Positions 1-32,000 of a DNA stretch of 32,000 nucleotides are shown piece by piece. This DNA is from Acaryochloris marina S15 (GTDB lineage: Bacteria > Cyanobacteriota > Cyanobacteriia > Thermosynechococcales > Thermosynechococcaceae). Location of the stretch: the NCBI RefSeq assembly GCF_018336915.1, contig NZ_CP064925.1, positions 90,001 to 122,000 on the forward strand, in the 5' to 3' direction. Position numbers and translations under genes: made by a program. Positions within the stretch are counted from its first letter, which is position 1. Each line of letters opens with the position of its first letter. The notes under the pieces were generated by a model, which had not been told where the DNA came from, searched no databases, and saw nothing but the letters and a program-made list of their open reading frames with translations.

Positions 1-29
1 AGTGAACCGGAACTATAGGAGTTGCCATC

Positions 30-290
30 ATGCGTAAGTTCACCCGAAAACATAGGTTTCCTACCCTGCGTAATTTTATCCGCAAATATGGACCTCCCAT
101 CCTGTTGATAGGAATGGTTTATCTAGGGATCGAAGCATTTCATGCTTTTATCGACTATCTCAAGCGAACATGGGATGTAGGTGCATTGATCATGGCATGG
201 GCTTGCGTTATCAGCTTGTTCCAAGGCACTTGGCGAATAACTTTGGGATTTTTGAGAGATTTTCGTAGTGTCCCGATTTATTCGCCATGA
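30..290 (+). CDS. small hypothetical membrane protein; native 3' end displaced by IS insertion
   Basis: 86-aa ORF with hydrophobic stretches. The IS256-family element starts at 264, so the last codons (RSVPIYSP-stop) are read from the IS terminal repeat. Joining 263 to 1647 restores ...LRDF-GDRD-stop, which is followed by a terminator hairpin. Confidence 0.45.
   Translation: MRKFTRKHRFPTLRNFIRKYGPPILLIGMVYLGIEAFHAFIDYLKRTWDVGALIMAWACVISLFQGTWRITLGFLRDFRSVPIYSP
256..263. repeat. target-site duplication GAGATTTT (left copy) of the IS256-family element
   Basis: The identical 8-mer is present at 1639-1646, directly abutting the other IS end. An 8-bp duplication is typical of IS256. Confidence 0.8.
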
Positions 291-1638
291 GTTGAAATTC
301 CTGAAATGCTGTATTAATAGTGACTTCAGAGCATTTCTTGATGAACATTGCCCAGCGCGAACAACAGATTATCCGCATCCAATCCCAAAGCTCCTATGCC
401 TCTATTAACGAAGCCCTGGAAGCAACCCTACGCCTGGAAGCAAGCCAAGTCACCCAGAAAATAATAGAGGCAGCACTAGACGAAGAAGTGCAAGCCTATC
501 TATCCCAACTTCAAGGGACTCGACCTCGGCGCTCAGGTTATTATCAACGGGTTCTAGATACGCAGTATGGCAGGATCCCTCAACTGTCTGTCCCTAAACT
601 ACGTAAAGGGAACGCAGACCGAGAGTGGCAGATTTTAGAACGTTACCAACGTGCCCTTGGCAGTCTCCTCGATTTTTGCCTCGGCCTGTATGTCATGGGT
701 TTATCGCTTCGGGACTTGCAAGAAGCTCTCTATGAGATTCTAGGAGCAGTCTTATCCGTTAATGCCATTAACCGAATTACGCTAAAAGCTCAGAAGCAAA
801 TGTTCCAAAGGCGTCAGACTCGTCTTGAGGAAACCCCTCCTATTCTGATTGTCGATGGTGTTTGGGCTAGTGTTCAGTGTTCCTCAGAAGACTTTTGGGA
901 AGACCAAGCTGGGCATATCCGGAAACTACGCCATGCAGAAGACCGAGTCATTCTAGTCGCTATGGCAGTGTGGCCCGATGGCACCCAAACGGTGCTTCAT
1001 TATGAAATGGCGACGCAAGAATCGGAGGCAGCTTGGTCACTATTCTTTGCGCATCTGTGGCAACGGGGATTGCAACCCTATTCGGTGAAGTTGATTGTGA
1101 GTGATGGTACGACTGGGTTGCCTAAGGTGATTCGTGCTCTGTTTCCCCTCGCACAACATCAACGCTGCATTACCCACAAGGTTCGAGCCATGCTGCGGCA
1201 TTTAGGCTATGGGCAATTGTCGTACCTGGATGCGCAAGGACAAGAGCTTTCACTTCCTGAAGCTAAGAAACAGCGGTATGCACAAATTCAACATGATGCC
1301 TACGCCATCTATAAAGCGCCCACCTGGGAAGGGGCAGTTATTTCATTTCTGGTGTTTGAGAAAAAGTGGACAGACATCGAACCTGACGCCGTCAGAACCT
1401 TTATCAACGATTGTGCCCTGACTTTGAACTTCTATGATTTTGATGCATCTCTTCACTCACTCATTCGAACCTCAAATGCACTCGAGCGGTTGTTCCGGGA
1501 ATTCCGAACCAAGGCCGATGAAATTGGTGCGTTCCCTAATGAAGAGAGCTGTTTAGCAATTCTCTTCCTCGTTTTTCGTAGGGATCATGCCAAGCATGAT
1601 CGGCTCAAAAACCGTGGCGAATAAATCGGGACACTAAC
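264..1638 (+). mobile_element. IS256-family insertion sequence, apparently intact (1375 bp)
   Basis: There is a 21-bp perfect terminal inverted repeat: 266-286 TAGTGTCCCGATTTATTCGCC is the reverse complement of 1616-1636. It is flanked by an 8-bp direct repeat and contains a single Mutator-type transposase ORF. Confidence 0.85.
320..1624 (+). CDS. IS256/Mutator-family transposase
   Basis: 434-aa ORF (GTG start) with family hallmarks: VDGVW, SDGTTGL, QRCITHKVRA, and TSNALERLFREFRTKADEIGAFPNEES. Confidence 0.9.
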   Translation: MTSEHFLMNIAQREQQIIRIQSQSSYASINEALEATLRLEASQVTQKIIEAALDEEVQAYLSQLQGTRPRRSGYYQRVLDTQYGRIPQLSVPKLRKGNADREWQILERYQRALGSLLDFCLGLYVMGLSLRDLQEALYEILGAVLSVNAINRITLKAQKQMFQRRQTRLEETPPILIVDGVWASVQCSSEDFWEDQAGHIRKLRHAEDRVILVAMAVWPDGTQTVLHYEMATQESEAAWSLFFAHLWQRGLQPYSVKLIVSDGTTGLPKVIRALFPLAQHQRCITHKVRAMLRHLGYGQLSYLDAQGQELSLPEAKKQRYAQIQHDAYAIYKAPTWEGAVISFLVFEKKWTDIEPDAVRTFINDCALTLNFYDFDASLHSLIRTSNALERLFREFRTKADEIGAFPNEESCLAILFLVFRRDHAKHDRLKNRGE

Positions 1639-1646
1639 GAGATTTT
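1639..1646. repeat. target-site duplication GAGATTTT (right copy)
   Basis: Identical to 256-263. Confidence 0.8.
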
Positions 1647-1662
1647 GGTGATCGGGATTAGC

Positions 1663-1702
1663 AAAAGGGAGAAGCTGTTGCGATAGCTGCTCCCTTTTGT
1701 TG
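1663..1702 (+). terminator. rho-independent terminator of the IS-interrupted small gene
   Basis: Stem 1667-1676 GGGAGAAGCT pairs with 1685-1694 AGCTGCTCCC (one mismatch) across an 8-nt loop, followed by TTTTGTTG. Confidence 0.6.
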
Positions 1703-1746
1703 CCTCTGATATTCTGTGATTAAGCTAGAGGAATGCCAGGGGCAGT

Positions 1747-2289
1747 ATGAACGAGCTTTCTCCCACTCAAGAATTAAAGGAAGACCTGTTACGTCCAGTG
1801 CCGATTCCAGAGACAGAACTGGAGCGGTATATCTCGTTCAAGCATGCGCTTAATCTTCGTTTCCCAGATGAGGACACGGGGGATTGGCATTTTCAGCCCT
1901 ACTTTTTTGAACAAACGGATGCCCTAACAACTCAAAAGAGCATCCCCCTTGCTGGAAAGGGCCAGCAGGTTGATACAACGCCTTCCCTAGGTCATCAGGG
2001 AGTGCGAGATATGTCTTCAATTTTGTTTCAGGAAGGATTATCCATTCCCTCAGATCAACCTGTATATGTCGCCAATCATTATCGGGCTATCGCAGACTTA
2101 GCGATGCTGGATCTCCAGAAATCGCGACCGCCAAGTATTGCAGACAATGCAGCAATTAACAGTTGGCTGGATAGCCAAGAGCAAGTTGATCACCTCAAAC
2201 GAGAGTACTTAGAACGCTTGGCAATCCAACTATCAGGTGAACCCCTCAGAATTTTTAAGCAATGGATTCAGACCGTGAAATTCGTATAA
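1747..2289 (+). CDS. hypothetical protein upstream of and overlapping the AbiEii-like fragment
   Basis: 180-aa ORF that overlaps the next ORF by 28 nt. I recognise no motif, so any antitoxin role rests on position alone. Confidence 0.4.
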   Translation: MNELSPTQELKEDLLRPVPIPETELERYISFKHALNLRFPDEDTGDWHFQPYFFEQTDALTTQKSIPLAGKGQQVDTTPSLGHQGVRDMSSILFQEGLSIPSDQPVYVANHYRAIADLAMLDLQKSRPPSIADNAAINSWLDSQEQVDHLKREYLERLAIQLSGEPLRIFKQWIQTVKFV

Positions 2290-2546
2290 ACCCTTCCCAG
2301 TCCATCCACTTGGACTTGATGCGGTCAGTCGCTCAACAAGTCGGTGATACGCCTTATGTCCTCAAGGGAGGTGCGGCACTCATCTTCACTCGTGCCCTGG
2401 ATCGCTATTCCACGGACTTAGATTTTGACTCTACAAAAAAGCTAAATCTCAAGGGTCGAATTGAGTCTGCCATTAGGAATGTGAATGGTATCGAATTGAA
2501 ATCACTAAAGTTGGTCAAAGATACGGATACTGTCCAGCGGCTATAG
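2262..2546 (+). pseudogene. AbiEii/AbiGii-type nucleotidyltransferase toxin, N-terminal fragment only
   Basis: YVLKGGAALIF...RYSTDLDFDS matches the LKGGtAL...R.S.DlDF signature of the AbiEii (DUF1814) N-terminus. The ORF stops after 94 aa, whereas family members are about 230-300 aa. Confidence 0.5.
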
Positions 2547-2652
2547 TCGTTAGAGGTGCCCGGATGAAAAGCCTGACCACTGAAAGCCTGGAGCTGGAGC
2601 AGGGGCCGCAAACCCCAAGCCCGGATCAAGGTCCAAGCCTATAATCTGCCGA

Positions 2653-5600
2653 TCACATCTCCAGTTCCTTATCCAGATTTACAGTTTGAGTAGGTTGAGA
2701 TTTATGCTGGAGCAGGAACAATCTGCGCTCAAACACTTTTGTGGAACGTCCTTTGTATAGCGCGTCCTGGTATGAGTGGGTAAAGTGAATCACTCCCTGG
2801 ATATACCGTTGTTTATCTTCAGGTGATTTCAGTTCTCTAGCGGCATCAGACTGCATCAGCACTCTGGTTCCATCCATTGCATCACCCTCACCTTGAGCGA
2901 TGAGATAGATGGCAATATCATTGTTGTGCTGTGGGTTCTCCCGACTTAATTTGTTTTTGATTTGGGTGTACTGCCCCCGGTAATGCATCTTGATTTCCCG
3001 GTCCATTGGATAGGCATTCTGGTCTGCCCGCTCAAAGGCGATGGGGCCATGATTGCCAATCAGGTCATCAACGCCTTTCCCCTGTTCAGGCTCCCACGGT
3101 ATTCTCCATGTCTTGCAGCCTCTTTCTTCAATGAGTTCAGCTTCTCTGACCATTTCACGCCGCACATTCCAGACCGTGGACTGCTCTGAATCCCAATCAT
3201 GGGCATACCTGAATTCTCTGCCTGGTGCAGCAAATACTTCTAGTTGAGGATGTAGCACCCTTCTTTCGAGTCGTTCGTCGTGCTGGTTCTTGGCCCGATA
3301 GCCAATGTTGACTCCCTGACCACCAATGACGACTCGACCTTGAGAGACTAATGCAGCATCTTTCTTATCCCCTTCAGTCCGGTAGATGGGAATTTCAGGG
3401 TGCTGGTAGACCGTGTACCAGAATCCCTTAGCTTTCTCCTCCTGTGTTTGGGTGACTCCATGCTTGGCAAAGATCTGCTTAGCGATGGGATCGGGAACGG
3501 GTTGGAATGCCATATCCCGGTCAAACAGTTTACGCTTGGCTCCCAGTGGGTTTTCATACTTGCGATATTTGGGAGGGGCATTGGGATTTTTTGTCCTAGC
3601 TCTGTGGGTTTTGTCTACATCGATACGGGGAGTATCAGGCTTGAAGGTTCCATACAGACTAAGCGTTGGCTCCTCATTGGGTCCTAGTCCTTCAAAGGTG
3701 AGTGGATCGACCCCAGCATCAGCCCACCAGCCCCCACCTTCAGCAAGTTCCTGATAACTCAACACTTCAGGATGAGACCGATCATTAATCAAGGCACGGA
3801 TCGGCTCGATGTGATACTGACTGCGAACCTTCTTGAAAGACCCATCCCTCCTGCGAGTGGCGATGTCTTCGATCTTGGCCCCCAGCAACCGATCAATCAC
3901 CTGATCATCAGCAATGGATTGGAGCCGAGCCTTAATCACATCGGGATGGGCGCAGCTAGACACCCATTCATCCCAATGCTTCTCATCAATGGTGTCAGGC
4001 CGCTCTACCCCGGTATAATCCGGTTTCCAGAACACCTGATCATCAATGGTCTTCGGCTTGGGAGTGACGCTTATGCCCTTGTCCGTCAACTGTTGAGCGA
4101 CTTCCTTAAGCTGTTCTGCGACTGGCCCATTTACCAGTGCATCGACTGAGCGCATCGACTTCACAGACTGGGCTAACTGCTGCATGGCTGGGAAGGTCTT
4201 CAGACTTCGCTGAAAGCGCACCACCAGATTATTGAGTTCACCAATGTGCTGAGCAATGGATTCATGTGCTCTCCACTCACTGACGGTATCGGCCAGCCCC
4301 TTGATTTTGGCAAAAGAATAAGTGGGGCGCTTGGCGTTAAACGCTTCAATCTGCTGGGTGATGGCCTGAAGTTGGGGCTGCACCTGAGTAAGAGATTGTC
4401 CCTGCTGGAGTTCGCTCACCACTTCGGCCAACTGATCCATGCCCTTAAACTGAATCTGCTGAGGTTCAGACAAGGTGTTGATTTGAGTGGTCAGTGCGGC
4501 CAACTGCTCAACCAAACCACTCTCAGCCAGAGCTTGTTCTTCATTGAGGTCATGCACATCCTGAGCTAGGTCACCCATATCTGGGAATTGGGGAATGGTC
4601 AGACTCTCAACTAAGTCCTGCACTTCGCCAATGGCAGCGGTAACCTCCACCTCGTTTTGCCAATCTTGGACGGCATCGACCAACTCAGCCATTGCGGGGA
4701 ATTTGACATCCAGAGATTGAGTCGCTTCCAAGCCAGCTTGTAATCGGATGATTGTCCGGTCTAGCCCTTCAGTACCTTGAGCTAGGACATCAACCATCTC
4801 AGTCACGGCATCAGCCAGCTCTTGACCAGATCGCCACTCTGCTACGGCATCAGCAATGCTCCTGATCCTCTGCTGGCTTAGAGTTTGTTCAATGTTCTGG
4901 TCAATGTGGTCAATAGATTGGGCGATATAAGTGAGGTTATGGCTGAGGTCTTGTTGGTCCCGTGCCTGAACAACAGTCTCAGCCAAGCCATCTAGGCCCA
5001 CAAAGGAATTAGGTTCTAAGTTCTGAGATAAGGTATCAACCCGTTGAGCAAGATCCAGTAATTGAGGCTCTAACCCAAGCTCTGCAAATTCCTGGCTTGC
5101 CTGCCATGCGATCACATCATCAGCGATACTCCTAAATTGCTGATGAGGGAGAGACTTCTCGATAGCCTGGTCAATGGCTTGGGTGATCTGAGTGAGGTTA
5201 TCTGCGAGGGCATCAGCAAACTGGTCTTGCACGACCCGATTTGCCAAACTATCCAAACCATTGAAGGAATTAGGTTTTAGACTTTGGCTGAGTGACTCTA
5301 TATCCTTAGCAAGGGTTAGCAGGTGATTATCCAACCCACTTGTTGCTAGCTCGTTCTCCTCAGACCACTGCATCACCCAATTTGCTAGGTCTGAGGAGGT
5401 TGACCCCCATTCTGTTGAGCGACTGTCTTGGGCTTGGGCTTGCCATTCTTGGACGCCTGATGCTTGACCCCCTGGATCTCCTCTGCGGCTTCCAATACCT
5501 TGTCGCTCATCGCGGCTTGGAGCATCGTTGAGTCTTCGATCTTCATCCCAAGATTGTCCATCGCCTTGGCGAGTTGCTTGATACTCTCGCTCATGTCCGA

Positions 5601-8475
5601 GGGCTTCTTGGCTGCCATTGCGTCCTTGAACTCCTGGATGAACAGGTTGAGAACGGCTTTGACCTCCATCGGGATAGTGTTGATCCGCTCCCTGACCTGG
5701 GACTTGAGTTCTCTGTTCTCGTCTAGGATGTGTTGGTTCTGAGCTTGGACTTCTTCGACTTGATTGGTCAGGATGGTGATCGCGTCCGTGAGTGGGGCTA
5801 ATCGGTCTCGAAGCTCGTCCACGATCTGCTGTTGTTGTTCGTTGATGTCCATAGGTTTCCTCAATTAGATCTAAAGCACTTTCTTGAGCGTTGGATTTTA
5901 CAACCCGTTTCTTCAGCTTTTCCAGGTTTTCGGTATAGATGGTCAGTTCATGTTCTTGGCGGGAAATATCGACTAGGAACGGCTCTCTGCTGGAGGTGCG
6001 GTCATTGGTGGTGATGACAATCGTCCGTTTCTTGCTGCCACTCTGGGAGCGGTAGGAAGTCCACACCCGGTCATACTCCAAGGCCAAGGGTTGAGTGAGG
6101 GGCACATCATGGGAGACTCCCTTATGGTCCCTGACCGTCATATTCAAACTATCCAGGGCGGTGACCGTGAGCTGCTGACCGTTAATCCAGTTGTTTTCCC
6201 GGATAGTTGTCGTCCACCGCAGCTTATCCCCGACTGCCACATCAAATTCTTGGGCACTGTAGACCTCCTTTTGCTTGTATTTAGCTGGATTGAATCGATA
6301 AAGCCGACCACCGAAGGAAGAGACTACCAGCTCATCCCCTTCGCATTTCTCCACCTTGTAAAGCTGTCCTCGCTTGATGGATGACGTTTTAGACGTTTGC
6401 AGTAGGCGAACGTAATCCCCTTTGCGATACCAATCCACCCGTCGTTTTTGCTCAATACTCAGGTTTCTGGATTTGAGCTGGACAATCTTGCTGGATTCCC
6501 CGAGTCGCCCAAGTTTCTTCTCCCCCCTGCGAATGGCCTTTTCAGCCGCGAGTCGTTCCTTGTTGGTCCCAGCAATAATCAGGGTTTGGTCTTGTTCGTT
6601 GGGAGAGAGGGCAAGGAACTGAGCTGCTGCGGCTTGGGTCATCTCAGTCTTATCGTCTGCCTCAATCACATACCCCTTGGCATTGAGGAGGTCCAGTGCT
6701 TTGAGTCCTTGACCTCTGGCGATGAGTTCAACGGCTTGCTTTTGGACATCAACCTTCTGCCTGACAATCTCCTCAATCCGGTGAGTGGTCGCTCCATTGT
6801 GCTGCATGAACTTGAAGGGATTGCCCGCTTCAATCGCGGAGTTCTGGCCCGCATCCCCTACGAAGATGACCTGTGCTTTGACTGCCTCTGCCTTTTCCAG
6901 AATCACCCGCATCTGTCTTCGGCTCATCATGCCCGCTTCATCAACCAGCCAGACTTGATTGGGGCTGTTATCAGCTTGATGCAGAACCAAATGCTCAACG
7001 GTGTTGGTGGCAATGCCTAACTCATCCTGGAGTTTCTTCGCTGCTGGGATAGTGGGACTAAAGCCCCGAATTGTTAGACCGGAGCCATTGAGTAAAGTCT
7101 TCAGTACTCCTAATGTTCGAGACTTGCCCACCCCTGGAAAGCCCTGCCAGATTTGGTAGCGGTCAGTACTAGTGAGGGTGTTGAGAACTGCCTTGGCCTG
7201 GTCTTCATTCAGTTCAACTGCAATCCCTAAGAGTGAGGGATTAGCAACCATTGGTTGAGCTTGATCTTGGCCTTCCATCCAGCGCTGATGGATCTGGGCT
7301 TCTTCTTCAACGGCAGTGACGGTGGTGAATCCCCGATCAACAGGGATTAGCTCTTTGCTTTGGCTAATGGCCTCATCCACCTGTTCCATCGCCATGCCCT
7401 GACGTTTGAGGGTCTTGAAGACATAGGCATAGATGTCATCCGTCTCAAAGATGGATGACCATTCAGCGTAATGACGGATGGCGCTTTCAACCTCATACCT
7501 GGCTCGGTCTGGGTCAGGCATTACGGCCAAAGGTTCAGCCAATACTGGATGACCCACTCCTTGAGAGTGAGCCTCATCCCGCCAATGGTCTTGGATGATT
7601 TCGAGCTTTTTACCCACGCCCCGCTTAGCCTTGCGAGTCGTCAACACTTTCAGCTTCTTATTCTCAGGAGTAACTTCTAGCCCTTCATCCCGAACCGCTT
7701 TGACGATGGCCCGATGACGCTTGCTGAAGACCTCGACATCGGAGCGGTTGTAACCCTCTAGCTCAAACCCATCCTTAGTTTCATAGATGCGATACCCCAG
7801 CCGTTGGACCTTCTCTGCTAACTTCTGACGGTAGAAGCTGCCTATCCACTTAGCTTTAGCCAGCTTTTCATGAGAGAGGGAGCGCCACTGACCATCTGGC
7901 CCCTGTGTCCCATTCATGAGCAGCATGTGGGTGTGAAGCTGCATGTCTCCATCACGGGAAGTATGGTGAGGCATCAGTGCCGCGATCATGTTGCCTGTAT
8001 TGACGACAGAGCGTACTCCATTTACTTGAATCCGAGTCTGGGCATACTCGCGCTCAAGTAACTCAAAGCTTTCTAGAACTGCCTCCATGTGGGCATCGAA
8101 TAAGCGATTGTCTCCTTCTAAGTGCAGTGCCATCGACACACTTTTAGGTGCAGACAAAGTAACGTCATGGGCCAGTCGTTCTTTGTCTTCCTCGTTGGGT
8201 TTCTTGCCCCGAATCCTTTGGACTGCACTACCAGCGACACCTTTTAAGGAGTCAGGCAAGAACCCTCGACTGAGCGCTTTGAAGTCCTCTCTTTTAACGT
8301 AGGTGCCTAACTTTTGAACAATCGCGTTGGAGCCGACCCAGACAGCAGTACTCATGCGGTCAATGTCAGAGACCGTCTCAGATTCACCGTAATAGCGCTC
8401 CACAGCATCTACGAGAGATTCATCTTCCTCGTAGTACTCGATCATGTCGCGTGTTATGGTCTGCATCGTCCGCAT
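2653..8475 (-). CDS. MOBF-family conjugative relaxase-helicase (TrwC/TraI-like) fused to a repeat region and a DUF3854/Toprim-like C-terminal domain
   Basis: N-terminus has paired Tyr motifs (EYYEED...ERYYGE), then WVGSN..KLG, LSAPKSVS and the His triad HHTSRDGDMQLHTH. The helicase has Walker A GFPGVGKS and Walker B WLVDEAGMM. The C-terminus has YRTEGDKKDAALVSQG..IGGQGV and GKGVDDL, which is Toprim-like. Confidence 0.85.
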   Translation of the reverse strand: MRTMQTITRDMIEYYEEDESLVDAVERYYGESETVSDIDRMSTAVWVGSNAIVQKLGTYVKREDFKALSRGFLPDSLKGVAGSAVQRIRGKKPNEEDKERLAHDVTLSAPKSVSMALHLEGDNRLFDAHMEAVLESFELLEREYAQTRIQVNGVRSVVNTGNMIAALMPHHTSRDGDMQLHTHMLLMNGTQGPDGQWRSLSHEKLAKAKWIGSFYRQKLAEKVQRLGYRIYETKDGFELEGYNRSDVEVFSKRHRAIVKAVRDEGLEVTPENKKLKVLTTRKAKRGVGKKLEIIQDHWRDEAHSQGVGHPVLAEPLAVMPDPDRARYEVESAIRHYAEWSSIFETDDIYAYVFKTLKRQGMAMEQVDEAISQSKELIPVDRGFTTVTAVEEEAQIHQRWMEGQDQAQPMVANPSLLGIAVELNEDQAKAVLNTLTSTDRYQIWQGFPGVGKSRTLGVLKTLLNGSGLTIRGFSPTIPAAKKLQDELGIATNTVEHLVLHQADNSPNQVWLVDEAGMMSRRQMRVILEKAEAVKAQVIFVGDAGQNSAIEAGNPFKFMQHNGATTHRIEEIVRQKVDVQKQAVELIARGQGLKALDLLNAKGYVIEADDKTEMTQAAAAQFLALSPNEQDQTLIIAGTNKERLAAEKAIRRGEKKLGRLGESSKIVQLKSRNLSIEQKRRVDWYRKGDYVRLLQTSKTSSIKRGQLYKVEKCEGDELVVSSFGGRLYRFNPAKYKQKEVYSAQEFDVAVGDKLRWTTTIRENNWINGQQLTVTALDSLNMTVRDHKGVSHDVPLTQPLALEYDRVWTSYRSQSGSKKRTIVITTNDRTSSREPFLVDISRQEHELTIYTENLEKLKKRVVKSNAQESALDLIEETYGHQRTTTADRGRASRPISPTHGRDHHPDQSSRRSPSSEPTHPRREQRTQVPGQGADQHYPDGGQSRSQPVHPGVQGRNGSQEALGHEREYQATRQGDGQSWDEDRRLNDAPSRDERQGIGSRRGDPGGQASGVQEWQAQAQDSRSTEWGSTSSDLANWVMQWSEENELATSGLDNHLLTLAKDIESLSQSLKPNSFNGLDSLANRVVQDQFADALADNLTQITQAIDQAIEKSLPHQQFRSIADDVIAWQASQEFAELGLEPQLLDLAQRVDTLSQNLEPNSFVGLDGLAETVVQARDQQDLSHNLTYIAQSIDHIDQNIEQTLSQQRIRSIADAVAEWRSGQELADAVTEMVDVLAQGTEGLDRTIIRLQAGLEATQSLDVKFPAMAELVDAVQDWQNEVEVTAAIGEVQDLVESLTIPQFPDMGDLAQDVHDLNEEQALAESGLVEQLAALTTQINTLSEPQQIQFKGMDQLAEVVSELQQGQSLTQVQPQLQAITQQIEAFNAKRPTYSFAKIKGLADTVSEWRAHESIAQHIGELNNLVVRFQRSLKTFPAMQQLAQSVKSMRSVDALVNGPVAEQLKEVAQQLTDKGISVTPKPKTIDDQVFWKPDYTGVERPDTIDEKHWDEWVSSCAHPDVIKARLQSIADDQVIDRLLGAKIEDIATRRRDGSFKKVRSQYHIEPIRALINDRSHPEVLSYQELAEGGGWWADAGVDPLTFEGLGPNEEPTLSLYGTFKPDTPRIDVDKTHRARTKNPNAPPKYRKYENPLGAKRKLFDRDMAFQPVPDPIAKQIFAKHGVTQTQEEKAKGFWYTVYQHPEIPIYRTEGDKKDAALVSQGRVVIGGQGVNIGYRAKNQHDERLERRVLHPQLEVFAAPGREFRYAHDWDSEQSTVWNVRREMVREAELIEERGCKTWRIPWEPEQGKGVDDLIGNHGPIAFERADQNAYPMDREIKMHYRGQYTQIKNKLSRENPQHNNDIAIYLIAQGEGDAMDGTRVLMQSDAARELKSPEDKQRYIQGVIHFTHSYQDALYKGRSTKVFERRLFLLQHKSQPTQTVNLDKELEM
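4090..5340 (-). repeat. degenerate tandem protein repeats inside the relaxase ORF (first two units are 87 aa / 261 nt)
   Basis: Unit 1 starts at 5340 (SGLDNHLLTLAKDIESLSQSLKPNSFNGLDSLANRVVQ...). Unit 2 starts at 5079 (LGLEPQLLDLAQRVDTLSQNLEPNSFVGLDGLAETVVQ...). Weaker copies carrying the F(P/K)(A/G)M..L(A)..V theme continue to about 4090. Confidence 0.7.
5385..5852 (-). CDS. nested +1-frame ORF inside the relaxase linker; 155-aa helical, coiled-coil-like protein (possible MobB-like accessory factor)
   Basis: The ATG at 5852 is preceded by GAGGAA and by in-frame TAG and TAA stops. The product has balanced, protein-like composition, while the relaxase frame over the same DNA is R/S/P/G/Q-rich low complexity. 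Confidence 0.5.
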   Translation of the reverse strand: MDINEQQQQIVDELRDRLAPLTDAITILTNQVEEVQAQNQHILDENRELKSQVRERINTIPMEVKAVLNLFIQEFKDAMAAKKPSDMSESIKQLAKAMDNLGMKIEDSTMLQAAMSDKVLEAAEEIQGVKHQASKNGKPKPKTVAQQNGGQPPQT

Positions 8476-8490
8476 GGGATGGCCTCTGGC

Positions 8491-8907
8491 TTAGCCTTCC
8501 AGATGCTTCAAGTAATCATCGACAGCGGCTTGATGTGCCTCATAAAGTTTTGGGTTTGCTTCGAGATGCTGTGCCATTGAGATTTTCTTGGATGCTTCAA
8601 CGGCAGCTATGAAGTCTACTTTTCTGACATAGGGACCGAGCTTCTTGACCAATGGGTTGGAGCCGACCCAGACAGCGGTAGTCATGGGGTCAATATCAGG
8701 CTCTACGCTCTGGATGTCATAGCCCAGTTCGCGACAAGCCTCTACCAGTTCGTGCTGATAAAGTCTCCTCCGATTACCAGGTTCAATCAGTTCTTTGCGG
8801 TAGAACCTCTTGAATTCCTCAGCCTCATCGACTGGATCATCAGCTTGGGAACGCATGAACCCTTGAGTGACTTGTTGCCAAAGTCTGGACAAGAAAGTTT
8901 TAAGCAT
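8491..8907 (-). CDS. degenerate paralogue of the relaxase N-terminus (138 aa)
   Basis: DIDPMTTAVWVGSNPLVKKLGPYVRKVDF and ISMAQHLEANPKLYEAHQAAV align to DIDRMSTAVWVGSNAIVQKLGTYVKREDF and VSMALHLEGDNRLFDAHMEAV of the relaxase. The DNA word TTGGAGCCGACCCAGACAGC is shared at 8327-8346 and 8657-8676. The YY motifs and the SAPKS segment are missing. Confidence 0.6.
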   Translation of the reverse strand: MLKTFLSRLWQQVTQGFMRSQADDPVDEAEEFKRFYRKELIEPGNRRRLYQHELVEACRELGYDIQSVEPDIDPMTTAVWVGSNPLVKKLGPYVRKVDFIAAVEASKKISMAQHLEANPKLYEAHQAAVDDYLKHLEG

Positions 8908-8970
8908 GGGAATACCTGCATGAATTTTTAAAAAGCGATTCCATCGACCACGGATGTGATCGTTCTCGTG

Positions 8971-9073
8971 AAAACTACAGAGATGCTACTGAGTACTACA
9001 GAGCGGAGTTACAAAACAACTACGGTTGTACTACGTGGTGTTACGAAAATGTTTCTGAATGTACTACGAAAAT
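8971..9073 (+). promoter_or_regulatory. iteron cluster; candidate parC-like centromere and/or part of oriT
   Basis: ACTAC starts at 8974, 8995, 9019, 9030 and 9063, plus a TTACG variant at 9041, giving spacings of about 11 or 22 nt. Longer words are each repeated twice: ACTACAGAG, GTACTACG and TACGAAAAT. The cluster lies between the relaxase operon and the ParM-like gene. Confidence 0.45.
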
Positions 9074-9223
9074 TTAGGGTCAGCCCGATCTGGGGATTTT
9101 CCGTTCCGGTGCCTCGGAGTGGTGATGGGTGTGGGAGCCTCAGCGACCCTCCAGAACCTCTTGAATCTGCCCTCAAAGTAGCACCATCTCTAGGATCCTT
9201 GCAAATAGGGCTTTCGAGTACCT

Positions 9224-9238
9224 AAACGACCCCCAATC
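9224..9238 (+). repeat. 15-mer AAACGACCCCCAATC, copy 1
   Basis: Exact second copy at 13502-13516. Both lie 60-80 nt upstream of the first gene of an apparent operon. Confidence 0.5.
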
Positions 9239-9260
9239 GACCCCTAAAAACGGCAATTTT

Positions 9261-9287
9261 GGGCGGGGGTATATTACCTTGTCTAAC
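9261..9287 (+). promoter_or_regulatory. conserved promoter/operator motif, copy a (GGGCGGGGGTATATTACCTTGTCTAAC)
   Basis: Member of a six-copy, same-orientation family. The TATATT hexamer lies about 30 nt upstream of the ATG at 9304. Confidence 0.55.
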
Positions 9288-9303
9288 TCAAGAGTTTTTC
9301 AAG

Positions 9304-10428
9304 ATGACTACAAAAATATTTTTGACGGTCGATGTCGGTGCAAGTTTGACCAAAGCCTTCTTGCAAATTGCAGCAGATGGCAAGCTTCCGATCGAGAAAT
9401 GCATCACCCAACCCTCTGCTGTTCTCAGAACAACTGAGAGCTTCTATGAGGAGATGGACCACGATAACTCTGCTCACAGTTCCCTCCTTTGCTATGGGGG
9501 GATGTACTGGCAGACGGGCCAGATTGCCGAATCCAATCTCAGGCAGACCAACACGGACCAGCACAAGCACCCGGAAGCGATTGCCAAGGTGCTGTCGATT
9601 GCGGGGTATGCCATTTCCAAGGCTGGCAACGGAGCTGAGATGTATTTGGACTTGCTGCTGCCGAAGAGTGAGGAGCCGAGCTTTACCCAGATGAAGCGAG
9701 ATTTGGCGAAGTACGTCAGCAAGTTTTGGTATGGGTCGAAGCAACTGACCTGTGCGCCGAAGTTTGTGAGGGTCTTACCTGAGAGTGCGGGGATTGTCTC
9801 GCATGTCCAGACCTATCCCTCGATCATTCTGATGTTTGGTCACAAGGACTTTACTCTGACGAAGATCAAGGATCAGCATAGTGGCTTGGCCTACATCCAG
9901 ACATGGGCAGGTCGAGGTTCGTTGATGATTCAGCGTCATATGAGCTGGACCCCCTCGAATGAGCTGACAGGTGCCAAGCTGGTGTTTTCACAAGGAACAG
10001 GTCAAAAAGGGCTTGAAAAGGCATTTGGGGATGAGGCTGGCCCTGTCGTGGCTTCCTTGCGCCAAGCCAGAGAACTGTACTGGGTGAATCTCCAGCAGCA
10101 ACTGAATAGTGACATTGATGTGGTGCAGGCCAAGCGCATCTATGTCGCGGGTGGTGGAGCGCCTGCCTGGTCCAAGCAACTCAAGGAATCCTTTAGCGGC
10201 AAATTAGACTTGCTCGGTTCAGTGATTCGCACCATTGGCCGAGAATTCCCAGAGTGGTCAAAGTCTCCGATGACCTACCGCCTGACGGATGCCTATCTGG
10301 TGTGGCGACAGAATGCGGATCGTCCTGAAACGCTGCAAACTCCGCCTACTCGCAGTGCCAAGACTCCTAAAACCACTAAGGCCATTAAGACAGCAAAGAG
10401 TGCAAAAGCGGAGGTGAGCAATGTCTGA
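9304..10428 (+). CDS. ParM/StbA-like actin-fold ATPase with a basic K/T/A-rich C-terminal tail
   Basis: The phosphate-1 motif FLTVDVGASLTK and the adenosine motif YVAGGGAPAW fit the actin/ParM fold. I prefer the ATG at 9304 because the upstream part of the tracked ORF is the regulatory motif. The tail reads TPPTRSAKTPKTTKAIKTAKSAKAEV. Confidence 0.6.
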   Translation: MTTKIFLTVDVGASLTKAFLQIAADGKLPIEKCITQPSAVLRTTESFYEEMDHDNSAHSSLLCYGGMYWQTGQIAESNLRQTNTDQHKHPEAIAKVLSIAGYAISKAGNGAEMYLDLLLPKSEEPSFTQMKRDLAKYVSKFWYGSKQLTCAPKFVRVLPESAGIVSHVQTYPSIILMFGHKDFTLTKIKDQHSGLAYIQTWAGRGSLMIQRHMSWTPSNELTGAKLVFSQGTGQKGLEKAFGDEAGPVVASLRQARELYWVNLQQQLNSDIDVVQAKRIYVAGGGAPAWSKQLKESFSGKLDLLGSVIRTIGREFPEWSKSPMTYRLTDAYLVWRQNADRPETLQTPPTRSAKTPKTTKAIKTAKSAKAEVSNV

Positions 10429-10828
10429 TATCTACTTCAAGGTAAAGACTCAGTGGAAACTCACCTCTGAGCGGGGGGTAATTGTCAAAACGGTTCGCAA
10501 TCACTACGGCCCTGGCCCCAGCTTCACCCGCCTATGTATGGACATTATGTTTTCGGTGCTGAAGGTACTGTCCGTAGCCATCCAAACTCGTAATCGAGCT
10601 GCGATTCAAGGAGCCATAGAGGTTTCCAAGGTTCAAGTTGAAGGCTATTACCAGATGGCTTTGGGGCTAGCTCAAGCGGAGGTGCAATTGCCCGTCATGG
10701 TTGAACCAGCACCAAATACCCCTGACGGACCATTACCAGCGGAAGTTGATGACCTTGGTGGTATATCCCCTGTGGATGAGTCACAAGTGGAATTCGAGGA
10801 ATTTGAACCGTTCGTTATGGATGACTGA
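10421..10828 (+). CDS. hypothetical protein; candidate ParR-like adaptor (by position only)
   Basis: 135-aa ORF whose start overlaps the upstream stop (ATGTCTGA), suggesting translational coupling. It has an acidic/hydrophobic C-terminus, VEFEEFEPFVMDD. Confidence 0.4.
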   Translation: MSDIYFKVKTQWKLTSERGVIVKTVRNHYGPGPSFTRLCMDIMFSVLKVLSVAIQTRNRAAIQGAIEVSKVQVEGYYQMALGLAQAEVQLPVMVEPAPNTPDGPLPAEVDDLGGISPVDESQVEFEEFEPFVMDD

Positions 10829-10881
10829 TTCAACGGGAGGGGGCATGTTCTCAAGTCCCCTCCACTGCCATAAAAACCCTC

Positions 10882-10902
10882 GGCGGTACATTCTTGTAGA
10901 CC
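10882..10902 (+). promoter_or_regulatory. conserved motif, degenerate copy f (GGCGGTACATTCTTGTAGACC)
   Basis: It shares GGCGGTA.ATT..TGT..ACC with the other copies and lies 20 nt upstream of the ATG at 10923. Confidence 0.4.
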
Positions 10903-10922
10903 AATAAATGGAGAAATAAACA

Positions 10923-11558
10923 ATGACGAATGCAACTGAACTAACCCAAACACTGGGCCTTGAGCAGAATGACCTCGACAAGCTGCTACGGGCTTGCGGG
11001 ATGAGCGAGGACGGCTATGACCTGGAAGCCCTGCAAGGTGTTCTCCAACTCAAGGCCGAAAATATTGCTGATACCTACACTCATGGCTGGTGCCTTTACA
11101 CTGCTGACACGTACAAGGTTGACCTCAAGCCCATCCATAAGGCGATTTCTGCTGAAGGGATTGAGACAGGTGATGACCTATACCACCCTCTGTTCACCCT
11201 CGTCTGTGAGCGGGTATCTGAGGAAGGGGTTGACCCCGTTGATGCGGTCAAGACCGAGTTGCAGGGCACCGATGAGCTTGAAGAAGAGGCCAGCCTCGAC
11301 GACATTGATCAAGTTGACGAGGGTATGAAACAGGCACTCAAGGCTGAGTCGCTTAGGACTGCCCGCCGAGTCGCCAGGAATGCTCACAAAACATCAGATC
11401 GGGTCGTGGCTGCTGCCCACCAGTTCCACATGAAGCAACTACGCCATGACCTCAAACAGGTCTTTGCCGAGGAATGGGCGAAGGAAGATGCCCAGGAAGC
11501 TCTTGAGGGCCAGTCGGAGCCGGGAAAGCTTTTGCCAGCCGAGGCCACGGAAGTCTAG
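10923..11558 (+). CDS. hypothetical acidic protein
   Basis: 211-aa ORF with an ATG start and the conserved motif upstream. No family recognised. Confidence 0.5.
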   Translation: MTNATELTQTLGLEQNDLDKLLRACGMSEDGYDLEALQGVLQLKAENIADTYTHGWCLYTADTYKVDLKPIHKAISAEGIETGDDLYHPLFTLVCERVSEEGVDPVDAVKTELQGTDELEEEASLDDIDQVDEGMKQALKAESLRTARRVARNAHKTSDRVVAAAHQFHMKQLRHDLKQVFAEEWAKEDAQEALEGQSEPGKLLPAEATEV

Positions 11559-11566
11559 AACGGCAG

Positions 11567-11884
11567 GTGCTGCTGGAGATGATGAACAGCCAATTCCAGG
11601 TGTGGGCGATGCAATCGAGAGAGGCCATCGCCACTAGAGAGCGGGCAATGATCCTCGCAGACCAGGAAGCCTTACGCGAAGCTGCCAAGAAGCGCAGAGA
11701 GTATGAGTACCGCATGGCACTGCTAGGCGATGTCAGCTACTGGGGCTGGCTGGTGGTGCTAGTCACCCTTCTCGCTGGGTTTTGTGGCTGGTGGCTGCGA
11801 GGAACCATCGCCCCAAGTTCGGCAAATAACAGTGGCGGTATATTACCTGTCACCAGTCAGCCAAATTCACAGGAGGTACATTAA
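11567..11884 (+). CDS. hypothetical single-pass membrane protein
   Basis: GTG at 11567 or ATG at 11579. One clear transmembrane segment (WGWLVVLVTLLAGFCGWWL). The 3' tail overlaps motif copy b. Confidence 0.45.
   Translation: MLLEMMNSQFQVWAMQSREAIATRERAMILADQEALREAAKKRREYEYRMALLGDVSYWGWLVVLVTLLAGFCGWWLRGTIAPSSANNSGGILPVTSQPNSQEVH
11831..11854 (+). promoter_or_regulatory. conserved motif, copy b (AGTGGCGGTATATTACCTGTCACC)
   Basis: As in copy a, CGGCAA lies exactly 13 nt upstream of TATATT. Confidence 0.55.
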
Positions 11885-11910
11885 TCCGTTACCTCCGACT
11901 AAGCAAATCA

Positions 11911-11935
11911 GGGCGGCGGTATATTATCCGTCACC
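11911..11935 (+). promoter_or_regulatory. conserved motif, copy c (GGGCGGCGGTATATTATCCGTCACC)
   Basis: It lies 80 nt downstream of copy b and 31 nt upstream of the ATG at 11966. Confidence 0.55.
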
Positions 11936-11965
11936 TTCAAACCATCTCATTAAGGAAAGAAAATT

Positions 11966-12478
11966 ATGCTTACCCAAGATAGACCCACTCAACCAAAACC
12001 TGAACTGTGGGTTGAGTCTCCATCCTCAAGTCAACTTTTTCTCAAACGCCTGATCCTCGTGAAGGCCATTGTTACCCCCTTGTGGAAAGACGAAGCCCGT
12101 CAACAGCTCCAATCGCAAGCTGACCAACTGGATGAACAGCTAGGCCAACTGGATGCCCAAGTTCAACAAATGGTTGGGGAGCTGAGCCAGCATACTGTCC
12201 AAATCCATCCAGAGGGCAGCTCCATTGCCCAGACCCAGACTCAAATCCAAGGTATCCAGGCCCAGGCCAATGAGCGTAAGGGCGAACTGCTGGAGCAAAA
12301 GACTCAGGTCTTGCAACAACTGGAGCAGATCGAAACTTTGGAGTTGGGCGAGGAAGTTGAGCAAGGCCAGGTCGATAACTTCTTCTATGCCAAGCAAGGC
12401 GACCATCTGATTCGCAAGATGCAGGTTGAGGTTGTGATCCGCGACGGCGTGATTGAAGAGATTCGGGGGGAGCTGTAA
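11966..12478 (+). CDS. coiled-coil protein, YlqD-like
   Basis: 170 aa. The N-terminal beta-like LILVKAIVTPLWKDEA, the Q-rich coiled coil, and the C-terminal KMQVEVVIRDGVIEEIRGEL resemble the YlqD family as I recall it. The family name is unverified. Confidence 0.5.
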   Translation: MLTQDRPTQPKPELWVESPSSSQLFLKRLILVKAIVTPLWKDEARQQLQSQADQLDEQLGQLDAQVQQMVGELSQHTVQIHPEGSSIAQTQTQIQGIQAQANERKGELLEQKTQVLQQLEQIETLELGEEVEQGQVDNFFYAKQGDHLIRKMQVEVVIRDGVIEEIRGEL

Positions 12479-12498
12479 TTCCTGCCTGCCTATTTCAA

Positions 12499-12524
12499 GG
12501 GAGGGTGGCATATTATTTTGCCCC
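12499..12524 (+). promoter_or_regulatory. conserved motif, copy d (GGGAGGGTGGCATATTATTTTGCCCC)
   Basis: Variant with a CATATT hexamer, 43 nt upstream of copy e. Confidence 0.45.
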
Positions 12525-12541
12525 TTCCCAACTCATCAACT

Positions 12542-12570
12542 GAGGGTAGTGGCATATTACTTTGTCACCC
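12542..12570 (+). promoter_or_regulatory. conserved motif, copy e (GAGGGTAGTGGCATATTACTTTGTCACCC)
   Basis: It lies 28 nt upstream of the ATG at 12598, which has an AGGAGA Shine-Dalgarno. Confidence 0.55.
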
Positions 12571-12597
12571 ACTCCACCAAAACTCAGGAGAAGACAT

Positions 12598-13023
12598 ATG
12601 TTAACTGAATTGAGTACAAGGACCGTCCCCAGACAACCCACAATCTTGGAAGAGTTGGGTTCAACGCTCAAGGTTGTTCTAGGTGCAATGTCTGTGAGCT
12701 GTGTTGTATTTGGCTTTCTAGCGGTTTCGCCTTATTTGATTGATGCCAAATGTTCTCGGCCTGGGTATACGCCCGTTACCCTAGCGCAGTGTTTACCAGA
12801 GTCTGAAGTCAAGTCCACGATTTGGGAGGCAAGAATCCCTACACCAATGGGAGGTTTCTATTTGGCTAAAGGAGAACCCATTGCCCAGGTATTTCCTCGG
12901 CTTTTCTCCCTGTGGCTTTTGACCCTTCCTACGGTGGTCGCTACTCATTCTCTAGGACGCTTCGTTTTTGTGAAGCTGGCATTATCTGCCGCTCAATCGC
13001 ATGAATCACGAGATCGTAAATGA
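12598..13023 (+). CDS. hypothetical membrane protein
   Basis: The ATG at 12598 has AGGAGA 5 nt upstream. Two or three hydrophobic segments are present. The longer tracked ORF start would run through motif copy e. Confidence 0.5.
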   Translation: MLTELSTRTVPRQPTILEELGSTLKVVLGAMSVSCVVFGFLAVSPYLIDAKCSRPGYTPVTLAQCLPESEVKSTIWEARIPTPMGGFYLAKGEPIAQVFPRLFSLWLLTLPTVVATHSLGRFVFVKLALSAAQSHESRDRK

Positions 13024-13033
13024 GGGACATCAA

Positions 13034-13435
13034 ATGACTGACCTACCCCCCACAGATGAAACCTTGAAAACAGAATCACTCTCGCCTTCCAGGGAAAGAC
13101 TCAAGCAGCGCTTGTGGATGCTGTTTGTTTGGTTCCCATTGGCGCTGCTAGTAGCTGGGATGATATTCACTTTTGTTGAAGCACCTGATTCCTGTAAGCA
13201 ATCGTTAGCCTGCTTCACAAGCTACACCCTCTCATCCGTGCAGCGAGGTCTAGGGCCAATTGTCGATCCAGTGGGGACGCTACTTTACGCTCCCGGTGTA
13301 GTAGCAATCCCATTAATCCTAGTAGTTGCCTATGTGTACTACTTCGTATTTACGACCATTTTGCAAGTGCTGTATGCCTTGCTTGAGGTTGTGATTGTTC
13401 TGCAAACGAGAGGGAGACAGGACGATACGGGGTGA
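13034..13435 (+). CDS. hypothetical membrane protein
   Basis: The ATG at 13034 is preceded by GAGGGA; an alternative ATG lies at 13001. Several hydrophobic helices are present (LWMLFVWFPLALLVAGMIF, VVAIPLILVVAYVYYFVF). Confidence 0.5.
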   Translation: MTDLPPTDETLKTESLSPSRERLKQRLWMLFVWFPLALLVAGMIFTFVEAPDSCKQSLACFTSYTLSSVQRGLGPIVDPVGTLLYAPGVVAIPLILVVAYVYYFVFTTILQVLYALLEVVIVLQTRGRQDDTG

Positions 13436-13501
13436 TCGCAAATCCATATCAATGACAACTACCTCCATACCACCCCCAGACTTCACACCTAACCACAATA
13501 A

Positions 13502-13516
13502 AAACGACCCCCAATC
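13502..13516 (+). repeat. 15-mer AAACGACCCCCAATC, copy 2
   Basis: Exact copy of 9224-9238, 60 nt upstream of the ATG at 13576. Confidence 0.5.
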
Positions 13517-13575
13517 CTCTGAATCAAGGAGGTCGTCAAGTTCGTTTCTCCTCCAATTATAACGAGGTCACCACA

Positions 13576-13791
13576 ATGACGACTAACCCTTTTTTCGACT
13601 ACTTCGAGCAATCCTGGGTCAACCACCAGACCGACCACGGCCAGCACCCAGACCCATGCACGGGACTTCCATCAGACCAGATCCAAGACCGAGTTTCGTC
13701 CTGGCTGGCTGAGTTCAATCTGCTGATACTGTCTGAGTCTCAGATAGCTGTGAGCATTCGGGCAACAATACGCCGGAGTTACAGGTGGTAA
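13576..13791 (+). CDS. small hypothetical protein (71 aa), first gene of the unknown cluster
   Basis: ATG start with GAGG upstream. Its stop is 2 nt from the next start. Confidence 0.4.
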   Translation: MTTNPFFDYFEQSWVNHQTDHGQHPDPCTGLPSDQIQDRVSSWLAEFNLLILSESQIAVSIRATIRRSYRW

Positions 13792-13793
13792 CG

Positions 13794-14984
13794 ATGAACA
13801 AAACAACATGGTCCATTACGGTTGATCCAGAAACTAGGATTGACCCCAATCGCTGGTTTGATCTAAAGCCTTGCCATTCTGACGAGGAAGTTGAAAGTGT
13901 TGCCCAGAGTCTACATGAACGATCTGCTCACCCTGACGACTGTGACCCTGAAGGTGATGCAGTCATTATGGAGCTTTTGGCTGATGAATACTGGCGTCGT
14001 CGGATGCGCCCGATCTATTTGCAGAAAGGAGAGCTGGGCAATTGCTCACTGGCAATTCGGGTGGAGCTAAGACTAGGAGAATTTGGCACGATCCACTGTG
14101 GCTCGAATGTTTTCCAGCACGAGCATATTCCCCAAGCCCTGCAATTCATTGAAGCACTTGAGGGTCAGGATCTGGAGTACAGCGAGTACTGGATGGCAAT
14201 CGCTGAGCATTCTCAGCCACTGCCACAAGCACCGACGCTTGAGGATTTCTACCAGTATGTTTTGCAGCGATGCCAGCTAGCAATCGAGGACTATCACGAA
14301 CTCCTTAGCTTCTATGTCACGGATCGGAGTGGCTACCTGGAGATTGTCCACGGGCGAGAACCTAGGAGCCTTGAGGGTAAGTATGTCTGGGCACGGTTTG
14401 AAGCTTCTGAATTCCCTGGTGATTGTGAGCGCTGCATCAAGCCACAGAAGGAGGGGTTTGAAACACCTGAAGAAGATCAGCGAGGGATTGAAGATTATTC
14501 CTGCCAGGTTGCACGTCATCTATTTGATGGTTTTCAAGATATCCAGCGTCGTAGGACTGATCGGGGTATGTACTCCCAGAGTCCTCAATCCCTTGCTAAA
14601 CGCCAATCTACTGCTCCCGATCCAGTAACCCAATCCAAGCAGAGAGTCGAGGAACCCATCTTCGACCAGTTAGCACAAATCATTGCTGCCTTTGGAAGTC
14701 CGATGGCTGATGCCGAGGGCGGCACCCTATATGACGATGGTACGTACCTCTTTATGAGGAGTGAGCATGAAATCAATGTTGCCCGGAGTGCTGAGGGTGA
14801 TTATGTCCATCACATTTATCGGAATCTCTGTCTTTTTGACCATCAGGATATTCGGGGTGTTGGACACAACTACTTTTTTGACCACACCACTACTGAGGAT
14901 CGGGCTTACTTTGCTCGATTAGCTGAATCTATTGAAGGCAGGGCACAGGAAGATGCTGAGCCTGAGTTGAATCCTGTCGTTTAA
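13794..14984 (+). CDS. hypothetical protein (about 396 aa)
   Basis: The ATG at 13794 has AGGTGG 5 nt upstream. Long ORF with balanced composition. No recognisable motif. Confidence 0.55.
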   Translation: MNKTTWSITVDPETRIDPNRWFDLKPCHSDEEVESVAQSLHERSAHPDDCDPEGDAVIMELLADEYWRRRMRPIYLQKGELGNCSLAIRVELRLGEFGTIHCGSNVFQHEHIPQALQFIEALEGQDLEYSEYWMAIAEHSQPLPQAPTLEDFYQYVLQRCQLAIEDYHELLSFYVTDRSGYLEIVHGREPRSLEGKYVWARFEASEFPGDCERCIKPQKEGFETPEEDQRGIEDYSCQVARHLFDGFQDIQRRRTDRGMYSQSPQSLAKRQSTAPDPVTQSKQRVEEPIFDQLAQIIAAFGSPMADAEGGTLYDDGTYLFMRSEHEINVARSAEGDYVHHIYRNLCLFDHQDIRGVGHNYFFDHTTTEDRAYFARLAESIEGRAQEDAEPELNPVV

Positions 14985-15117
14985 TTTTTATTTTCTTTAG
15001 GGAATTTGTATTACCTAGGCACTTCAAATCCTGCACAGAAGCTGTAATGCCTAGATAGATTTCCCACTTCATACCTATCACTTGCACTGAAAACACCCGC
15101 CTACGGAGGTGAATCCC

Positions 15118-18100
15118 ATGACTACTGCAACCGTCCTACAGCCAATTCCCTTCAGTACTGATAGGCCGATTATCTTCAATGTTGAGCTTGAAGAAATCGA
15201 CCTAGATCCATCCTTCCCCTACACTGGCTTTTTGTCCGTCACCCAACATTGGCATCATCCGCTCGAAGTGGAGCTGTGGCCGCAACCGGAGGGGATGAGT
15301 GAGCCTGAGCTATTGTCTCAAGGCTTCTACAAGACCAATATTGTCTTGAGCGGCGCAAGGCTGTATGTCCATCACACTCAAGTCGCTGAATTTGTCGAAG
15401 CTCAAGACCTGTTTGACCATTCCAACCCTAACCCAGAGGCTAAGACCGTACACTACACCGCTCCCTTTGAGATGCGGACATTGACGCCAGAGATATTCTT
15501 GTCATTCTTCGGTAATGAGAAGCCTAAGCCATCCAGCTCCAAGGCAATCCACCCGCTTCTGGTAGAGCCATCCAAGCAAATCCTAGAGAGGGTCGAAAGA
15601 CTTGATCATTTGCGCGAGTCAGGCTTTTTAGCCGAAGTCTTCAGACCGCACGAAGTTCTGAGGGTCTCTCTTTCCCACCTCGACCATACGCAGTTGCCGT
15701 GCTGCCTGGAGGTCGAGGCCCAGTCACCATCTCGCATCCTTATCTTTAGCGGTGAGCCATTCTTCCAACTCAATGGCATCGAGACGACAATGGATATCCC
15801 GCATCTGTGGAATGTCGTCAAGGGTTTGCAGATGTGCTTTTGGGATTTTGAATATTTCGAATCGTTTAGCAGCTTGGATATCATCTATCTGCTTTGCCGA
15901 TATTTCAATTGCATTCCTCTCTCTGGTCTTGCCAGTGGTTTTGATTCCCAGTTGGATCTGTCTGGTAATTGGGAATGGTCTTGCCTGCCGGGTGCTGATT
16001 GGGATGTCTGTGCATCCCTGGTATCAGGCGAGGTGCGGTCTGAAGCTGAGCGTATCTCACAAGGTTGGAAGATTCGTGAGAAAGGAATTGAACAGGAAGT
16101 CAATCTAGAAGTCGCTCCTGTAAACGAGTCGGGTGAGGTGCAGCGATATTTGTATCTATCCGCCGAGGGGTGGGAAGAGCTGCACTCACAACAGCCCCTC
16201 GACTTGGAGGATTTGCAGTTACTGGTGGGTGTTCGGGGTCATAAGACGACTATCGAGTATTTGACTGATCGCATTTCAATGTCAGGCTTAGAAGTTGAAA
16301 TATTGATGGACGCCGAGGCCCGCACCAAAGGTCTAGAGCCATATTGCCTGGACCCGAAAACCTTTGAAGCCTTGCCGGGGAATATTCTCATTGTCACTAG
16401 AGACGAAGGGCGTATAACAGGCTTTCCTGAAGAACGTATTGAGTGGTGCTTGTCGCTAATGTGTACCAGGGGCGATTTACCTTACCACGGCACTCGGAAG
16501 ACCACTAATTATCGTCGGGGGGAGGTTTTAGCAGCTTTCCAAGGCAGACCTCAATCGCGGCTCTCCCCGTCATCAGTCCAGATTTATCACGTCACGCACA
16601 GATATCGATATGACAAGCCCTTGGATACCTGTTTCAAAAGCGACCGTCCCCTGCAAGAGCTGAAAGAAACCCTCTATTACTTGATGGGGATTGCGGCGAT
16701 CATGCTTGAAGAAAACTTGTGCGGCCCGCTCAAGTATGATGACTTATCCAGTGAATCTATCTGCTTCTTGTTGCGGCAATACTGTGACTTCGAGCTGTGC
16801 CCCTACCAGGATGGTGCGGCTGAGATTGACCTGTACTATCTCTGGGAATTTGACGAGGATGTGCAACAAACCGATCCTGCATGGGATCTGGAGCTACATC
16901 AAAAGTATGGTCGAGCTGGGGTGATTGACTGCATTGGGATGATGATGCGAGGGGAGATAGAGGGATGCATCGGTGAAGATCATCAGCTAAAGGTCAAGAG
17001 CAATCTTCCTAAGACAGCTCTACCTGAATCCTTGACTCCGATCAGCAATGGTGATGACTTCAAGGTTATCCAGGATTACCAATCTCGCTCTAGTGACGAG
17101 CAAGTTTTCGTAGATGAATATTTTGATGATTCTCCCGACATCAATGAGTTGGAATTCAGCGAACGGCTTATTGAGTCAAATAACCGACAAGATGAAGATC
17201 AGAAGAAAGATTTATTAGACTTTGTTGGTGCTATGGAAGAGCATATTAACGAGCTTCCCGCCAATGAGAGAAATGATTACGCCGATCAACTTGAACAGAT
17301 TAAGGCTGCTGATGCACTTCCAGAGTTAAAAGATAGAGTCAATCAGCTCTCTACCGATCTTTATGCCAAGTCTTTTGACACCATCCAGCATGACATTGCC
17401 ATGGTGACTGCTATCTCAGAGGGGGTTGTCTTAAAACAGCCAGAAAATCTCACTCAGCAGATCCAAGAGTTAGACGACACTCAAGGGAGTGCAACGCCTT
17501 CTGTTCCTGTCATCAAATCCACTCAGAATGTTTTCTGGATAACCCATGAGGCCAGCTATCTTAAAAGCAAGATGACCTGCGTCAAGACAACCAGGACGCA
17601 TACCCAAGCAAAGCTCGATGCCTACTACATAATCTATGAAGGCTATGATCATTACGAGATTAATGATGTTGAGCCACTGCCAGAATCTGTCTGTCACCTA
17701 CTGGTCAAATTCTTTGGCTATGAGATTTGTGAGTACGATAATTCAGCGATAGAGATAGACCTTCTCTACATTTGGCAAGGGCCAAGAGATCCTGATATTA
17801 AGGTAGGCAATAAGAGCTGGTATCTGTGGCTGAATCTGTCCCGATTTCGATGGGGCTTTTATCCCGAATTGATGGCAATCATGGAAGGTCGCCTCAATGT
17901 CGATAGACTGCCTCAATACCCTTGGAGTTCACAGCACGAGTCCGTCACTGGATGGGACTGTGGTGAGTACGTCATTGAAGTGCCGTTTTGCTCTTTCAAT
18001 AGCGAGTCGGAGGCTGGGAAGTTTGGGGAGTCCTGCTACGCCCTTGCTCCCTATGAAGAATATTGCAACCTTCTCAAGCTCCTCTACATCGATCCATACG

Positions 18101-18306
18101 GTGGTGAAGAGCGTACCCCTATTCGCAAGGATGAGGTTCAGGTCTTTCTCAGTTCATCCGTTTTTGATGCCAGGTCTGGAGATCTGCGTGATCGCGATGA
18201 ATGGGAGCTTGTCTCACTAGATGTATGGGACACCCCTAACCTCGTTATTGGCGCTCAACTTTATTGTCAAGGTCGGGAAATCAAAGGGGTGAGCCATGAA
18301 AACTAA
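15118..18306 (+). CDS. large hypothetical protein (1062 aa) with a triplicated Cys/aromatic-rich module
   Basis: The ATG at 15118 has GGAGG 8 nt upstream. Modules: ICFLLRQYCDFELCPYQDGAAEIDLYYLWEF (about 16759-16853), VCHLLVKFFGYEICEYDNSAIEIDLLYIWQG (about 17688-17780), and a weaker IIYLLCRYFNCIPLSG (about 15880-15930). Confidence 0.6.
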   Translation: MTTATVLQPIPFSTDRPIIFNVELEEIDLDPSFPYTGFLSVTQHWHHPLEVELWPQPEGMSEPELLSQGFYKTNIVLSGARLYVHHTQVAEFVEAQDLFDHSNPNPEAKTVHYTAPFEMRTLTPEIFLSFFGNEKPKPSSSKAIHPLLVEPSKQILERVERLDHLRESGFLAEVFRPHEVLRVSLSHLDHTQLPCCLEVEAQSPSRILIFSGEPFFQLNGIETTMDIPHLWNVVKGLQMCFWDFEYFESFSSLDIIYLLCRYFNCIPLSGLASGFDSQLDLSGNWEWSCLPGADWDVCASLVSGEVRSEAERISQGWKIREKGIEQEVNLEVAPVNESGEVQRYLYLSAEGWEELHSQQPLDLEDLQLLVGVRGHKTTIEYLTDRISMSGLEVEILMDAEARTKGLEPYCLDPKTFEALPGNILIVTRDEGRITGFPEERIEWCLSLMCTRGDLPYHGTRKTTNYRRGEVLAAFQGRPQSRLSPSSVQIYHVTHRYRYDKPLDTCFKSDRPLQELKETLYYLMGIAAIMLEENLCGPLKYDDLSSESICFLLRQYCDFELCPYQDGAAEIDLYYLWEFDEDVQQTDPAWDLELHQKYGRAGVIDCIGMMMRGEIEGCIGEDHQLKVKSNLPKTALPESLTPISNGDDFKVIQDYQSRSSDEQVFVDEYFDDSPDINELEFSERLIESNNRQDEDQKKDLLDFVGAMEEHINELPANERNDYADQLEQIKAADALPELKDRVNQLSTDLYAKSFDTIQHDIAMVTAISEGVVLKQPENLTQQIQELDDTQGSATPSVPVIKSTQNVFWITHEASYLKSKMTCVKTTRTHTQAKLDAYYIIYEGYDHYEINDVEPLPESVCHLLVKFFGYEICEYDNSAIEIDLLYIWQGPRDPDIKVGNKSWYLWLNLSRFRWGFYPELMAIMEGRLNVDRLPQYPWSSQHESVTGWDCGEYVIEVPFCSFNSESEAGKFGESCYALAPYEEYCNLLKLLYIDPYGGEERTPIRKDEVQVFLSSSVFDARSGDLRDRDEWELVSLDVWDTPNLVIGAQLYCQGREIKGVSHEN

Positions 18307-18925
18307 TCACACCAGCCCCAGCACCCACCAGCCCCAGCAGATAGACAAGGTATTGCTCCCCCACGAGGCTGCAGCGTTTCTGGGCCTGACCGAGGAACAA
18401 CTGATGAACGCCACTCTGCAAGGTAATTGCCCTGGTGCCTGCATTGATGGTCAGTGGCGGTTTAGTCAGCGAGGGTTAAGTAAGTATCTGTTGCAGCAGA
18501 GCAATCATGGGAATGGGATGCCTTGGCTTGATGAGCATTACGGTCCCTACTGGCTCGACGATGCCGTTGAGAGCAAGGCCAAAAAGGTTATTGAAGCCTA
18601 CAAGGGTGGGGAGCGGTATTTCCCTTTGCTTGAGATTGAAGGCGGCAACTTTGCGGGACTGGATCTAACGGGTATCGACTTTTGGGAGTCGAATCTGAAG
18701 GGTTCTAGCTTCAAGGGGGCAACACTCCAGAATGCCGTCTTTGTGGGCTGCAATTTGGAGTCCACCAGCTTTGCCGAGGCAGATCTGACGGATGCGGATT
18801 TCAGGTCTGCCTCAGTCAGGGGCAGTGACTTCAGGGGTGCAATCCTCAAGCGCACGATATTCAGGGTCAAGAACTGGCGAGGGGTGAACTTGGATGGGGC
18901 GCAGATCAGCCTTGCGAAGTTCTGA
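18296..18925 (+). CDS. excisionase/MerR-type HTH domain fused to pentapeptide repeats
   Basis: N-terminal LLPHEAAAFLGLTEEQL...IDGQWRFSQRGLSKYL fits the HTH_17 pattern. The C-terminus has about 15 pentapeptide units (NFAGLDLTGIDFWESNLKGSSFKGATLQNAVF...). The start overlaps the upstream stop by 11 nt. Confidence 0.65.
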   Translation: MKTNHTSPSTHQPQQIDKVLLPHEAAAFLGLTEEQLMNATLQGNCPGACIDGQWRFSQRGLSKYLLQQSNHGNGMPWLDEHYGPYWLDDAVESKAKKVIEAYKGGERYFPLLEIEGGNFAGLDLTGIDFWESNLKGSSFKGATLQNAVFVGCNLESTSFAEADLTDADFRSASVRGSDFRGAILKRTIFRVKNWRGVNLDGAQISLAKF

Positions 18926-18941
18926 GATTGTATTCATATTC

Positions 18942-18971
18942 TTACCAGCAGTAAAAAAATCATGCTGGTAA
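18942..18971 (+). terminator. stem-loop at the GC-to-AT composition boundary; possible terminator
   Basis: TTACCAGCA at 18942-18950 pairs perfectly with TGCTGGTAA at 18963-18971 across a 12-nt A-rich loop. There is no strong T-tract after the stem. Confidence 0.35.
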
Positions 18972-19024
18972 TCTAAATATGACATCGATTTTGGAGCTTG
19001 CTTGTGGTCTTGTTAGGTGTGAGG

Positions 19025-20392
19025 ATGCCATTTGCTCGTCGTACCAAGAAGATAAAGGTTCCTAACGGAGAAATTATAAAACCTGTAGAAAATGTGGAGG
19101 CAGCTGTATTAAACAAAAAAATGAAAGAGAAAGAATTGTCGTATGCAACTGTTTATGTCAAATGGAAATATATATGCCCAGAATGTGATGCTGAAGTCCG
19201 TCCGTATGCTATTAGACCAGAGTGTATAGTTAACCCTCGTTTTCGACTCAAATCACAAAATGATGACCCTCATAGAGAAAATTGCCCTATTCCAATAATT
19301 GTTGTACAGGATGATGAAGATATAGATGAAGACGCGTCGGAAGCAGATAATAGACCCCTTTGCGAATATCCGAATAGACTTCTGCTTGATTCTTTTGATG
19401 AAACTAGTCAAGATACTGAGATAACTTCTCAAAAAAGGAGCCAATATGATGATAGAGTTCAAAATAATTTAGATACTCCTAAAGATCGTATTGTTTACTC
19501 AATTCATGTGCTTGTTGAGTATTTTTTAGAATCAAAATGTCTAGAAGAAAATCTTTCTATTCATGGTGTGAAGGAAAATACTTATGGGACAGTATTTAAA
19601 CAAATAATTGACTTCGAAGATCCATCTCTGAGTAGGCCCAGAATTTACTACTCACAAGTTATTTATAAAAATGTAGGAATTTTCGATGATAGAATCGAAT
19701 TTTATTTAACTGATAATGGATTTGATCAGGAAAACCAACCTATCAAGAAGTCTATTGTTAAATTGAAAATATCTGATTGGGAAGAGCTTGATAGGCAAAA
19801 ATTTTTAGAAAAAATTGAAAGATTTAAATCTGGCTTGTATCTTAAGAACAAAAATAAAGCATCAGGAGAATCTAGATATCATACTTGGATCTTTTTCTTG
19901 GGGGTTTCTAGTAGTGAGAATAATTCTGAGTTTAGGCTTTTACGTGATAGTTGGAAACTGGTTGACCTATGTATTACGAATAAGTTAGACACACTACCCT
20001 ATTATCAAAGTTTTTATGAGTATTCTGAGTTATCTGGCAGTACTGTCGTTCCTATCTCTCAGCCAGAAGTTGAGCCTGAGCTAATCACAGAAATGCCTGA
20101 GCCAGTAGGGCCACCTGAAAATAAAGAATCGACTGATACAAGTCAAGATACTTCACCTGATGATGACGAATCTCAAGAAAGTGGACTAAGTGGTGAGAAG
20201 CAAAAAGAAATATCTGAAGCTATCAATCGTCAGATAACACCGTTTAGTCATGAGAAATCGCTTTTTGAAAAGCTTCAGAGTCTATCTGGTTTACTAGCAA
20301 TACTTTTAGTTTTATTTATAGCAGGATTAGCTATTAATGGTGTAATTGAAGAGAATAACCGAGATAATCAGCCCACTGAAGAAGTCAAATAG
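19025..20392 (+). CDS. hypothetical protein on an AT-rich island: Cys-cluster N-terminus, acidic low-complexity region, C-terminal membrane anchor
   Basis: 455 aa from the ATG at 19025. It has CPECDAEV...HRENCP (zinc-ribbon-like) and a C-terminal transmembrane segment LSGLLAILLVLFIAGLAINGVI. Codon and base composition differ clearly from the neighbours. Confidence 0.55.
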   Translation: MPFARRTKKIKVPNGEIIKPVENVEAAVLNKKMKEKELSYATVYVKWKYICPECDAEVRPYAIRPECIVNPRFRLKSQNDDPHRENCPIPIIVVQDDEDIDEDASEADNRPLCEYPNRLLLDSFDETSQDTEITSQKRSQYDDRVQNNLDTPKDRIVYSIHVLVEYFLESKCLEENLSIHGVKENTYGTVFKQIIDFEDPSLSRPRIYYSQVIYKNVGIFDDRIEFYLTDNGFDQENQPIKKSIVKLKISDWEELDRQKFLEKIERFKSGLYLKNKNKASGESRYHTWIFFLGVSSSENNSEFRLLRDSWKLVDLCITNKLDTLPYYQSFYEYSELSGSTVVPISQPEVEPELITEMPEPVGPPENKESTDTSQDTSPDDDESQESGLSGEKQKEISEAINRQITPFSHEKSLFEKLQSLSGLLAILLVLFIAGLAINGVIEENNRDNQPTEEVK

Positions 20393-20591
20393 ACTCCTTC
20401 CTCCACCCACACTCAGCACAATCCCAGTGAACCCGTCGCAGCGTGGTCTCCCTGATCGGCCTCTCGCAGTTGGGGCATCGTCCCGTGAAGATCGGATGCC
20501 AGTCCAGCAGATCTAGCTTCTGCTCGTTCGTCAGATGATTTGAGGGTGGGGCGATGGGGGTGCCGTTGTAAAAGGCATCGGCGGGAGTCAT
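20385..20591 (-). CDS. small zinc-ribbon protein (68 aa)
   Basis: CPNCERP...CAECGW forms two CxxC pairs. Its stop lies inside the last codons of the convergent AT-rich gene. Confidence 0.45.
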   Translation of the reverse strand: MTPADAFYNGTPIAPPSNHLTNEQKLDLLDWHPIFTGRCPNCERPIRETTLRRVHWDCAECGWRKESI

Positions 20592-20595
20592 GACT

Positions 20596-20775
20596 TTATC
20601 TGTTTCTTTTGTGGTCGCAAGAATCCCAAACTTCGGCCATCACTCGCACGGCTGCTTCTAGGGGTAGACGCTCCAATGTCTTTCTATGATGAAAGTTTAG
20701 GCTGATTGCTAGCTGCATCTTCAAGGCGGCAATTTCTGGAGATATATCTGATGTCTGGCTAGTGAAATTCGTCAT
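20596..20775 (-). CDS. small hypothetical protein, paralogue of 26146-26415
   Basis: Shares QLAISL.FHH..TL...PLEAAVR.M...WD.C with the 26146 ORF. ATG at 20775, or TTG at 20784. It lies 4 nt upstream of the zinc-ribbon ORF. Confidence 0.45.
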   Translation of the reverse strand: MTNFTSQTSDISPEIAALKMQLAISLNFHHRKTLERLPLEAAVRVMAEVWDSCDHKRNR

Positions 20776-20824
20776 ATAAACCAACTAATGCGTCTAGGGG
20801 AATTATTCCCTTCTTGAATGATTT

Positions 20825-20860
20825 TCATGTCTTGCCCCCGAATTTCCCCAAATTTGATTG
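20825..20860 (+). repeat. intergenic motif copy A (TCATGTCTTGCCCCCGAATTTCCCCAAATTTGATTG)
   Basis: About 29 of 36 positions match 22090-22124. GGGGAATT lies upstream at 20797-20804 and can pair with AATTTCCCC. Confidence 0.4.
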
Positions 20861-20983
20861 ATATGTTCTTAGTGGGGATTTCCTCAGAGTCCCTTTTCTC
20901 TATGATGTGGAACTTCTTAACTTTATACCCCCTGGCTGTGCTGTGCTATTGGGGGTTTTTTGCTGTCCTGGCTCTGACGAGGG

Positions 20984-21811
20984 CTAGGCCGTTCTGGCCT
21001 TTGTAGCTTGGTCACTATTTTTCTGTAATTTCTTCATGGCTTTGTTGATGATTTGTCGAATCCGTTCCCGGCTGACGCCCAACTGTTGACCAATCTCATT
21101 CAATGTCTTGGGTTCGCCATCTTCTAATCCATACCGTTGGGTAATCACATAGCGTTGTCGTTCATCTAGTAGTGACAAATAACTGGATATCTCTTCACTC
21201 TTGTTCATCAGTTCAAGACAGGTGGGTGTCGAATGTTCCGCTTCAATCAGCTCCCCCAATGTTGTGTCTTGTTGATGCCCGACCCACATATCTAAAGAGA
21301 GAACATCTTGAAGATGTTGCATGTTCTTCTTCAGTTTGTCGAGGTCAATTTCCATTGCCTTAGCAATTTCTACAAGTGTCGGTTCACGACCAAATTCCTG
21401 AGAGAGTTGTCGTCGAGTCTGTTTGATTTTGTTGCCTGTCTGCCAGTGGCATGCAGGTAGACGAATCACACGGCTATTATTCTGTATGGACCGGGTAATT
21501 CCCTGTCGAATCCACCAATAGGCATAGGTACTAAAGCGATACCCTTGTTCAGGCTCAAATTTATCAACGGCTCTACTCAATCCGATGCTGCCCTCCTGGA
21601 TCAAGTCCATGAATGGCAAGCCTCGATTCTGGTGTTTTTTAGCAATGGAGATGACCAGGCGCAGGTTGCACTCGATCATCCGTTGTTTGGCTCGGAGGTT
21701 TCCAGCTTTGGCTTGTCTGGCAAGTTGGATTTCTTCTTCGTGGGATAGAAGGGGGTAGCGACCGATTTCTTTGAGATAAGTACCCGTACTGTCCGTATGA
21801 GTGACCATCAT
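20984..21811 (-). CDS. sigma-70 family RNA polymerase sigma factor (RpoD-like, short form), paralogue 1
   Basis: [16 protein letters not shown] (region 1.2), [28 protein letters not shown] and [16 protein letters not shown] (region 2), and [18 protein letters not shown] (region 4.2). The ATGATG start has GGAGGG 4 nt upstream. Confidence 0.9.
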
Positions 21812-22089
21812 CAAACCCTCCAAACATCGTTGATAGAGGAATACCCCGAAATGCCTGGTATGGGAATGGTCTTGTGTTATTTCTTAAGAAATGAGAGAGC
21901 TGAATAACAGGAAAAAACTGATAGTGTGTTGTGGTTCCTGCCAGTCATATTTGTGAGTTAGCGTTGCGAATTGATAAGCCATACTACCTAGTCTAACGAA
22001 TTCCTAGTGTCTTTGATGGGTTAGCTCAAGTCCTTCCCGTGTCTATTTCCTGATGTTTCTGGGTTGCTGTAAATACGGGGAATTCAATC

Positions 22090-22124
22090 TCATGTTTGCT
22101 CCCCAAAATTTCCCGAAAGCATTG
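22090..22124 (+). repeat. intergenic motif copy B (TCATGTTTGCTCCCCAAAATTTCCCGAAAGCATTG)
   Basis: Similar to 20825-20860, with GGGGAATT at 22077-22084. It lies 54-100 nt upstream of the pentapeptide gene. Confidence 0.4.
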
Positions 22125-22177
22125 CTATTATTCATGAAATGGTCGTTTGGGCTTCAGAGTATTCTTGAGAACTAACG

Positions 22178-22807
22178 ATGGCTAATCAGGAACAGATAGC
22201 CTTGCTGAGTCAGGGTGTTGAAGTTTGGAATGAGTGGAGAAAAGATAACCTCAAGGTATCGATTAACCTCAGCAAAGCCAGCCTGACTGGGATGGATTTA
22301 CATGGGGCTAACCTTCATAAAGCGATCTTGATCGGGGCTAATCTCACGGGTGCTAATCTGACTCGGGCTAACCTTTGTGAAGTCAGCCTCTGGAAAGCCA
22401 ATCTTCGTGGTGCCATTCTGAGTAAAGCTAATCTTAAAGACGCCAACCTCATTGAGGCTGACTTGTGTACGGCTAGTCTCTGGAAAGCTAATCTCTATAA
22501 CGTCAACCTCTATAAAGCCGATCTCCGTGGTGCCAACCTTTGTAGAGCTTATCTTTACAAAGCTAATCTCAGTGAGACAGACCTCAGTCAGGCCAGCCTT
22601 TGTGAAGTCTACCTATGTGAAGCTAATCTCTATGAAGCGGATCTTTCTGGTGCGGATCTTGAAGGGGCTAATTTTGAGGGAGCAGATCTTCTCAATATCC
22701 GTTTTGATCCTGAAACCAATTGGTCATCAATTGGTAGTTGGGACAATGCTAGAGATATACCGCAGGAGTGGAAGGATGAGAGCAGCCAAGGAAATGGAGT
22801 TCAGTAA
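22178..22807 (+). CDS. pentapeptide-repeat protein
   Basis: About 28 consecutive A(N/D)L..-type pentapeptides (GANLHKAILIGANLTGANLTRANL...). Confidence 0.9.
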   Translation: MANQEQIALLSQGVEVWNEWRKDNLKVSINLSKASLTGMDLHGANLHKAILIGANLTGANLTRANLCEVSLWKANLRGAILSKANLKDANLIEADLCTASLWKANLYNVNLYKADLRGANLCRAYLYKANLSETDLSQASLCEVYLCEANLYEADLSGADLEGANFEGADLLNIRFDPETNWSSIGSWDNARDIPQEWKDESSQGNGVQ

Positions 22808-23076
22808 AGGTTTGATTGATCGATTGTTCTGGATGGCGGTTCTGGATTTGCTTTAGATTCAAAACTATTGACTGACTCGTTGTGATTGTAGATGTGTGCT
22901 GTCCATCCCTTGGGATCATTTATAGGGTGCGGGATTTGGCTGGAGTTGACTTTAGCGCTTGTGAGGCTTTGGTGCAAATTCCCCCTTTAGGTAGCTGCTA
23001 TTCTTCCCAGATGAGTTTGTCAATCCGATGATTGGCCTGAGAATCATCGCAAGGTACTTGGATTCCTGGATGTTAC

Positions 23077-23886
23077 CTAAGCAGATTGGGCGTACTTTTT
23101 TAATTGTTGGAAAGCCCTTTTCTCAATTTTGCGAACACCCTCCCGACTCATGCCGATTATCTTACCAATCTCTACTAGAGTTTTAGGCTGACCATCTTCC
23201 AGACCGAATCGTTGGCCAATGATGAATTGTTGCTGCTCACTCAGGTGCTCCATGAGTTTGGACAATTCATCCTTATTCATCAGATTTTCAAAGTATTTTT
23301 GGGAGGAATGATCCTTGGCAACGAGTTCGCCTAATGTGCCTCCCTGGTTTTCACTCACGAATTTATCTAAGGAGATAACCTCTTTAGGAAGTTGGAGCTG
23401 TTCCTGTATGTGAGTTGGGTCTATATCCATTGCATGAGCGACTTCAGCAAGAGATGGTTGACGCTCATATTGTTGGTTGAGTTGGTAGTAGGTATGTTTA
23501 ATTTTGCTGTTGAGCTGATTGAGGTGAATAGGTAGGCGAATCATTTTGGCCTTATTGTGCAATGCCCGTGTGATTCCTTGCCGAATCCACCAGTAGGCGT
23601 AGGTGCTGAACCGATAACCTTGCTTTAGGTCAAATTTCTCTACGGCTCGACTAAGCCCGATGTTCCCTTCCTGGATTAAGTCTAATAAAGGTAAGCCCCG
23701 ATTCTGGTGTTTCTTAGCAATAGAGATGACTAGTCGCAGGTTACACTCAATCATCCGTTGTTTAGCCCGTAGACTGCCCGCTTTCACTTGCCGAGCGAGG
23801 TTAACTTCTTCTTCAGAAGATAGAAGAGGATAGCGTCCTATCTCATTTAGATAGGAATGGAGACTGTTTTGTGTGGTGGCCATCAT
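23077..23886 (-). CDS. sigma-70 family RNA polymerase sigma factor (RpoD-like, short form), paralogue 2
   Basis: Shares an identical 27-aa run, [27 protein letters not shown], and [16 protein letters not shown] with paralogue 1. Region 4.2 differs ([18 protein letters not shown]). The ATGATG start has GAGGA upstream. Confidence 0.9.
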
Positions 23887-23984
23887 CGATCCTCACTAGC
23901 ATTGCCGTTACGAGGTCGTCCCCCCAATGCTAGCAATCAAGTGATTATCTCGTTGATACTCAGGAAAAAGATGTCGACATGAAG

Positions 23985-24018
23985 AAGCTGGCAGATGCTC
24001 AGAACTATCTGCCAGCTT
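23985..24018 (-). terminator. perfect 12-bp hairpin downstream of the HU gene
   Basis: AAGCTGGCAGAT at 23985-23996 pairs with ATCTGCCAGCTT at 24007-24018. On the minus strand it follows the HU stop by about 45 nt and is followed by a CTTCTT.. pyrimidine run. Confidence 0.5.
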
Positions 24019-24061
24019 AGTTGTTGGAATGAGGTTAAGTCTTAGCGATGTTCTTAGTTTA

Positions 24062-24337
24062 TCAGCCGTTGACCTTCTCCTTGAAGACCTTGCCCGCACT
24101 GAAAGCAGGGACTCTTGTTGCAGGGATTTTGAGCTTTTTCCCTGTCTGTGGATTCCTCCCATCTCTAGCCTTGCGGTCCCTGGCCTCAAAGCTGCCGAAG
24201 CCCACCAGAATGACCTTTTCGCCAGAGCTGACGGTCTCGATGATGATGTCTGTTAGTGCCGTGAGGATGGTATCGGCCTGCTTCTTGGTCAGCCCAGTAT
24301 TTTCAGCAATCTCGTCTACTAACTCGCCTTTGTTCAT
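24062..24337 (-). CDS. hup: HU-family DNA-binding protein
   Basis: 91 aa: MNKGELVDEIAE...GFGSFEARDRKARDGRNPQTGKKLKIPATRVPAFSAGKVFKEKV, a canonical HU/IHF fold sequence. Confidence 0.9.
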   Translation of the reverse strand: MNKGELVDEIAENTGLTKKQADTILTALTDIIIETVSSGEKVILVGFGSFEARDRKARDGRNPQTGKKLKIPATRVPAFSAGKVFKEKVNG

Positions 24338-24443
24338 GGTCTTGCCTCAAAGTGCTTATGAGCATTGTATAGCAGGGATTGTAGGATTTATTTGGGAACC
24401 TGGTAATATCAATGGGCCATAGACGTATGTTGGAAATAAGCAC

Positions 24444-24923
24444 TTAGCTAAAATTAATTACATAATCATCGCCATAGGTTTTCAAAACTCTTTCCACATA
24501 TTCGACCAAAGATGACCACCCCCAGTAGGCACTCATTTCAATCCACTGATATTTCATGAATTGCCACAGACGCTCAATCAAATTTAGATGGGGAGAATAG
24601 CTTGGTAACTCAAACAAGGTAATTCCCCGTTCGGCCCACTCTGCCTTCATCTCATAGATTGCTTGGCTCGTATGGATAGGGGCTTGATCCATCACAATGA
24701 CGGTGGTCAACTCCACGTCAGTAAAGAAGGTATCAATGCAATGACTGACAACCTCACTGGTGATGGTCTGTTCTGATGTATAAGCATGTAGCCCTTGTCG
24801 TCGACTCAAAAACCCCAGAACATTCAAGCGTTTACTTGAACGAGTCGGTATTTCCAGATAAGTCCCTATGGGTTGCCATCCATAGGGAATACAGGGGACT
24901 AACGAAAAACCACTCTCATCCAT
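24444..24923 (-). CDS. IS630-family transposase, DDE catalytic part (orfB; frame open upstream to the slippery site)
   Basis: Contains FMDESGF, VMDQAPIH and LPSYSPHLNLIERLW. In this frame the sequence upstream reads EKKQQLEHLKKQEEKGDIHLFFMDESGF. Confidence 0.85.
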   Translation of the reverse strand: MDESGFSLVPCIPYGWQPIGTYLEIPTRSSKRLNVLGFLSRRQGLHAYTSEQTITSEVVSHCIDTFFTDVELTTVIVMDQAPIHTSQAIYEMKAEWAERGITLFELPSYSPHLNLIERLWQFMKYQWIEMSAYWGWSSLVEYVERVLKTYGDDYVINFS

Positions 24924-24970
24924 AAAGAATAGGTGGATGTCTCCCTTCTCTTCTTGTTTCTTGAGATGTT

Positions 24971-25444
24971 CTAACTGCTGTTTTTTTCGAGGTAGTCGGC
25001 ATATAAAGGCTGGCCTGATGTCCCTTGGCGAAAGCGATGCCAGCTCATATCCATCTGCTTCAAGACGCGTTTAACGGTGGCCTTTGACACGCGCACTGAC
25101 CACTGCTGTTCAATCTGAGCTAGCACCCGATTGAGTTGGATGGGAGATGCCTGAGTCCACTCATAAATCTGCTGTTGTTGGTCGGGATTAAACATCGGTT
25201 TTCGACCTCGGCCTGGGCGATTATAGAGTCCTGCAAAACCACGGTTATTCCAAGCCTTAAGCCAGTTGTACACGGTTTTAGGACTCACACTAAAAAGGGA
25301 GGCTAAGGTGTAGGGACTCCCACCCTGGGCAGACAAAATGAGGCAATGGGCGCGTTGTCTGACCTGATGATGGCGACTACAGCGATAAATCCGATGCAAT
25401 AAGCGTAAGCTTTCGGTGGAGATAGGACGGACAATTGACATCAA
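24971..25444 (-). CDS. IS630-family transposase, N-terminal HTH part (orfA)
   Basis: 157 aa with helix-turn-helix-like segments. It ends 8 nt after the A_AAA_AAC site. Confidence 0.85.
   Translation of the reverse strand: MMSIVRPISTESLRLLHRIYRCSRHHQVRQRAHCLILSAQGGSPYTLASLFSVSPKTVYNWLKAWNNRGFAGLYNRPGRGRKPMFNPDQQQQIYEWTQASPIQLNRVLAQIEQQWSVRVSKATVKRVLKQMDMSWHRFRQGTSGQPLYADYLEKNSS
24981..24987 (-). promoter_or_regulatory. programmed -1 ribosomal frameshift heptamer A_AAA_AAC
   Basis: The orfA frame reads GAA AAA AAC. A -1 slip joins orfA to the orfB frame and yields a transposase of about 330 aa. Confidence 0.7.
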
Positions 25445-25568
25445 ATCAATGGATGTAAAAAAGAGGACTCAGGTAGTTTACAACCTGGAAATTCTATGTA
25501 ATTAATTTTGTCCATCTGCTTAACTCCCTCTGTTTTTGCCATGTAGTGAAGTTGCAAAGGCTTTTACA

Positions 25569-25606
25569 ACTCCCCCGTACAAGACAATACAGGGGAGTCT
25601 TTTTTA
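25569..25606 (+). terminator. plus-strand rho-independent terminator with no obvious plus-strand gene
   Basis: ACTCCCCCGTA pairs with TACAGGGGAGT (11 bp, one mismatch) across an 8-nt loop, followed by CTTTTTTAT. It lies between the IS630 end and the convergent cyAbrB stop. Confidence 0.55.
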
Positions 25607-25613
25607 TCAACGA

Positions 25614-26006
25614 TTAATCCTCTTCAGTCTTGAGTTTCAAATGAATATGCTTACGCCCTAGAGCGATTTCAAACTCATCTCCCGGTTGCAGTTCCATTCT
25701 CTTGGTGTAGGCATTGCCGACCAATAGATTGCCATTGGATTGTACGCTGATGCGAAAGGTGGGGGGTCGTCCTCCATGCTTCTTTTTGCTGTTGCCTTGT
25801 GCATCCAGGTCCATTCCTTCTGCGTCCAAGACTGCATTGAGGAAGGCCATCACATTGATGCGTTCAGTGCCACTTTTAGCAATTTTGTAGTAACCACAGA
25901 CTTTGGCTTTCTCTTCACGAGTCAAGTCGTTTAGGGTTTTAACTTTAGTCAATAGAGCTTGACCTGTTAAAGGCTTGCTTTGTTTTTTAGTTTTCTTCGG
26001 CATCAT
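25614..26006 (-). CDS. cyanobacterial AbrB-like (cyAbrB) transcriptional regulator
   Basis: N-terminal MPKKTKKQSKPLTGQALL and the C-terminal AbrB/SpoVT-type domain NLLVGNAYTKRMELQPGDEFEIALGRKHIHLK match the cyAbrB family layout. Confidence 0.8.
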   Translation of the reverse strand: MMPKKTKKQSKPLTGQALLTKVKTLNDLTREEKAKVCGYYKIAKSGTERINVMAFLNAVLDAEGMDLDAQGNSKKKHGGRPPTFRISVQSNGNLLVGNAYTKRMELQPGDEFEIALGRKHIHLKLKTEED

Positions 26007-26145
26007 TAAACCTCATATCTACTGTCCCTCAATTGGATAAGCAAAATAATTGCTATTGAGTGTAGGACGAAATCTGGTTATTGAGTCAATTTCATAGATA
26101 CTTTGTTCACACTAAGCTTGAGGTATTGTGAAGGAGAGAACTGGC

Positions 26146-26415
26146 ATGGGAAAGCAAAGAGATTCAGGTGAAGTGGTTGGATTAGATGAGATGTTTTGCT
26201 TAAGAACGCAACTTGCGATCAGCCTCAAATTCCACCATTGTGAAACCCTTCAGAACATTCCATTAGAAGCCGCAGTTAGAGCGATGACTGCGGCTTGGGA
26301 TACTTGTCATCCAGAGGAAGTACCACCGTATTGCAGTGGTACATCAACGGCCATTATTACTCATGAGCAAGCTGCTAAGTCCATCCGGGAAAGCAAATAC
26401 TTCTCAGGTGCCTAG
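26146..26415 (+). CDS. small hypothetical protein, paralogue of 20596-20775
   Basis: The ATG at 26146 has AAGGAG 9 nt upstream. It shares the QLAISLKFHH..TL..IPLEAAVRAM..AWDTC core. Confidence 0.45.
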   Translation: MGKQRDSGEVVGLDEMFCLRTQLAISLKFHHCETLQNIPLEAAVRAMTAAWDTCHPEEVPPYCSGTSTAIITHEQAAKSIRESKYFSGA

Positions 26416-26464
26416 AGATAAACGATAGCCACTCTGGGAAGGTAGAGTGCCCTGTGGCAGGACC

Positions 26465-26710
26465 TCACGAAACCTTAGATAATTCCTTGGTTTTGACCGT
26501 AGACCCAGAATTTTGCCCTTGGGTAGCATCATGCCGATAAAAGTCCAAGTCTAAAGCTGAACCAACGATCTGTCCCTGATCTGATAGCTCATACCATTTA
26601 CCTGTCGTGCAATGCTGGGCAAATTTTGCATTGGACATTCCACATCTGGAAATTCCTTCAGGCTTATCTGCTAGAGGTAGGGCTTTGATCGGTTCACGAG
26701 TGCTGGGCAT
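26465..26710 (-). CDS. hypothetical protein (81 aa)
   Basis: ORF only; no recognisable motif. Confidence 0.3.
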   Translation of the reverse strand: MPSTREPIKALPLADKPEGISRCGMSNAKFAQHCTTGKWYELSDQGQIVGSALDLDFYRHDATQGQNSGSTVKTKELSKVS

Positions 26711-26798
26711 CTTGGATGTCTTTTCAGTTTTATCTTCAGAATTTATACTGTTAGTCTAATTGAACGAAGATAATGATCTACTTCTAGACCTTGGTTGA

Positions 26799-27170
26799 TT
26801 AAACGTCTTTTTGCGCAAGGAGTTTAGTGAATTGCTCTTTTGCCTCTGCTAATCTGTTAGTCTGCCCCTCTTTGACGAGTAGTGGGAGTCCTGCAAGTTT
26901 TTTGGCTTCTTCCAGCTCTATAAACATTCTGACTAAGTTTTCTTGGGTCTTTTCTACTGTTTCTGCCCACACTTCTTGATCATCCGTCATTGTTTTGATG
27001 AGATTTGATAAAGACGAGATTTTGCTTTTATCCTCCTCTAACTTCTCCGCAATAGGTTTCTGTTTCAGGATGGAACGGCTTTGTAAAAGAACGAAGAGAA
27101 ATATAGCTCCTATGAGCGCAAGGAAGAGGAAATCTGGTGGCATAGGATTGCTCGCAGACATGTTAACCAT
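26799..27170 (-). CDS. hypothetical membrane-anchored coiled-coil protein
   Basis: N-terminal transmembrane segment FLFLALIGAIFLFVLL, followed by a charged helical region. Confidence 0.4.
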   Translation of the reverse strand: MVNMSASNPMPPDFLFLALIGAIFLFVLLQSRSILKQKPIAEKLEEDKSKISSLSNLIKTMTDDQEVWAETVEKTQENLVRMFIELEEAKKLAGLPLLVKEGQTNRLAEAKEQFTKLLAQKDV

Positions 27171-27296
27171 CTTTTTTTAATAGGTAATGCCCCTGCCTAT
27201 ATTATGGGTTACCATTTGGCGTAATCCTGTTTAAAGTGCTCACTTGCTGCATGGATGAAGGGATAAAGATTTTGACAAGGCATGATCTTTCCTCAG

Positions 27297-27728
27297 TCAT
27301 CCTCTATGCAAAAGAGTACCGCTATCCGAGTCCTTCGTGTCTAAGATGCCTTCTATTGTGTTGCCTTTGAGGTTACGAGCGATCTCAAGGATTGAGAGAA
27401 GCAGAGGTTCGATGTGTTTGACTTGTTGCTCAAGTCGAGCGATTTCCAGGGATTGTTTAGGACTGGGTTGTTCCAAGCCCCAATGAGCGAAGTGCTGTCG
27501 GTAAATTTGGAGAAAATCTAATTCTTCCGAATAAAGGACTATGACTCGTTGCAGAGTTTCATAATCTAAGGACCGAGAATTTTGCTGAGTCTCTAGTAGG
27601 TTTTGGTGCTGATCTTGTACTTCTATGAGCATCCCATCAATCAAACTGCTGATTGAATCAATGGCACTGAGCGGTTTCCCGATGATGAATTTGGAATGAT
27701 GAATGCTAGGTTGCTTGATATCAGTCAT
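27297..27728 (-). CDS. hypothetical protein (143 aa)
   Basis: ORF with balanced composition. No family recognised. Confidence 0.4.
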   Translation of the reverse strand: MTDIKQPSIHHSKFIIGKPLSAIDSISSLIDGMLIEVQDQHQNLLETQQNSRSLDYETLQRVIVLYSEELDFLQIYRQHFAHWGLEQPSPKQSLEIARLEQQVKHIEPLLLSILEIARNLKGNTIEGILDTKDSDSGTLLHRG

Positions 27729-27749
27729 CAGAGATTTAAGTGCCTAGAC

Positions 27750-27757
27750 AAAATAAT
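27750..27757. repeat. target-site duplication AAATAATC (left) of the ISL3 element
   Basis: Identical 8-mer at 29146-29153, directly abutting the other IS end. Confidence 0.85.
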
Positions 27758-29145
27758 CGGCTCTCTGGGAATTAGCGTGGTAGCCGCTAGATATAGTGTT
27801 TAGGTCAAGGCAAAAGTCTGATACCCATTGAGATCAAGCGAAATCCTTTGGAAGAGCCTTTCAATATCGAAAATACCGTAGCATCGTCTTTTTAGGACCT
27901 TAACTCGGTTGTTAAATCCTTCGACAAAGCCACTGGTCCATCCCTCCAGAAAATAGTTGGTCATCTCATCCATCCAATTGTTGACAGTGATCAGGAAACT
28001 CTCAAAATCCTTGATGTCACTTTTGAGGACTCGTTTACACCAAGCCCGGATGGCACATTTAGCTCCGTTTTTGGTGTACCTACCCTCAAATATCTGTGTC
28101 AATTCCTCTCGGAGTTTGTAGGCCTGCTTCATCTCAGGAGAATAAGCAAACACTCGCTCAAGCAACTGTTGTTCTGACTCCTGGAGATTCTCAGGCCGTT
28201 TTCGAAAGGCCCACATCGCACCTTTGATACTGTCATAGTCTTGCTTAGGGAGTTCTTGGCGTAGACGTTTGACCTCCCGTTTACGAACTGTATCGGCACA
28301 ATTACGATAGGCTTTGGCCACATGAAAGCGGTCAATGACAATTTTGGATTGAGGGAGTTGTTCACGGACTGCACTGACAAATCCTTGATACATATCAGTA
28401 CAAACCCGCTCAATGGTTTGGCGTAAATGAAGGGGAATCGATTTAAGGAAATTTGCAACGGTCTGTTGTTTACGGTCAGCCAGAACTGCCAATATGTCTA
28501 CTCCGCCTGTGGTAGGAATCGTGATCAAAACTACAAAATCACGGTGGCCTCTTTTCAGAGAAATCTCGTCAATCCCGATAACCTTGAGGTCTAAATATTC
28601 GCTCCAGTCAACTTGACAGGCAATCCAGCGATCAATAATGCCACTGACGACACCTTCACTAACGCCTAGTTTTCTAGCAACATCTGAGACCGTTGAGTTG
28701 ATCAGGATACGCAGAAGCCAATGCTCATAAGCTTTTGTATTGGGACTGCGAGGTTCATGCCATTCTAAGCGTTGAGTTGTTGTGGGATGGTCATCGCAAT
28801 ACCCGCATCGATAGCGCTTGGGCCGAATTTCTAAATACACTGGTACTTCGAACAATGGCATGTGACGAATTCGAAGAGCCTGATCATGGCAGTGAAGGTC
28901 AGTAATCTCATGTCCACATTTGTGGCAGGTTGTTCCTTGCAGAGTACTCTCAATTTTGATCAGCCAATCCCCTCGTTCCGTCTTCGATAGCTCTAGAACT
29001 TGAACATCGGGAAGGTTGAGGGGAATGCGAATTGAGTTATCCATGACACTCTCGTTCTGAAGTACCTCCTCAGATCATTCCATAGGAGATGACTAAGGAA
29101 TAAACACTATATGTAGGGTGTCACCACGCTAATTACCGGAGAGCC
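27758..29145 (-). mobile_element. ISL3-family insertion sequence, intact (1388 bp)
   Basis: The 44/45-bp imperfect terminal inverted repeats are 27758-27801 GGCTCTCTGGGAATTAGCGTGG...ATATAGTGTTTA and the reverse complement of 29101-29145. It has a perfect 8-bp duplication and a single transposase ORF. Confidence 0.9.
27800..29044 (-). CDS. ISL3-family transposase
   Basis: 414 aa with an N-terminal zinc finger (CHKCGHE...CGYC), then GIDEISLKRGH, CTDMYQGF, IDRFHV, and SGFVEGFNNRVKVLKRRCYG. Confidence 0.9.
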   Translation of the reverse strand: MDNSIRIPLNLPDVQVLELSKTERGDWLIKIESTLQGTTCHKCGHEITDLHCHDQALRIRHMPLFEVPVYLEIRPKRYRCGYCDDHPTTTQRLEWHEPRSPNTKAYEHWLLRILINSTVSDVARKLGVSEGVVSGIIDRWIACQVDWSEYLDLKVIGIDEISLKRGHRDFVVLITIPTTGGVDILAVLADRKQQTVANFLKSIPLHLRQTIERVCTDMYQGFVSAVREQLPQSKIVIDRFHVAKAYRNCADTVRKREVKRLRQELPKQDYDSIKGAMWAFRKRPENLQESEQQLLERVFAYSPEMKQAYKLREELTQIFEGRYTKNGAKCAIRAWCKRVLKSDIKDFESFLITVNNWMDEMTNYFLEGWTSGFVEGFNNRVKVLKRRCYGIFDIERLFQRISLDLNGYQTFALT

Positions 29146-29153
29146 AAATAATC
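29146..29153. repeat. target-site duplication AAATAATC (right)
   Basis: Identical to 27750-27757. Confidence 0.85.
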
Positions 29154-29211
29154 TAGAACAACGTATCACTCAAATCTGAGGAAAGATTGAGGGTCTAATC
29201 TAGAGTCTTTA

Positions 29212-29610
29212 TTAACAAGCTAGTCGGGGCAGCAAATCCTCCACGCCCTCCTGCCATTTATCAAACTCATCTGAATTTTTCCATAAATTCTTGAGTTCGG
29301 AGTTCTCTAAAACGATCTCAGTGACATATCTCGCCTGAGCAATCATCGTTGCTGAAGGGGCTGGTCTTCCTTCTACCCATGTCTCCACCTCCTCTGGACA
29401 ATCTTCAGAAGGCTCACCCATCCAAGCCGCGACTACCTCCGCCGCAGTAATGGCAACCGCGCAGTCCTGGGTTTCGGGGGATTTGTCTATCTGATCAATG
29501 ACTGTGTTGAGGGCATCGATAAGTGGGTTATTGTCAGCAGAATTCGCTAGTTCAGCTATCCAGTCTAGTGCATAGTCATTCTCAAAGATTCCTGGCCCCC
29601 AAGTACCCAT
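29212..29610 (-). CDS. DUF4259-like protein
   Basis: The N-terminus MGTWGPGIFENDYALDWIAEL matches my recollection of the DUF4259 signature (MG.WG.G.F.ND.A.D). 132 aa. Confidence 0.5.
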   Translation of the reverse strand: MGTWGPGIFENDYALDWIAELANSADNNPLIDALNTVIDQIDKSPETQDCAVAITAAEVVAAWMGEPSEDCPEEVETWVEGRPAPSATMIAQARYVTEIVLENSELKNLWKNSDEFDKWQEGVEDLLPRLAC

Positions 29611-29697
29611 AGCTCATATCCCGGTTTGGTTTAAGGACAATTTACCGTGAGAGCAAAGGATAAGCAAAGCACTACAGAAATACAATCTTATCCACAA

Positions 29698-30192
29698 TCA
29701 CCATCGGATCGGATACTCAAGCTTGCCTGTTGGGTTATTGAACTTCCTTATGGGTGCTTTCCAAACAGAGTGAAACCGCTTCAGACTCGCTTTGGTGAAA
29801 TCGATTTTGTGATCTTTCAGTGTCAATTCACCGTTGGCAAAAGTTGAACCAGCGGCCCAGAGGAGACCAATAAACTCATCGCGATCTGCAATAACGGGAG
29901 AAAATTCATTCAAGTCACCATTGGTGTATATCTGAGTAATTTGTTTCACGGTGTCAGGATGTTTACGAAGTAAAGCCTGGAAATAAAGAGAGAGTAAGGG
30001 CCTTGGATTATCTAATCCAAAGATGGCGTTACAGATGCAGGTAGAGGTCGTCAACATCCAGGTAGTGATCTTATGGGGATCGGCTGTCTGATCTCGTGCC
30101 ATCTCTAAGAGAAGATCAACCATATTTCTTCTGAAAGGGATATCCAGGCGAGCTTCTACATTATTCCAGGTAGCTAAGATATTAGTGGCCAT
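29698..30192 (-). CDS. hypothetical protein (164 aa)
   Basis: ORF with balanced composition, lying between the intact and decayed DUF4259 copies. Confidence 0.45.
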   Translation of the reverse strand: MATNILATWNNVEARLDIPFRRNMVDLLLEMARDQTADPHKITTWMLTTSTCICNAIFGLDNPRPLLSLYFQALLRKHPDTVKQITQIYTNGDLNEFSPVIADRDEFIGLLWAAGSTFANGELTLKDHKIDFTKASLKRFHSVWKAPIRKFNNPTGKLEYPIRW

Positions 30193-30259
30193 TGGAAATT
30201 GAGATTGTCAGTTTCTATATATTTGGATACCCAAACTAGCCCAAAAACCTTCTAGGATT

Positions 30260-30442
30260 TTACTCAACAAGGCAACCGAATCAGCAGTTCCTCCACAGCC
30301 CCTTGCCATGATTCCAGGCATCTAAATCTTGCCAAATCCCTTTGAGTCCAGACTCAGCCTGAATTACCTCAATCGCCTGTTAAGCTTGAGCGATTCTCGT
30401 TGCTGTGGGAGCTGGCCGCTCTTCTGCCCAAAGCCATGTCTC
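30260..30442 (-). pseudogene. decayed DUF4259 paralogue (3' half only, with stops)
   Basis: 30281-30440 aligns to 29228-29395 of the intact gene, for example TCCTCCAC.GCCC..TGCCAT and GC.TGAGC.AT..TCGTTGCTG..GG.GCTGG.C. An internal deletion joins it to a copy of the leader AAGGA.AATTTACCGTGA (30452-30468, compare 29633-29650). Confidence 0.6.
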
Positions 30443-30680
30443 AGATTGGATAAGGATAATTTACCGTGATTGCAGGGAATAGGCTAAGGGACGCAATGTT
30501 TCCAGTCCGAATTGCACGGTCCTTCAAAACATTCACATTTTTGCTGACCATCTAGACCACTAATGCATCTAGACATCTATACCCAGTTCTAGCAAGTTAG
30601 GATAAAGCTGAGTGCTACATCTCCAAAAGCCAAATACAGCTTCCTGGGTTGTGTGACGTGGATAAGTTAAGGATGAGAAT

Positions 30681-31856
30681 ATGGAACTGCTCTCTATTGA
30701 AACCACTCCTAGCCCAAATTGCATCAAACTTAACTTGAATGAATTGATTAGCACCAAAGCACTGACATTACAGAACGGTGTAGATTCGACAGCGGCCCCG
30801 GTGGTGGCTCAACAGTTGTTAGCCATTGAGTTTGTCCAATCTGTCTTTCTTGTCCAGGATTTCATTACCCTAACTCGCAAGGGGAATTCAGATTGGCAGA
30901 CTATTTTGGCGAAGGCTGCTCAGATCATAGGGATCTCGGAGGAAGCTGATTCAACGCTGCTAGCTCAGGTTTCACAGCCCCAAGAATCTGCGGCAATCAA
31001 CAGTCCCTCACATCCCCCTTCAGATTTAGGTCATGTTGAGGCCGCGATTCAGATGTTCCGGGGTATTCCAGTGCAAGTGCGGGTAACTTCTGCCGATGGT
31101 CAGCAAGCACGGGTCGCTCTACCAGAACGATTTAACCAAGCCCTGCAACGGGCGATTGGGACGACTCAAGCAGATTATATTGCAGAGCGTCGTTGGGAAC
31201 CGTATCAATCCCCAGCAGGTCCCGCTGATGAAGTTGCACAACAAGTTGCAGAAGAGATTGCTAGCCTGATTGATATAGAGGAATTAGCTCGTCTGGAGGC
31301 TGTTGCTATTTCCAATGTCTCTACAACAGAATCGTTGAACACAGCCTCAGTACAACAAACCCTCTTGTCTGAGCTGAGTCACTCGAACTGGAAACATCGG
31401 CTCAAGGCTCTCCAACAAATTGAGGTGACCCCAGCGACTTTTCCTGCTGTAGTGTCTGTCCTTAATGATGACCAGAGCACCGTACGTCGTTGGGCAGCAG
31501 CGCTTTTAGGTGCCAGTGGCATGAGTGTTGCGGTGGAGCCTTTAGGTCAGGTCATCCTTGGCGATTCTTCTGCTATGGTGCGTCGGATTGCAGGGGATGC
31601 CTTAAGTGATTTAGGGAATAATACTGCCATGCCAACGATGTGTCAGGCTCTAGCAGATTCCTCAAAGTTGGTTCGTTGGCGAGCGGCCCGGTTTCTGAAT
31701 GAAATGGGAGATCAAACTGCTGTTGATGCTTTACACCATGCGGTTGAAATCGAAGCAGAATTTGATGTGCGTGTGGAGATGATGGCTGCACTGGAGCGGA
31801 TTCAGGGGGGTGGTGAAACGCAATTACCAATGTGGATGCGGATTACGCAAGGATAG
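30681..31856 (+). CDS. Nfu_N-domain plus HEAT-repeat protein (CvfC-like)
   Basis: The N-terminal MELLSIETTPSPNCIKLNL fits the Nfu/NifU N-terminal domain. The C-terminus carries HEAT/PBS-lyase-like repeats (VRRWAAALLG, VRRIAGDALSDLG, VRWRAARFLNEMG). Confidence 0.6.
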   Translation: MELLSIETTPSPNCIKLNLNELISTKALTLQNGVDSTAAPVVAQQLLAIEFVQSVFLVQDFITLTRKGNSDWQTILAKAAQIIGISEEADSTLLAQVSQPQESAAINSPSHPPSDLGHVEAAIQMFRGIPVQVRVTSADGQQARVALPERFNQALQRAIGTTQADYIAERRWEPYQSPAGPADEVAQQVAEEIASLIDIEELARLEAVAISNVSTTESLNTASVQQTLLSELSHSNWKHRLKALQQIEVTPATFPAVVSVLNDDQSTVRRWAAALLGASGMSVAVEPLGQVILGDSSAMVRRIAGDALSDLGNNTAMPTMCQALADSSKLVRWRAARFLNEMGDQTAVDALHHAVEIEAEFDVRVEMMAALERIQGGGETQLPMWMRITQG

Positions 31857-32000
31857 GCTTTGAAGATTACGTGACCAACGCCAATCGTCATCTTTGGTAC
31901 CTGTTGGTCTTTCGAGTCGGTTCTTTCCAAATCGATCTAAATCGCTTTAAACCTTTCCTGTTGATATTGATCTCGTCGTCTATCAGCTTAAGTTCATCGT

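Follow-up and report, generated by a model that had tools for sequence, protein, structure and literature searches.

A probable small protein-coding gene nested out of frame in the interdomain linker of an Acaryochloris plasmid MobF relaxase

Classical examples of overprinted genes, in which one gene is nested in a longer one on the same strand, are Rz1 in Rz of phage lambda, B in A of phiX174 and comS in srfAB of Bacillus subtilis. Long same-strand overlapping genes are systematically left out by annotation pipelines, and to our knowledge bacterial cases with support from more than one genome are rare. For conjugative and mobilizable plasmids the closest described example is mobB of RSF1010/R1162, which is translated in a frame other than that of mobA/repB (PMC2200642). 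Taking as a stand-in for RSF1010 an IncQ1 plasmid with an identical MobA (L031), we find mobA starting at 501 and mobB at 1249..1662, an offset of 748, or 1 mod 3; relative to mobA, mobB is thus in the +1 frame, and it falls between the relaxase and primase parts. The initial annotation had named this out-of-frame nesting as a precedent. The locus described here is similar in that a wholly nested gene on the same strand, again in the +1 frame of a relaxase, would encode a product of about 15 kDa (155 aa, compared to 137 aa for MobB). Both nested genes are interdomain, with a relaxase part on one side and a primase or primase-like part on the other, and both host frames (MobA and the relaxase studied here) are R/G/P/A-rich and of low complexity over the overlap. 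Searches of open-access full text brought up no nested out-of-frame gene in MOBF relaxases.

The sequence considered (the window) is a stretch of 32,000 nucleotides from Acaryochloris marina S15. On its minus strand, an ORF of 155 codons lies within the gene of a plasmid MobF relaxase, and on comparative sequence evidence it is very probably a real protein-coding gene, placed within the interdomain region in the +1 frame, with a probable accessory role; in the relaxase, the DNA that it occupies would encode a tether. The features are as follows:

2653..8475, minus strand: MobF-family relaxase gene, 1940 aa (ORF scan, Pfam and NCBIfam)
7567..8448, minus strand: TrwC relaxase domain, aa 10-303 (Pfam PF08751, 1.3e-62)
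6655..7215, minus strand: AAA_30 / TraI-type helicase core, aa 421-607 (Pfam PF13604, 1.1e-51)
5865..5873, minus strand: nested-frame stops upstream of the nested start, TAG 5873..5871 and TAA 5867..5865 (sequence)
5857..5862, minus strand: Shine-Dalgarno-like GAGGAA, with a 6 nt spacer to the nested ATG, or 4 nt counted from the full hexamer
5385..5852, minus strand: nested gene in the +1 frame, 155-aa helical protein, with ATG at 5852 and TAG at 5387..5385
5383..5853, minus strand: relaxase-frame reading of the overlap, aa ~875-1031, an R/G/S/Q/D/P-rich polar tether, stop-free and with an unconserved peptide
5371..5373, minus strand: in-frame ATG 11 nt past the nested stop, conserved among close relatives only (sequence)
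4036..5382, minus strand: in-frame coiled-coil repeats, aa ~1032-1480 (translation and BLASTP)
3043..3423, minus strand: DUF3854 domain, aa 1685-1811 (Pfam, 7.9e-42)

The host gene contains both the TrwC domain and an SF1B helicase, as found in MobF (TrwC-type) relaxases, and is matched by the MobF model NF041492 at 3.3e-73 (NCBIfam). Its order is TrwC, AAA_30 helicase, overprinted linker, coiled-coil repeats and DUF3854, so that the nested ORF sits between AAA_30 and DUF3854, at a gene offset of 2623 (2623 mod 3 = 1, the +1 frame). Both frames are open for about 470 nt on this strand, with ORF coordinates as originally given. Across the overlap, mobF is the sole annotated gene in all the complete plasmid records that we examined, taken as deposited in GenBank or from RefSeq/PGAP.

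We compared the window with 13 other relaxase genes, giving 14 copies with nested +1 ORFs of 125-167 aa. These come from Acaryochloris plasmids (L001, L009, L002, L003 and L004), an Acaryochloris MAG (L007), metagenome or SRA contigs (L011, L013, L014, L016 and L017) and Nostoc plasmids (L026 and L030). Identity to the nested protein of the window drops to 23-37% among them, and the Nostoc copies match the nested-family HMM weakly (E ~ 2.5e-7, for a small target set). Three frame-scrambled copies (P0002, P0006/L012 and P0008/L015) were set aside as degraded or error-rich, and the MAG copy has a frameshift elsewhere in its relaxase; not all copies are therefore intact. A metagenome scan with alignment A1 gave no confirmed relative, and alignments A2 and A3 contained no stretch of sufficient conservation for search patterns. 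Additionally, homologues occur as stand-alone genes, with five gene calls (L018, L019, L020, L032 and L035) that represent only three distinct sequences, since L018, L019 and L020 are on contigs that overlap and have one and the same protein, P0012.

The start of the nested ORF is well preserved. All 14 copies begin with ATG, and in 12 of these GGAG, GAGG or AGGA lies 5-10 nt upstream, with GGA in one more; no such motif was seen in L018, the sole stand-alone copy inspected for it. For the window itself, the initial annotation had described GAGGAA followed by ATG at 5852, which is what we see (5862..5857), and a pair of nested-frame stops three to five codons upstream, which is correct for the TAA at 5 codons and not for the TAG, which is 7 codons 5' of the ATG. 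The +1 frame is closed there. The RNA around the nested start is unstructured (z = +0.87). A search for an internal promoter gave one sigma-70-like site (5924..5895) upstream of the nested start, which does not exceed the number expected from shuffles (0.7), and an internal promoter was rejected. From these features, internal initiation at the nested GAGGAA-N4-ATG on the relaxase mRNA would produce the nested protein, and ribosomes in the relaxase frame would pass through the overlap to make the full 1940-aa protein.

The same two frames might be used differently, by programmed +1 ribosomal frameshifting, which would replace or accompany internal initiation and yield a relaxase-helicase with the helical segment fused to it. 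The frames are indeed +1 apart, the nested frame is closed only those 5 codons before its ATG, and one degraded copy, P0006, carries such a fusion by mutation. However, there is neither a conserved slippery motif nor a stable RNA structure at the junction, and the junctions differ among the 14 copies where the ATG and Shine-Dalgarno-like motif are kept. The stand-alone homologues, moreover, begin at the same Met as the nested ORF. We consider frameshifting very unlikely.

Codon choice in the nested gene is consistent with a relaxase frame that is read through. The counts in the initial annotation are correct: all 10 Asp codons are GAC and none GAT, where the flanks use GAT freely (77 GAT : 41 GAC), all 11 Ile codons are ATC with no ATT or ATA, and among the 52 codons that precede AA, AG or GA none ends in T, though 15 codons of the ORF do. 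T makes up 9.6% of nested third positions compared to 23-28% in flanking relaxase codons. It is also scarce at third positions unable to create a stop (15/102, or 15%, compared to about 25% in the flanks), and stop avoidance accounts for the depletion only partly. When synonymous codons of the nested protein were redrawn with the codon usage of the flanks (3000 resamples), a mean of 12.4 relaxase-frame stops was expected where none is observed, and not one resample (0/3000) was stop-free. Permuting the nested ORF's own synonymous codons gave a stop-free relaxase frame with P = 0.005. The proposed check of homologues for stops gave the same picture: neither frame has a stop in any of the 14 relaxase-embedded copies, with 7.3-13.7 relaxase-frame stops expected by synonymous resampling, and the third frame contains 6-19. 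In the stand-alone homologues, the frame held open by nested copies contains 3-9 stops, with T at 16-18% of third positions, and a truncated stand-alone copy (L036) carries 5.

These numbers bear on an alternative arrangement of three ordinary genes, in which a small gene would separate two distinct relaxase-derived proteins, the open relaxase frame being coincidental. Some gene callers do split the locus in this way, for instance in L014, and in the window an in-frame ATG follows the nested stop. This ATG, at 5373, was originally suggested as a start similar to that of RepB'; it does lie 11 nt after the nested stop, but among the seven copies compared it is present in the window, L001, L002 and L003 and missing from L007, L004 and L014, and a RepB'-like start was rejected as a conserved feature, being confined to close relatives. 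Only translation across the overlap would select for a relaxase frame free of stops, and given the complete absence of these from the nested copies and their presence in the stand-alone homologues we see little chance that the locus is three separate genes.

Further evidence for the nested gene comes from comparing the two peptides encoded by the overlap. Between the window and L004 the nested frame is matched by BLASTP at E = 5e-16 and the relaxase frame at E = 5.6, and among the 55 pairs that can be made from 11 divergent copies, 48 are similar in the nested frame compared to 7 in the relaxase frame. Substitution rates tell the same story, as seen for L001 and L002:

Overlap, nested frame: dS 0.45, dN/dS 0.15
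Overlap, relaxase frame: dS 0.04, dN/dS 3.7
Relaxase flank upstream: dS 0.51, dN/dS 0.12
Relaxase flank downstream: dS 0.57, dN/dS 0.32

For the window and L002, dN/dS is 0.22 in the nested frame and 2.9 in the relaxase frame, and across comparisons the overlap gives 0.1-0.3 and an apparent 1.4-3.8, respectively. The synonymous-rate suppression that had been proposed as a check is thus present, with relaxase-frame dS of 0.04-0.08 in the overlap compared to about 0.5 in the flanks, or about tenfold. Base composition by codon position follows the same division: the nested frame resembles normal coding sequence, and the relaxase frame has an abnormal second codon position in the overlap (G 34%, T 6%). 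The second base of each relaxase codon is the first base of a nested codon; in most cases this is A or G, so that the residues encoded are R, G, S, Q, D, E, H and N. The polarity of the tether would therefore be largely automatic, being what results when a gene with A or G at first positions is read one base early.

Judged by these substitution patterns, selection evidently keeps both frames, though not alike. For the nested frame it is ordinary purifying selection that preserves the amino-acid sequence, and over the same ~470 nt the constraint on the relaxase frame is essentially only freedom from stops. The outcome, in sequence terms, is a polar and unconserved tether joining the helicase domain to the coiled-coil repeats. 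The central claim of the initial annotation, that the linker is dual-coding with a real nested gene, is supported, and none of the refuting observations listed there was made.

A +1 ORF that is merely a by-product, arising from skewed base composition in a low-complexity linker of which the relaxase frame alone is translated, is hard to reconcile with this pattern. It is true that the openness of the +1 frame says little: with the relaxase-frame peptide fixed, the nested frame stays open by chance in 22% of resamples for the window and in 6-51% overall, and the nested protein matches no known family. Since this reverse test is weak, the case for the nested gene rests on the comparative data and not on openness. 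A by-product would not, however, be expected to show a conserved +1 peptide within an unconserved linker, dN/dS values well below one in its own frame and above one in that of its host, a conserved ATG and Shine-Dalgarno-like motif, or free-standing homologues, and we give it a very slim chance. Least credible of all is an error of sequencing or assembly, or a double frameshift of recent date, whereby the helical segment would truly belong to the relaxase frame and be displaced by two compensating indels: although a single frame would be restored by one extra T ahead of the ATG together with a different length of the G5 run near 5410, and the helical peptide resembles the coiled-coil region downstream, two such errors are excluded because the same +1 arrangement, with bounding nested-frame stops, recurs in 13 other sequences from independent assemblies of different genera, the avoidance of some 12 expected relaxase-frame stops could not come from a recent frameshift, and the segment is in frame only in the scrambled, degraded copies.

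The stand-alone homologues also give a view of how the arrangement may have arisen. In L018, L032 and L035 they are convergent to the 3' end of relaxase genes with TrwC and AAA_30 domains, so that all members of the family are either within a MobF relaxase gene or next to one, giving two gene arrangements. Short paralogous relaxases (L021-L025 and L027-L029) are without the nested ORF, and when two of them, L021 and L022, are compared to the window relaxase by BLASTP, aa 872-1477/1482 of the latter are unmatched. The overlap and the coiled-coil repeats together thus form an insertion of about 605 aa relative to the short paralogues, beginning exactly at the nested start. A similar module is found in the Nostoc plasmid L030, positioned after DUF3854 and not before. 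We also considered the nested ORF as a frame-shifted duplicate of the relaxase repeats; the family HMM does not match the in-frame coiled-coil repeats (E ~ 3), which makes this origin unlikely. Since the host frame is unconstrained, and the nested gene is conserved and free-standing elsewhere, the long gene likely overprinted the short one. We infer that the nested frame is the older, and that the relaxase began reading through an existing small gene on gaining a module made up of this gene and the coiled-coil repeats.

The nested protein has no Pfam or NCBIfam match above cut-off. Its AF2 model has two long helices, and it ends in a polar tail, KNGKPKPKTVAQQNGGQPPQT, predicted to be disordered. 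Comparison to PDB sequences gave only generic coiled coils, and a Foldseek search of the PDB with the model gave no match. Given the exclusive linkage of its family to MobF relaxases, in two arrangements, this small two-helix coiled-coil protein is probably a partner of the relaxase, with an accessory role in the relaxosome or in transfer. It should be feasible to disable the nested gene alone, since ATG->ACG at 5852..5850 is silent in the relaxase frame (TAT->TAC), and tryptic peptides specific to the +1 frame, predicted in silico from the sequence, include LAPLTDAITILTNQVEEVQAQNQHILDENR and AVLNLFIQEFK.

A nested gene of this kind would give the conjugation systems of cyanobacteria a further protein family, one that annotation has missed, and would mean that one "domain" of the relaxase is an unconstrained reading of another gene in an alternative frame. 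The 470-nt overlap is kept from Acaryochloris to Nostoc, with free-standing homologues as a built-in control, and the mobA/mobB arrangement of IncQ plasmids may be a convergent design rather than a one-off. More tentatively, and with somewhat more doubt than confidence, we suggest that overprinting ran in reverse here, the relaxase having swallowed an existing small accessory gene whose DNA, read with a shift of one base, now serves it as a disordered tether to a newly acquired coiled-coil module, and that such a gene-inside-linker design is recurrent in conjugative relaxases. If so, the supply of the accessory protein would be tied to translation of the relaxase mRNA. Three cases would come under the recurrent design. 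The first is the family described here, in MobF relaxases bearing DUF3854, with the module before or after that domain. A second, in MobF relaxases that lack DUF3854, is a +1 nested family unrelated to the first, with a membrane anchor like that of MobB. The third is mobB in MOBQ relaxases.

The likeness to mobB is one of arrangement. The relationship to MobB that had been raised for checking is not borne out at the level of homology, with an hhalign probability of 0.3% and no NCBIfam match for the nested proteins. MobB has a C-terminal hydrophobic helix and ends in WHWKLWLTVMLASMMPTVVLLIASLLLLDL, where the window protein lacks a C-terminal membrane helix and has its polar disordered tail instead. 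The hosts differ as well, the RSF1010 relaxase being a MOBQ MobA and that of the window a MOBF TrwC-type enzyme with an SF1B helicase. In RSF1010 the RepB' start, as placed by reading the MobA sequence, abuts the mobB stop (in L031, the RepB CDS is annotated from a later position, 1761), whereas the downstream ATG of the window is unconserved. Compared to the MOBF relaxase-helicases TrwC of R388 and TraI of F, the host gene has the same TrwC relaxase domain and AAA_30/TraI helicase core, and adds DUF3854, the long coiled-coil repeats and the overprinted linker. With Rz1/Rz, B/A and comS/srfAB the locus has in common a complete ORF within a longer gene and in another of its sense frames, with sequence constraint in one frame and odd composition in the other. 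It differs from these in that constraint is missing from the host frame, whereas the small nested gene is conserved, and also free-standing elsewhere, so that the direction of overprinting would be opposite to that usually described.

The DNA of the window belongs to an Acaryochloris plasmid (pMB01 of Acaryochloris sp. 'Moss Beach' matches 79% of 25 kb at 92% identity), and the features that concern us centre on a long relaxase gene:

2653..8475, minus strand: MobF relaxase ORF of 1940 aa (ORF scan, NCBIfam assignment), with a TrwC relaxase domain (aa 10-303), an AAA_30/TraI-type helicase (aa 421-607) and a DUF3854 domain (aa 1685-1811) by domain search
5385..5852, minus strand: complete nested ORF of 155 aa, in the +1 frame of the relaxase ORF (gene offset 2623)
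5862..5857, minus strand: GAGGAA upstream of the nested ATG (from the sequence)
9259..10428, plus strand: 389-aa ORF (ORF scan)

Directly upstream of the relaxase, a 138-aa ORF (8491..8907, minus strand) is paralogous to the N-terminal part of the relaxase (DPMTTAVWVGSNPLVKKLGPYV against DRMSTAVWVGSNAIVQKLGTYV) with a weak TrwC match (5.5e-4), and has a counterpart at 1428..1853 of an Acaryochloris MAG contig (L007). The gene divergent from the relaxase is ParM/StbA-like in related loci of Nostoc and Picosynechococcus (L025, L026, L028, L030), and carries only a hypothetical-protein annotation in the Acaryochloris loci. A transposase at the left end of the window (320..1624, plus strand) shares 98.8% identity with copies carried by other Moss Beach plasmids.

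Sequence comparison indicates that the 155-aa ORF is a real, conserved and unannotated nested gene, of which we found no prior description in the open-access full-text literature. The nearest upstream stops in its own frame are a TAA 5 codons and a TAG 7 codons from the ATG. Programmed frameshifting into this frame is disfavoured, as no slippery site is conserved and the ATG and SD-like motif are conserved instead. The constrained codon choice described in the initial annotation was borne out: all Asp codons are GAC (10, with no GAT), all Ile codons are ATC (11, with no ATT), 15 codons end in T, and none of the 52 codons preceding AA, AG or GA does so. When the nested protein was held constant and synonymous codons were redrawn from the codon usage of the relaxase flanks, a mean of 12.4 relaxase-frame stops was expected in the overlap and every one of 3000 resamples contained a stop; shuffling the codons already present in the ORF between synonymous positions gave P = 0.005. 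Three separate genes with no read-through cannot explain the locus, since the zero relaxase-frame stops would be left unaccounted for. The converse test is weak, with the nested frame open in 22% of resamples when the relaxase-frame peptide is fixed, and comparative evidence is therefore required. The depletion of T at nested third positions exceeds what stop avoidance needs (15/102, or 15%, in non-stop-creating contexts versus about 25% in the flanks), and even in these allowed contexts 6 of 6 Asp and 7 of 7 Ile codons end in C. One possible cause of the surplus is that codons beginning with T (Phe, Tyr, Cys, Trp, Leu) are selected against in the tether that the relaxase frame encodes here; another possible cause is a distance kept from stop codons.

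In tblastn and blastn searches of plasmids the segment turned up again in five Acaryochloris plasmids, where the match is +1 to an annotated mobF CDS in 5/5 and the nested frame is without any annotation in all. Scanning GTDB brought in one MAG, 56% identical; 13 relatives came from an exhaustive HMMER search across 1.8 billion representative proteins, and 20 from a profile search. The same arrangement occurs on metagenome and SRA contigs (L011, L013, L014, L016, L017) encoding proteins 25-44% identical to that of the window; here the frame one base upstream is open over the entire small ORF and runs on into helicase-end and coiled-coil sequence, and the third frame is rich in stops. A distantly related +1 ORF (family HMM E ~ 2.5e-7) lies in the long Nostoc relaxases of L026 and L030, with 13.6-13.7 relaxase-frame stops expected and 0 observed. 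Across the 14 embedded copies, the relaxase frame has no stop in any and the third frame has 6-19, with T at 6.5-14% of nested third positions versus 23-29% in the flanks. Three further copies are frame-scrambled (P0002, 91 aa, from Acaryochloris sp. CCMEE 5410; L012 6001..6792; L015 16..588); their called proteins alternate between nested and relaxase frames, which points to decayed relaxase genes or error-rich assemblies.

Most of the information in the overlap lies in the nested frame. Between a Moss Beach plasmid (L001) and another Acaryochloris plasmid (L002), dS is 0.45 and dN/dS 0.15 in the nested frame, compared to 0.04 and 3.7 in the relaxase frame, 0.51 and 0.12 in the upstream relaxase flank and 0.57 and 0.32 in the downstream flank; the window against L002 agrees (dN/dS 0.22 nested, 2.9 relaxase). 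The Synplot-type signal that the initial annotation had looked to is present, in that relaxase-frame synonymous change is suppressed in the overlap. Since nested-frame dS is close to that of the flanks, the relaxase frame adds almost no constraint except stop avoidance. Against pREB6, the nested peptides match with E = 5e-16 and the relaxase-frame peptides with E = 5.6, and among 11 divergent copies similarity is seen for 48/55 pairs in the nested frame versus 7/55 in the relaxase frame. Codon-position composition is like ordinary coding in the nested frame, and the relaxase-frame second position (G 34%, T 6%) implies an R/G/S/Q/D-rich tether. The pREB3 protein carries a 14-residue Q/N-rich expansion (QQQNVNNQQQIINN) close to its N-terminus, mirrored in the relaxase frame by a T/A/D/H/Q repeat, so that both frames accommodate a change in length simultaneously. 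The region is also a recombination mosaic: about 480 nt 5' of the nested start (~5850..6350) are nearly identical to the Moss Beach plasmids L001 and L009 (dS 0.03-0.05), and dS is 0.31-0.33 in the nested gene and 0.52-0.57 in the downstream repeats, a step that places a breakpoint at or near the nested start.

One subfamily of homologues (P0012, P0016, P0017) is free-standing, each gene lying immediately downstream of a TrwC and AAA_30 relaxase gene that lacks DUF3854, in convergent orientation to it. A second nested family, unrelated to that of the window, consists of ORFs of about 240-270 aa in the +1 frame of MobF relaxases without DUF3854, in the same three contigs:

L018 1379..1765: free-standing homologue, convergent to the relaxase 3' end
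L018 2551..3273, minus strand: second-family nested ORF, inside relaxase ORF 1790..5014 (minus strand)
L032 7001..7387: free-standing homologue, convergent to the relaxase 3' end
L032, minus strand: second-family nested ORF, relaxase 7411..12291
L035 7001..7450: free-standing homologue, convergent to the relaxase 3' end
L035, minus strand: second-family nested ORF, relaxase 7471..12594

The frame held open in embedded copies is interrupted by 3-9 stops in the free-standing ones, and thus stop avoidance is a property of embedding and not of the protein family; T occupies 16-18% of their third positions and is equally common in forbidden and allowed contexts. That the nested ORF is a by-product of a low-complexity linker is excluded by these free-standing homologues and by the frame-specific conservation, and paired indel errors are excluded by stop avoidance and by the arrangement in 13 independent sequences. 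The three second-family copies share 58-83% identity. In this family a GGAGAA lies 4 nt 5' of the ATG, T is at 6.6% of third positions versus 17.8% in flanks, and the relaxase frame remains open where 10 stops are expected; the protein, a coiled coil with a C-terminal membrane helix, has a MobB-like architecture.

Two different arrangements link the window's family to MobF relaxases, and from this linkage we propose that the nested protein may be a relaxase-accessory factor. It has no family in Pfam or NCBIfam, no PDB relative, no Foldseek match and no detectable relationship to the relaxase's own repeats; the AF2 prediction from a 10-sequence alignment consists of two long helices, at 2-80 and at 84-136, with a polar disordered tail (pLDDT 77). 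Short paralogous relaxases (1317-1499 aa; Acaryochloris, Nostoc, Crocosphaera, Picosynechococcus, Tolypothrix) contain no nested ORF of at least 100 aa. Compared with them, the window relaxase carries about 605 inserted residues (aa 872 to ~1480), which begin exactly where the nested ORF starts and run on as in-frame coiled-coil repeats. The equivalent module follows DUF3854 in Nostoc L030 and precedes it in the window. We infer that small gene and repeats may form a single module, attached to the relaxase at differing positions, whose small gene would be read through by the relaxase in the -1 register.

The precedent cited in the initial annotation is RSF1010, where mobB sits inside mobA/repB and has a reading frame of its own for translation (PMC2200642). 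In an IncQ1 plasmid whose MobA is identical, mobB occupies 1249..1662 and the start of mobA is at 501, an offset of 748 that is also +1. MobB is a helical protein of 137 aa with a C-terminal hydrophobic segment, and the window protein proved not to be homologous to it; a RepB'-like start suggested at 5373 is shared by close relatives only. The window locus probably works like mobA/mobB yet stands outside that family, and is a new, non-homologous variant of this type of arrangement in MOBF relaxases of cyanobacteria.

Follow-up and report, generated by a model that had tools for sequence, protein, structure and literature searches.

The window analysed here, a stretch of 32,000 nucleotides from Acaryochloris marina S15 (GCF_018336915.1, NZ_CP064925.1:90001-122000), is part of an Acaryochloris plasmid with 94.5% identity to pMB01. 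Acaryochloris plasmids represent ~20% of the MBIC11017 genome (PMC11633204). The + strand codes for a ParM-like protein and, in an overlapping gene, for a small ParR-like protein, followed by orf211, orf105, a YlqD-family gene (ylqD) and orf141 (Table 1). The ORF starts at 9304, 10923, 11966 and 12598 given in an earlier note on this DNA agree with the ORF list. The ParM-like protein has 26-29% identity (tblastn) to plasmid genes annotated ParM/StbA. The ParR-like protein gave no match in the family search and neither of the two has a sequence match in the PDB. A probable oriT is found at 8905-9190, and the relaxase (mobF) bears a C-terminal DUF3854 (Toprim-like) domain. The region was compared with the sister plasmids pMB01, pREB3 and pREB1.

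Table 1. Motif copies, hairpins and genes discussed in the text, with their positions in the window.
Feature	Position	Strand	Details
Two to three 11-bp direct repeats	9221..9247	+	CCTAAACGACC / CCCAATCGACC; just 5' of copy a
Copy a, before ParM-like gene	9265..9285	+	GGGGG-TATATT; hexamer 9270-9275, 28 nt to ATG 9304; PWM 21.3 bits
ParM-like actin-type gene	9304-10428	+	Weak ALP_N match, E 0.0028, below cut-off
Small ParR-like gene	10421-10828	+	Overlaps ParM-like gene
Strong hairpin, 8 nt after parR-like stop	10836..10863	+	-20.0 kcal/mol, z -4.8; loop holds GGCATGTT (10842-10849)
Copy b, gene-proximal before orf211	10882..10902	+	GGCGG-TACATT; hexamer 10887-10892, 30 nt to ATG 10923; no hairpin (folding z +0.6)
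Tandem array, three units	11834..11935	+	Cores 11837, 11875, 11918; spacing 38 and 43 nt; last hexamer 11920-11925, 40 nt to ATG 11966
YlqD-family gene	11966..12478	+	PF11068, E 2.7e-38
Strong hairpin, 20 nt after ylqD stop	12499..12529	+	-20.5 kcal/mol, z -5.8; loop = copy e (TGG-CATATT, core 12507-12514)
Copy f, gene-proximal before orf141	12548..12569	+	AGTGG-CATATT; hexamer 12553-12558, 39 nt to ATG 12598
Short group-2-like sigma-70 paralogue, candidate reader	20984..21823	-	Region 2.4 canonical
Second short sigma-70 paralogue, candidate reader	23077..23886	-	Region 3.0 RLPIHLNQL

A short one-directional core motif, GGYGG-YAYATT, is found 28-46 nt 5' of the backbone genes. The six copies reported in the earlier note are all real and all on the + strand, each 0-6 nt 3' of where it had been placed (21-mers beginning at 9265, 10882, 11834, 11915, 12504 and 12548). 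Two more copies had been missed, one at 11872-11893 (GGAGGTACATTAATCCGTTACC) and a degenerate one within the hairpin that follows the ParR-like gene, which brings the window total to eight. On both strands of the window GGYAYATT has 9 matches versus 3.4 expected. Seven of them lie on the + strand within the 3.3 kb between 9268 and 12558, where ~0.18 would be expected (Poisson estimate ~1e-9), and the remaining 61 kb, both strands counted, hold just 2. The longer GGYATATTA occurs exactly 5 times versus 0.31 expected, a number reached in 0 of 100 shuffles. The clustering and common orientation first noticed from the sequence alone are borne out. The same clustering is seen in a whole replicon: when pREB3 (273 kb) was searched with a PWM that had no pREB3 training sequences, 15 of the 16 matches of at least 13 bits fell on one strand between 258,541 and 272,751, a 14-kb segment that makes up 5% of the plasmid.

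Several flanking sequences that had been described as parts of the motif do not belong to its conserved core. CGGCAA, said to stand 13 nt before the hexamer in copies a and b, is present at the copies 9265 and 11834 but not at 10882. The GGTA..TACC dyad is likewise a property of the copies 9265 and 11834 only (2 of 8 in the window), while GTCACC is found only in the arrays that precede ylqD and orf141, and the GGTGRC/GYCACC pairing is seen only in array copies. The copies are homologous units of 38-47 bp found in tandem arrays of 2-5, an organization that had been overlooked. In the window the array separates ylqD from the conserved part of orf105, and the orf105 stop codon (11882-11884) falls within its middle unit. 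In pREB3 and pREB1 this array consists of 5 units (TRF period 42-43). Copy f is present only where orf141 follows, namely in the window, pMB01 and pMB03.

Core positions were counted in 43 copies from six plasmids, including copies recognised solely by their place in an array. G-14, A-11 and T-7, the latter two being hexamer positions 2 and 6, are invariant in 43 of 43, even in the copies placed by the array alone (CAGATT, CATGTT, CATACT). G-13 and the GG at -17/-16 are nearly invariant too, over half of the copies have C-12, and the conserved stretch amounts to ~13 nt (C/A-TGGCGGTACATTA-C/T). The core is asymmetric, with no conserved dyad. With few exceptions the copies are of the type TGG-CAYATT or (C/G)GG-TAYATT. 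T-15 is found in 22 copies and 18 of the other 21 have T-12 instead; by state, 21 are TGG-C, 18 are non-T-GG-T, one has both thymines and three have neither, all three being the hairpin copy 3' of parR. The Fisher P of 4e-8 for this pattern is descriptive only, the copies not being phylogenetically independent. The -15/-12 state switches at four orthologous sites. One of them, the orf211 site, has C/T in the window, T/T in pREB1 and T/C in pREB3, the pREB1 state being a possible intermediate between the other two.

The same core stands in front of the same genes in pMB01, pREB3 and pREB1. In the sister plasmids it also precedes three transfer genes beyond the relaxase, which are the coupling-protein gene and two genes designated 'big' and 'small', with the hexamer ending 28-46 nt before each (measured in pMB01 for the coupling-protein gene). 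This distance to the start codon is kept at seven different genes and the copies are all co-oriented. The core is retained before coupling-protein genes with only 35% identity and before parM genes with 37% identity and different iterons. Copy a is kept in pMB01 and pREB3, and in pREB1 the same core is found behind different iterons; in this divergent intergenic region the motif is the sole block conserved beside the iterons. At the orf211 site three plasmids agree in the core and in the Shine-Dalgarno sequence but not in the intervening 9 nt. The motif is absent from the transfer and partition genes of pMB03, pMB04 and pREB7, including parMR of pMB03, and pMB05 carries it with no parMR nearby. 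Several copies occupy very short gaps in apparent operons or overlap coding sequence, as in the tail of orf105, in the coupling-protein gene and, in pREB3, at the 3' end of parR.

Two of the eight window copies are located in the loops of strong hairpins just 3' of stop codons, another feature absent from the earlier description. The hairpin after parR is conserved in pREB3 and pREB1, where its loop is GGCATATT. ylqD is followed by the hairpin copy in 6 of the 6 plasmids holding this gene, and 10 pairs are kept across the six with changes that are one-sided (G.U/G-C only). Two-sided covariation in the orthologous hairpins affects 0 of 10 and 2 of 12 pairs. Hairpins enclosing many of the copies are biased to the + strand (mean z -2.4 vs -0.9 on the other strand), and three of four intergenic regions fold with z of -2.3 to -2.6 on the + strand and of +0.1 to -1.2 on the - strand. 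For seven gene-proximal copies, no hairpin reaches significance. Those before orf211, 'big' and 'small' are hairpin-free (z -0.6 to +1.6) and still keep the core, showing that the hairpins are not required. No tRNA or tmRNA was found.

On balance the motif is probably the core of a sigma-70-type extended -10 promoter family with no usable -35. E. coli-type extended -10 (TGn) promoters without -35 have TG at -15/-14, one base upstream of the hexamer, and the same A2/T6 (PMC2613000). Sigma regions 3.0 and 2.4 contact TG at -15/-14 and T-12 in a partly redundant way (PMC2613000), and the alternative use of T-15 and T-12 in the motif resembles such contacts. A consensus scan found no -35/-10 pair on the + strand of the motif-bearing intergenic regions, and the ~30-50 nt before starts are also those of extended -10 promoters. 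The motif differs from these promoters in the near-invariant GG at -17/-16 and G-13, in the C-12 of over half of the copies, and in occurring, as duplicated units of 38-47 bp, in a single lineage of plasmid backbones. In its co-orientation, its short fixed start distance and its conservation while the flanks diverge, the motif behaves like the plasmid-specific promoter class suggested in the earlier note, whose interpretation is supported in part. The proposed regulon would extend beyond the partition genes, since the motif also precedes transfer genes in the sister plasmids.

For RNA polymerase holoenzyme YAYATT would be the -10 hexamer, whose A-11 and T-7 would be flipped out, and the G-rich GGYGG (-17 to -13) would serve as extended -10 element. 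Transcription would start ~7 nt 3' of the hexamer to give 5' leaders of ~20-40 nt carrying the Shine-Dalgarno sequences. Such promoters would head the successive units parM/parR-like, orf211-orf105, ylqD and orf141 onward and, in the sister plasmids, the coupling-protein gene and two further transfer-region genes. All copies may go back to a single 38-47 bp unit that was duplicated in tandem as well as to other genes, the arrays providing multiple start points. The two hairpin copies, possibly weak or decayed promoters, may close the preceding units, acting as terminators or as stabilisers of RNA 3' ends. Some observations fit this reading poorly. Tandem promoters every 38-47 bp are unusual and neighbours cannot hold polymerase simultaneously, the + strand-biased hairpins are needless for a promoter, copies are present in short intra-operon gaps or inside coding sequence, and simple compensation does not predict that T-15 and T-12 almost never coincide (1 of 43). 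Gene conversion between two sequence types could lie behind this near-exclusion.

The motif looks like a known kind of plasmid regulon signal rather than a new type of element. As in the KorA/KorB system of IncP RK2 and StbA/ArdK/KorA of IncW R388, one short motif precedes partition, maintenance and transfer operons, which in those plasmids joins them in a single control circuit; here it recurs before parM, orf211, ylqD, orf141, the coupling-protein gene and two further transfer-region genes. It is unlikely, if not negligibly so, that GGYGGYAYATTA is the operator of a dedicated plasmid-encoded DNA-binding regulator, either repressor or activator, that overlaps the promoters and coordinates the backbone genes, with the arrays giving cooperative or higher-occupancy control. 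Such an operator can coexist with a promoter. It would account for ~13 conserved nt, which exceed what polymerase contacts alone usually fix, for the restriction to one backbone lineage and for arrays of up to five copies. However, the conserved positions are exactly the -10 hexamer plus G-14, the copies before parM and transfer genes are as a rule single and isolated, the array spacing of 38-47 bp follows no single helical phase, and no candidate binding protein tracks the motif, the ParR-like protein included. Operators of the Kor type are palindromic, are recognised by dimeric repressors and vary in position and orientation, while the motif is co-oriented, promoter-like and at fixed distance. 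A palindromic operator like those of the kor system, to which the earlier note compared the motif, is not supported, given the asymmetry of the core and the lack of conservation of the dyad.

The + strand hairpins, which are stronger owing to G.U pairs, would fit an RNA-level element of one or a few polycistronic transcripts, in which small AYAUUA hairpins, placed between cistrons and in 5' leaders, act as processing sites, stability barriers or protein-binding sites. This seems improbable. Every copy is in sense orientation, three of four intergenic regions fold better on the + strand, and the arms vary yet stay complementary (GGAGGTA/TACCTCC, GGGAGGG..CCTTCCC, GTGGCGGTA..TACC-GTCAC). The context of the core is nevertheless inconstant (a loop of 3 or of 14 nt, or a position half within a stem), the hairpin-free copies and the near-lack of two-sided covariation count against it, no Rfam family was matched at E <= 1 in 8800-13200, and the divergent intergenic region with the parM copy must hold a promoter. 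The stems after parR and ylqD (9-11 bp, ~-20 kcal/mol, conserved) resemble extragenic GC-rich 3' hairpins such as U-tract-less terminators and REP-like stabilisers, from which they differ by a promoter-like core in the loop, the lack of a U-tract and their presence only twice per locus and not genome-wide.

The tandem arrays are very improbably the parC centromere of the ParM/ParR-like system, or replication iterons, with the single copies as outliers. As in parC of the type II ParMRC loci of R1, pSK41 and pB171, direct repeats adjoin the gene of an actin-like ATPase and a small gene 3' of it, one motif copy overlaps the presumed parM promoter, and copy number differs from plasmid to plasmid, as it does in iteron arrays. 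The repeats of parC are 6-20 bp long, tightly phased, ParR-specific and found at the par locus only, whereas the motif has an irregular period of 38-47 bp, precedes unrelated genes including transfer genes, is present in pMB05 and missing at parMR of pMB03, and was seen in no AT-rich or DnaA-box context. It is unchanged while the ParR-like proteins diverge to 26-28% identity between plasmids and the separate adjacent 10-11 bp iterons change with them. The repeats at 9221..9247, for which pMB01 has ACAAACGACCG x2 and which give way to GGGGATTTGT x5 in pREB1 with its diverged ParR-like protein, are a better candidate for parC centromere/operator of this pair. Single-strand signals on the transferred strand (priming sites or early-conjugation hairpins), suggested by copies on one strand either side of mobF, the probable oriT, the relaxase DUF3854 domain and hairpin potential, are hardly credible because they leave the 28-46 nt start-codon distance and the -10-like conservation without reason, several copies are hairpin-free, many stems rely on G.T pairs that are weak in DNA, and gene orientation explains the strand bias equally well.

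Within the promoter reading, a dedicated reader is suggested by the extra GGYGG conservation and by the motif being limited to one lineage. The best candidates are the short sigma factors borne on the plasmid, whose region 3.0 is non-canonical. The paralogue at 20984..21823 has the region 3.0 sequence RLPACHWQT versus RLPVHLYET in cyanobacterial SigA. The ParR-like protein, among the readers proposed earlier, is unlikely to fill this role since the window and pREB1 proteins are 28% identical and have different iterons beside the same motif. It is doubtful that the Acaryochloris megaplasmids run a private transcription system in which their own short sigmas, devoid of the usual Glu (and often of the His) with which region 3.0 reads the extended -10 TG, specifically recognise GGYGG-YAYATT promoters. 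Were it true, partition, ylqD-module and transfer genes would run via the plasmid sigma, insulated from host promoter competition, and the tandem arrays would let that holoenzyme enter, or would titrate it, with high capacity.

Should the motif prove to be a working promoter class, it would provide a first handle on how large Acaryochloris plasmids coordinate maintenance and transfer genes, and a compact 13-nt element for testing with the many plasmid-borne sigma paralogues of the genus. The copies would then also be candidate native promoters for genetic tools in chlorophyll-d cyanobacteria, alongside the terminator-like hairpins. For annotation, the motif explains wrong start/stop calls near these genes and the spurious repeat peptides GGILP and AVYY.SP, pointed out in the earlier note and present in the ORF list.

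The motif GGYGG-YAYATT combines a -10-like hexamer, YAYATT, with GGYGG at -17 to -13. An earlier note had reported six co-oriented copies upstream of ORF starts. All six exist on the plus strand, 0-6 nt downstream of where they had been placed, and two further copies had been overlooked, one at 11872-11893 and a degenerate one, GGCATGTT, at 10842-10849. GGYATATTA occurs five times in the window against 0.31 expected, and GGYAYATT nine times against 3.4, seven of the nine lying on the plus strand between 9268 and 12558. The earlier observation holds and can be extended. The spurious repeat peptides GGILP and AVYY.SP are also present in the ORF list; neither the GGTA..TACC dyad nor the GTCACC tail is general, each belonging to some copies only. 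Likenesses to the NtcA box (GTA-N8-TAC), the cyanobacterial LexA box, the DnaA box, a Xer/dif arm and the R388 nic region were dropped on sequence inspection, as was an HLR1/RpaB half-site (GTTACATT compared with GGTACATT), whose second half-site is absent.

Over 8900-13100 the window matches plasmid pMB01 of Acaryochloris sp. 'Moss Beach' with 94.5% identity. The A. marina MBIC11017 plasmids pREB3 and pREB1 are more distant relatives, and pMB03 and pMB05 are related to parts of this segment only. Further along the window are found two short sigma-70 paralogues, pentapeptide proteins, a cyAbrB gene and insertion sequences. PDB sequence searches with the ParM-like and ParR-like proteins gave no usable match. 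Many cyanobacterial chromosomes carry a conserved gene of which the plasmid YlqD is a paralogue (48-61% identity; compared sequences L008-L017); on the conjugative plasmid backbone this copy stands behind its own putative promoter array.

Features of the motif locus, compared sigma factor genes and placement of the core
Feature	Position	Strand	Hexamer end to start codon (nt)	Remark
MobF/TrwC relaxase	2653-8475	-
Short paralogue of relaxase N-terminus	8491-8907	-
ParM-like actin-type gene	9304-10428	+	28
Small ParR-like gene	10421-10828	+		overlaps parM-like gene
Hairpin	10836-10863			GC-rich stem, loop holding motif copy; directly after parR-like stop; -20.0 kcal/mol, z -4.8
orf211	10923-11558	+	30
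orf105	11567-11884	+		membrane helix
YlqD-family gene	11966-12478	+	40
Hairpin	12499-12529			GC-rich stem, loop holding motif copy; directly after ylqD stop; -20.5 kcal/mol, z -5.8
orf141	12598-13023 onward	+	39	followed by run of plus-strand genes
Coupling-protein gene, pMB01			28
'big' gene, sister plasmids			41-43
'small' gene, sister plasmids			46
Sigma paralogues, window	20984-21823, 23077-23886	-
Sigma paralogues, plasmid sequence L022	35138-35944, 43801-44622
Sigma paralogue, pREB1 (L024)	195-1001
Sigma paralogue, plasmid sequence L025	7054-7878
Sigma paralogue, plasmid sequence L026	13092-13916

Base counts were taken per position over 43 copies from six plasmids, copies that are not independent of one another and that include some recognised by their place in an array alone (CAGATT, CATGTT, CATACT). 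Hexamer positions 2 (A) and 6 (T) and the G at -14 are invariant (43/43 each), G at -13 is found in 42 of 43, and hexamer positions 1 and 3 are variable. Across the set a T at -15 and a T at hexamer base 1 (-12) almost never occur together: TGG-C... is found in 21 copies and C/G/A-GG-T... in 18, one copy carries both T's and three carry neither, all three being the hairpin copy after parR. The -15/-12 state differs between plasmids at four orthologous sites, and the T/T form of pREB1 at the orf211 site could be an intermediate between the two states. The TGn element and the -10 hexamer can each stand in for the other, and for a -35 element; no -35/-10 pair was found on the plus strand at these sites by simple consensus scan. 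In sigma-70, Q437 and T440 of region 2.4 contact -12, and H455 and E458 of region 3.0 contact the -14 G:C pair of the TGn element (PMC2613000). The layout matches that of an extended -10 promoter. For the -15/-12 pattern, gene conversion between two sequence types is another possible source.

The motif is best explained as a family of extended -10-type promoters specific to this plasmid backbone. The family would have spread as 38-47 bp units, single and in tandem, and would be placed ahead of the partition, ylqD-module and transfer genes in one Acaryochloris plasmid lineage. Shared promoter or operator motifs of a plasmid backbone regulon are a kind already known; the present member appears undescribed, a literature search having found neither a start-site map nor a description of the motif.

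The copies of the window, pREB1, pMB03 and pMB05 were used to build a 15-nt weight matrix, which was scanned over all 273,121 bp of pREB3. At 13 bits or more it gave 15 matches on one strand, confined to 258,541-272,751, and one match elsewhere. This 14-kb stretch comprises the partition/ylqD module and the transfer genes across mobF. The new copies precede the coupling-protein gene, the 'big' gene (752 aa) and the 'small' gene; the motif is found at all three sites in pREB1 and at two of the three in pMB01, whose coupling protein shares only 35% identity with the pREB1 and pREB3 counterparts. The pMB03 backbone lacks the motif, its sole copies lying in the ylqD-orf141 segment, the only part common to pMB03 and the window (89.6% identity). 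The coupling-protein loci of pMB04, pREB7 and the Planktothrix plasmid p1 likewise lack the motif. A contig scan with YlqD as query matched pREB1, pREB3 and chromosomal cyanobacterial ylqD loci, none of the latter with the motif, and no additional Acaryochloris species. One copy, CTGGYGGCATATTAG, is kept inside the coupling-protein coding sequence (pREB3 271742, minus strand; pREB1 372175, minus strand, L024 32176); an internal promoter is one possibility, chance conservation of coding sequence another.

The parM copy and two copies before ylqD form a 38-nt repeat family with 63-71% identity. Copies are spaced 41, 38, 43 and 44 nt in the window and 38-47 nt across plasmids, with a single 77-nt gap in pREB1. 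The array upstream of ylqD has five units in pREB3 and pREB1 (Tandem Repeats Finder periods 42 and 43), and three units precede orf211 in these plasmids (period 45 in pREB3). Tandem Repeats Finder reported no array at the motif locus of the window, whose arrays are too short; it was in pREB1 and pREB3 alone that they showed up. When a 79-nt double unit was compared by BLAST with 72,556 plasmids, only the three ylqD-upstream arrays matched, and the short core was therefore tracked by weight matrix. Upstream of orf211 the core and the Shine-Dalgarno sequence are conserved in three plasmids and the nine intervening bases are not. The C-terminal tail of orf105 (...SSANNSGGILPVTSQPNSQEVH; window 11826-11884) is coded by the repeat array and varies in length among plasmids, the stop codon lying inside the middle unit. 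Homology between the window and pMB03 starts at 11949 (L004 5001), directly past the array, which therefore marks a recombination breakpoint between plasmid backbones.

Four other readings remain, progressively less likely. The first is a dedicated regulator overlapping the promoters. The ParR-like protein, proposed earlier as a reader, is an unlikely one: identity between the window and pREB1 proteins is 28% and the adjoining iterons differ, with the motif unchanged, and the ParM proteins of pREB1 and pMB03 are 57% identical, with the motif in pREB1 only. Candidate readers under the preferred promoter explanation are the plasmid sigma factors, group-2-like proteins that score below the TIGR02997 cut-off. 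Their region 2.4 is canonical and region 4.2 mostly so; the Glu of region 3.0 is replaced in seven of seven short plasmid paralogues compared (Q, Q, Q, Q, D, N, Q), and the His is variable and often replaced, where cyanobacterial SigA has RLPVHLYET. A canonical -10 reading combined with a non-canonical extended -10 head may suit the unusual GGYGG of the motif, which is a lead. This sigma family occurs on at least 12 Acaryochloris plasmids sharing cells, pMB03 with its motif-free backbone included, so that its presence cannot discriminate it as reader.

An RNA-level role of the hairpin-forming copies is less likely than a regulator. Both post-stop hairpins are kept in every plasmid having parR-like or ylqD, respectively, and many other copies are enclosed by weaker hairpins, the plus strand being favoured through G.U pairs (mean z -2.4 against -0.9). 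Consensus folding of the two strong hairpins shows conservation with almost no two-sided covariation, and an RNA structure is therefore possible; scans for Rfam families (window 8800-13200) and tRNAs gave no match. Copies before orf211, 'big' and 'small' keep the core without a hairpin, and the structural position of the core varies from copy to copy. For these reasons, together with the scant covariation, the hairpins are treated as a second feature, separate from what the motif itself means; they are probably transcription-unit ends or RNA 3' stabilisers.

A centromere or iteron role is less likely still. Directly before its parM-like gene, pREB1 carries five 10-bp GGGGATTTGT repeats (L003 1856-1907), followed by the motif; these repeats are classical-looking parC, and at this site the window carries A(A/T)CGACC repeats. 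The segment 8905-9190 upstream of parM hardly varies among the window, pMB01, pREB3 and pREB1 despite the diverged parMR of pREB1, and downstream of it pREB1 diverges completely except for the motif.

Least likely is a signal of the transferred strand. The segment 8905-9190 itself sits between the divergent relaxase and parM operons and is therefore probably oriT. Within it, GGTGATGGGTGTGGGAGCC (about 9118-9140) presumably resembles an F-type nick region, and ACTAC-type repeats lie at 8969-9073. The relaxase (1940 aa) has TrwC, AAA_30 helicase and C-terminal DUF3854 (Toprim-like) domains set apart by a long, repetitive, low-complexity linker. The adjacent ORF 8491-8907 resembles its N-terminus (weak TrwC match, E 5.5e-4) and looks like a truncated relaxase paralogue at the position expected for a relaxosome accessory gene.

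Follow-up and report, generated by a model that had tools for sequence, protein, structure and literature searches.

Four tightly packed, co-directional genes on a plasmid of Acaryochloris marina S15 raise the question of whether they form a discrete system of their own, possibly a defence system as a first-pass annotation suggested, or belong to something larger. We analysed them in a window of 32,000 nucleotides (contig NZ_CP064925.1, positions 90,001 to 122,000) and call them A, B, C and D in order of position (Table 1). The four plus-strand frames have the sizes and junctions first described for them, given ATG starts for B and C: A and B are separated by 2 nt, B and C by 133 nt, and C and D overlap by 11 nt. 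The ATG starts of B and C are better supported than the upstream GTG codons; that of C is preferred because codon 3 of the GTG-extended frame is a stop in plasmid pMB01 of Acaryochloris sp. 'Moss Beach', and because GGAGG sits 9 nt upstream of ATG 15118. Since dN/dS against the orthologues in pMB01 and CCMEE 5410 ranges from 0.09 to 0.40 (A, 0.25-0.40; B, 0.17; C, 0.16-0.23; D, 0.09-0.10), all four are bona fide, constrained protein-coding genes under purifying selection, and the gene-wide values give no sign of positive selection.

Table 1. Features of the oriT-divergent array and its surroundings (positions in the window)
Feature	Position	Strand	Details
MobF relaxase	2653-8475	-	1940 aa; Pfam TrwC 1.3e-62, AAA_30 helicase 1.1e-51, C-terminal DUF3854 7.9e-42
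Relaxosome-side accessory gene	8491-8907	-	138 aa; weak TrwC/MobF matches
Putative oriT	8908-9258	.	TACTAC(A/G) direct repeats and invariant block GCCTCGGAGTGGTGATGGGTGTGGG (9111-9135)
Proximal conserved part of array	9259-13435	+	ParM-type gene, 135-aa gene, 211-aa gene, YlqD, two membrane proteins
Actin-like (ParM-type) gene	9259-10428	+	ALP_N 0.003, FcmB actin-like 0.005
YlqD	11966-12478	+	Pfam 2.7e-38
Two membrane proteins	12562-13023, 13001-13435	+	TM segments
Conserved leader of A	13436-13575	+	Alignment of 9-10 plasmids
Gene A	13576-13791	+	71 aa ORF
Gene B, from GTG	13785-14984	+	399 aa
Gene B product, from ATG	13794-14984	+	396 aa, acidic, pI 4.7, optional gene
Gene C, from GTG	15109-18306	+	1065 aa
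Gene C product, from ATG	15118-18306	+	1062-aa mosaic protein, acidic, net charge about -90
R-domain copy 1 (R1)	16582-16956	+	C residues 492-616, numbered from GTG 15109; iterated HMM E 2e-50
R-unit 2 (R2)	17506-18303	+	C residues 800-1065 (R domain 808-928 and tail); HMM E 1e-55
Gene D	18296-18925	+	209 aa ORF
Stem-loop after D	18934-18982	+	Inner 9-bp stem 18942-18950/18963-18971; dG -15.8 kcal/mol; z -3.2
Gene E	18998-20392	+	464 aa, GC 0.35, PD-λ-4_B-like; N-terminal Cys/His motif, C-terminal TM segment
Sigma-70 family gene	20984-21823	-	Pfam; convergent

The products of A, B and C have no family match in the Pfam, NCBIfam, PHROGs and PADLOC profile libraries, and C has none among PDB sequences, so they are as unrecognisable as they first appeared; scans of JGI metagenomes and IMG/VR found no relatives of the orphan families. 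No NTPase, nuclease, TIR or other effector-type domain and no TM or toxin signature was found in A-D, all four of which are soluble, B and C being strongly acidic as well. The PADLOC-DB 2.0 system HMMs have no match to A, B or D and one spurious 13-bit match to C, so that the cluster fits no anti-phage system catalogued there.

Gene A is the constant member of the group, detected by tblastn in 11 Acaryochloris plasmids, and its aligned products share an invariant core, HQTDxGQHPDPCxGL. The leader that precedes it, already picked out by a shared 15-mer, is a distinct element, conserved among 9-10 plasmids. Of the 15-mer, AAACGACCCCCAATC, the window has exactly two copies (9224 and 13502; 0.08 expected by chance), and the second spans the 5' arm of a hairpin at 13504-13536 (arms ACGACCCCC and GGAGGTCGT) whose 9-bp stem is the only conserved one in the leader and has one compensatory change, in CCMEE 5410. 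The fold of the leader is no more stable than that of shuffled sequence (z -1.1). Nearer to A, an invariant AATTATAACGAGG (13555-13567) contains the Shine-Dalgarno sequence.

Gene B has seven relatives, all the named ones from Acaryochloris; its C-terminal module of about 110 aa recurs on a different N-terminus that to the eye appears membrane-spanning, and its AlphaFold model is unusable (pLDDT 40.7). C, with just 18 relatives in 1.84 billion representative proteins (the named ones again all Acaryochloris), is built from shuffled modules, namely an N-terminal module (to about residue 323), a middle module (324-480), R1, an acidic linker, and R2 with a beta-rich tail, and its relatives differ by modular insertions and deletions. 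The core unit, an R domain with the beta-rich tail, also occurs by itself in 250-270-aa proteins (P0017, P0018 and WP_261891693 of pREC1). An AlphaFold2 model of R-unit 2 is confident (pLDDT 83.7, pTM 0.73), and the Foldseek search that had been proposed as a check returned no match for it, either in PDB (best E 0.2) or in BFVD (best E 0.05), so the fold predicted for the core unit is without detectable relative. With a net charge of about -8 per 100 aa, the acidity is of a moderate degree and does not come near to what Ocr- or ArdA-type DNA mimics have. In pMB01, C is split by an IS and is dispensable there under culture.

D was correctly read as an HTH joined to a pentapeptide protein: a probable N-terminal excisionase/MerR-type HTH (about residues 24-68) precedes a pentapeptide-repeat solenoid (about 95-209, ~5 coils), for which the first-pass label of DNA-mimic type is a putative one. 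The solenoid scores 64.8 bits against Pfam PF00805 (gathering threshold 20.2), and the HTH is sub-threshold against HTH_17 (PF12728; 18.6 bits, cut-off 27), with a PHROG excisionase match at 8e-4. A D-like protein of pMB03, 29% identical to D, lies just above the HTH_17 cut-off (27.5), and its HTH shows a weak similarity to mad1, an HTH of defence systems. The overlap of D with C suggests that the two are translationally coupled. The stem-loop reported after D is present; it is specific to the window, and homology with related plasmids stops at the D stop codon. What follows D is variable cargo, AT-rich or other: gyrB in pMB01 and apparently also in L011, no gene in CCMEE 5410, and in the window gene E, whose composition (GC 0.35 against 0.49) agrees with its initial description as foreign. 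E matches the PADLOC model PDLC03992 (PD-λ-4_B) at 4.3e-8 and is 25% identical to an AT-rich gene that follows the D-like gene of pMB03 and matches PD-λ-4_B at 3.9e-12.

The location on a plasmid is borne out by 92% identity of the region to pMB01. A, B, C and D occur jointly only in four close plasmids (the window, pMB01, CCMEE 5410 and L011); other Acaryochloris MOBF plasmids have A alone, A with an R-domain protein, or A with a D-like gene, B and D being optional; each of the four genes is met in such plasmids separately from the rest, and in the distant L009 an A-like domain adjoins an R gene. This patchy presence and absence, together with the IS that splits C in pMB01, shows that A-D are no fixed four-gene system. 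Of the first-pass interpretation, the orphan products, the domains of D, the plasmid, the leader and the foreign gene stand, whereas the discrete system, which was to be judged by synteny conservation, does not. Synteny shows A-D to be instead the variable distal part of a co-directional array of about 11 kb, which diverges from the MobF relaxase and putative oriT of a family of conjugative MOBF (TrwC-type) megaplasmids of Acaryochloris. Outward from oriT, on the side away from the relaxase, this array runs ParM-like gene, 135-aa gene, 211-aa gene, YlqD, membrane proteins, A, then optionally B, an R-domain mosaic and D, then cargo, and it is closed by a convergent sigma-70 gene in the window, pMB01, CCMEE 5410, pMB03 and pREB6.

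Assignment to the MOBF backbone follows from a TrwC-type relaxase, the pMB01 orthologue of which is annotated mobF, with an adjoining conserved oriT block; PLSDB lists the related pREB plasmids as MOBF/MPF_T. The 138-aa accessory gene beside the relaxase is a paralogue of its N-terminal segment (about 33% identity to MobF residues 37-141 by tblastn). The 25-nt block in the putative oriT is conserved in seven Acaryochloris MOBF plasmids and includes, on the plus strand at 9127-9134, an F-like nic core, GGGTGT|GG, which we take to resemble the F TraI nic site TTTGCGTGGGGTGT|GGTGCTTT. The ParM-like gene that heads the array is homologous (E 2e-29) to a pREB7 gene annotated ParM/StbA by NCBI, and a GGTATATTAYC motif upstream of both this gene and the YlqD gene suggests common control of the proximal part, the gene order of which is identical in pMB01, CCMEE 5410, L008, L011, pREB1, pREB3 and pMB03. 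The oriT block and relaxase lie 4.4 kb upstream of A in the window, and A is on the oriT-divergent side of mobF, 4-8.3 kb away, in all ten loci examined; R-domain genes are on that side in eight of the nine loci with enough flanking sequence. The R-unit gene of pREC1 lies away from mobF and has an integrase fragment and a type I-E CRISPR-Cas locus for neighbours. The decisive context of A-D is the oriT-divergent side of the relaxase, rather than the IS elements and foreign gene from which a defence-type context had been argued.

By analogy with F and R388, A-D would be on the leading side, as about the 7th to 10th genes and 4.4-9.8 kb from the oriT block (9111-9135), and so within the first ~30 ORFs that delimit the leading-region islands of Samuel et al. 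(Nature 2024, PMC11541004). In such islands the zone near oriT is enriched for anti-defence genes, and genes of the anti-defence, SSB and MTase families face the way that transcription from the T-strand requires (PMC11541004). A-D resemble these islands in presumed position and in being rich in uncharacterised, fast-turnover genes, and differ from them in running away from oriT, opposite to the orientation that T-strand transcription needs; this comparison takes its polarity from the analogy with F and R388 together with the 8-nt nic-like core, which is on the same strand as A-D. They also differ in having no known gene of the expected kinds, no anti-defence, SSB, MTase, SOS-inhibitor or TA gene being found in 9259-20392 with Pfam, NCBIfam, PHROGs and PADLOC. 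As for an Frpo/ssi-like single-strand promoter, the leader of A shows just the conserved 9-bp hairpin. A likeness is also seen with R388 (IncW, MOBF), in which, too, a MobF/TrwC relaxase operon leaves a short oriT region on one side and an operon of maintenance type on the other, and the array here, which opens with a segregation-type (ParM-like) gene, leaves oriT as stbABC does in R388. Unlike the three genes of stbABC, this array has about 11 genes over ~11 kb; ssb, ardC and other establishment genes of R388 face oriT and are without counterpart in the array; and no R388 protein is homologous to any of A-D. With the array running out from oriT in the manner of stbABC, early transcription of A-D from the incoming single strand is unlikely, and so, on the assumed polarity, is an Frpo-type anti-defence island expressed from incoming ssDNA.

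The explanation we find best, and hold tentatively, is that the distal part of this oriT-divergent array encodes establishment or conflict proteins that serve the plasmid. Position, composition, modularity and the absent catalytic signatures suggest such a role; as a best guess, made with low confidence, the proteins of the cluster are non-enzymatic and serve the plasmid in establishment or in inter-element conflict. A, B and C, soluble, acidic and free of catalytic signature, would act by binding rather than catalysis and for the plasmid rather than the host, either in establishment after conjugative entry or in conflict, be it with resident defences or with sibling plasmids; up to nine related MOBF plasmids are carried by Acaryochloris cells. 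Shuffling of modules would diversify specificity, A could be a conserved small partner or adaptor and D a DNA-binding regulator or DNA-directed accessory, and expression would need second-strand synthesis, given the direction of the array. A bolder proposal, which we consider somewhat unlikely, is that A and the R-unit mosaics, optionally with B and D, are a previously unrecognised class of plasmid conflict effectors on a new fold, diversified by module shuffling, which the oriT-proximal array would supply to disarm the defences of a recipient or to keep out or inhibit sibling MOBF plasmids. If so, cyanobacteria would have in them their own version of anti-defence or fertility-inhibition functions, with no homology to the known ones.

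Other readings account for parts of the same evidence. That A-D are a discrete anti-phage or anti-MGE defence system of the host, with the giant protein as sensor or effector and D as its nucleic-acid-directed component, is suggested by the tight co-directional packing of unrecognisable proteins, by the PD-λ-4_B-like gene next to D and by the stand-alone R gene beside CRISPR-Cas in pREC1; it is quite improbable in view of the missing PADLOC matches and effector domains, the lack of co-inheritance of the four genes beyond one plasmid lineage, the IS in C, and linkage to a relaxase/oriT backbone rather than to defence islands. We give equally little credence to a classical leading-region island whose proteins, made from incoming ssDNA within minutes, would block restriction, CRISPR or SOS. 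In its favour are the place of the cluster among roughly the first 7-11 ORFs counted from the putative oriT, in the anti-defence-enriched zone (PMC11541004), the acidity of B and C, and the solenoid of D (the fold of the DNA mimics Qnr and MfpA), but the genes leave oriT, and a T-strand that is the plus strand would be sense, not template; sequence searches revealed no homologue of ArdA, ArdC, KlcA, PsiB or SSB, of an Acr or of an MTase, the R-unit model, the sole confident one, has no structural match, and no long Frpo-like hairpin was seen beyond the 9-bp stem of the leader. R units that stand alone, are duplicated or are fused in changing combinations, in acidic, soluble proteins with no catalytic signature, are features shared by polyimmunity loci, in which they would be immunity-type domains against competitor toxins; yet the searches detected no toxin, no secretion-associated family (RHS, LXG, PAAR, CdiA) and no known immunity family in the cluster or around it, and its linkage is with oriT and relaxase and not with secretion loci; this reading is very improbable.

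A role in plasmid maintenance with no part in conflict, A-D being an extension of a ParM-like/stb-type operon for positioning, copy control or donor relaxosome coupling, fits their contiguity and shared orientation with the ParM-like gene, the R388 stbABC-like direction, the motif shared by the sequences before the ParM-like and YlqD genes, and the purifying selection. We think it unlikely, as variable presence and module shuffling of C among siblings that share the ParM-like/YlqD core would be unusual for housekeeping maintenance, and an IS interrupts C in a stably maintained plasmid. It is similarly doubtful, though compatible with the establishment or conflict role that we prefer for the array, that D belongs with E and not with A-C, as an HTH-pentapeptide regulator and its AT-rich PD-λ-4_B-like effector inserted at the array end. 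In pMB03, D-like and E-like genes are again adjacent, with identities as low as 29% and 25%; the E-like gene is AT-rich on either plasmid and matches PD-λ-4_B on each (4e-8 and 4e-12), and the mad1 resemblance points the same way. Against this, other plasmids have gyrB (pMB01, apparently L011) or no gene (CCMEE 5410) after D, D overlaps C, and E lacks the STAND NTPase partner by which PD-λ-4/Avs8 is defined.

Several known systems invite comparison with single genes of the array. What defines the polyvalent proteins is the presence of recognisable domains with enzymatic or anti-restriction roles, among them MTase, helicase, ArdC and peptidase; they are said to have been described from conjugative elements and phages by Iyer and colleagues in the Journal of Bacteriology in 2017. 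C is like them in being very large, modular and on a conjugative element, with modules that are shuffled among relatives and also stand alone, and is unlike them in that its modules are orphans, with no domain recognised in profile libraries, PDB sequences or (for the R unit) Foldseek. E and the corresponding gene of pMB03 resemble PD-λ-4/Avs8 through their match to the PADLOC B-component model; that system is defined by its A component, a STAND P-loop NTPase (Vassallo 2022; bioRxiv 10.64898/2026.01.04.697583). The neighbours of E are D and the sigma factor, no STAND/P-loop NTPase gene flanking it, and E, the only matching gene, is outside the four-gene cluster; it fills the slot behind D in which the cargo varies.

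Cyanobacteria have an abundance of pentapeptide proteins, with diverse functions. D resembles Qnr, MfpA, McbG and AlbG in the right-handed pentapeptide solenoid of its C-terminal half and in the gyrB that follows it in pMB01, and differs from them in having only ~5 coils and a probable N-terminal HTH that they lack. It scores 22-31 bits against the Qnr/MfpA NCBIfam equivalogs, below every cut-off (240-500), and the PDB sequences that it matches include QnrB1 and MfpA.

The four plus-strand genes A, B, C and D between positions 13576 and 18925 of the window are, to judge from the constraint on their coding sequences, genuine genes. Their dN/dS values, measured against the orthologues in pMB01 (the 'Moss Beach' plasmid, the closest relative, 92% identical across 13000–19000 of the window) and in Acaryochloris sp. 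CCMEE 5410, are 0.25–0.40 for A, 0.17 for B, 0.16–0.23 for C and 0.09–0.10 for D, which is the range of the flanking backbone genes; gene-wide positive selection in A–D is rejected by this overall span of 0.09–0.40. The ATG starts of B and C are preferred to the upstream GTG codons, because in pMB01 the GTG-extended C frame meets a stop at codon 3 and because the Shine-Dalgarno sequences upstream of the ATGs are good. With these starts the four open reading frames are as the first-pass annotation had them, the junctions being 2 nt, 133 nt and an 11-nt overlap, and the setting is, as it had also said, a plasmid, here one of Acaryochloris.

Features of the window and their positions on the forward strand
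Feature	Position	Strand	Description
MobF relaxase gene	2653–8475	-	1940 aa; TrwC, AAA_30 and C-terminal DUF3854
Small accessory gene upstream of mobF	8491–8907	-	138 aa; paralogue of relaxase residues ~37–141 (33% identity)
Putative oriT	8908–9258		350-nt gap; at least five TACTAC(A/G) direct repeats and a 25-nt block
25-nt block	9111–9135		GCCTCGGAGTGGTGATGGGTGTGGG
15-mer, two copies	9224; 13502		AAACGACCCCCAATC
~38-nt repeated element	9242–9279; 11811–11848; 11892–11929		ends in GGCGGTATATTACC; upstream of ParM-like and YlqD genes
Related pair	12505–12520; 12549–12564		GTGGCATATTAYTTTG; upstream of first membrane-protein gene
A	13576–13791	+	71 aa
B	13785–14984 (GTG); 13794–14984 (first ATG)	+	396 aa from ATG
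C	15109–18306 (GTG); 15118–18306 (ATG)	+	1062 aa from ATG
D	18296–18925	+	209 aa
Tandem duplication at start of D	18310–18339		CACCAGCCCCAGCA, 14 nt, exact
E	18998–20392	+	GC 0.35; PADLOC PD-λ-4_B match, 4e-8
Two sigma-70 family genes around second pentapeptide-repeat gene	20984–23886	-	minus strand refers to the sigma-70 genes
Second pentapeptide-repeat gene	22178–22807		209 aa

The four genes belong to a longer co-directional array that begins beside a putative origin of transfer. We take the gap between the relaxase-side genes and the array to be oriT on the strength of its repeats and of the 25-nt block, which is invariant across seven Acaryochloris MOBF plasmids with relaxases that are 72–88% identical, and whose core, GGGTGT|GG, we take to be a match to the F nic (TraI) site. 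From this gap to position 20392 every gene is on the plus strand, in the order ParM-like actin-fold gene, 135-aa gene, 211-aa gene, YlqD gene, two membrane-protein genes, A, B, C, D and E, and a convergent sigma-70 gene terminates the array. Direct matches of the ParM-like gene are weak, and it is homologous to a pREB7 gene annotated by NCBI as ParM/StbA. The same layout is found in pMB01, CCMEE 5410, L008, L011, pREB1, pREB3 and pMB03, and, with more divergent heads, in pREB4, pREB6, pREB7, pREB8 and L009 (L numbers denote compared loci). The first of the two sigma-70 genes closes the array in five plasmids.

Within this array A, B, C and D are not inherited as a unit, as their pattern of presence and absence makes plain. 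The complete set of four is confined to the window, pMB01, CCMEE 5410 and L011 (a contig with just 3x coverage, with frameshifts in B and C), whose relaxases are 83–88% identical to that of the window. Plasmids pREB1 and pREB3 have A and a 286-aa protein with the R domain (the repeated unit of C, see below) and lack B and D; pREB6 and pREB8 have A alone, and pREB7 has A with unrelated genes; in pMB03 a frameshifted A is directly followed by a D-like gene; L008 has a short B and neither A nor R; pREB4 encodes a 1213-aa R protein and lacks A, B and D; in L009 an R protein is succeeded by one of 175 aa whose C-terminal domain is A-like; and in L001 A is followed by two small open reading frames and then C, with no B. 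A tblastn search of PLSDB finds A in 11 plasmids and C or R sequences in six, all of them from Acaryochloris. The discrete four-gene system that the first-pass annotation proposed thus does not survive comparison; across these loci the constant element is A with its leader, and the segment after A is a variable slot. In ten of ten loci examined A is on the oriT-divergent side, 4–8.3 kb from mobF, and R genes are on that side of mobF in eight of the nine loci with enough flanking sequence. We note that the exception, a stand-alone gene of pREC1 (L022, NZ_AP026076.1, 12004–12780), is the sole R gene found away from mobF; it lies ~5 kb downstream of a complete type I-E CRISPR-Cas locus and adjoins a tyrosine-recombinase (integrase) fragment.

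The products of A, B and C were unrecognisable at first reading, and they are still so after searches of the Pfam, NCBIfam, PHROGs and PADLOC HMM libraries, which give no meaningful match to them, to their stand-alone relatives or to neighbouring genes at the other loci; a profile search of PDB sequences likewise finds nothing for C. All four proteins A–D are predicted to be soluble, and both B and C are acidic over their whole length, with pI 4.7 and net charge -35 for B, pI 4.6 and net charge -90 for C. A word-indexed search of 5.8 billion proteins gave two relatives of C, and 18 came from an exhaustive HMMER profile search over 1.84 billion representatives; all named ones are from Acaryochloris. 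The relatives are set apart from one another by insertion or deletion of whole modules. Iterated HMM searches delimit an R domain of ~130 aa, present twice in C (residues 492–616 and 808–928) and once or twice in its relatives of 250–1213 aa. Together with a ~130-aa beta-rich tail, with which it makes up the R unit, it also forms stand-alone proteins of 250–270 aa (P0017, P0018 and WP_261891693 of pREC1). The N-terminal module, the middle module, an acidic linker and a 'DPRF..ELV..YPY' repeat (in pMB01 and the relative P0012) recombine independently, and C is a mosaic around a repeated orphan unit. The N-terminal module (residues 186–326) shares only a C-x-LL...DL-x3-W motif with the R copies, and a third, divergent copy in it was not established (hhalign probability 3%). 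A 1.27-kb IS (15353–16626 of the pMB01 locus, L002) with a frameshifted transposase gene on the opposite strand interrupts C in pMB01, and the downstream fragment of C has an extra C-terminal region of ~340 aa with three 'DPRF..ELV..YPY' repeats.

An AlphaFold2 model of the R unit, built from a 22-sequence alignment and rated confident (pLDDT 83.7, pTM 0.73), combines an alpha/beta N-domain with a beta-rich C-domain. Foldseek finds nothing significant for it in the PDB (best E 0.2) or BFVD (best E 0.05), and TM-scores are at most 0.17 among the 45 best-ranked matches in each, so similarity to any solved structure is rejected and the predicted fold is apparently new. The PDB should include the solved anti-restriction proteins ArdA, KlcA/ArdB, PsiB, Ocr and ArdC, which would hence be covered by this rejection. 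A pattern scan for the R unit in 185,579 species genomes (GTDB) matches A. marina plasmids only, and scans of JGI metagenomes and IMG/VR give no match. The B family has seven members, the named ones from Acaryochloris, and the C-terminal ~110-aa module of B is also found joined to another N-terminal region, which on visual inspection seems to span the membrane (alignment A4, P0008 and P0009, the former from A. marina NIES-2412); the AlphaFold model of B is unusable (pLDDT 40.7).

The C-terminal half of D is a clear pentapeptide repeat (PF00805, 64.8 bits). Its N-terminal excisionase/MerR-type helix-turn-helix is below threshold (18.6 versus 27 bits; PHROG excisionase 8e-4), and that of its positional homologue in pMB03 is above it (27.5 bits). 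D fails all Qnr/MfpA equivalog models by an order of magnitude, and its matches among PDB sequences are generic pentapeptide proteins. What follows D varies. E, an AT-rich gene, encodes an N-terminal CxxC...H..C motif and, at the C-terminus, a transmembrane segment. Behind the D-like gene of pMB03 (29% identity) come further AT-rich genes (GC 0.32–0.37), the first of which (12699–13879 of that locus, L020) is 25% identical to E and matches PD-λ-4_B at 4e-12; this recurrence of the adjacency at low identity suggests either that D and E work as a pair or that the site behind D is a cargo hotspot. Current classification places PD-λ-4, as Avs8, among the STAND NTPase systems, and no STAND NTPase gene is adjacent to E. 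In pMB01 a plasmid-borne gyrB directly follows D (L002, 20646–22586), and probably does so in L011 (13503–14447), whose sequence downstream of D aligns with pMB01; in CCMEE 5410 no gene follows. Qnr/MfpA-type pentapeptide proteins act on gyrase, which makes a gyrB gene after D intriguing.

By analogy with F and R388 we assume that the relaxase gene is the last to enter the recipient and place the nic core on the plus strand. On these assumptions it is the plus strand that would be transferred, 9.2–20.4 kb would be the leading side, and the array, being sense on the T-strand, presumably cannot be transcribed from the incoming single-stranded DNA, so that A–D would be expressed only after second-strand synthesis. 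Leading-region anti-defence, SSB, MTase and toxin-antitoxin families are oriented for T-strand transcription (Samuel et al., PMC11541004). In R388, which we checked directly, stbABC diverge from oriT as the window array does, whereas ssb and ardC run toward oriT, in the same direction as trwABC and opposite to the window array. The location of A–D therefore fits a leading-region island, but their orientation is of the stbABC type instead.

Confidence in the genomic description of the locus is high, and it is best filed as a new, lineage-restricted variant among oriT-proximal plasmid accessory arrays, one that encodes three families of orphan proteins (A, B and the R unit), one of them with an apparently new fold. 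For function we tentatively favour, at somewhat less than even odds, binding proteins that serve the plasmid, either when it establishes itself or when it conflicts with resident defences or sibling plasmids. This reading draws on the solubility of the proteins, the strong acidity of B and C and the lack of catalytic motifs; on the succession of a conserved small gene and variable mosaic proteins; on the strict linkage to the oriT/relaxase backbone; on purifying selection on sequence yet free shuffling of modules; on the dispensability of C in culture; and on a host genus with many sibling MOBF plasmids per cell (PMC9324425). An accessory role in plasmid maintenance, for genes that share stbABC-type orientation and an array with a ParM-like gene, is rather unlikely. 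A classical anti-defence island has location in its favour and orientation against it, the cluster contains no known establishment or anti-defence gene, and we consider it improbable. We consider a host defence system equally improbable. From the first-pass interpretation the orphan proteins and the setting of plasmid conflict or maintenance stand, and the 'novel four-gene defence system' is not supported. Polyimmunity is the least probable of these explanations.

To our knowledge almost nothing is known of the transfer, establishment and coexistence of cyanobacterial megaplasmids. The conserved oriT block of the Acaryochloris MOBF plasmid family and its adjoining gene array are defined here, and the orphan families A, B and R are tied to the oriT-adjacent position. 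If they prove to be establishment, anti-defence or inter-plasmid factors, the 'leading-region' concept would come to cover a further phylum, wholly novel proteins and another gene orientation; otherwise a false 'novel defence system' candidate is still removed and the boundaries of the locus are corrected.

Nucleotide conservation of the 140-nt leader of A extends to 9–10 plasmids. The leader contains a short hairpin, ACGACCyCC(N12-14)GGAGGTCGT, with one compensatory change, and an invariant AATTATAnCGAGG, within which lies the Shine-Dalgarno sequence. The 15-mer already noticed there forms the 5' arm of this hairpin; it occurs exactly twice in the window versus 0.08 expected, the other copy lying just upstream of the ParM-like gene, and as a widespread operator it was rejected, since its exact copy elsewhere is found only upstream of the pREB3 ParM-like gene. 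Compared with shuffled sequence the leader fold shows no excess stability (z -1.1), and an Rfam search of the window finds no family that matches it, so it was rejected as a known RNA element; its conceivable roles are in transcription attenuation, in translation or in termination on the opposite strand. A GGTATATTAYC motif with a good -10 hexamer has three copies upstream of the ParM-like and YlqD genes versus 0.5 expected, and the ~38-nt elements and the related pair may be shared promoters or operators, or else parC-like sites. Scanning for sigma-70 promoters and for terminators gives sites no more numerous than in shuffled sequence. The stem-loop reported after D is present (dG -15.8 kcal/mol, z -3.2) and was rejected as the terminator of a conserved operon; homology with other plasmids ends exactly at the stop codon of D, so it is part of the window-specific cargo. 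We note also that the two copies of the duplication at the start of D lie 16 nt apart within its first codons.
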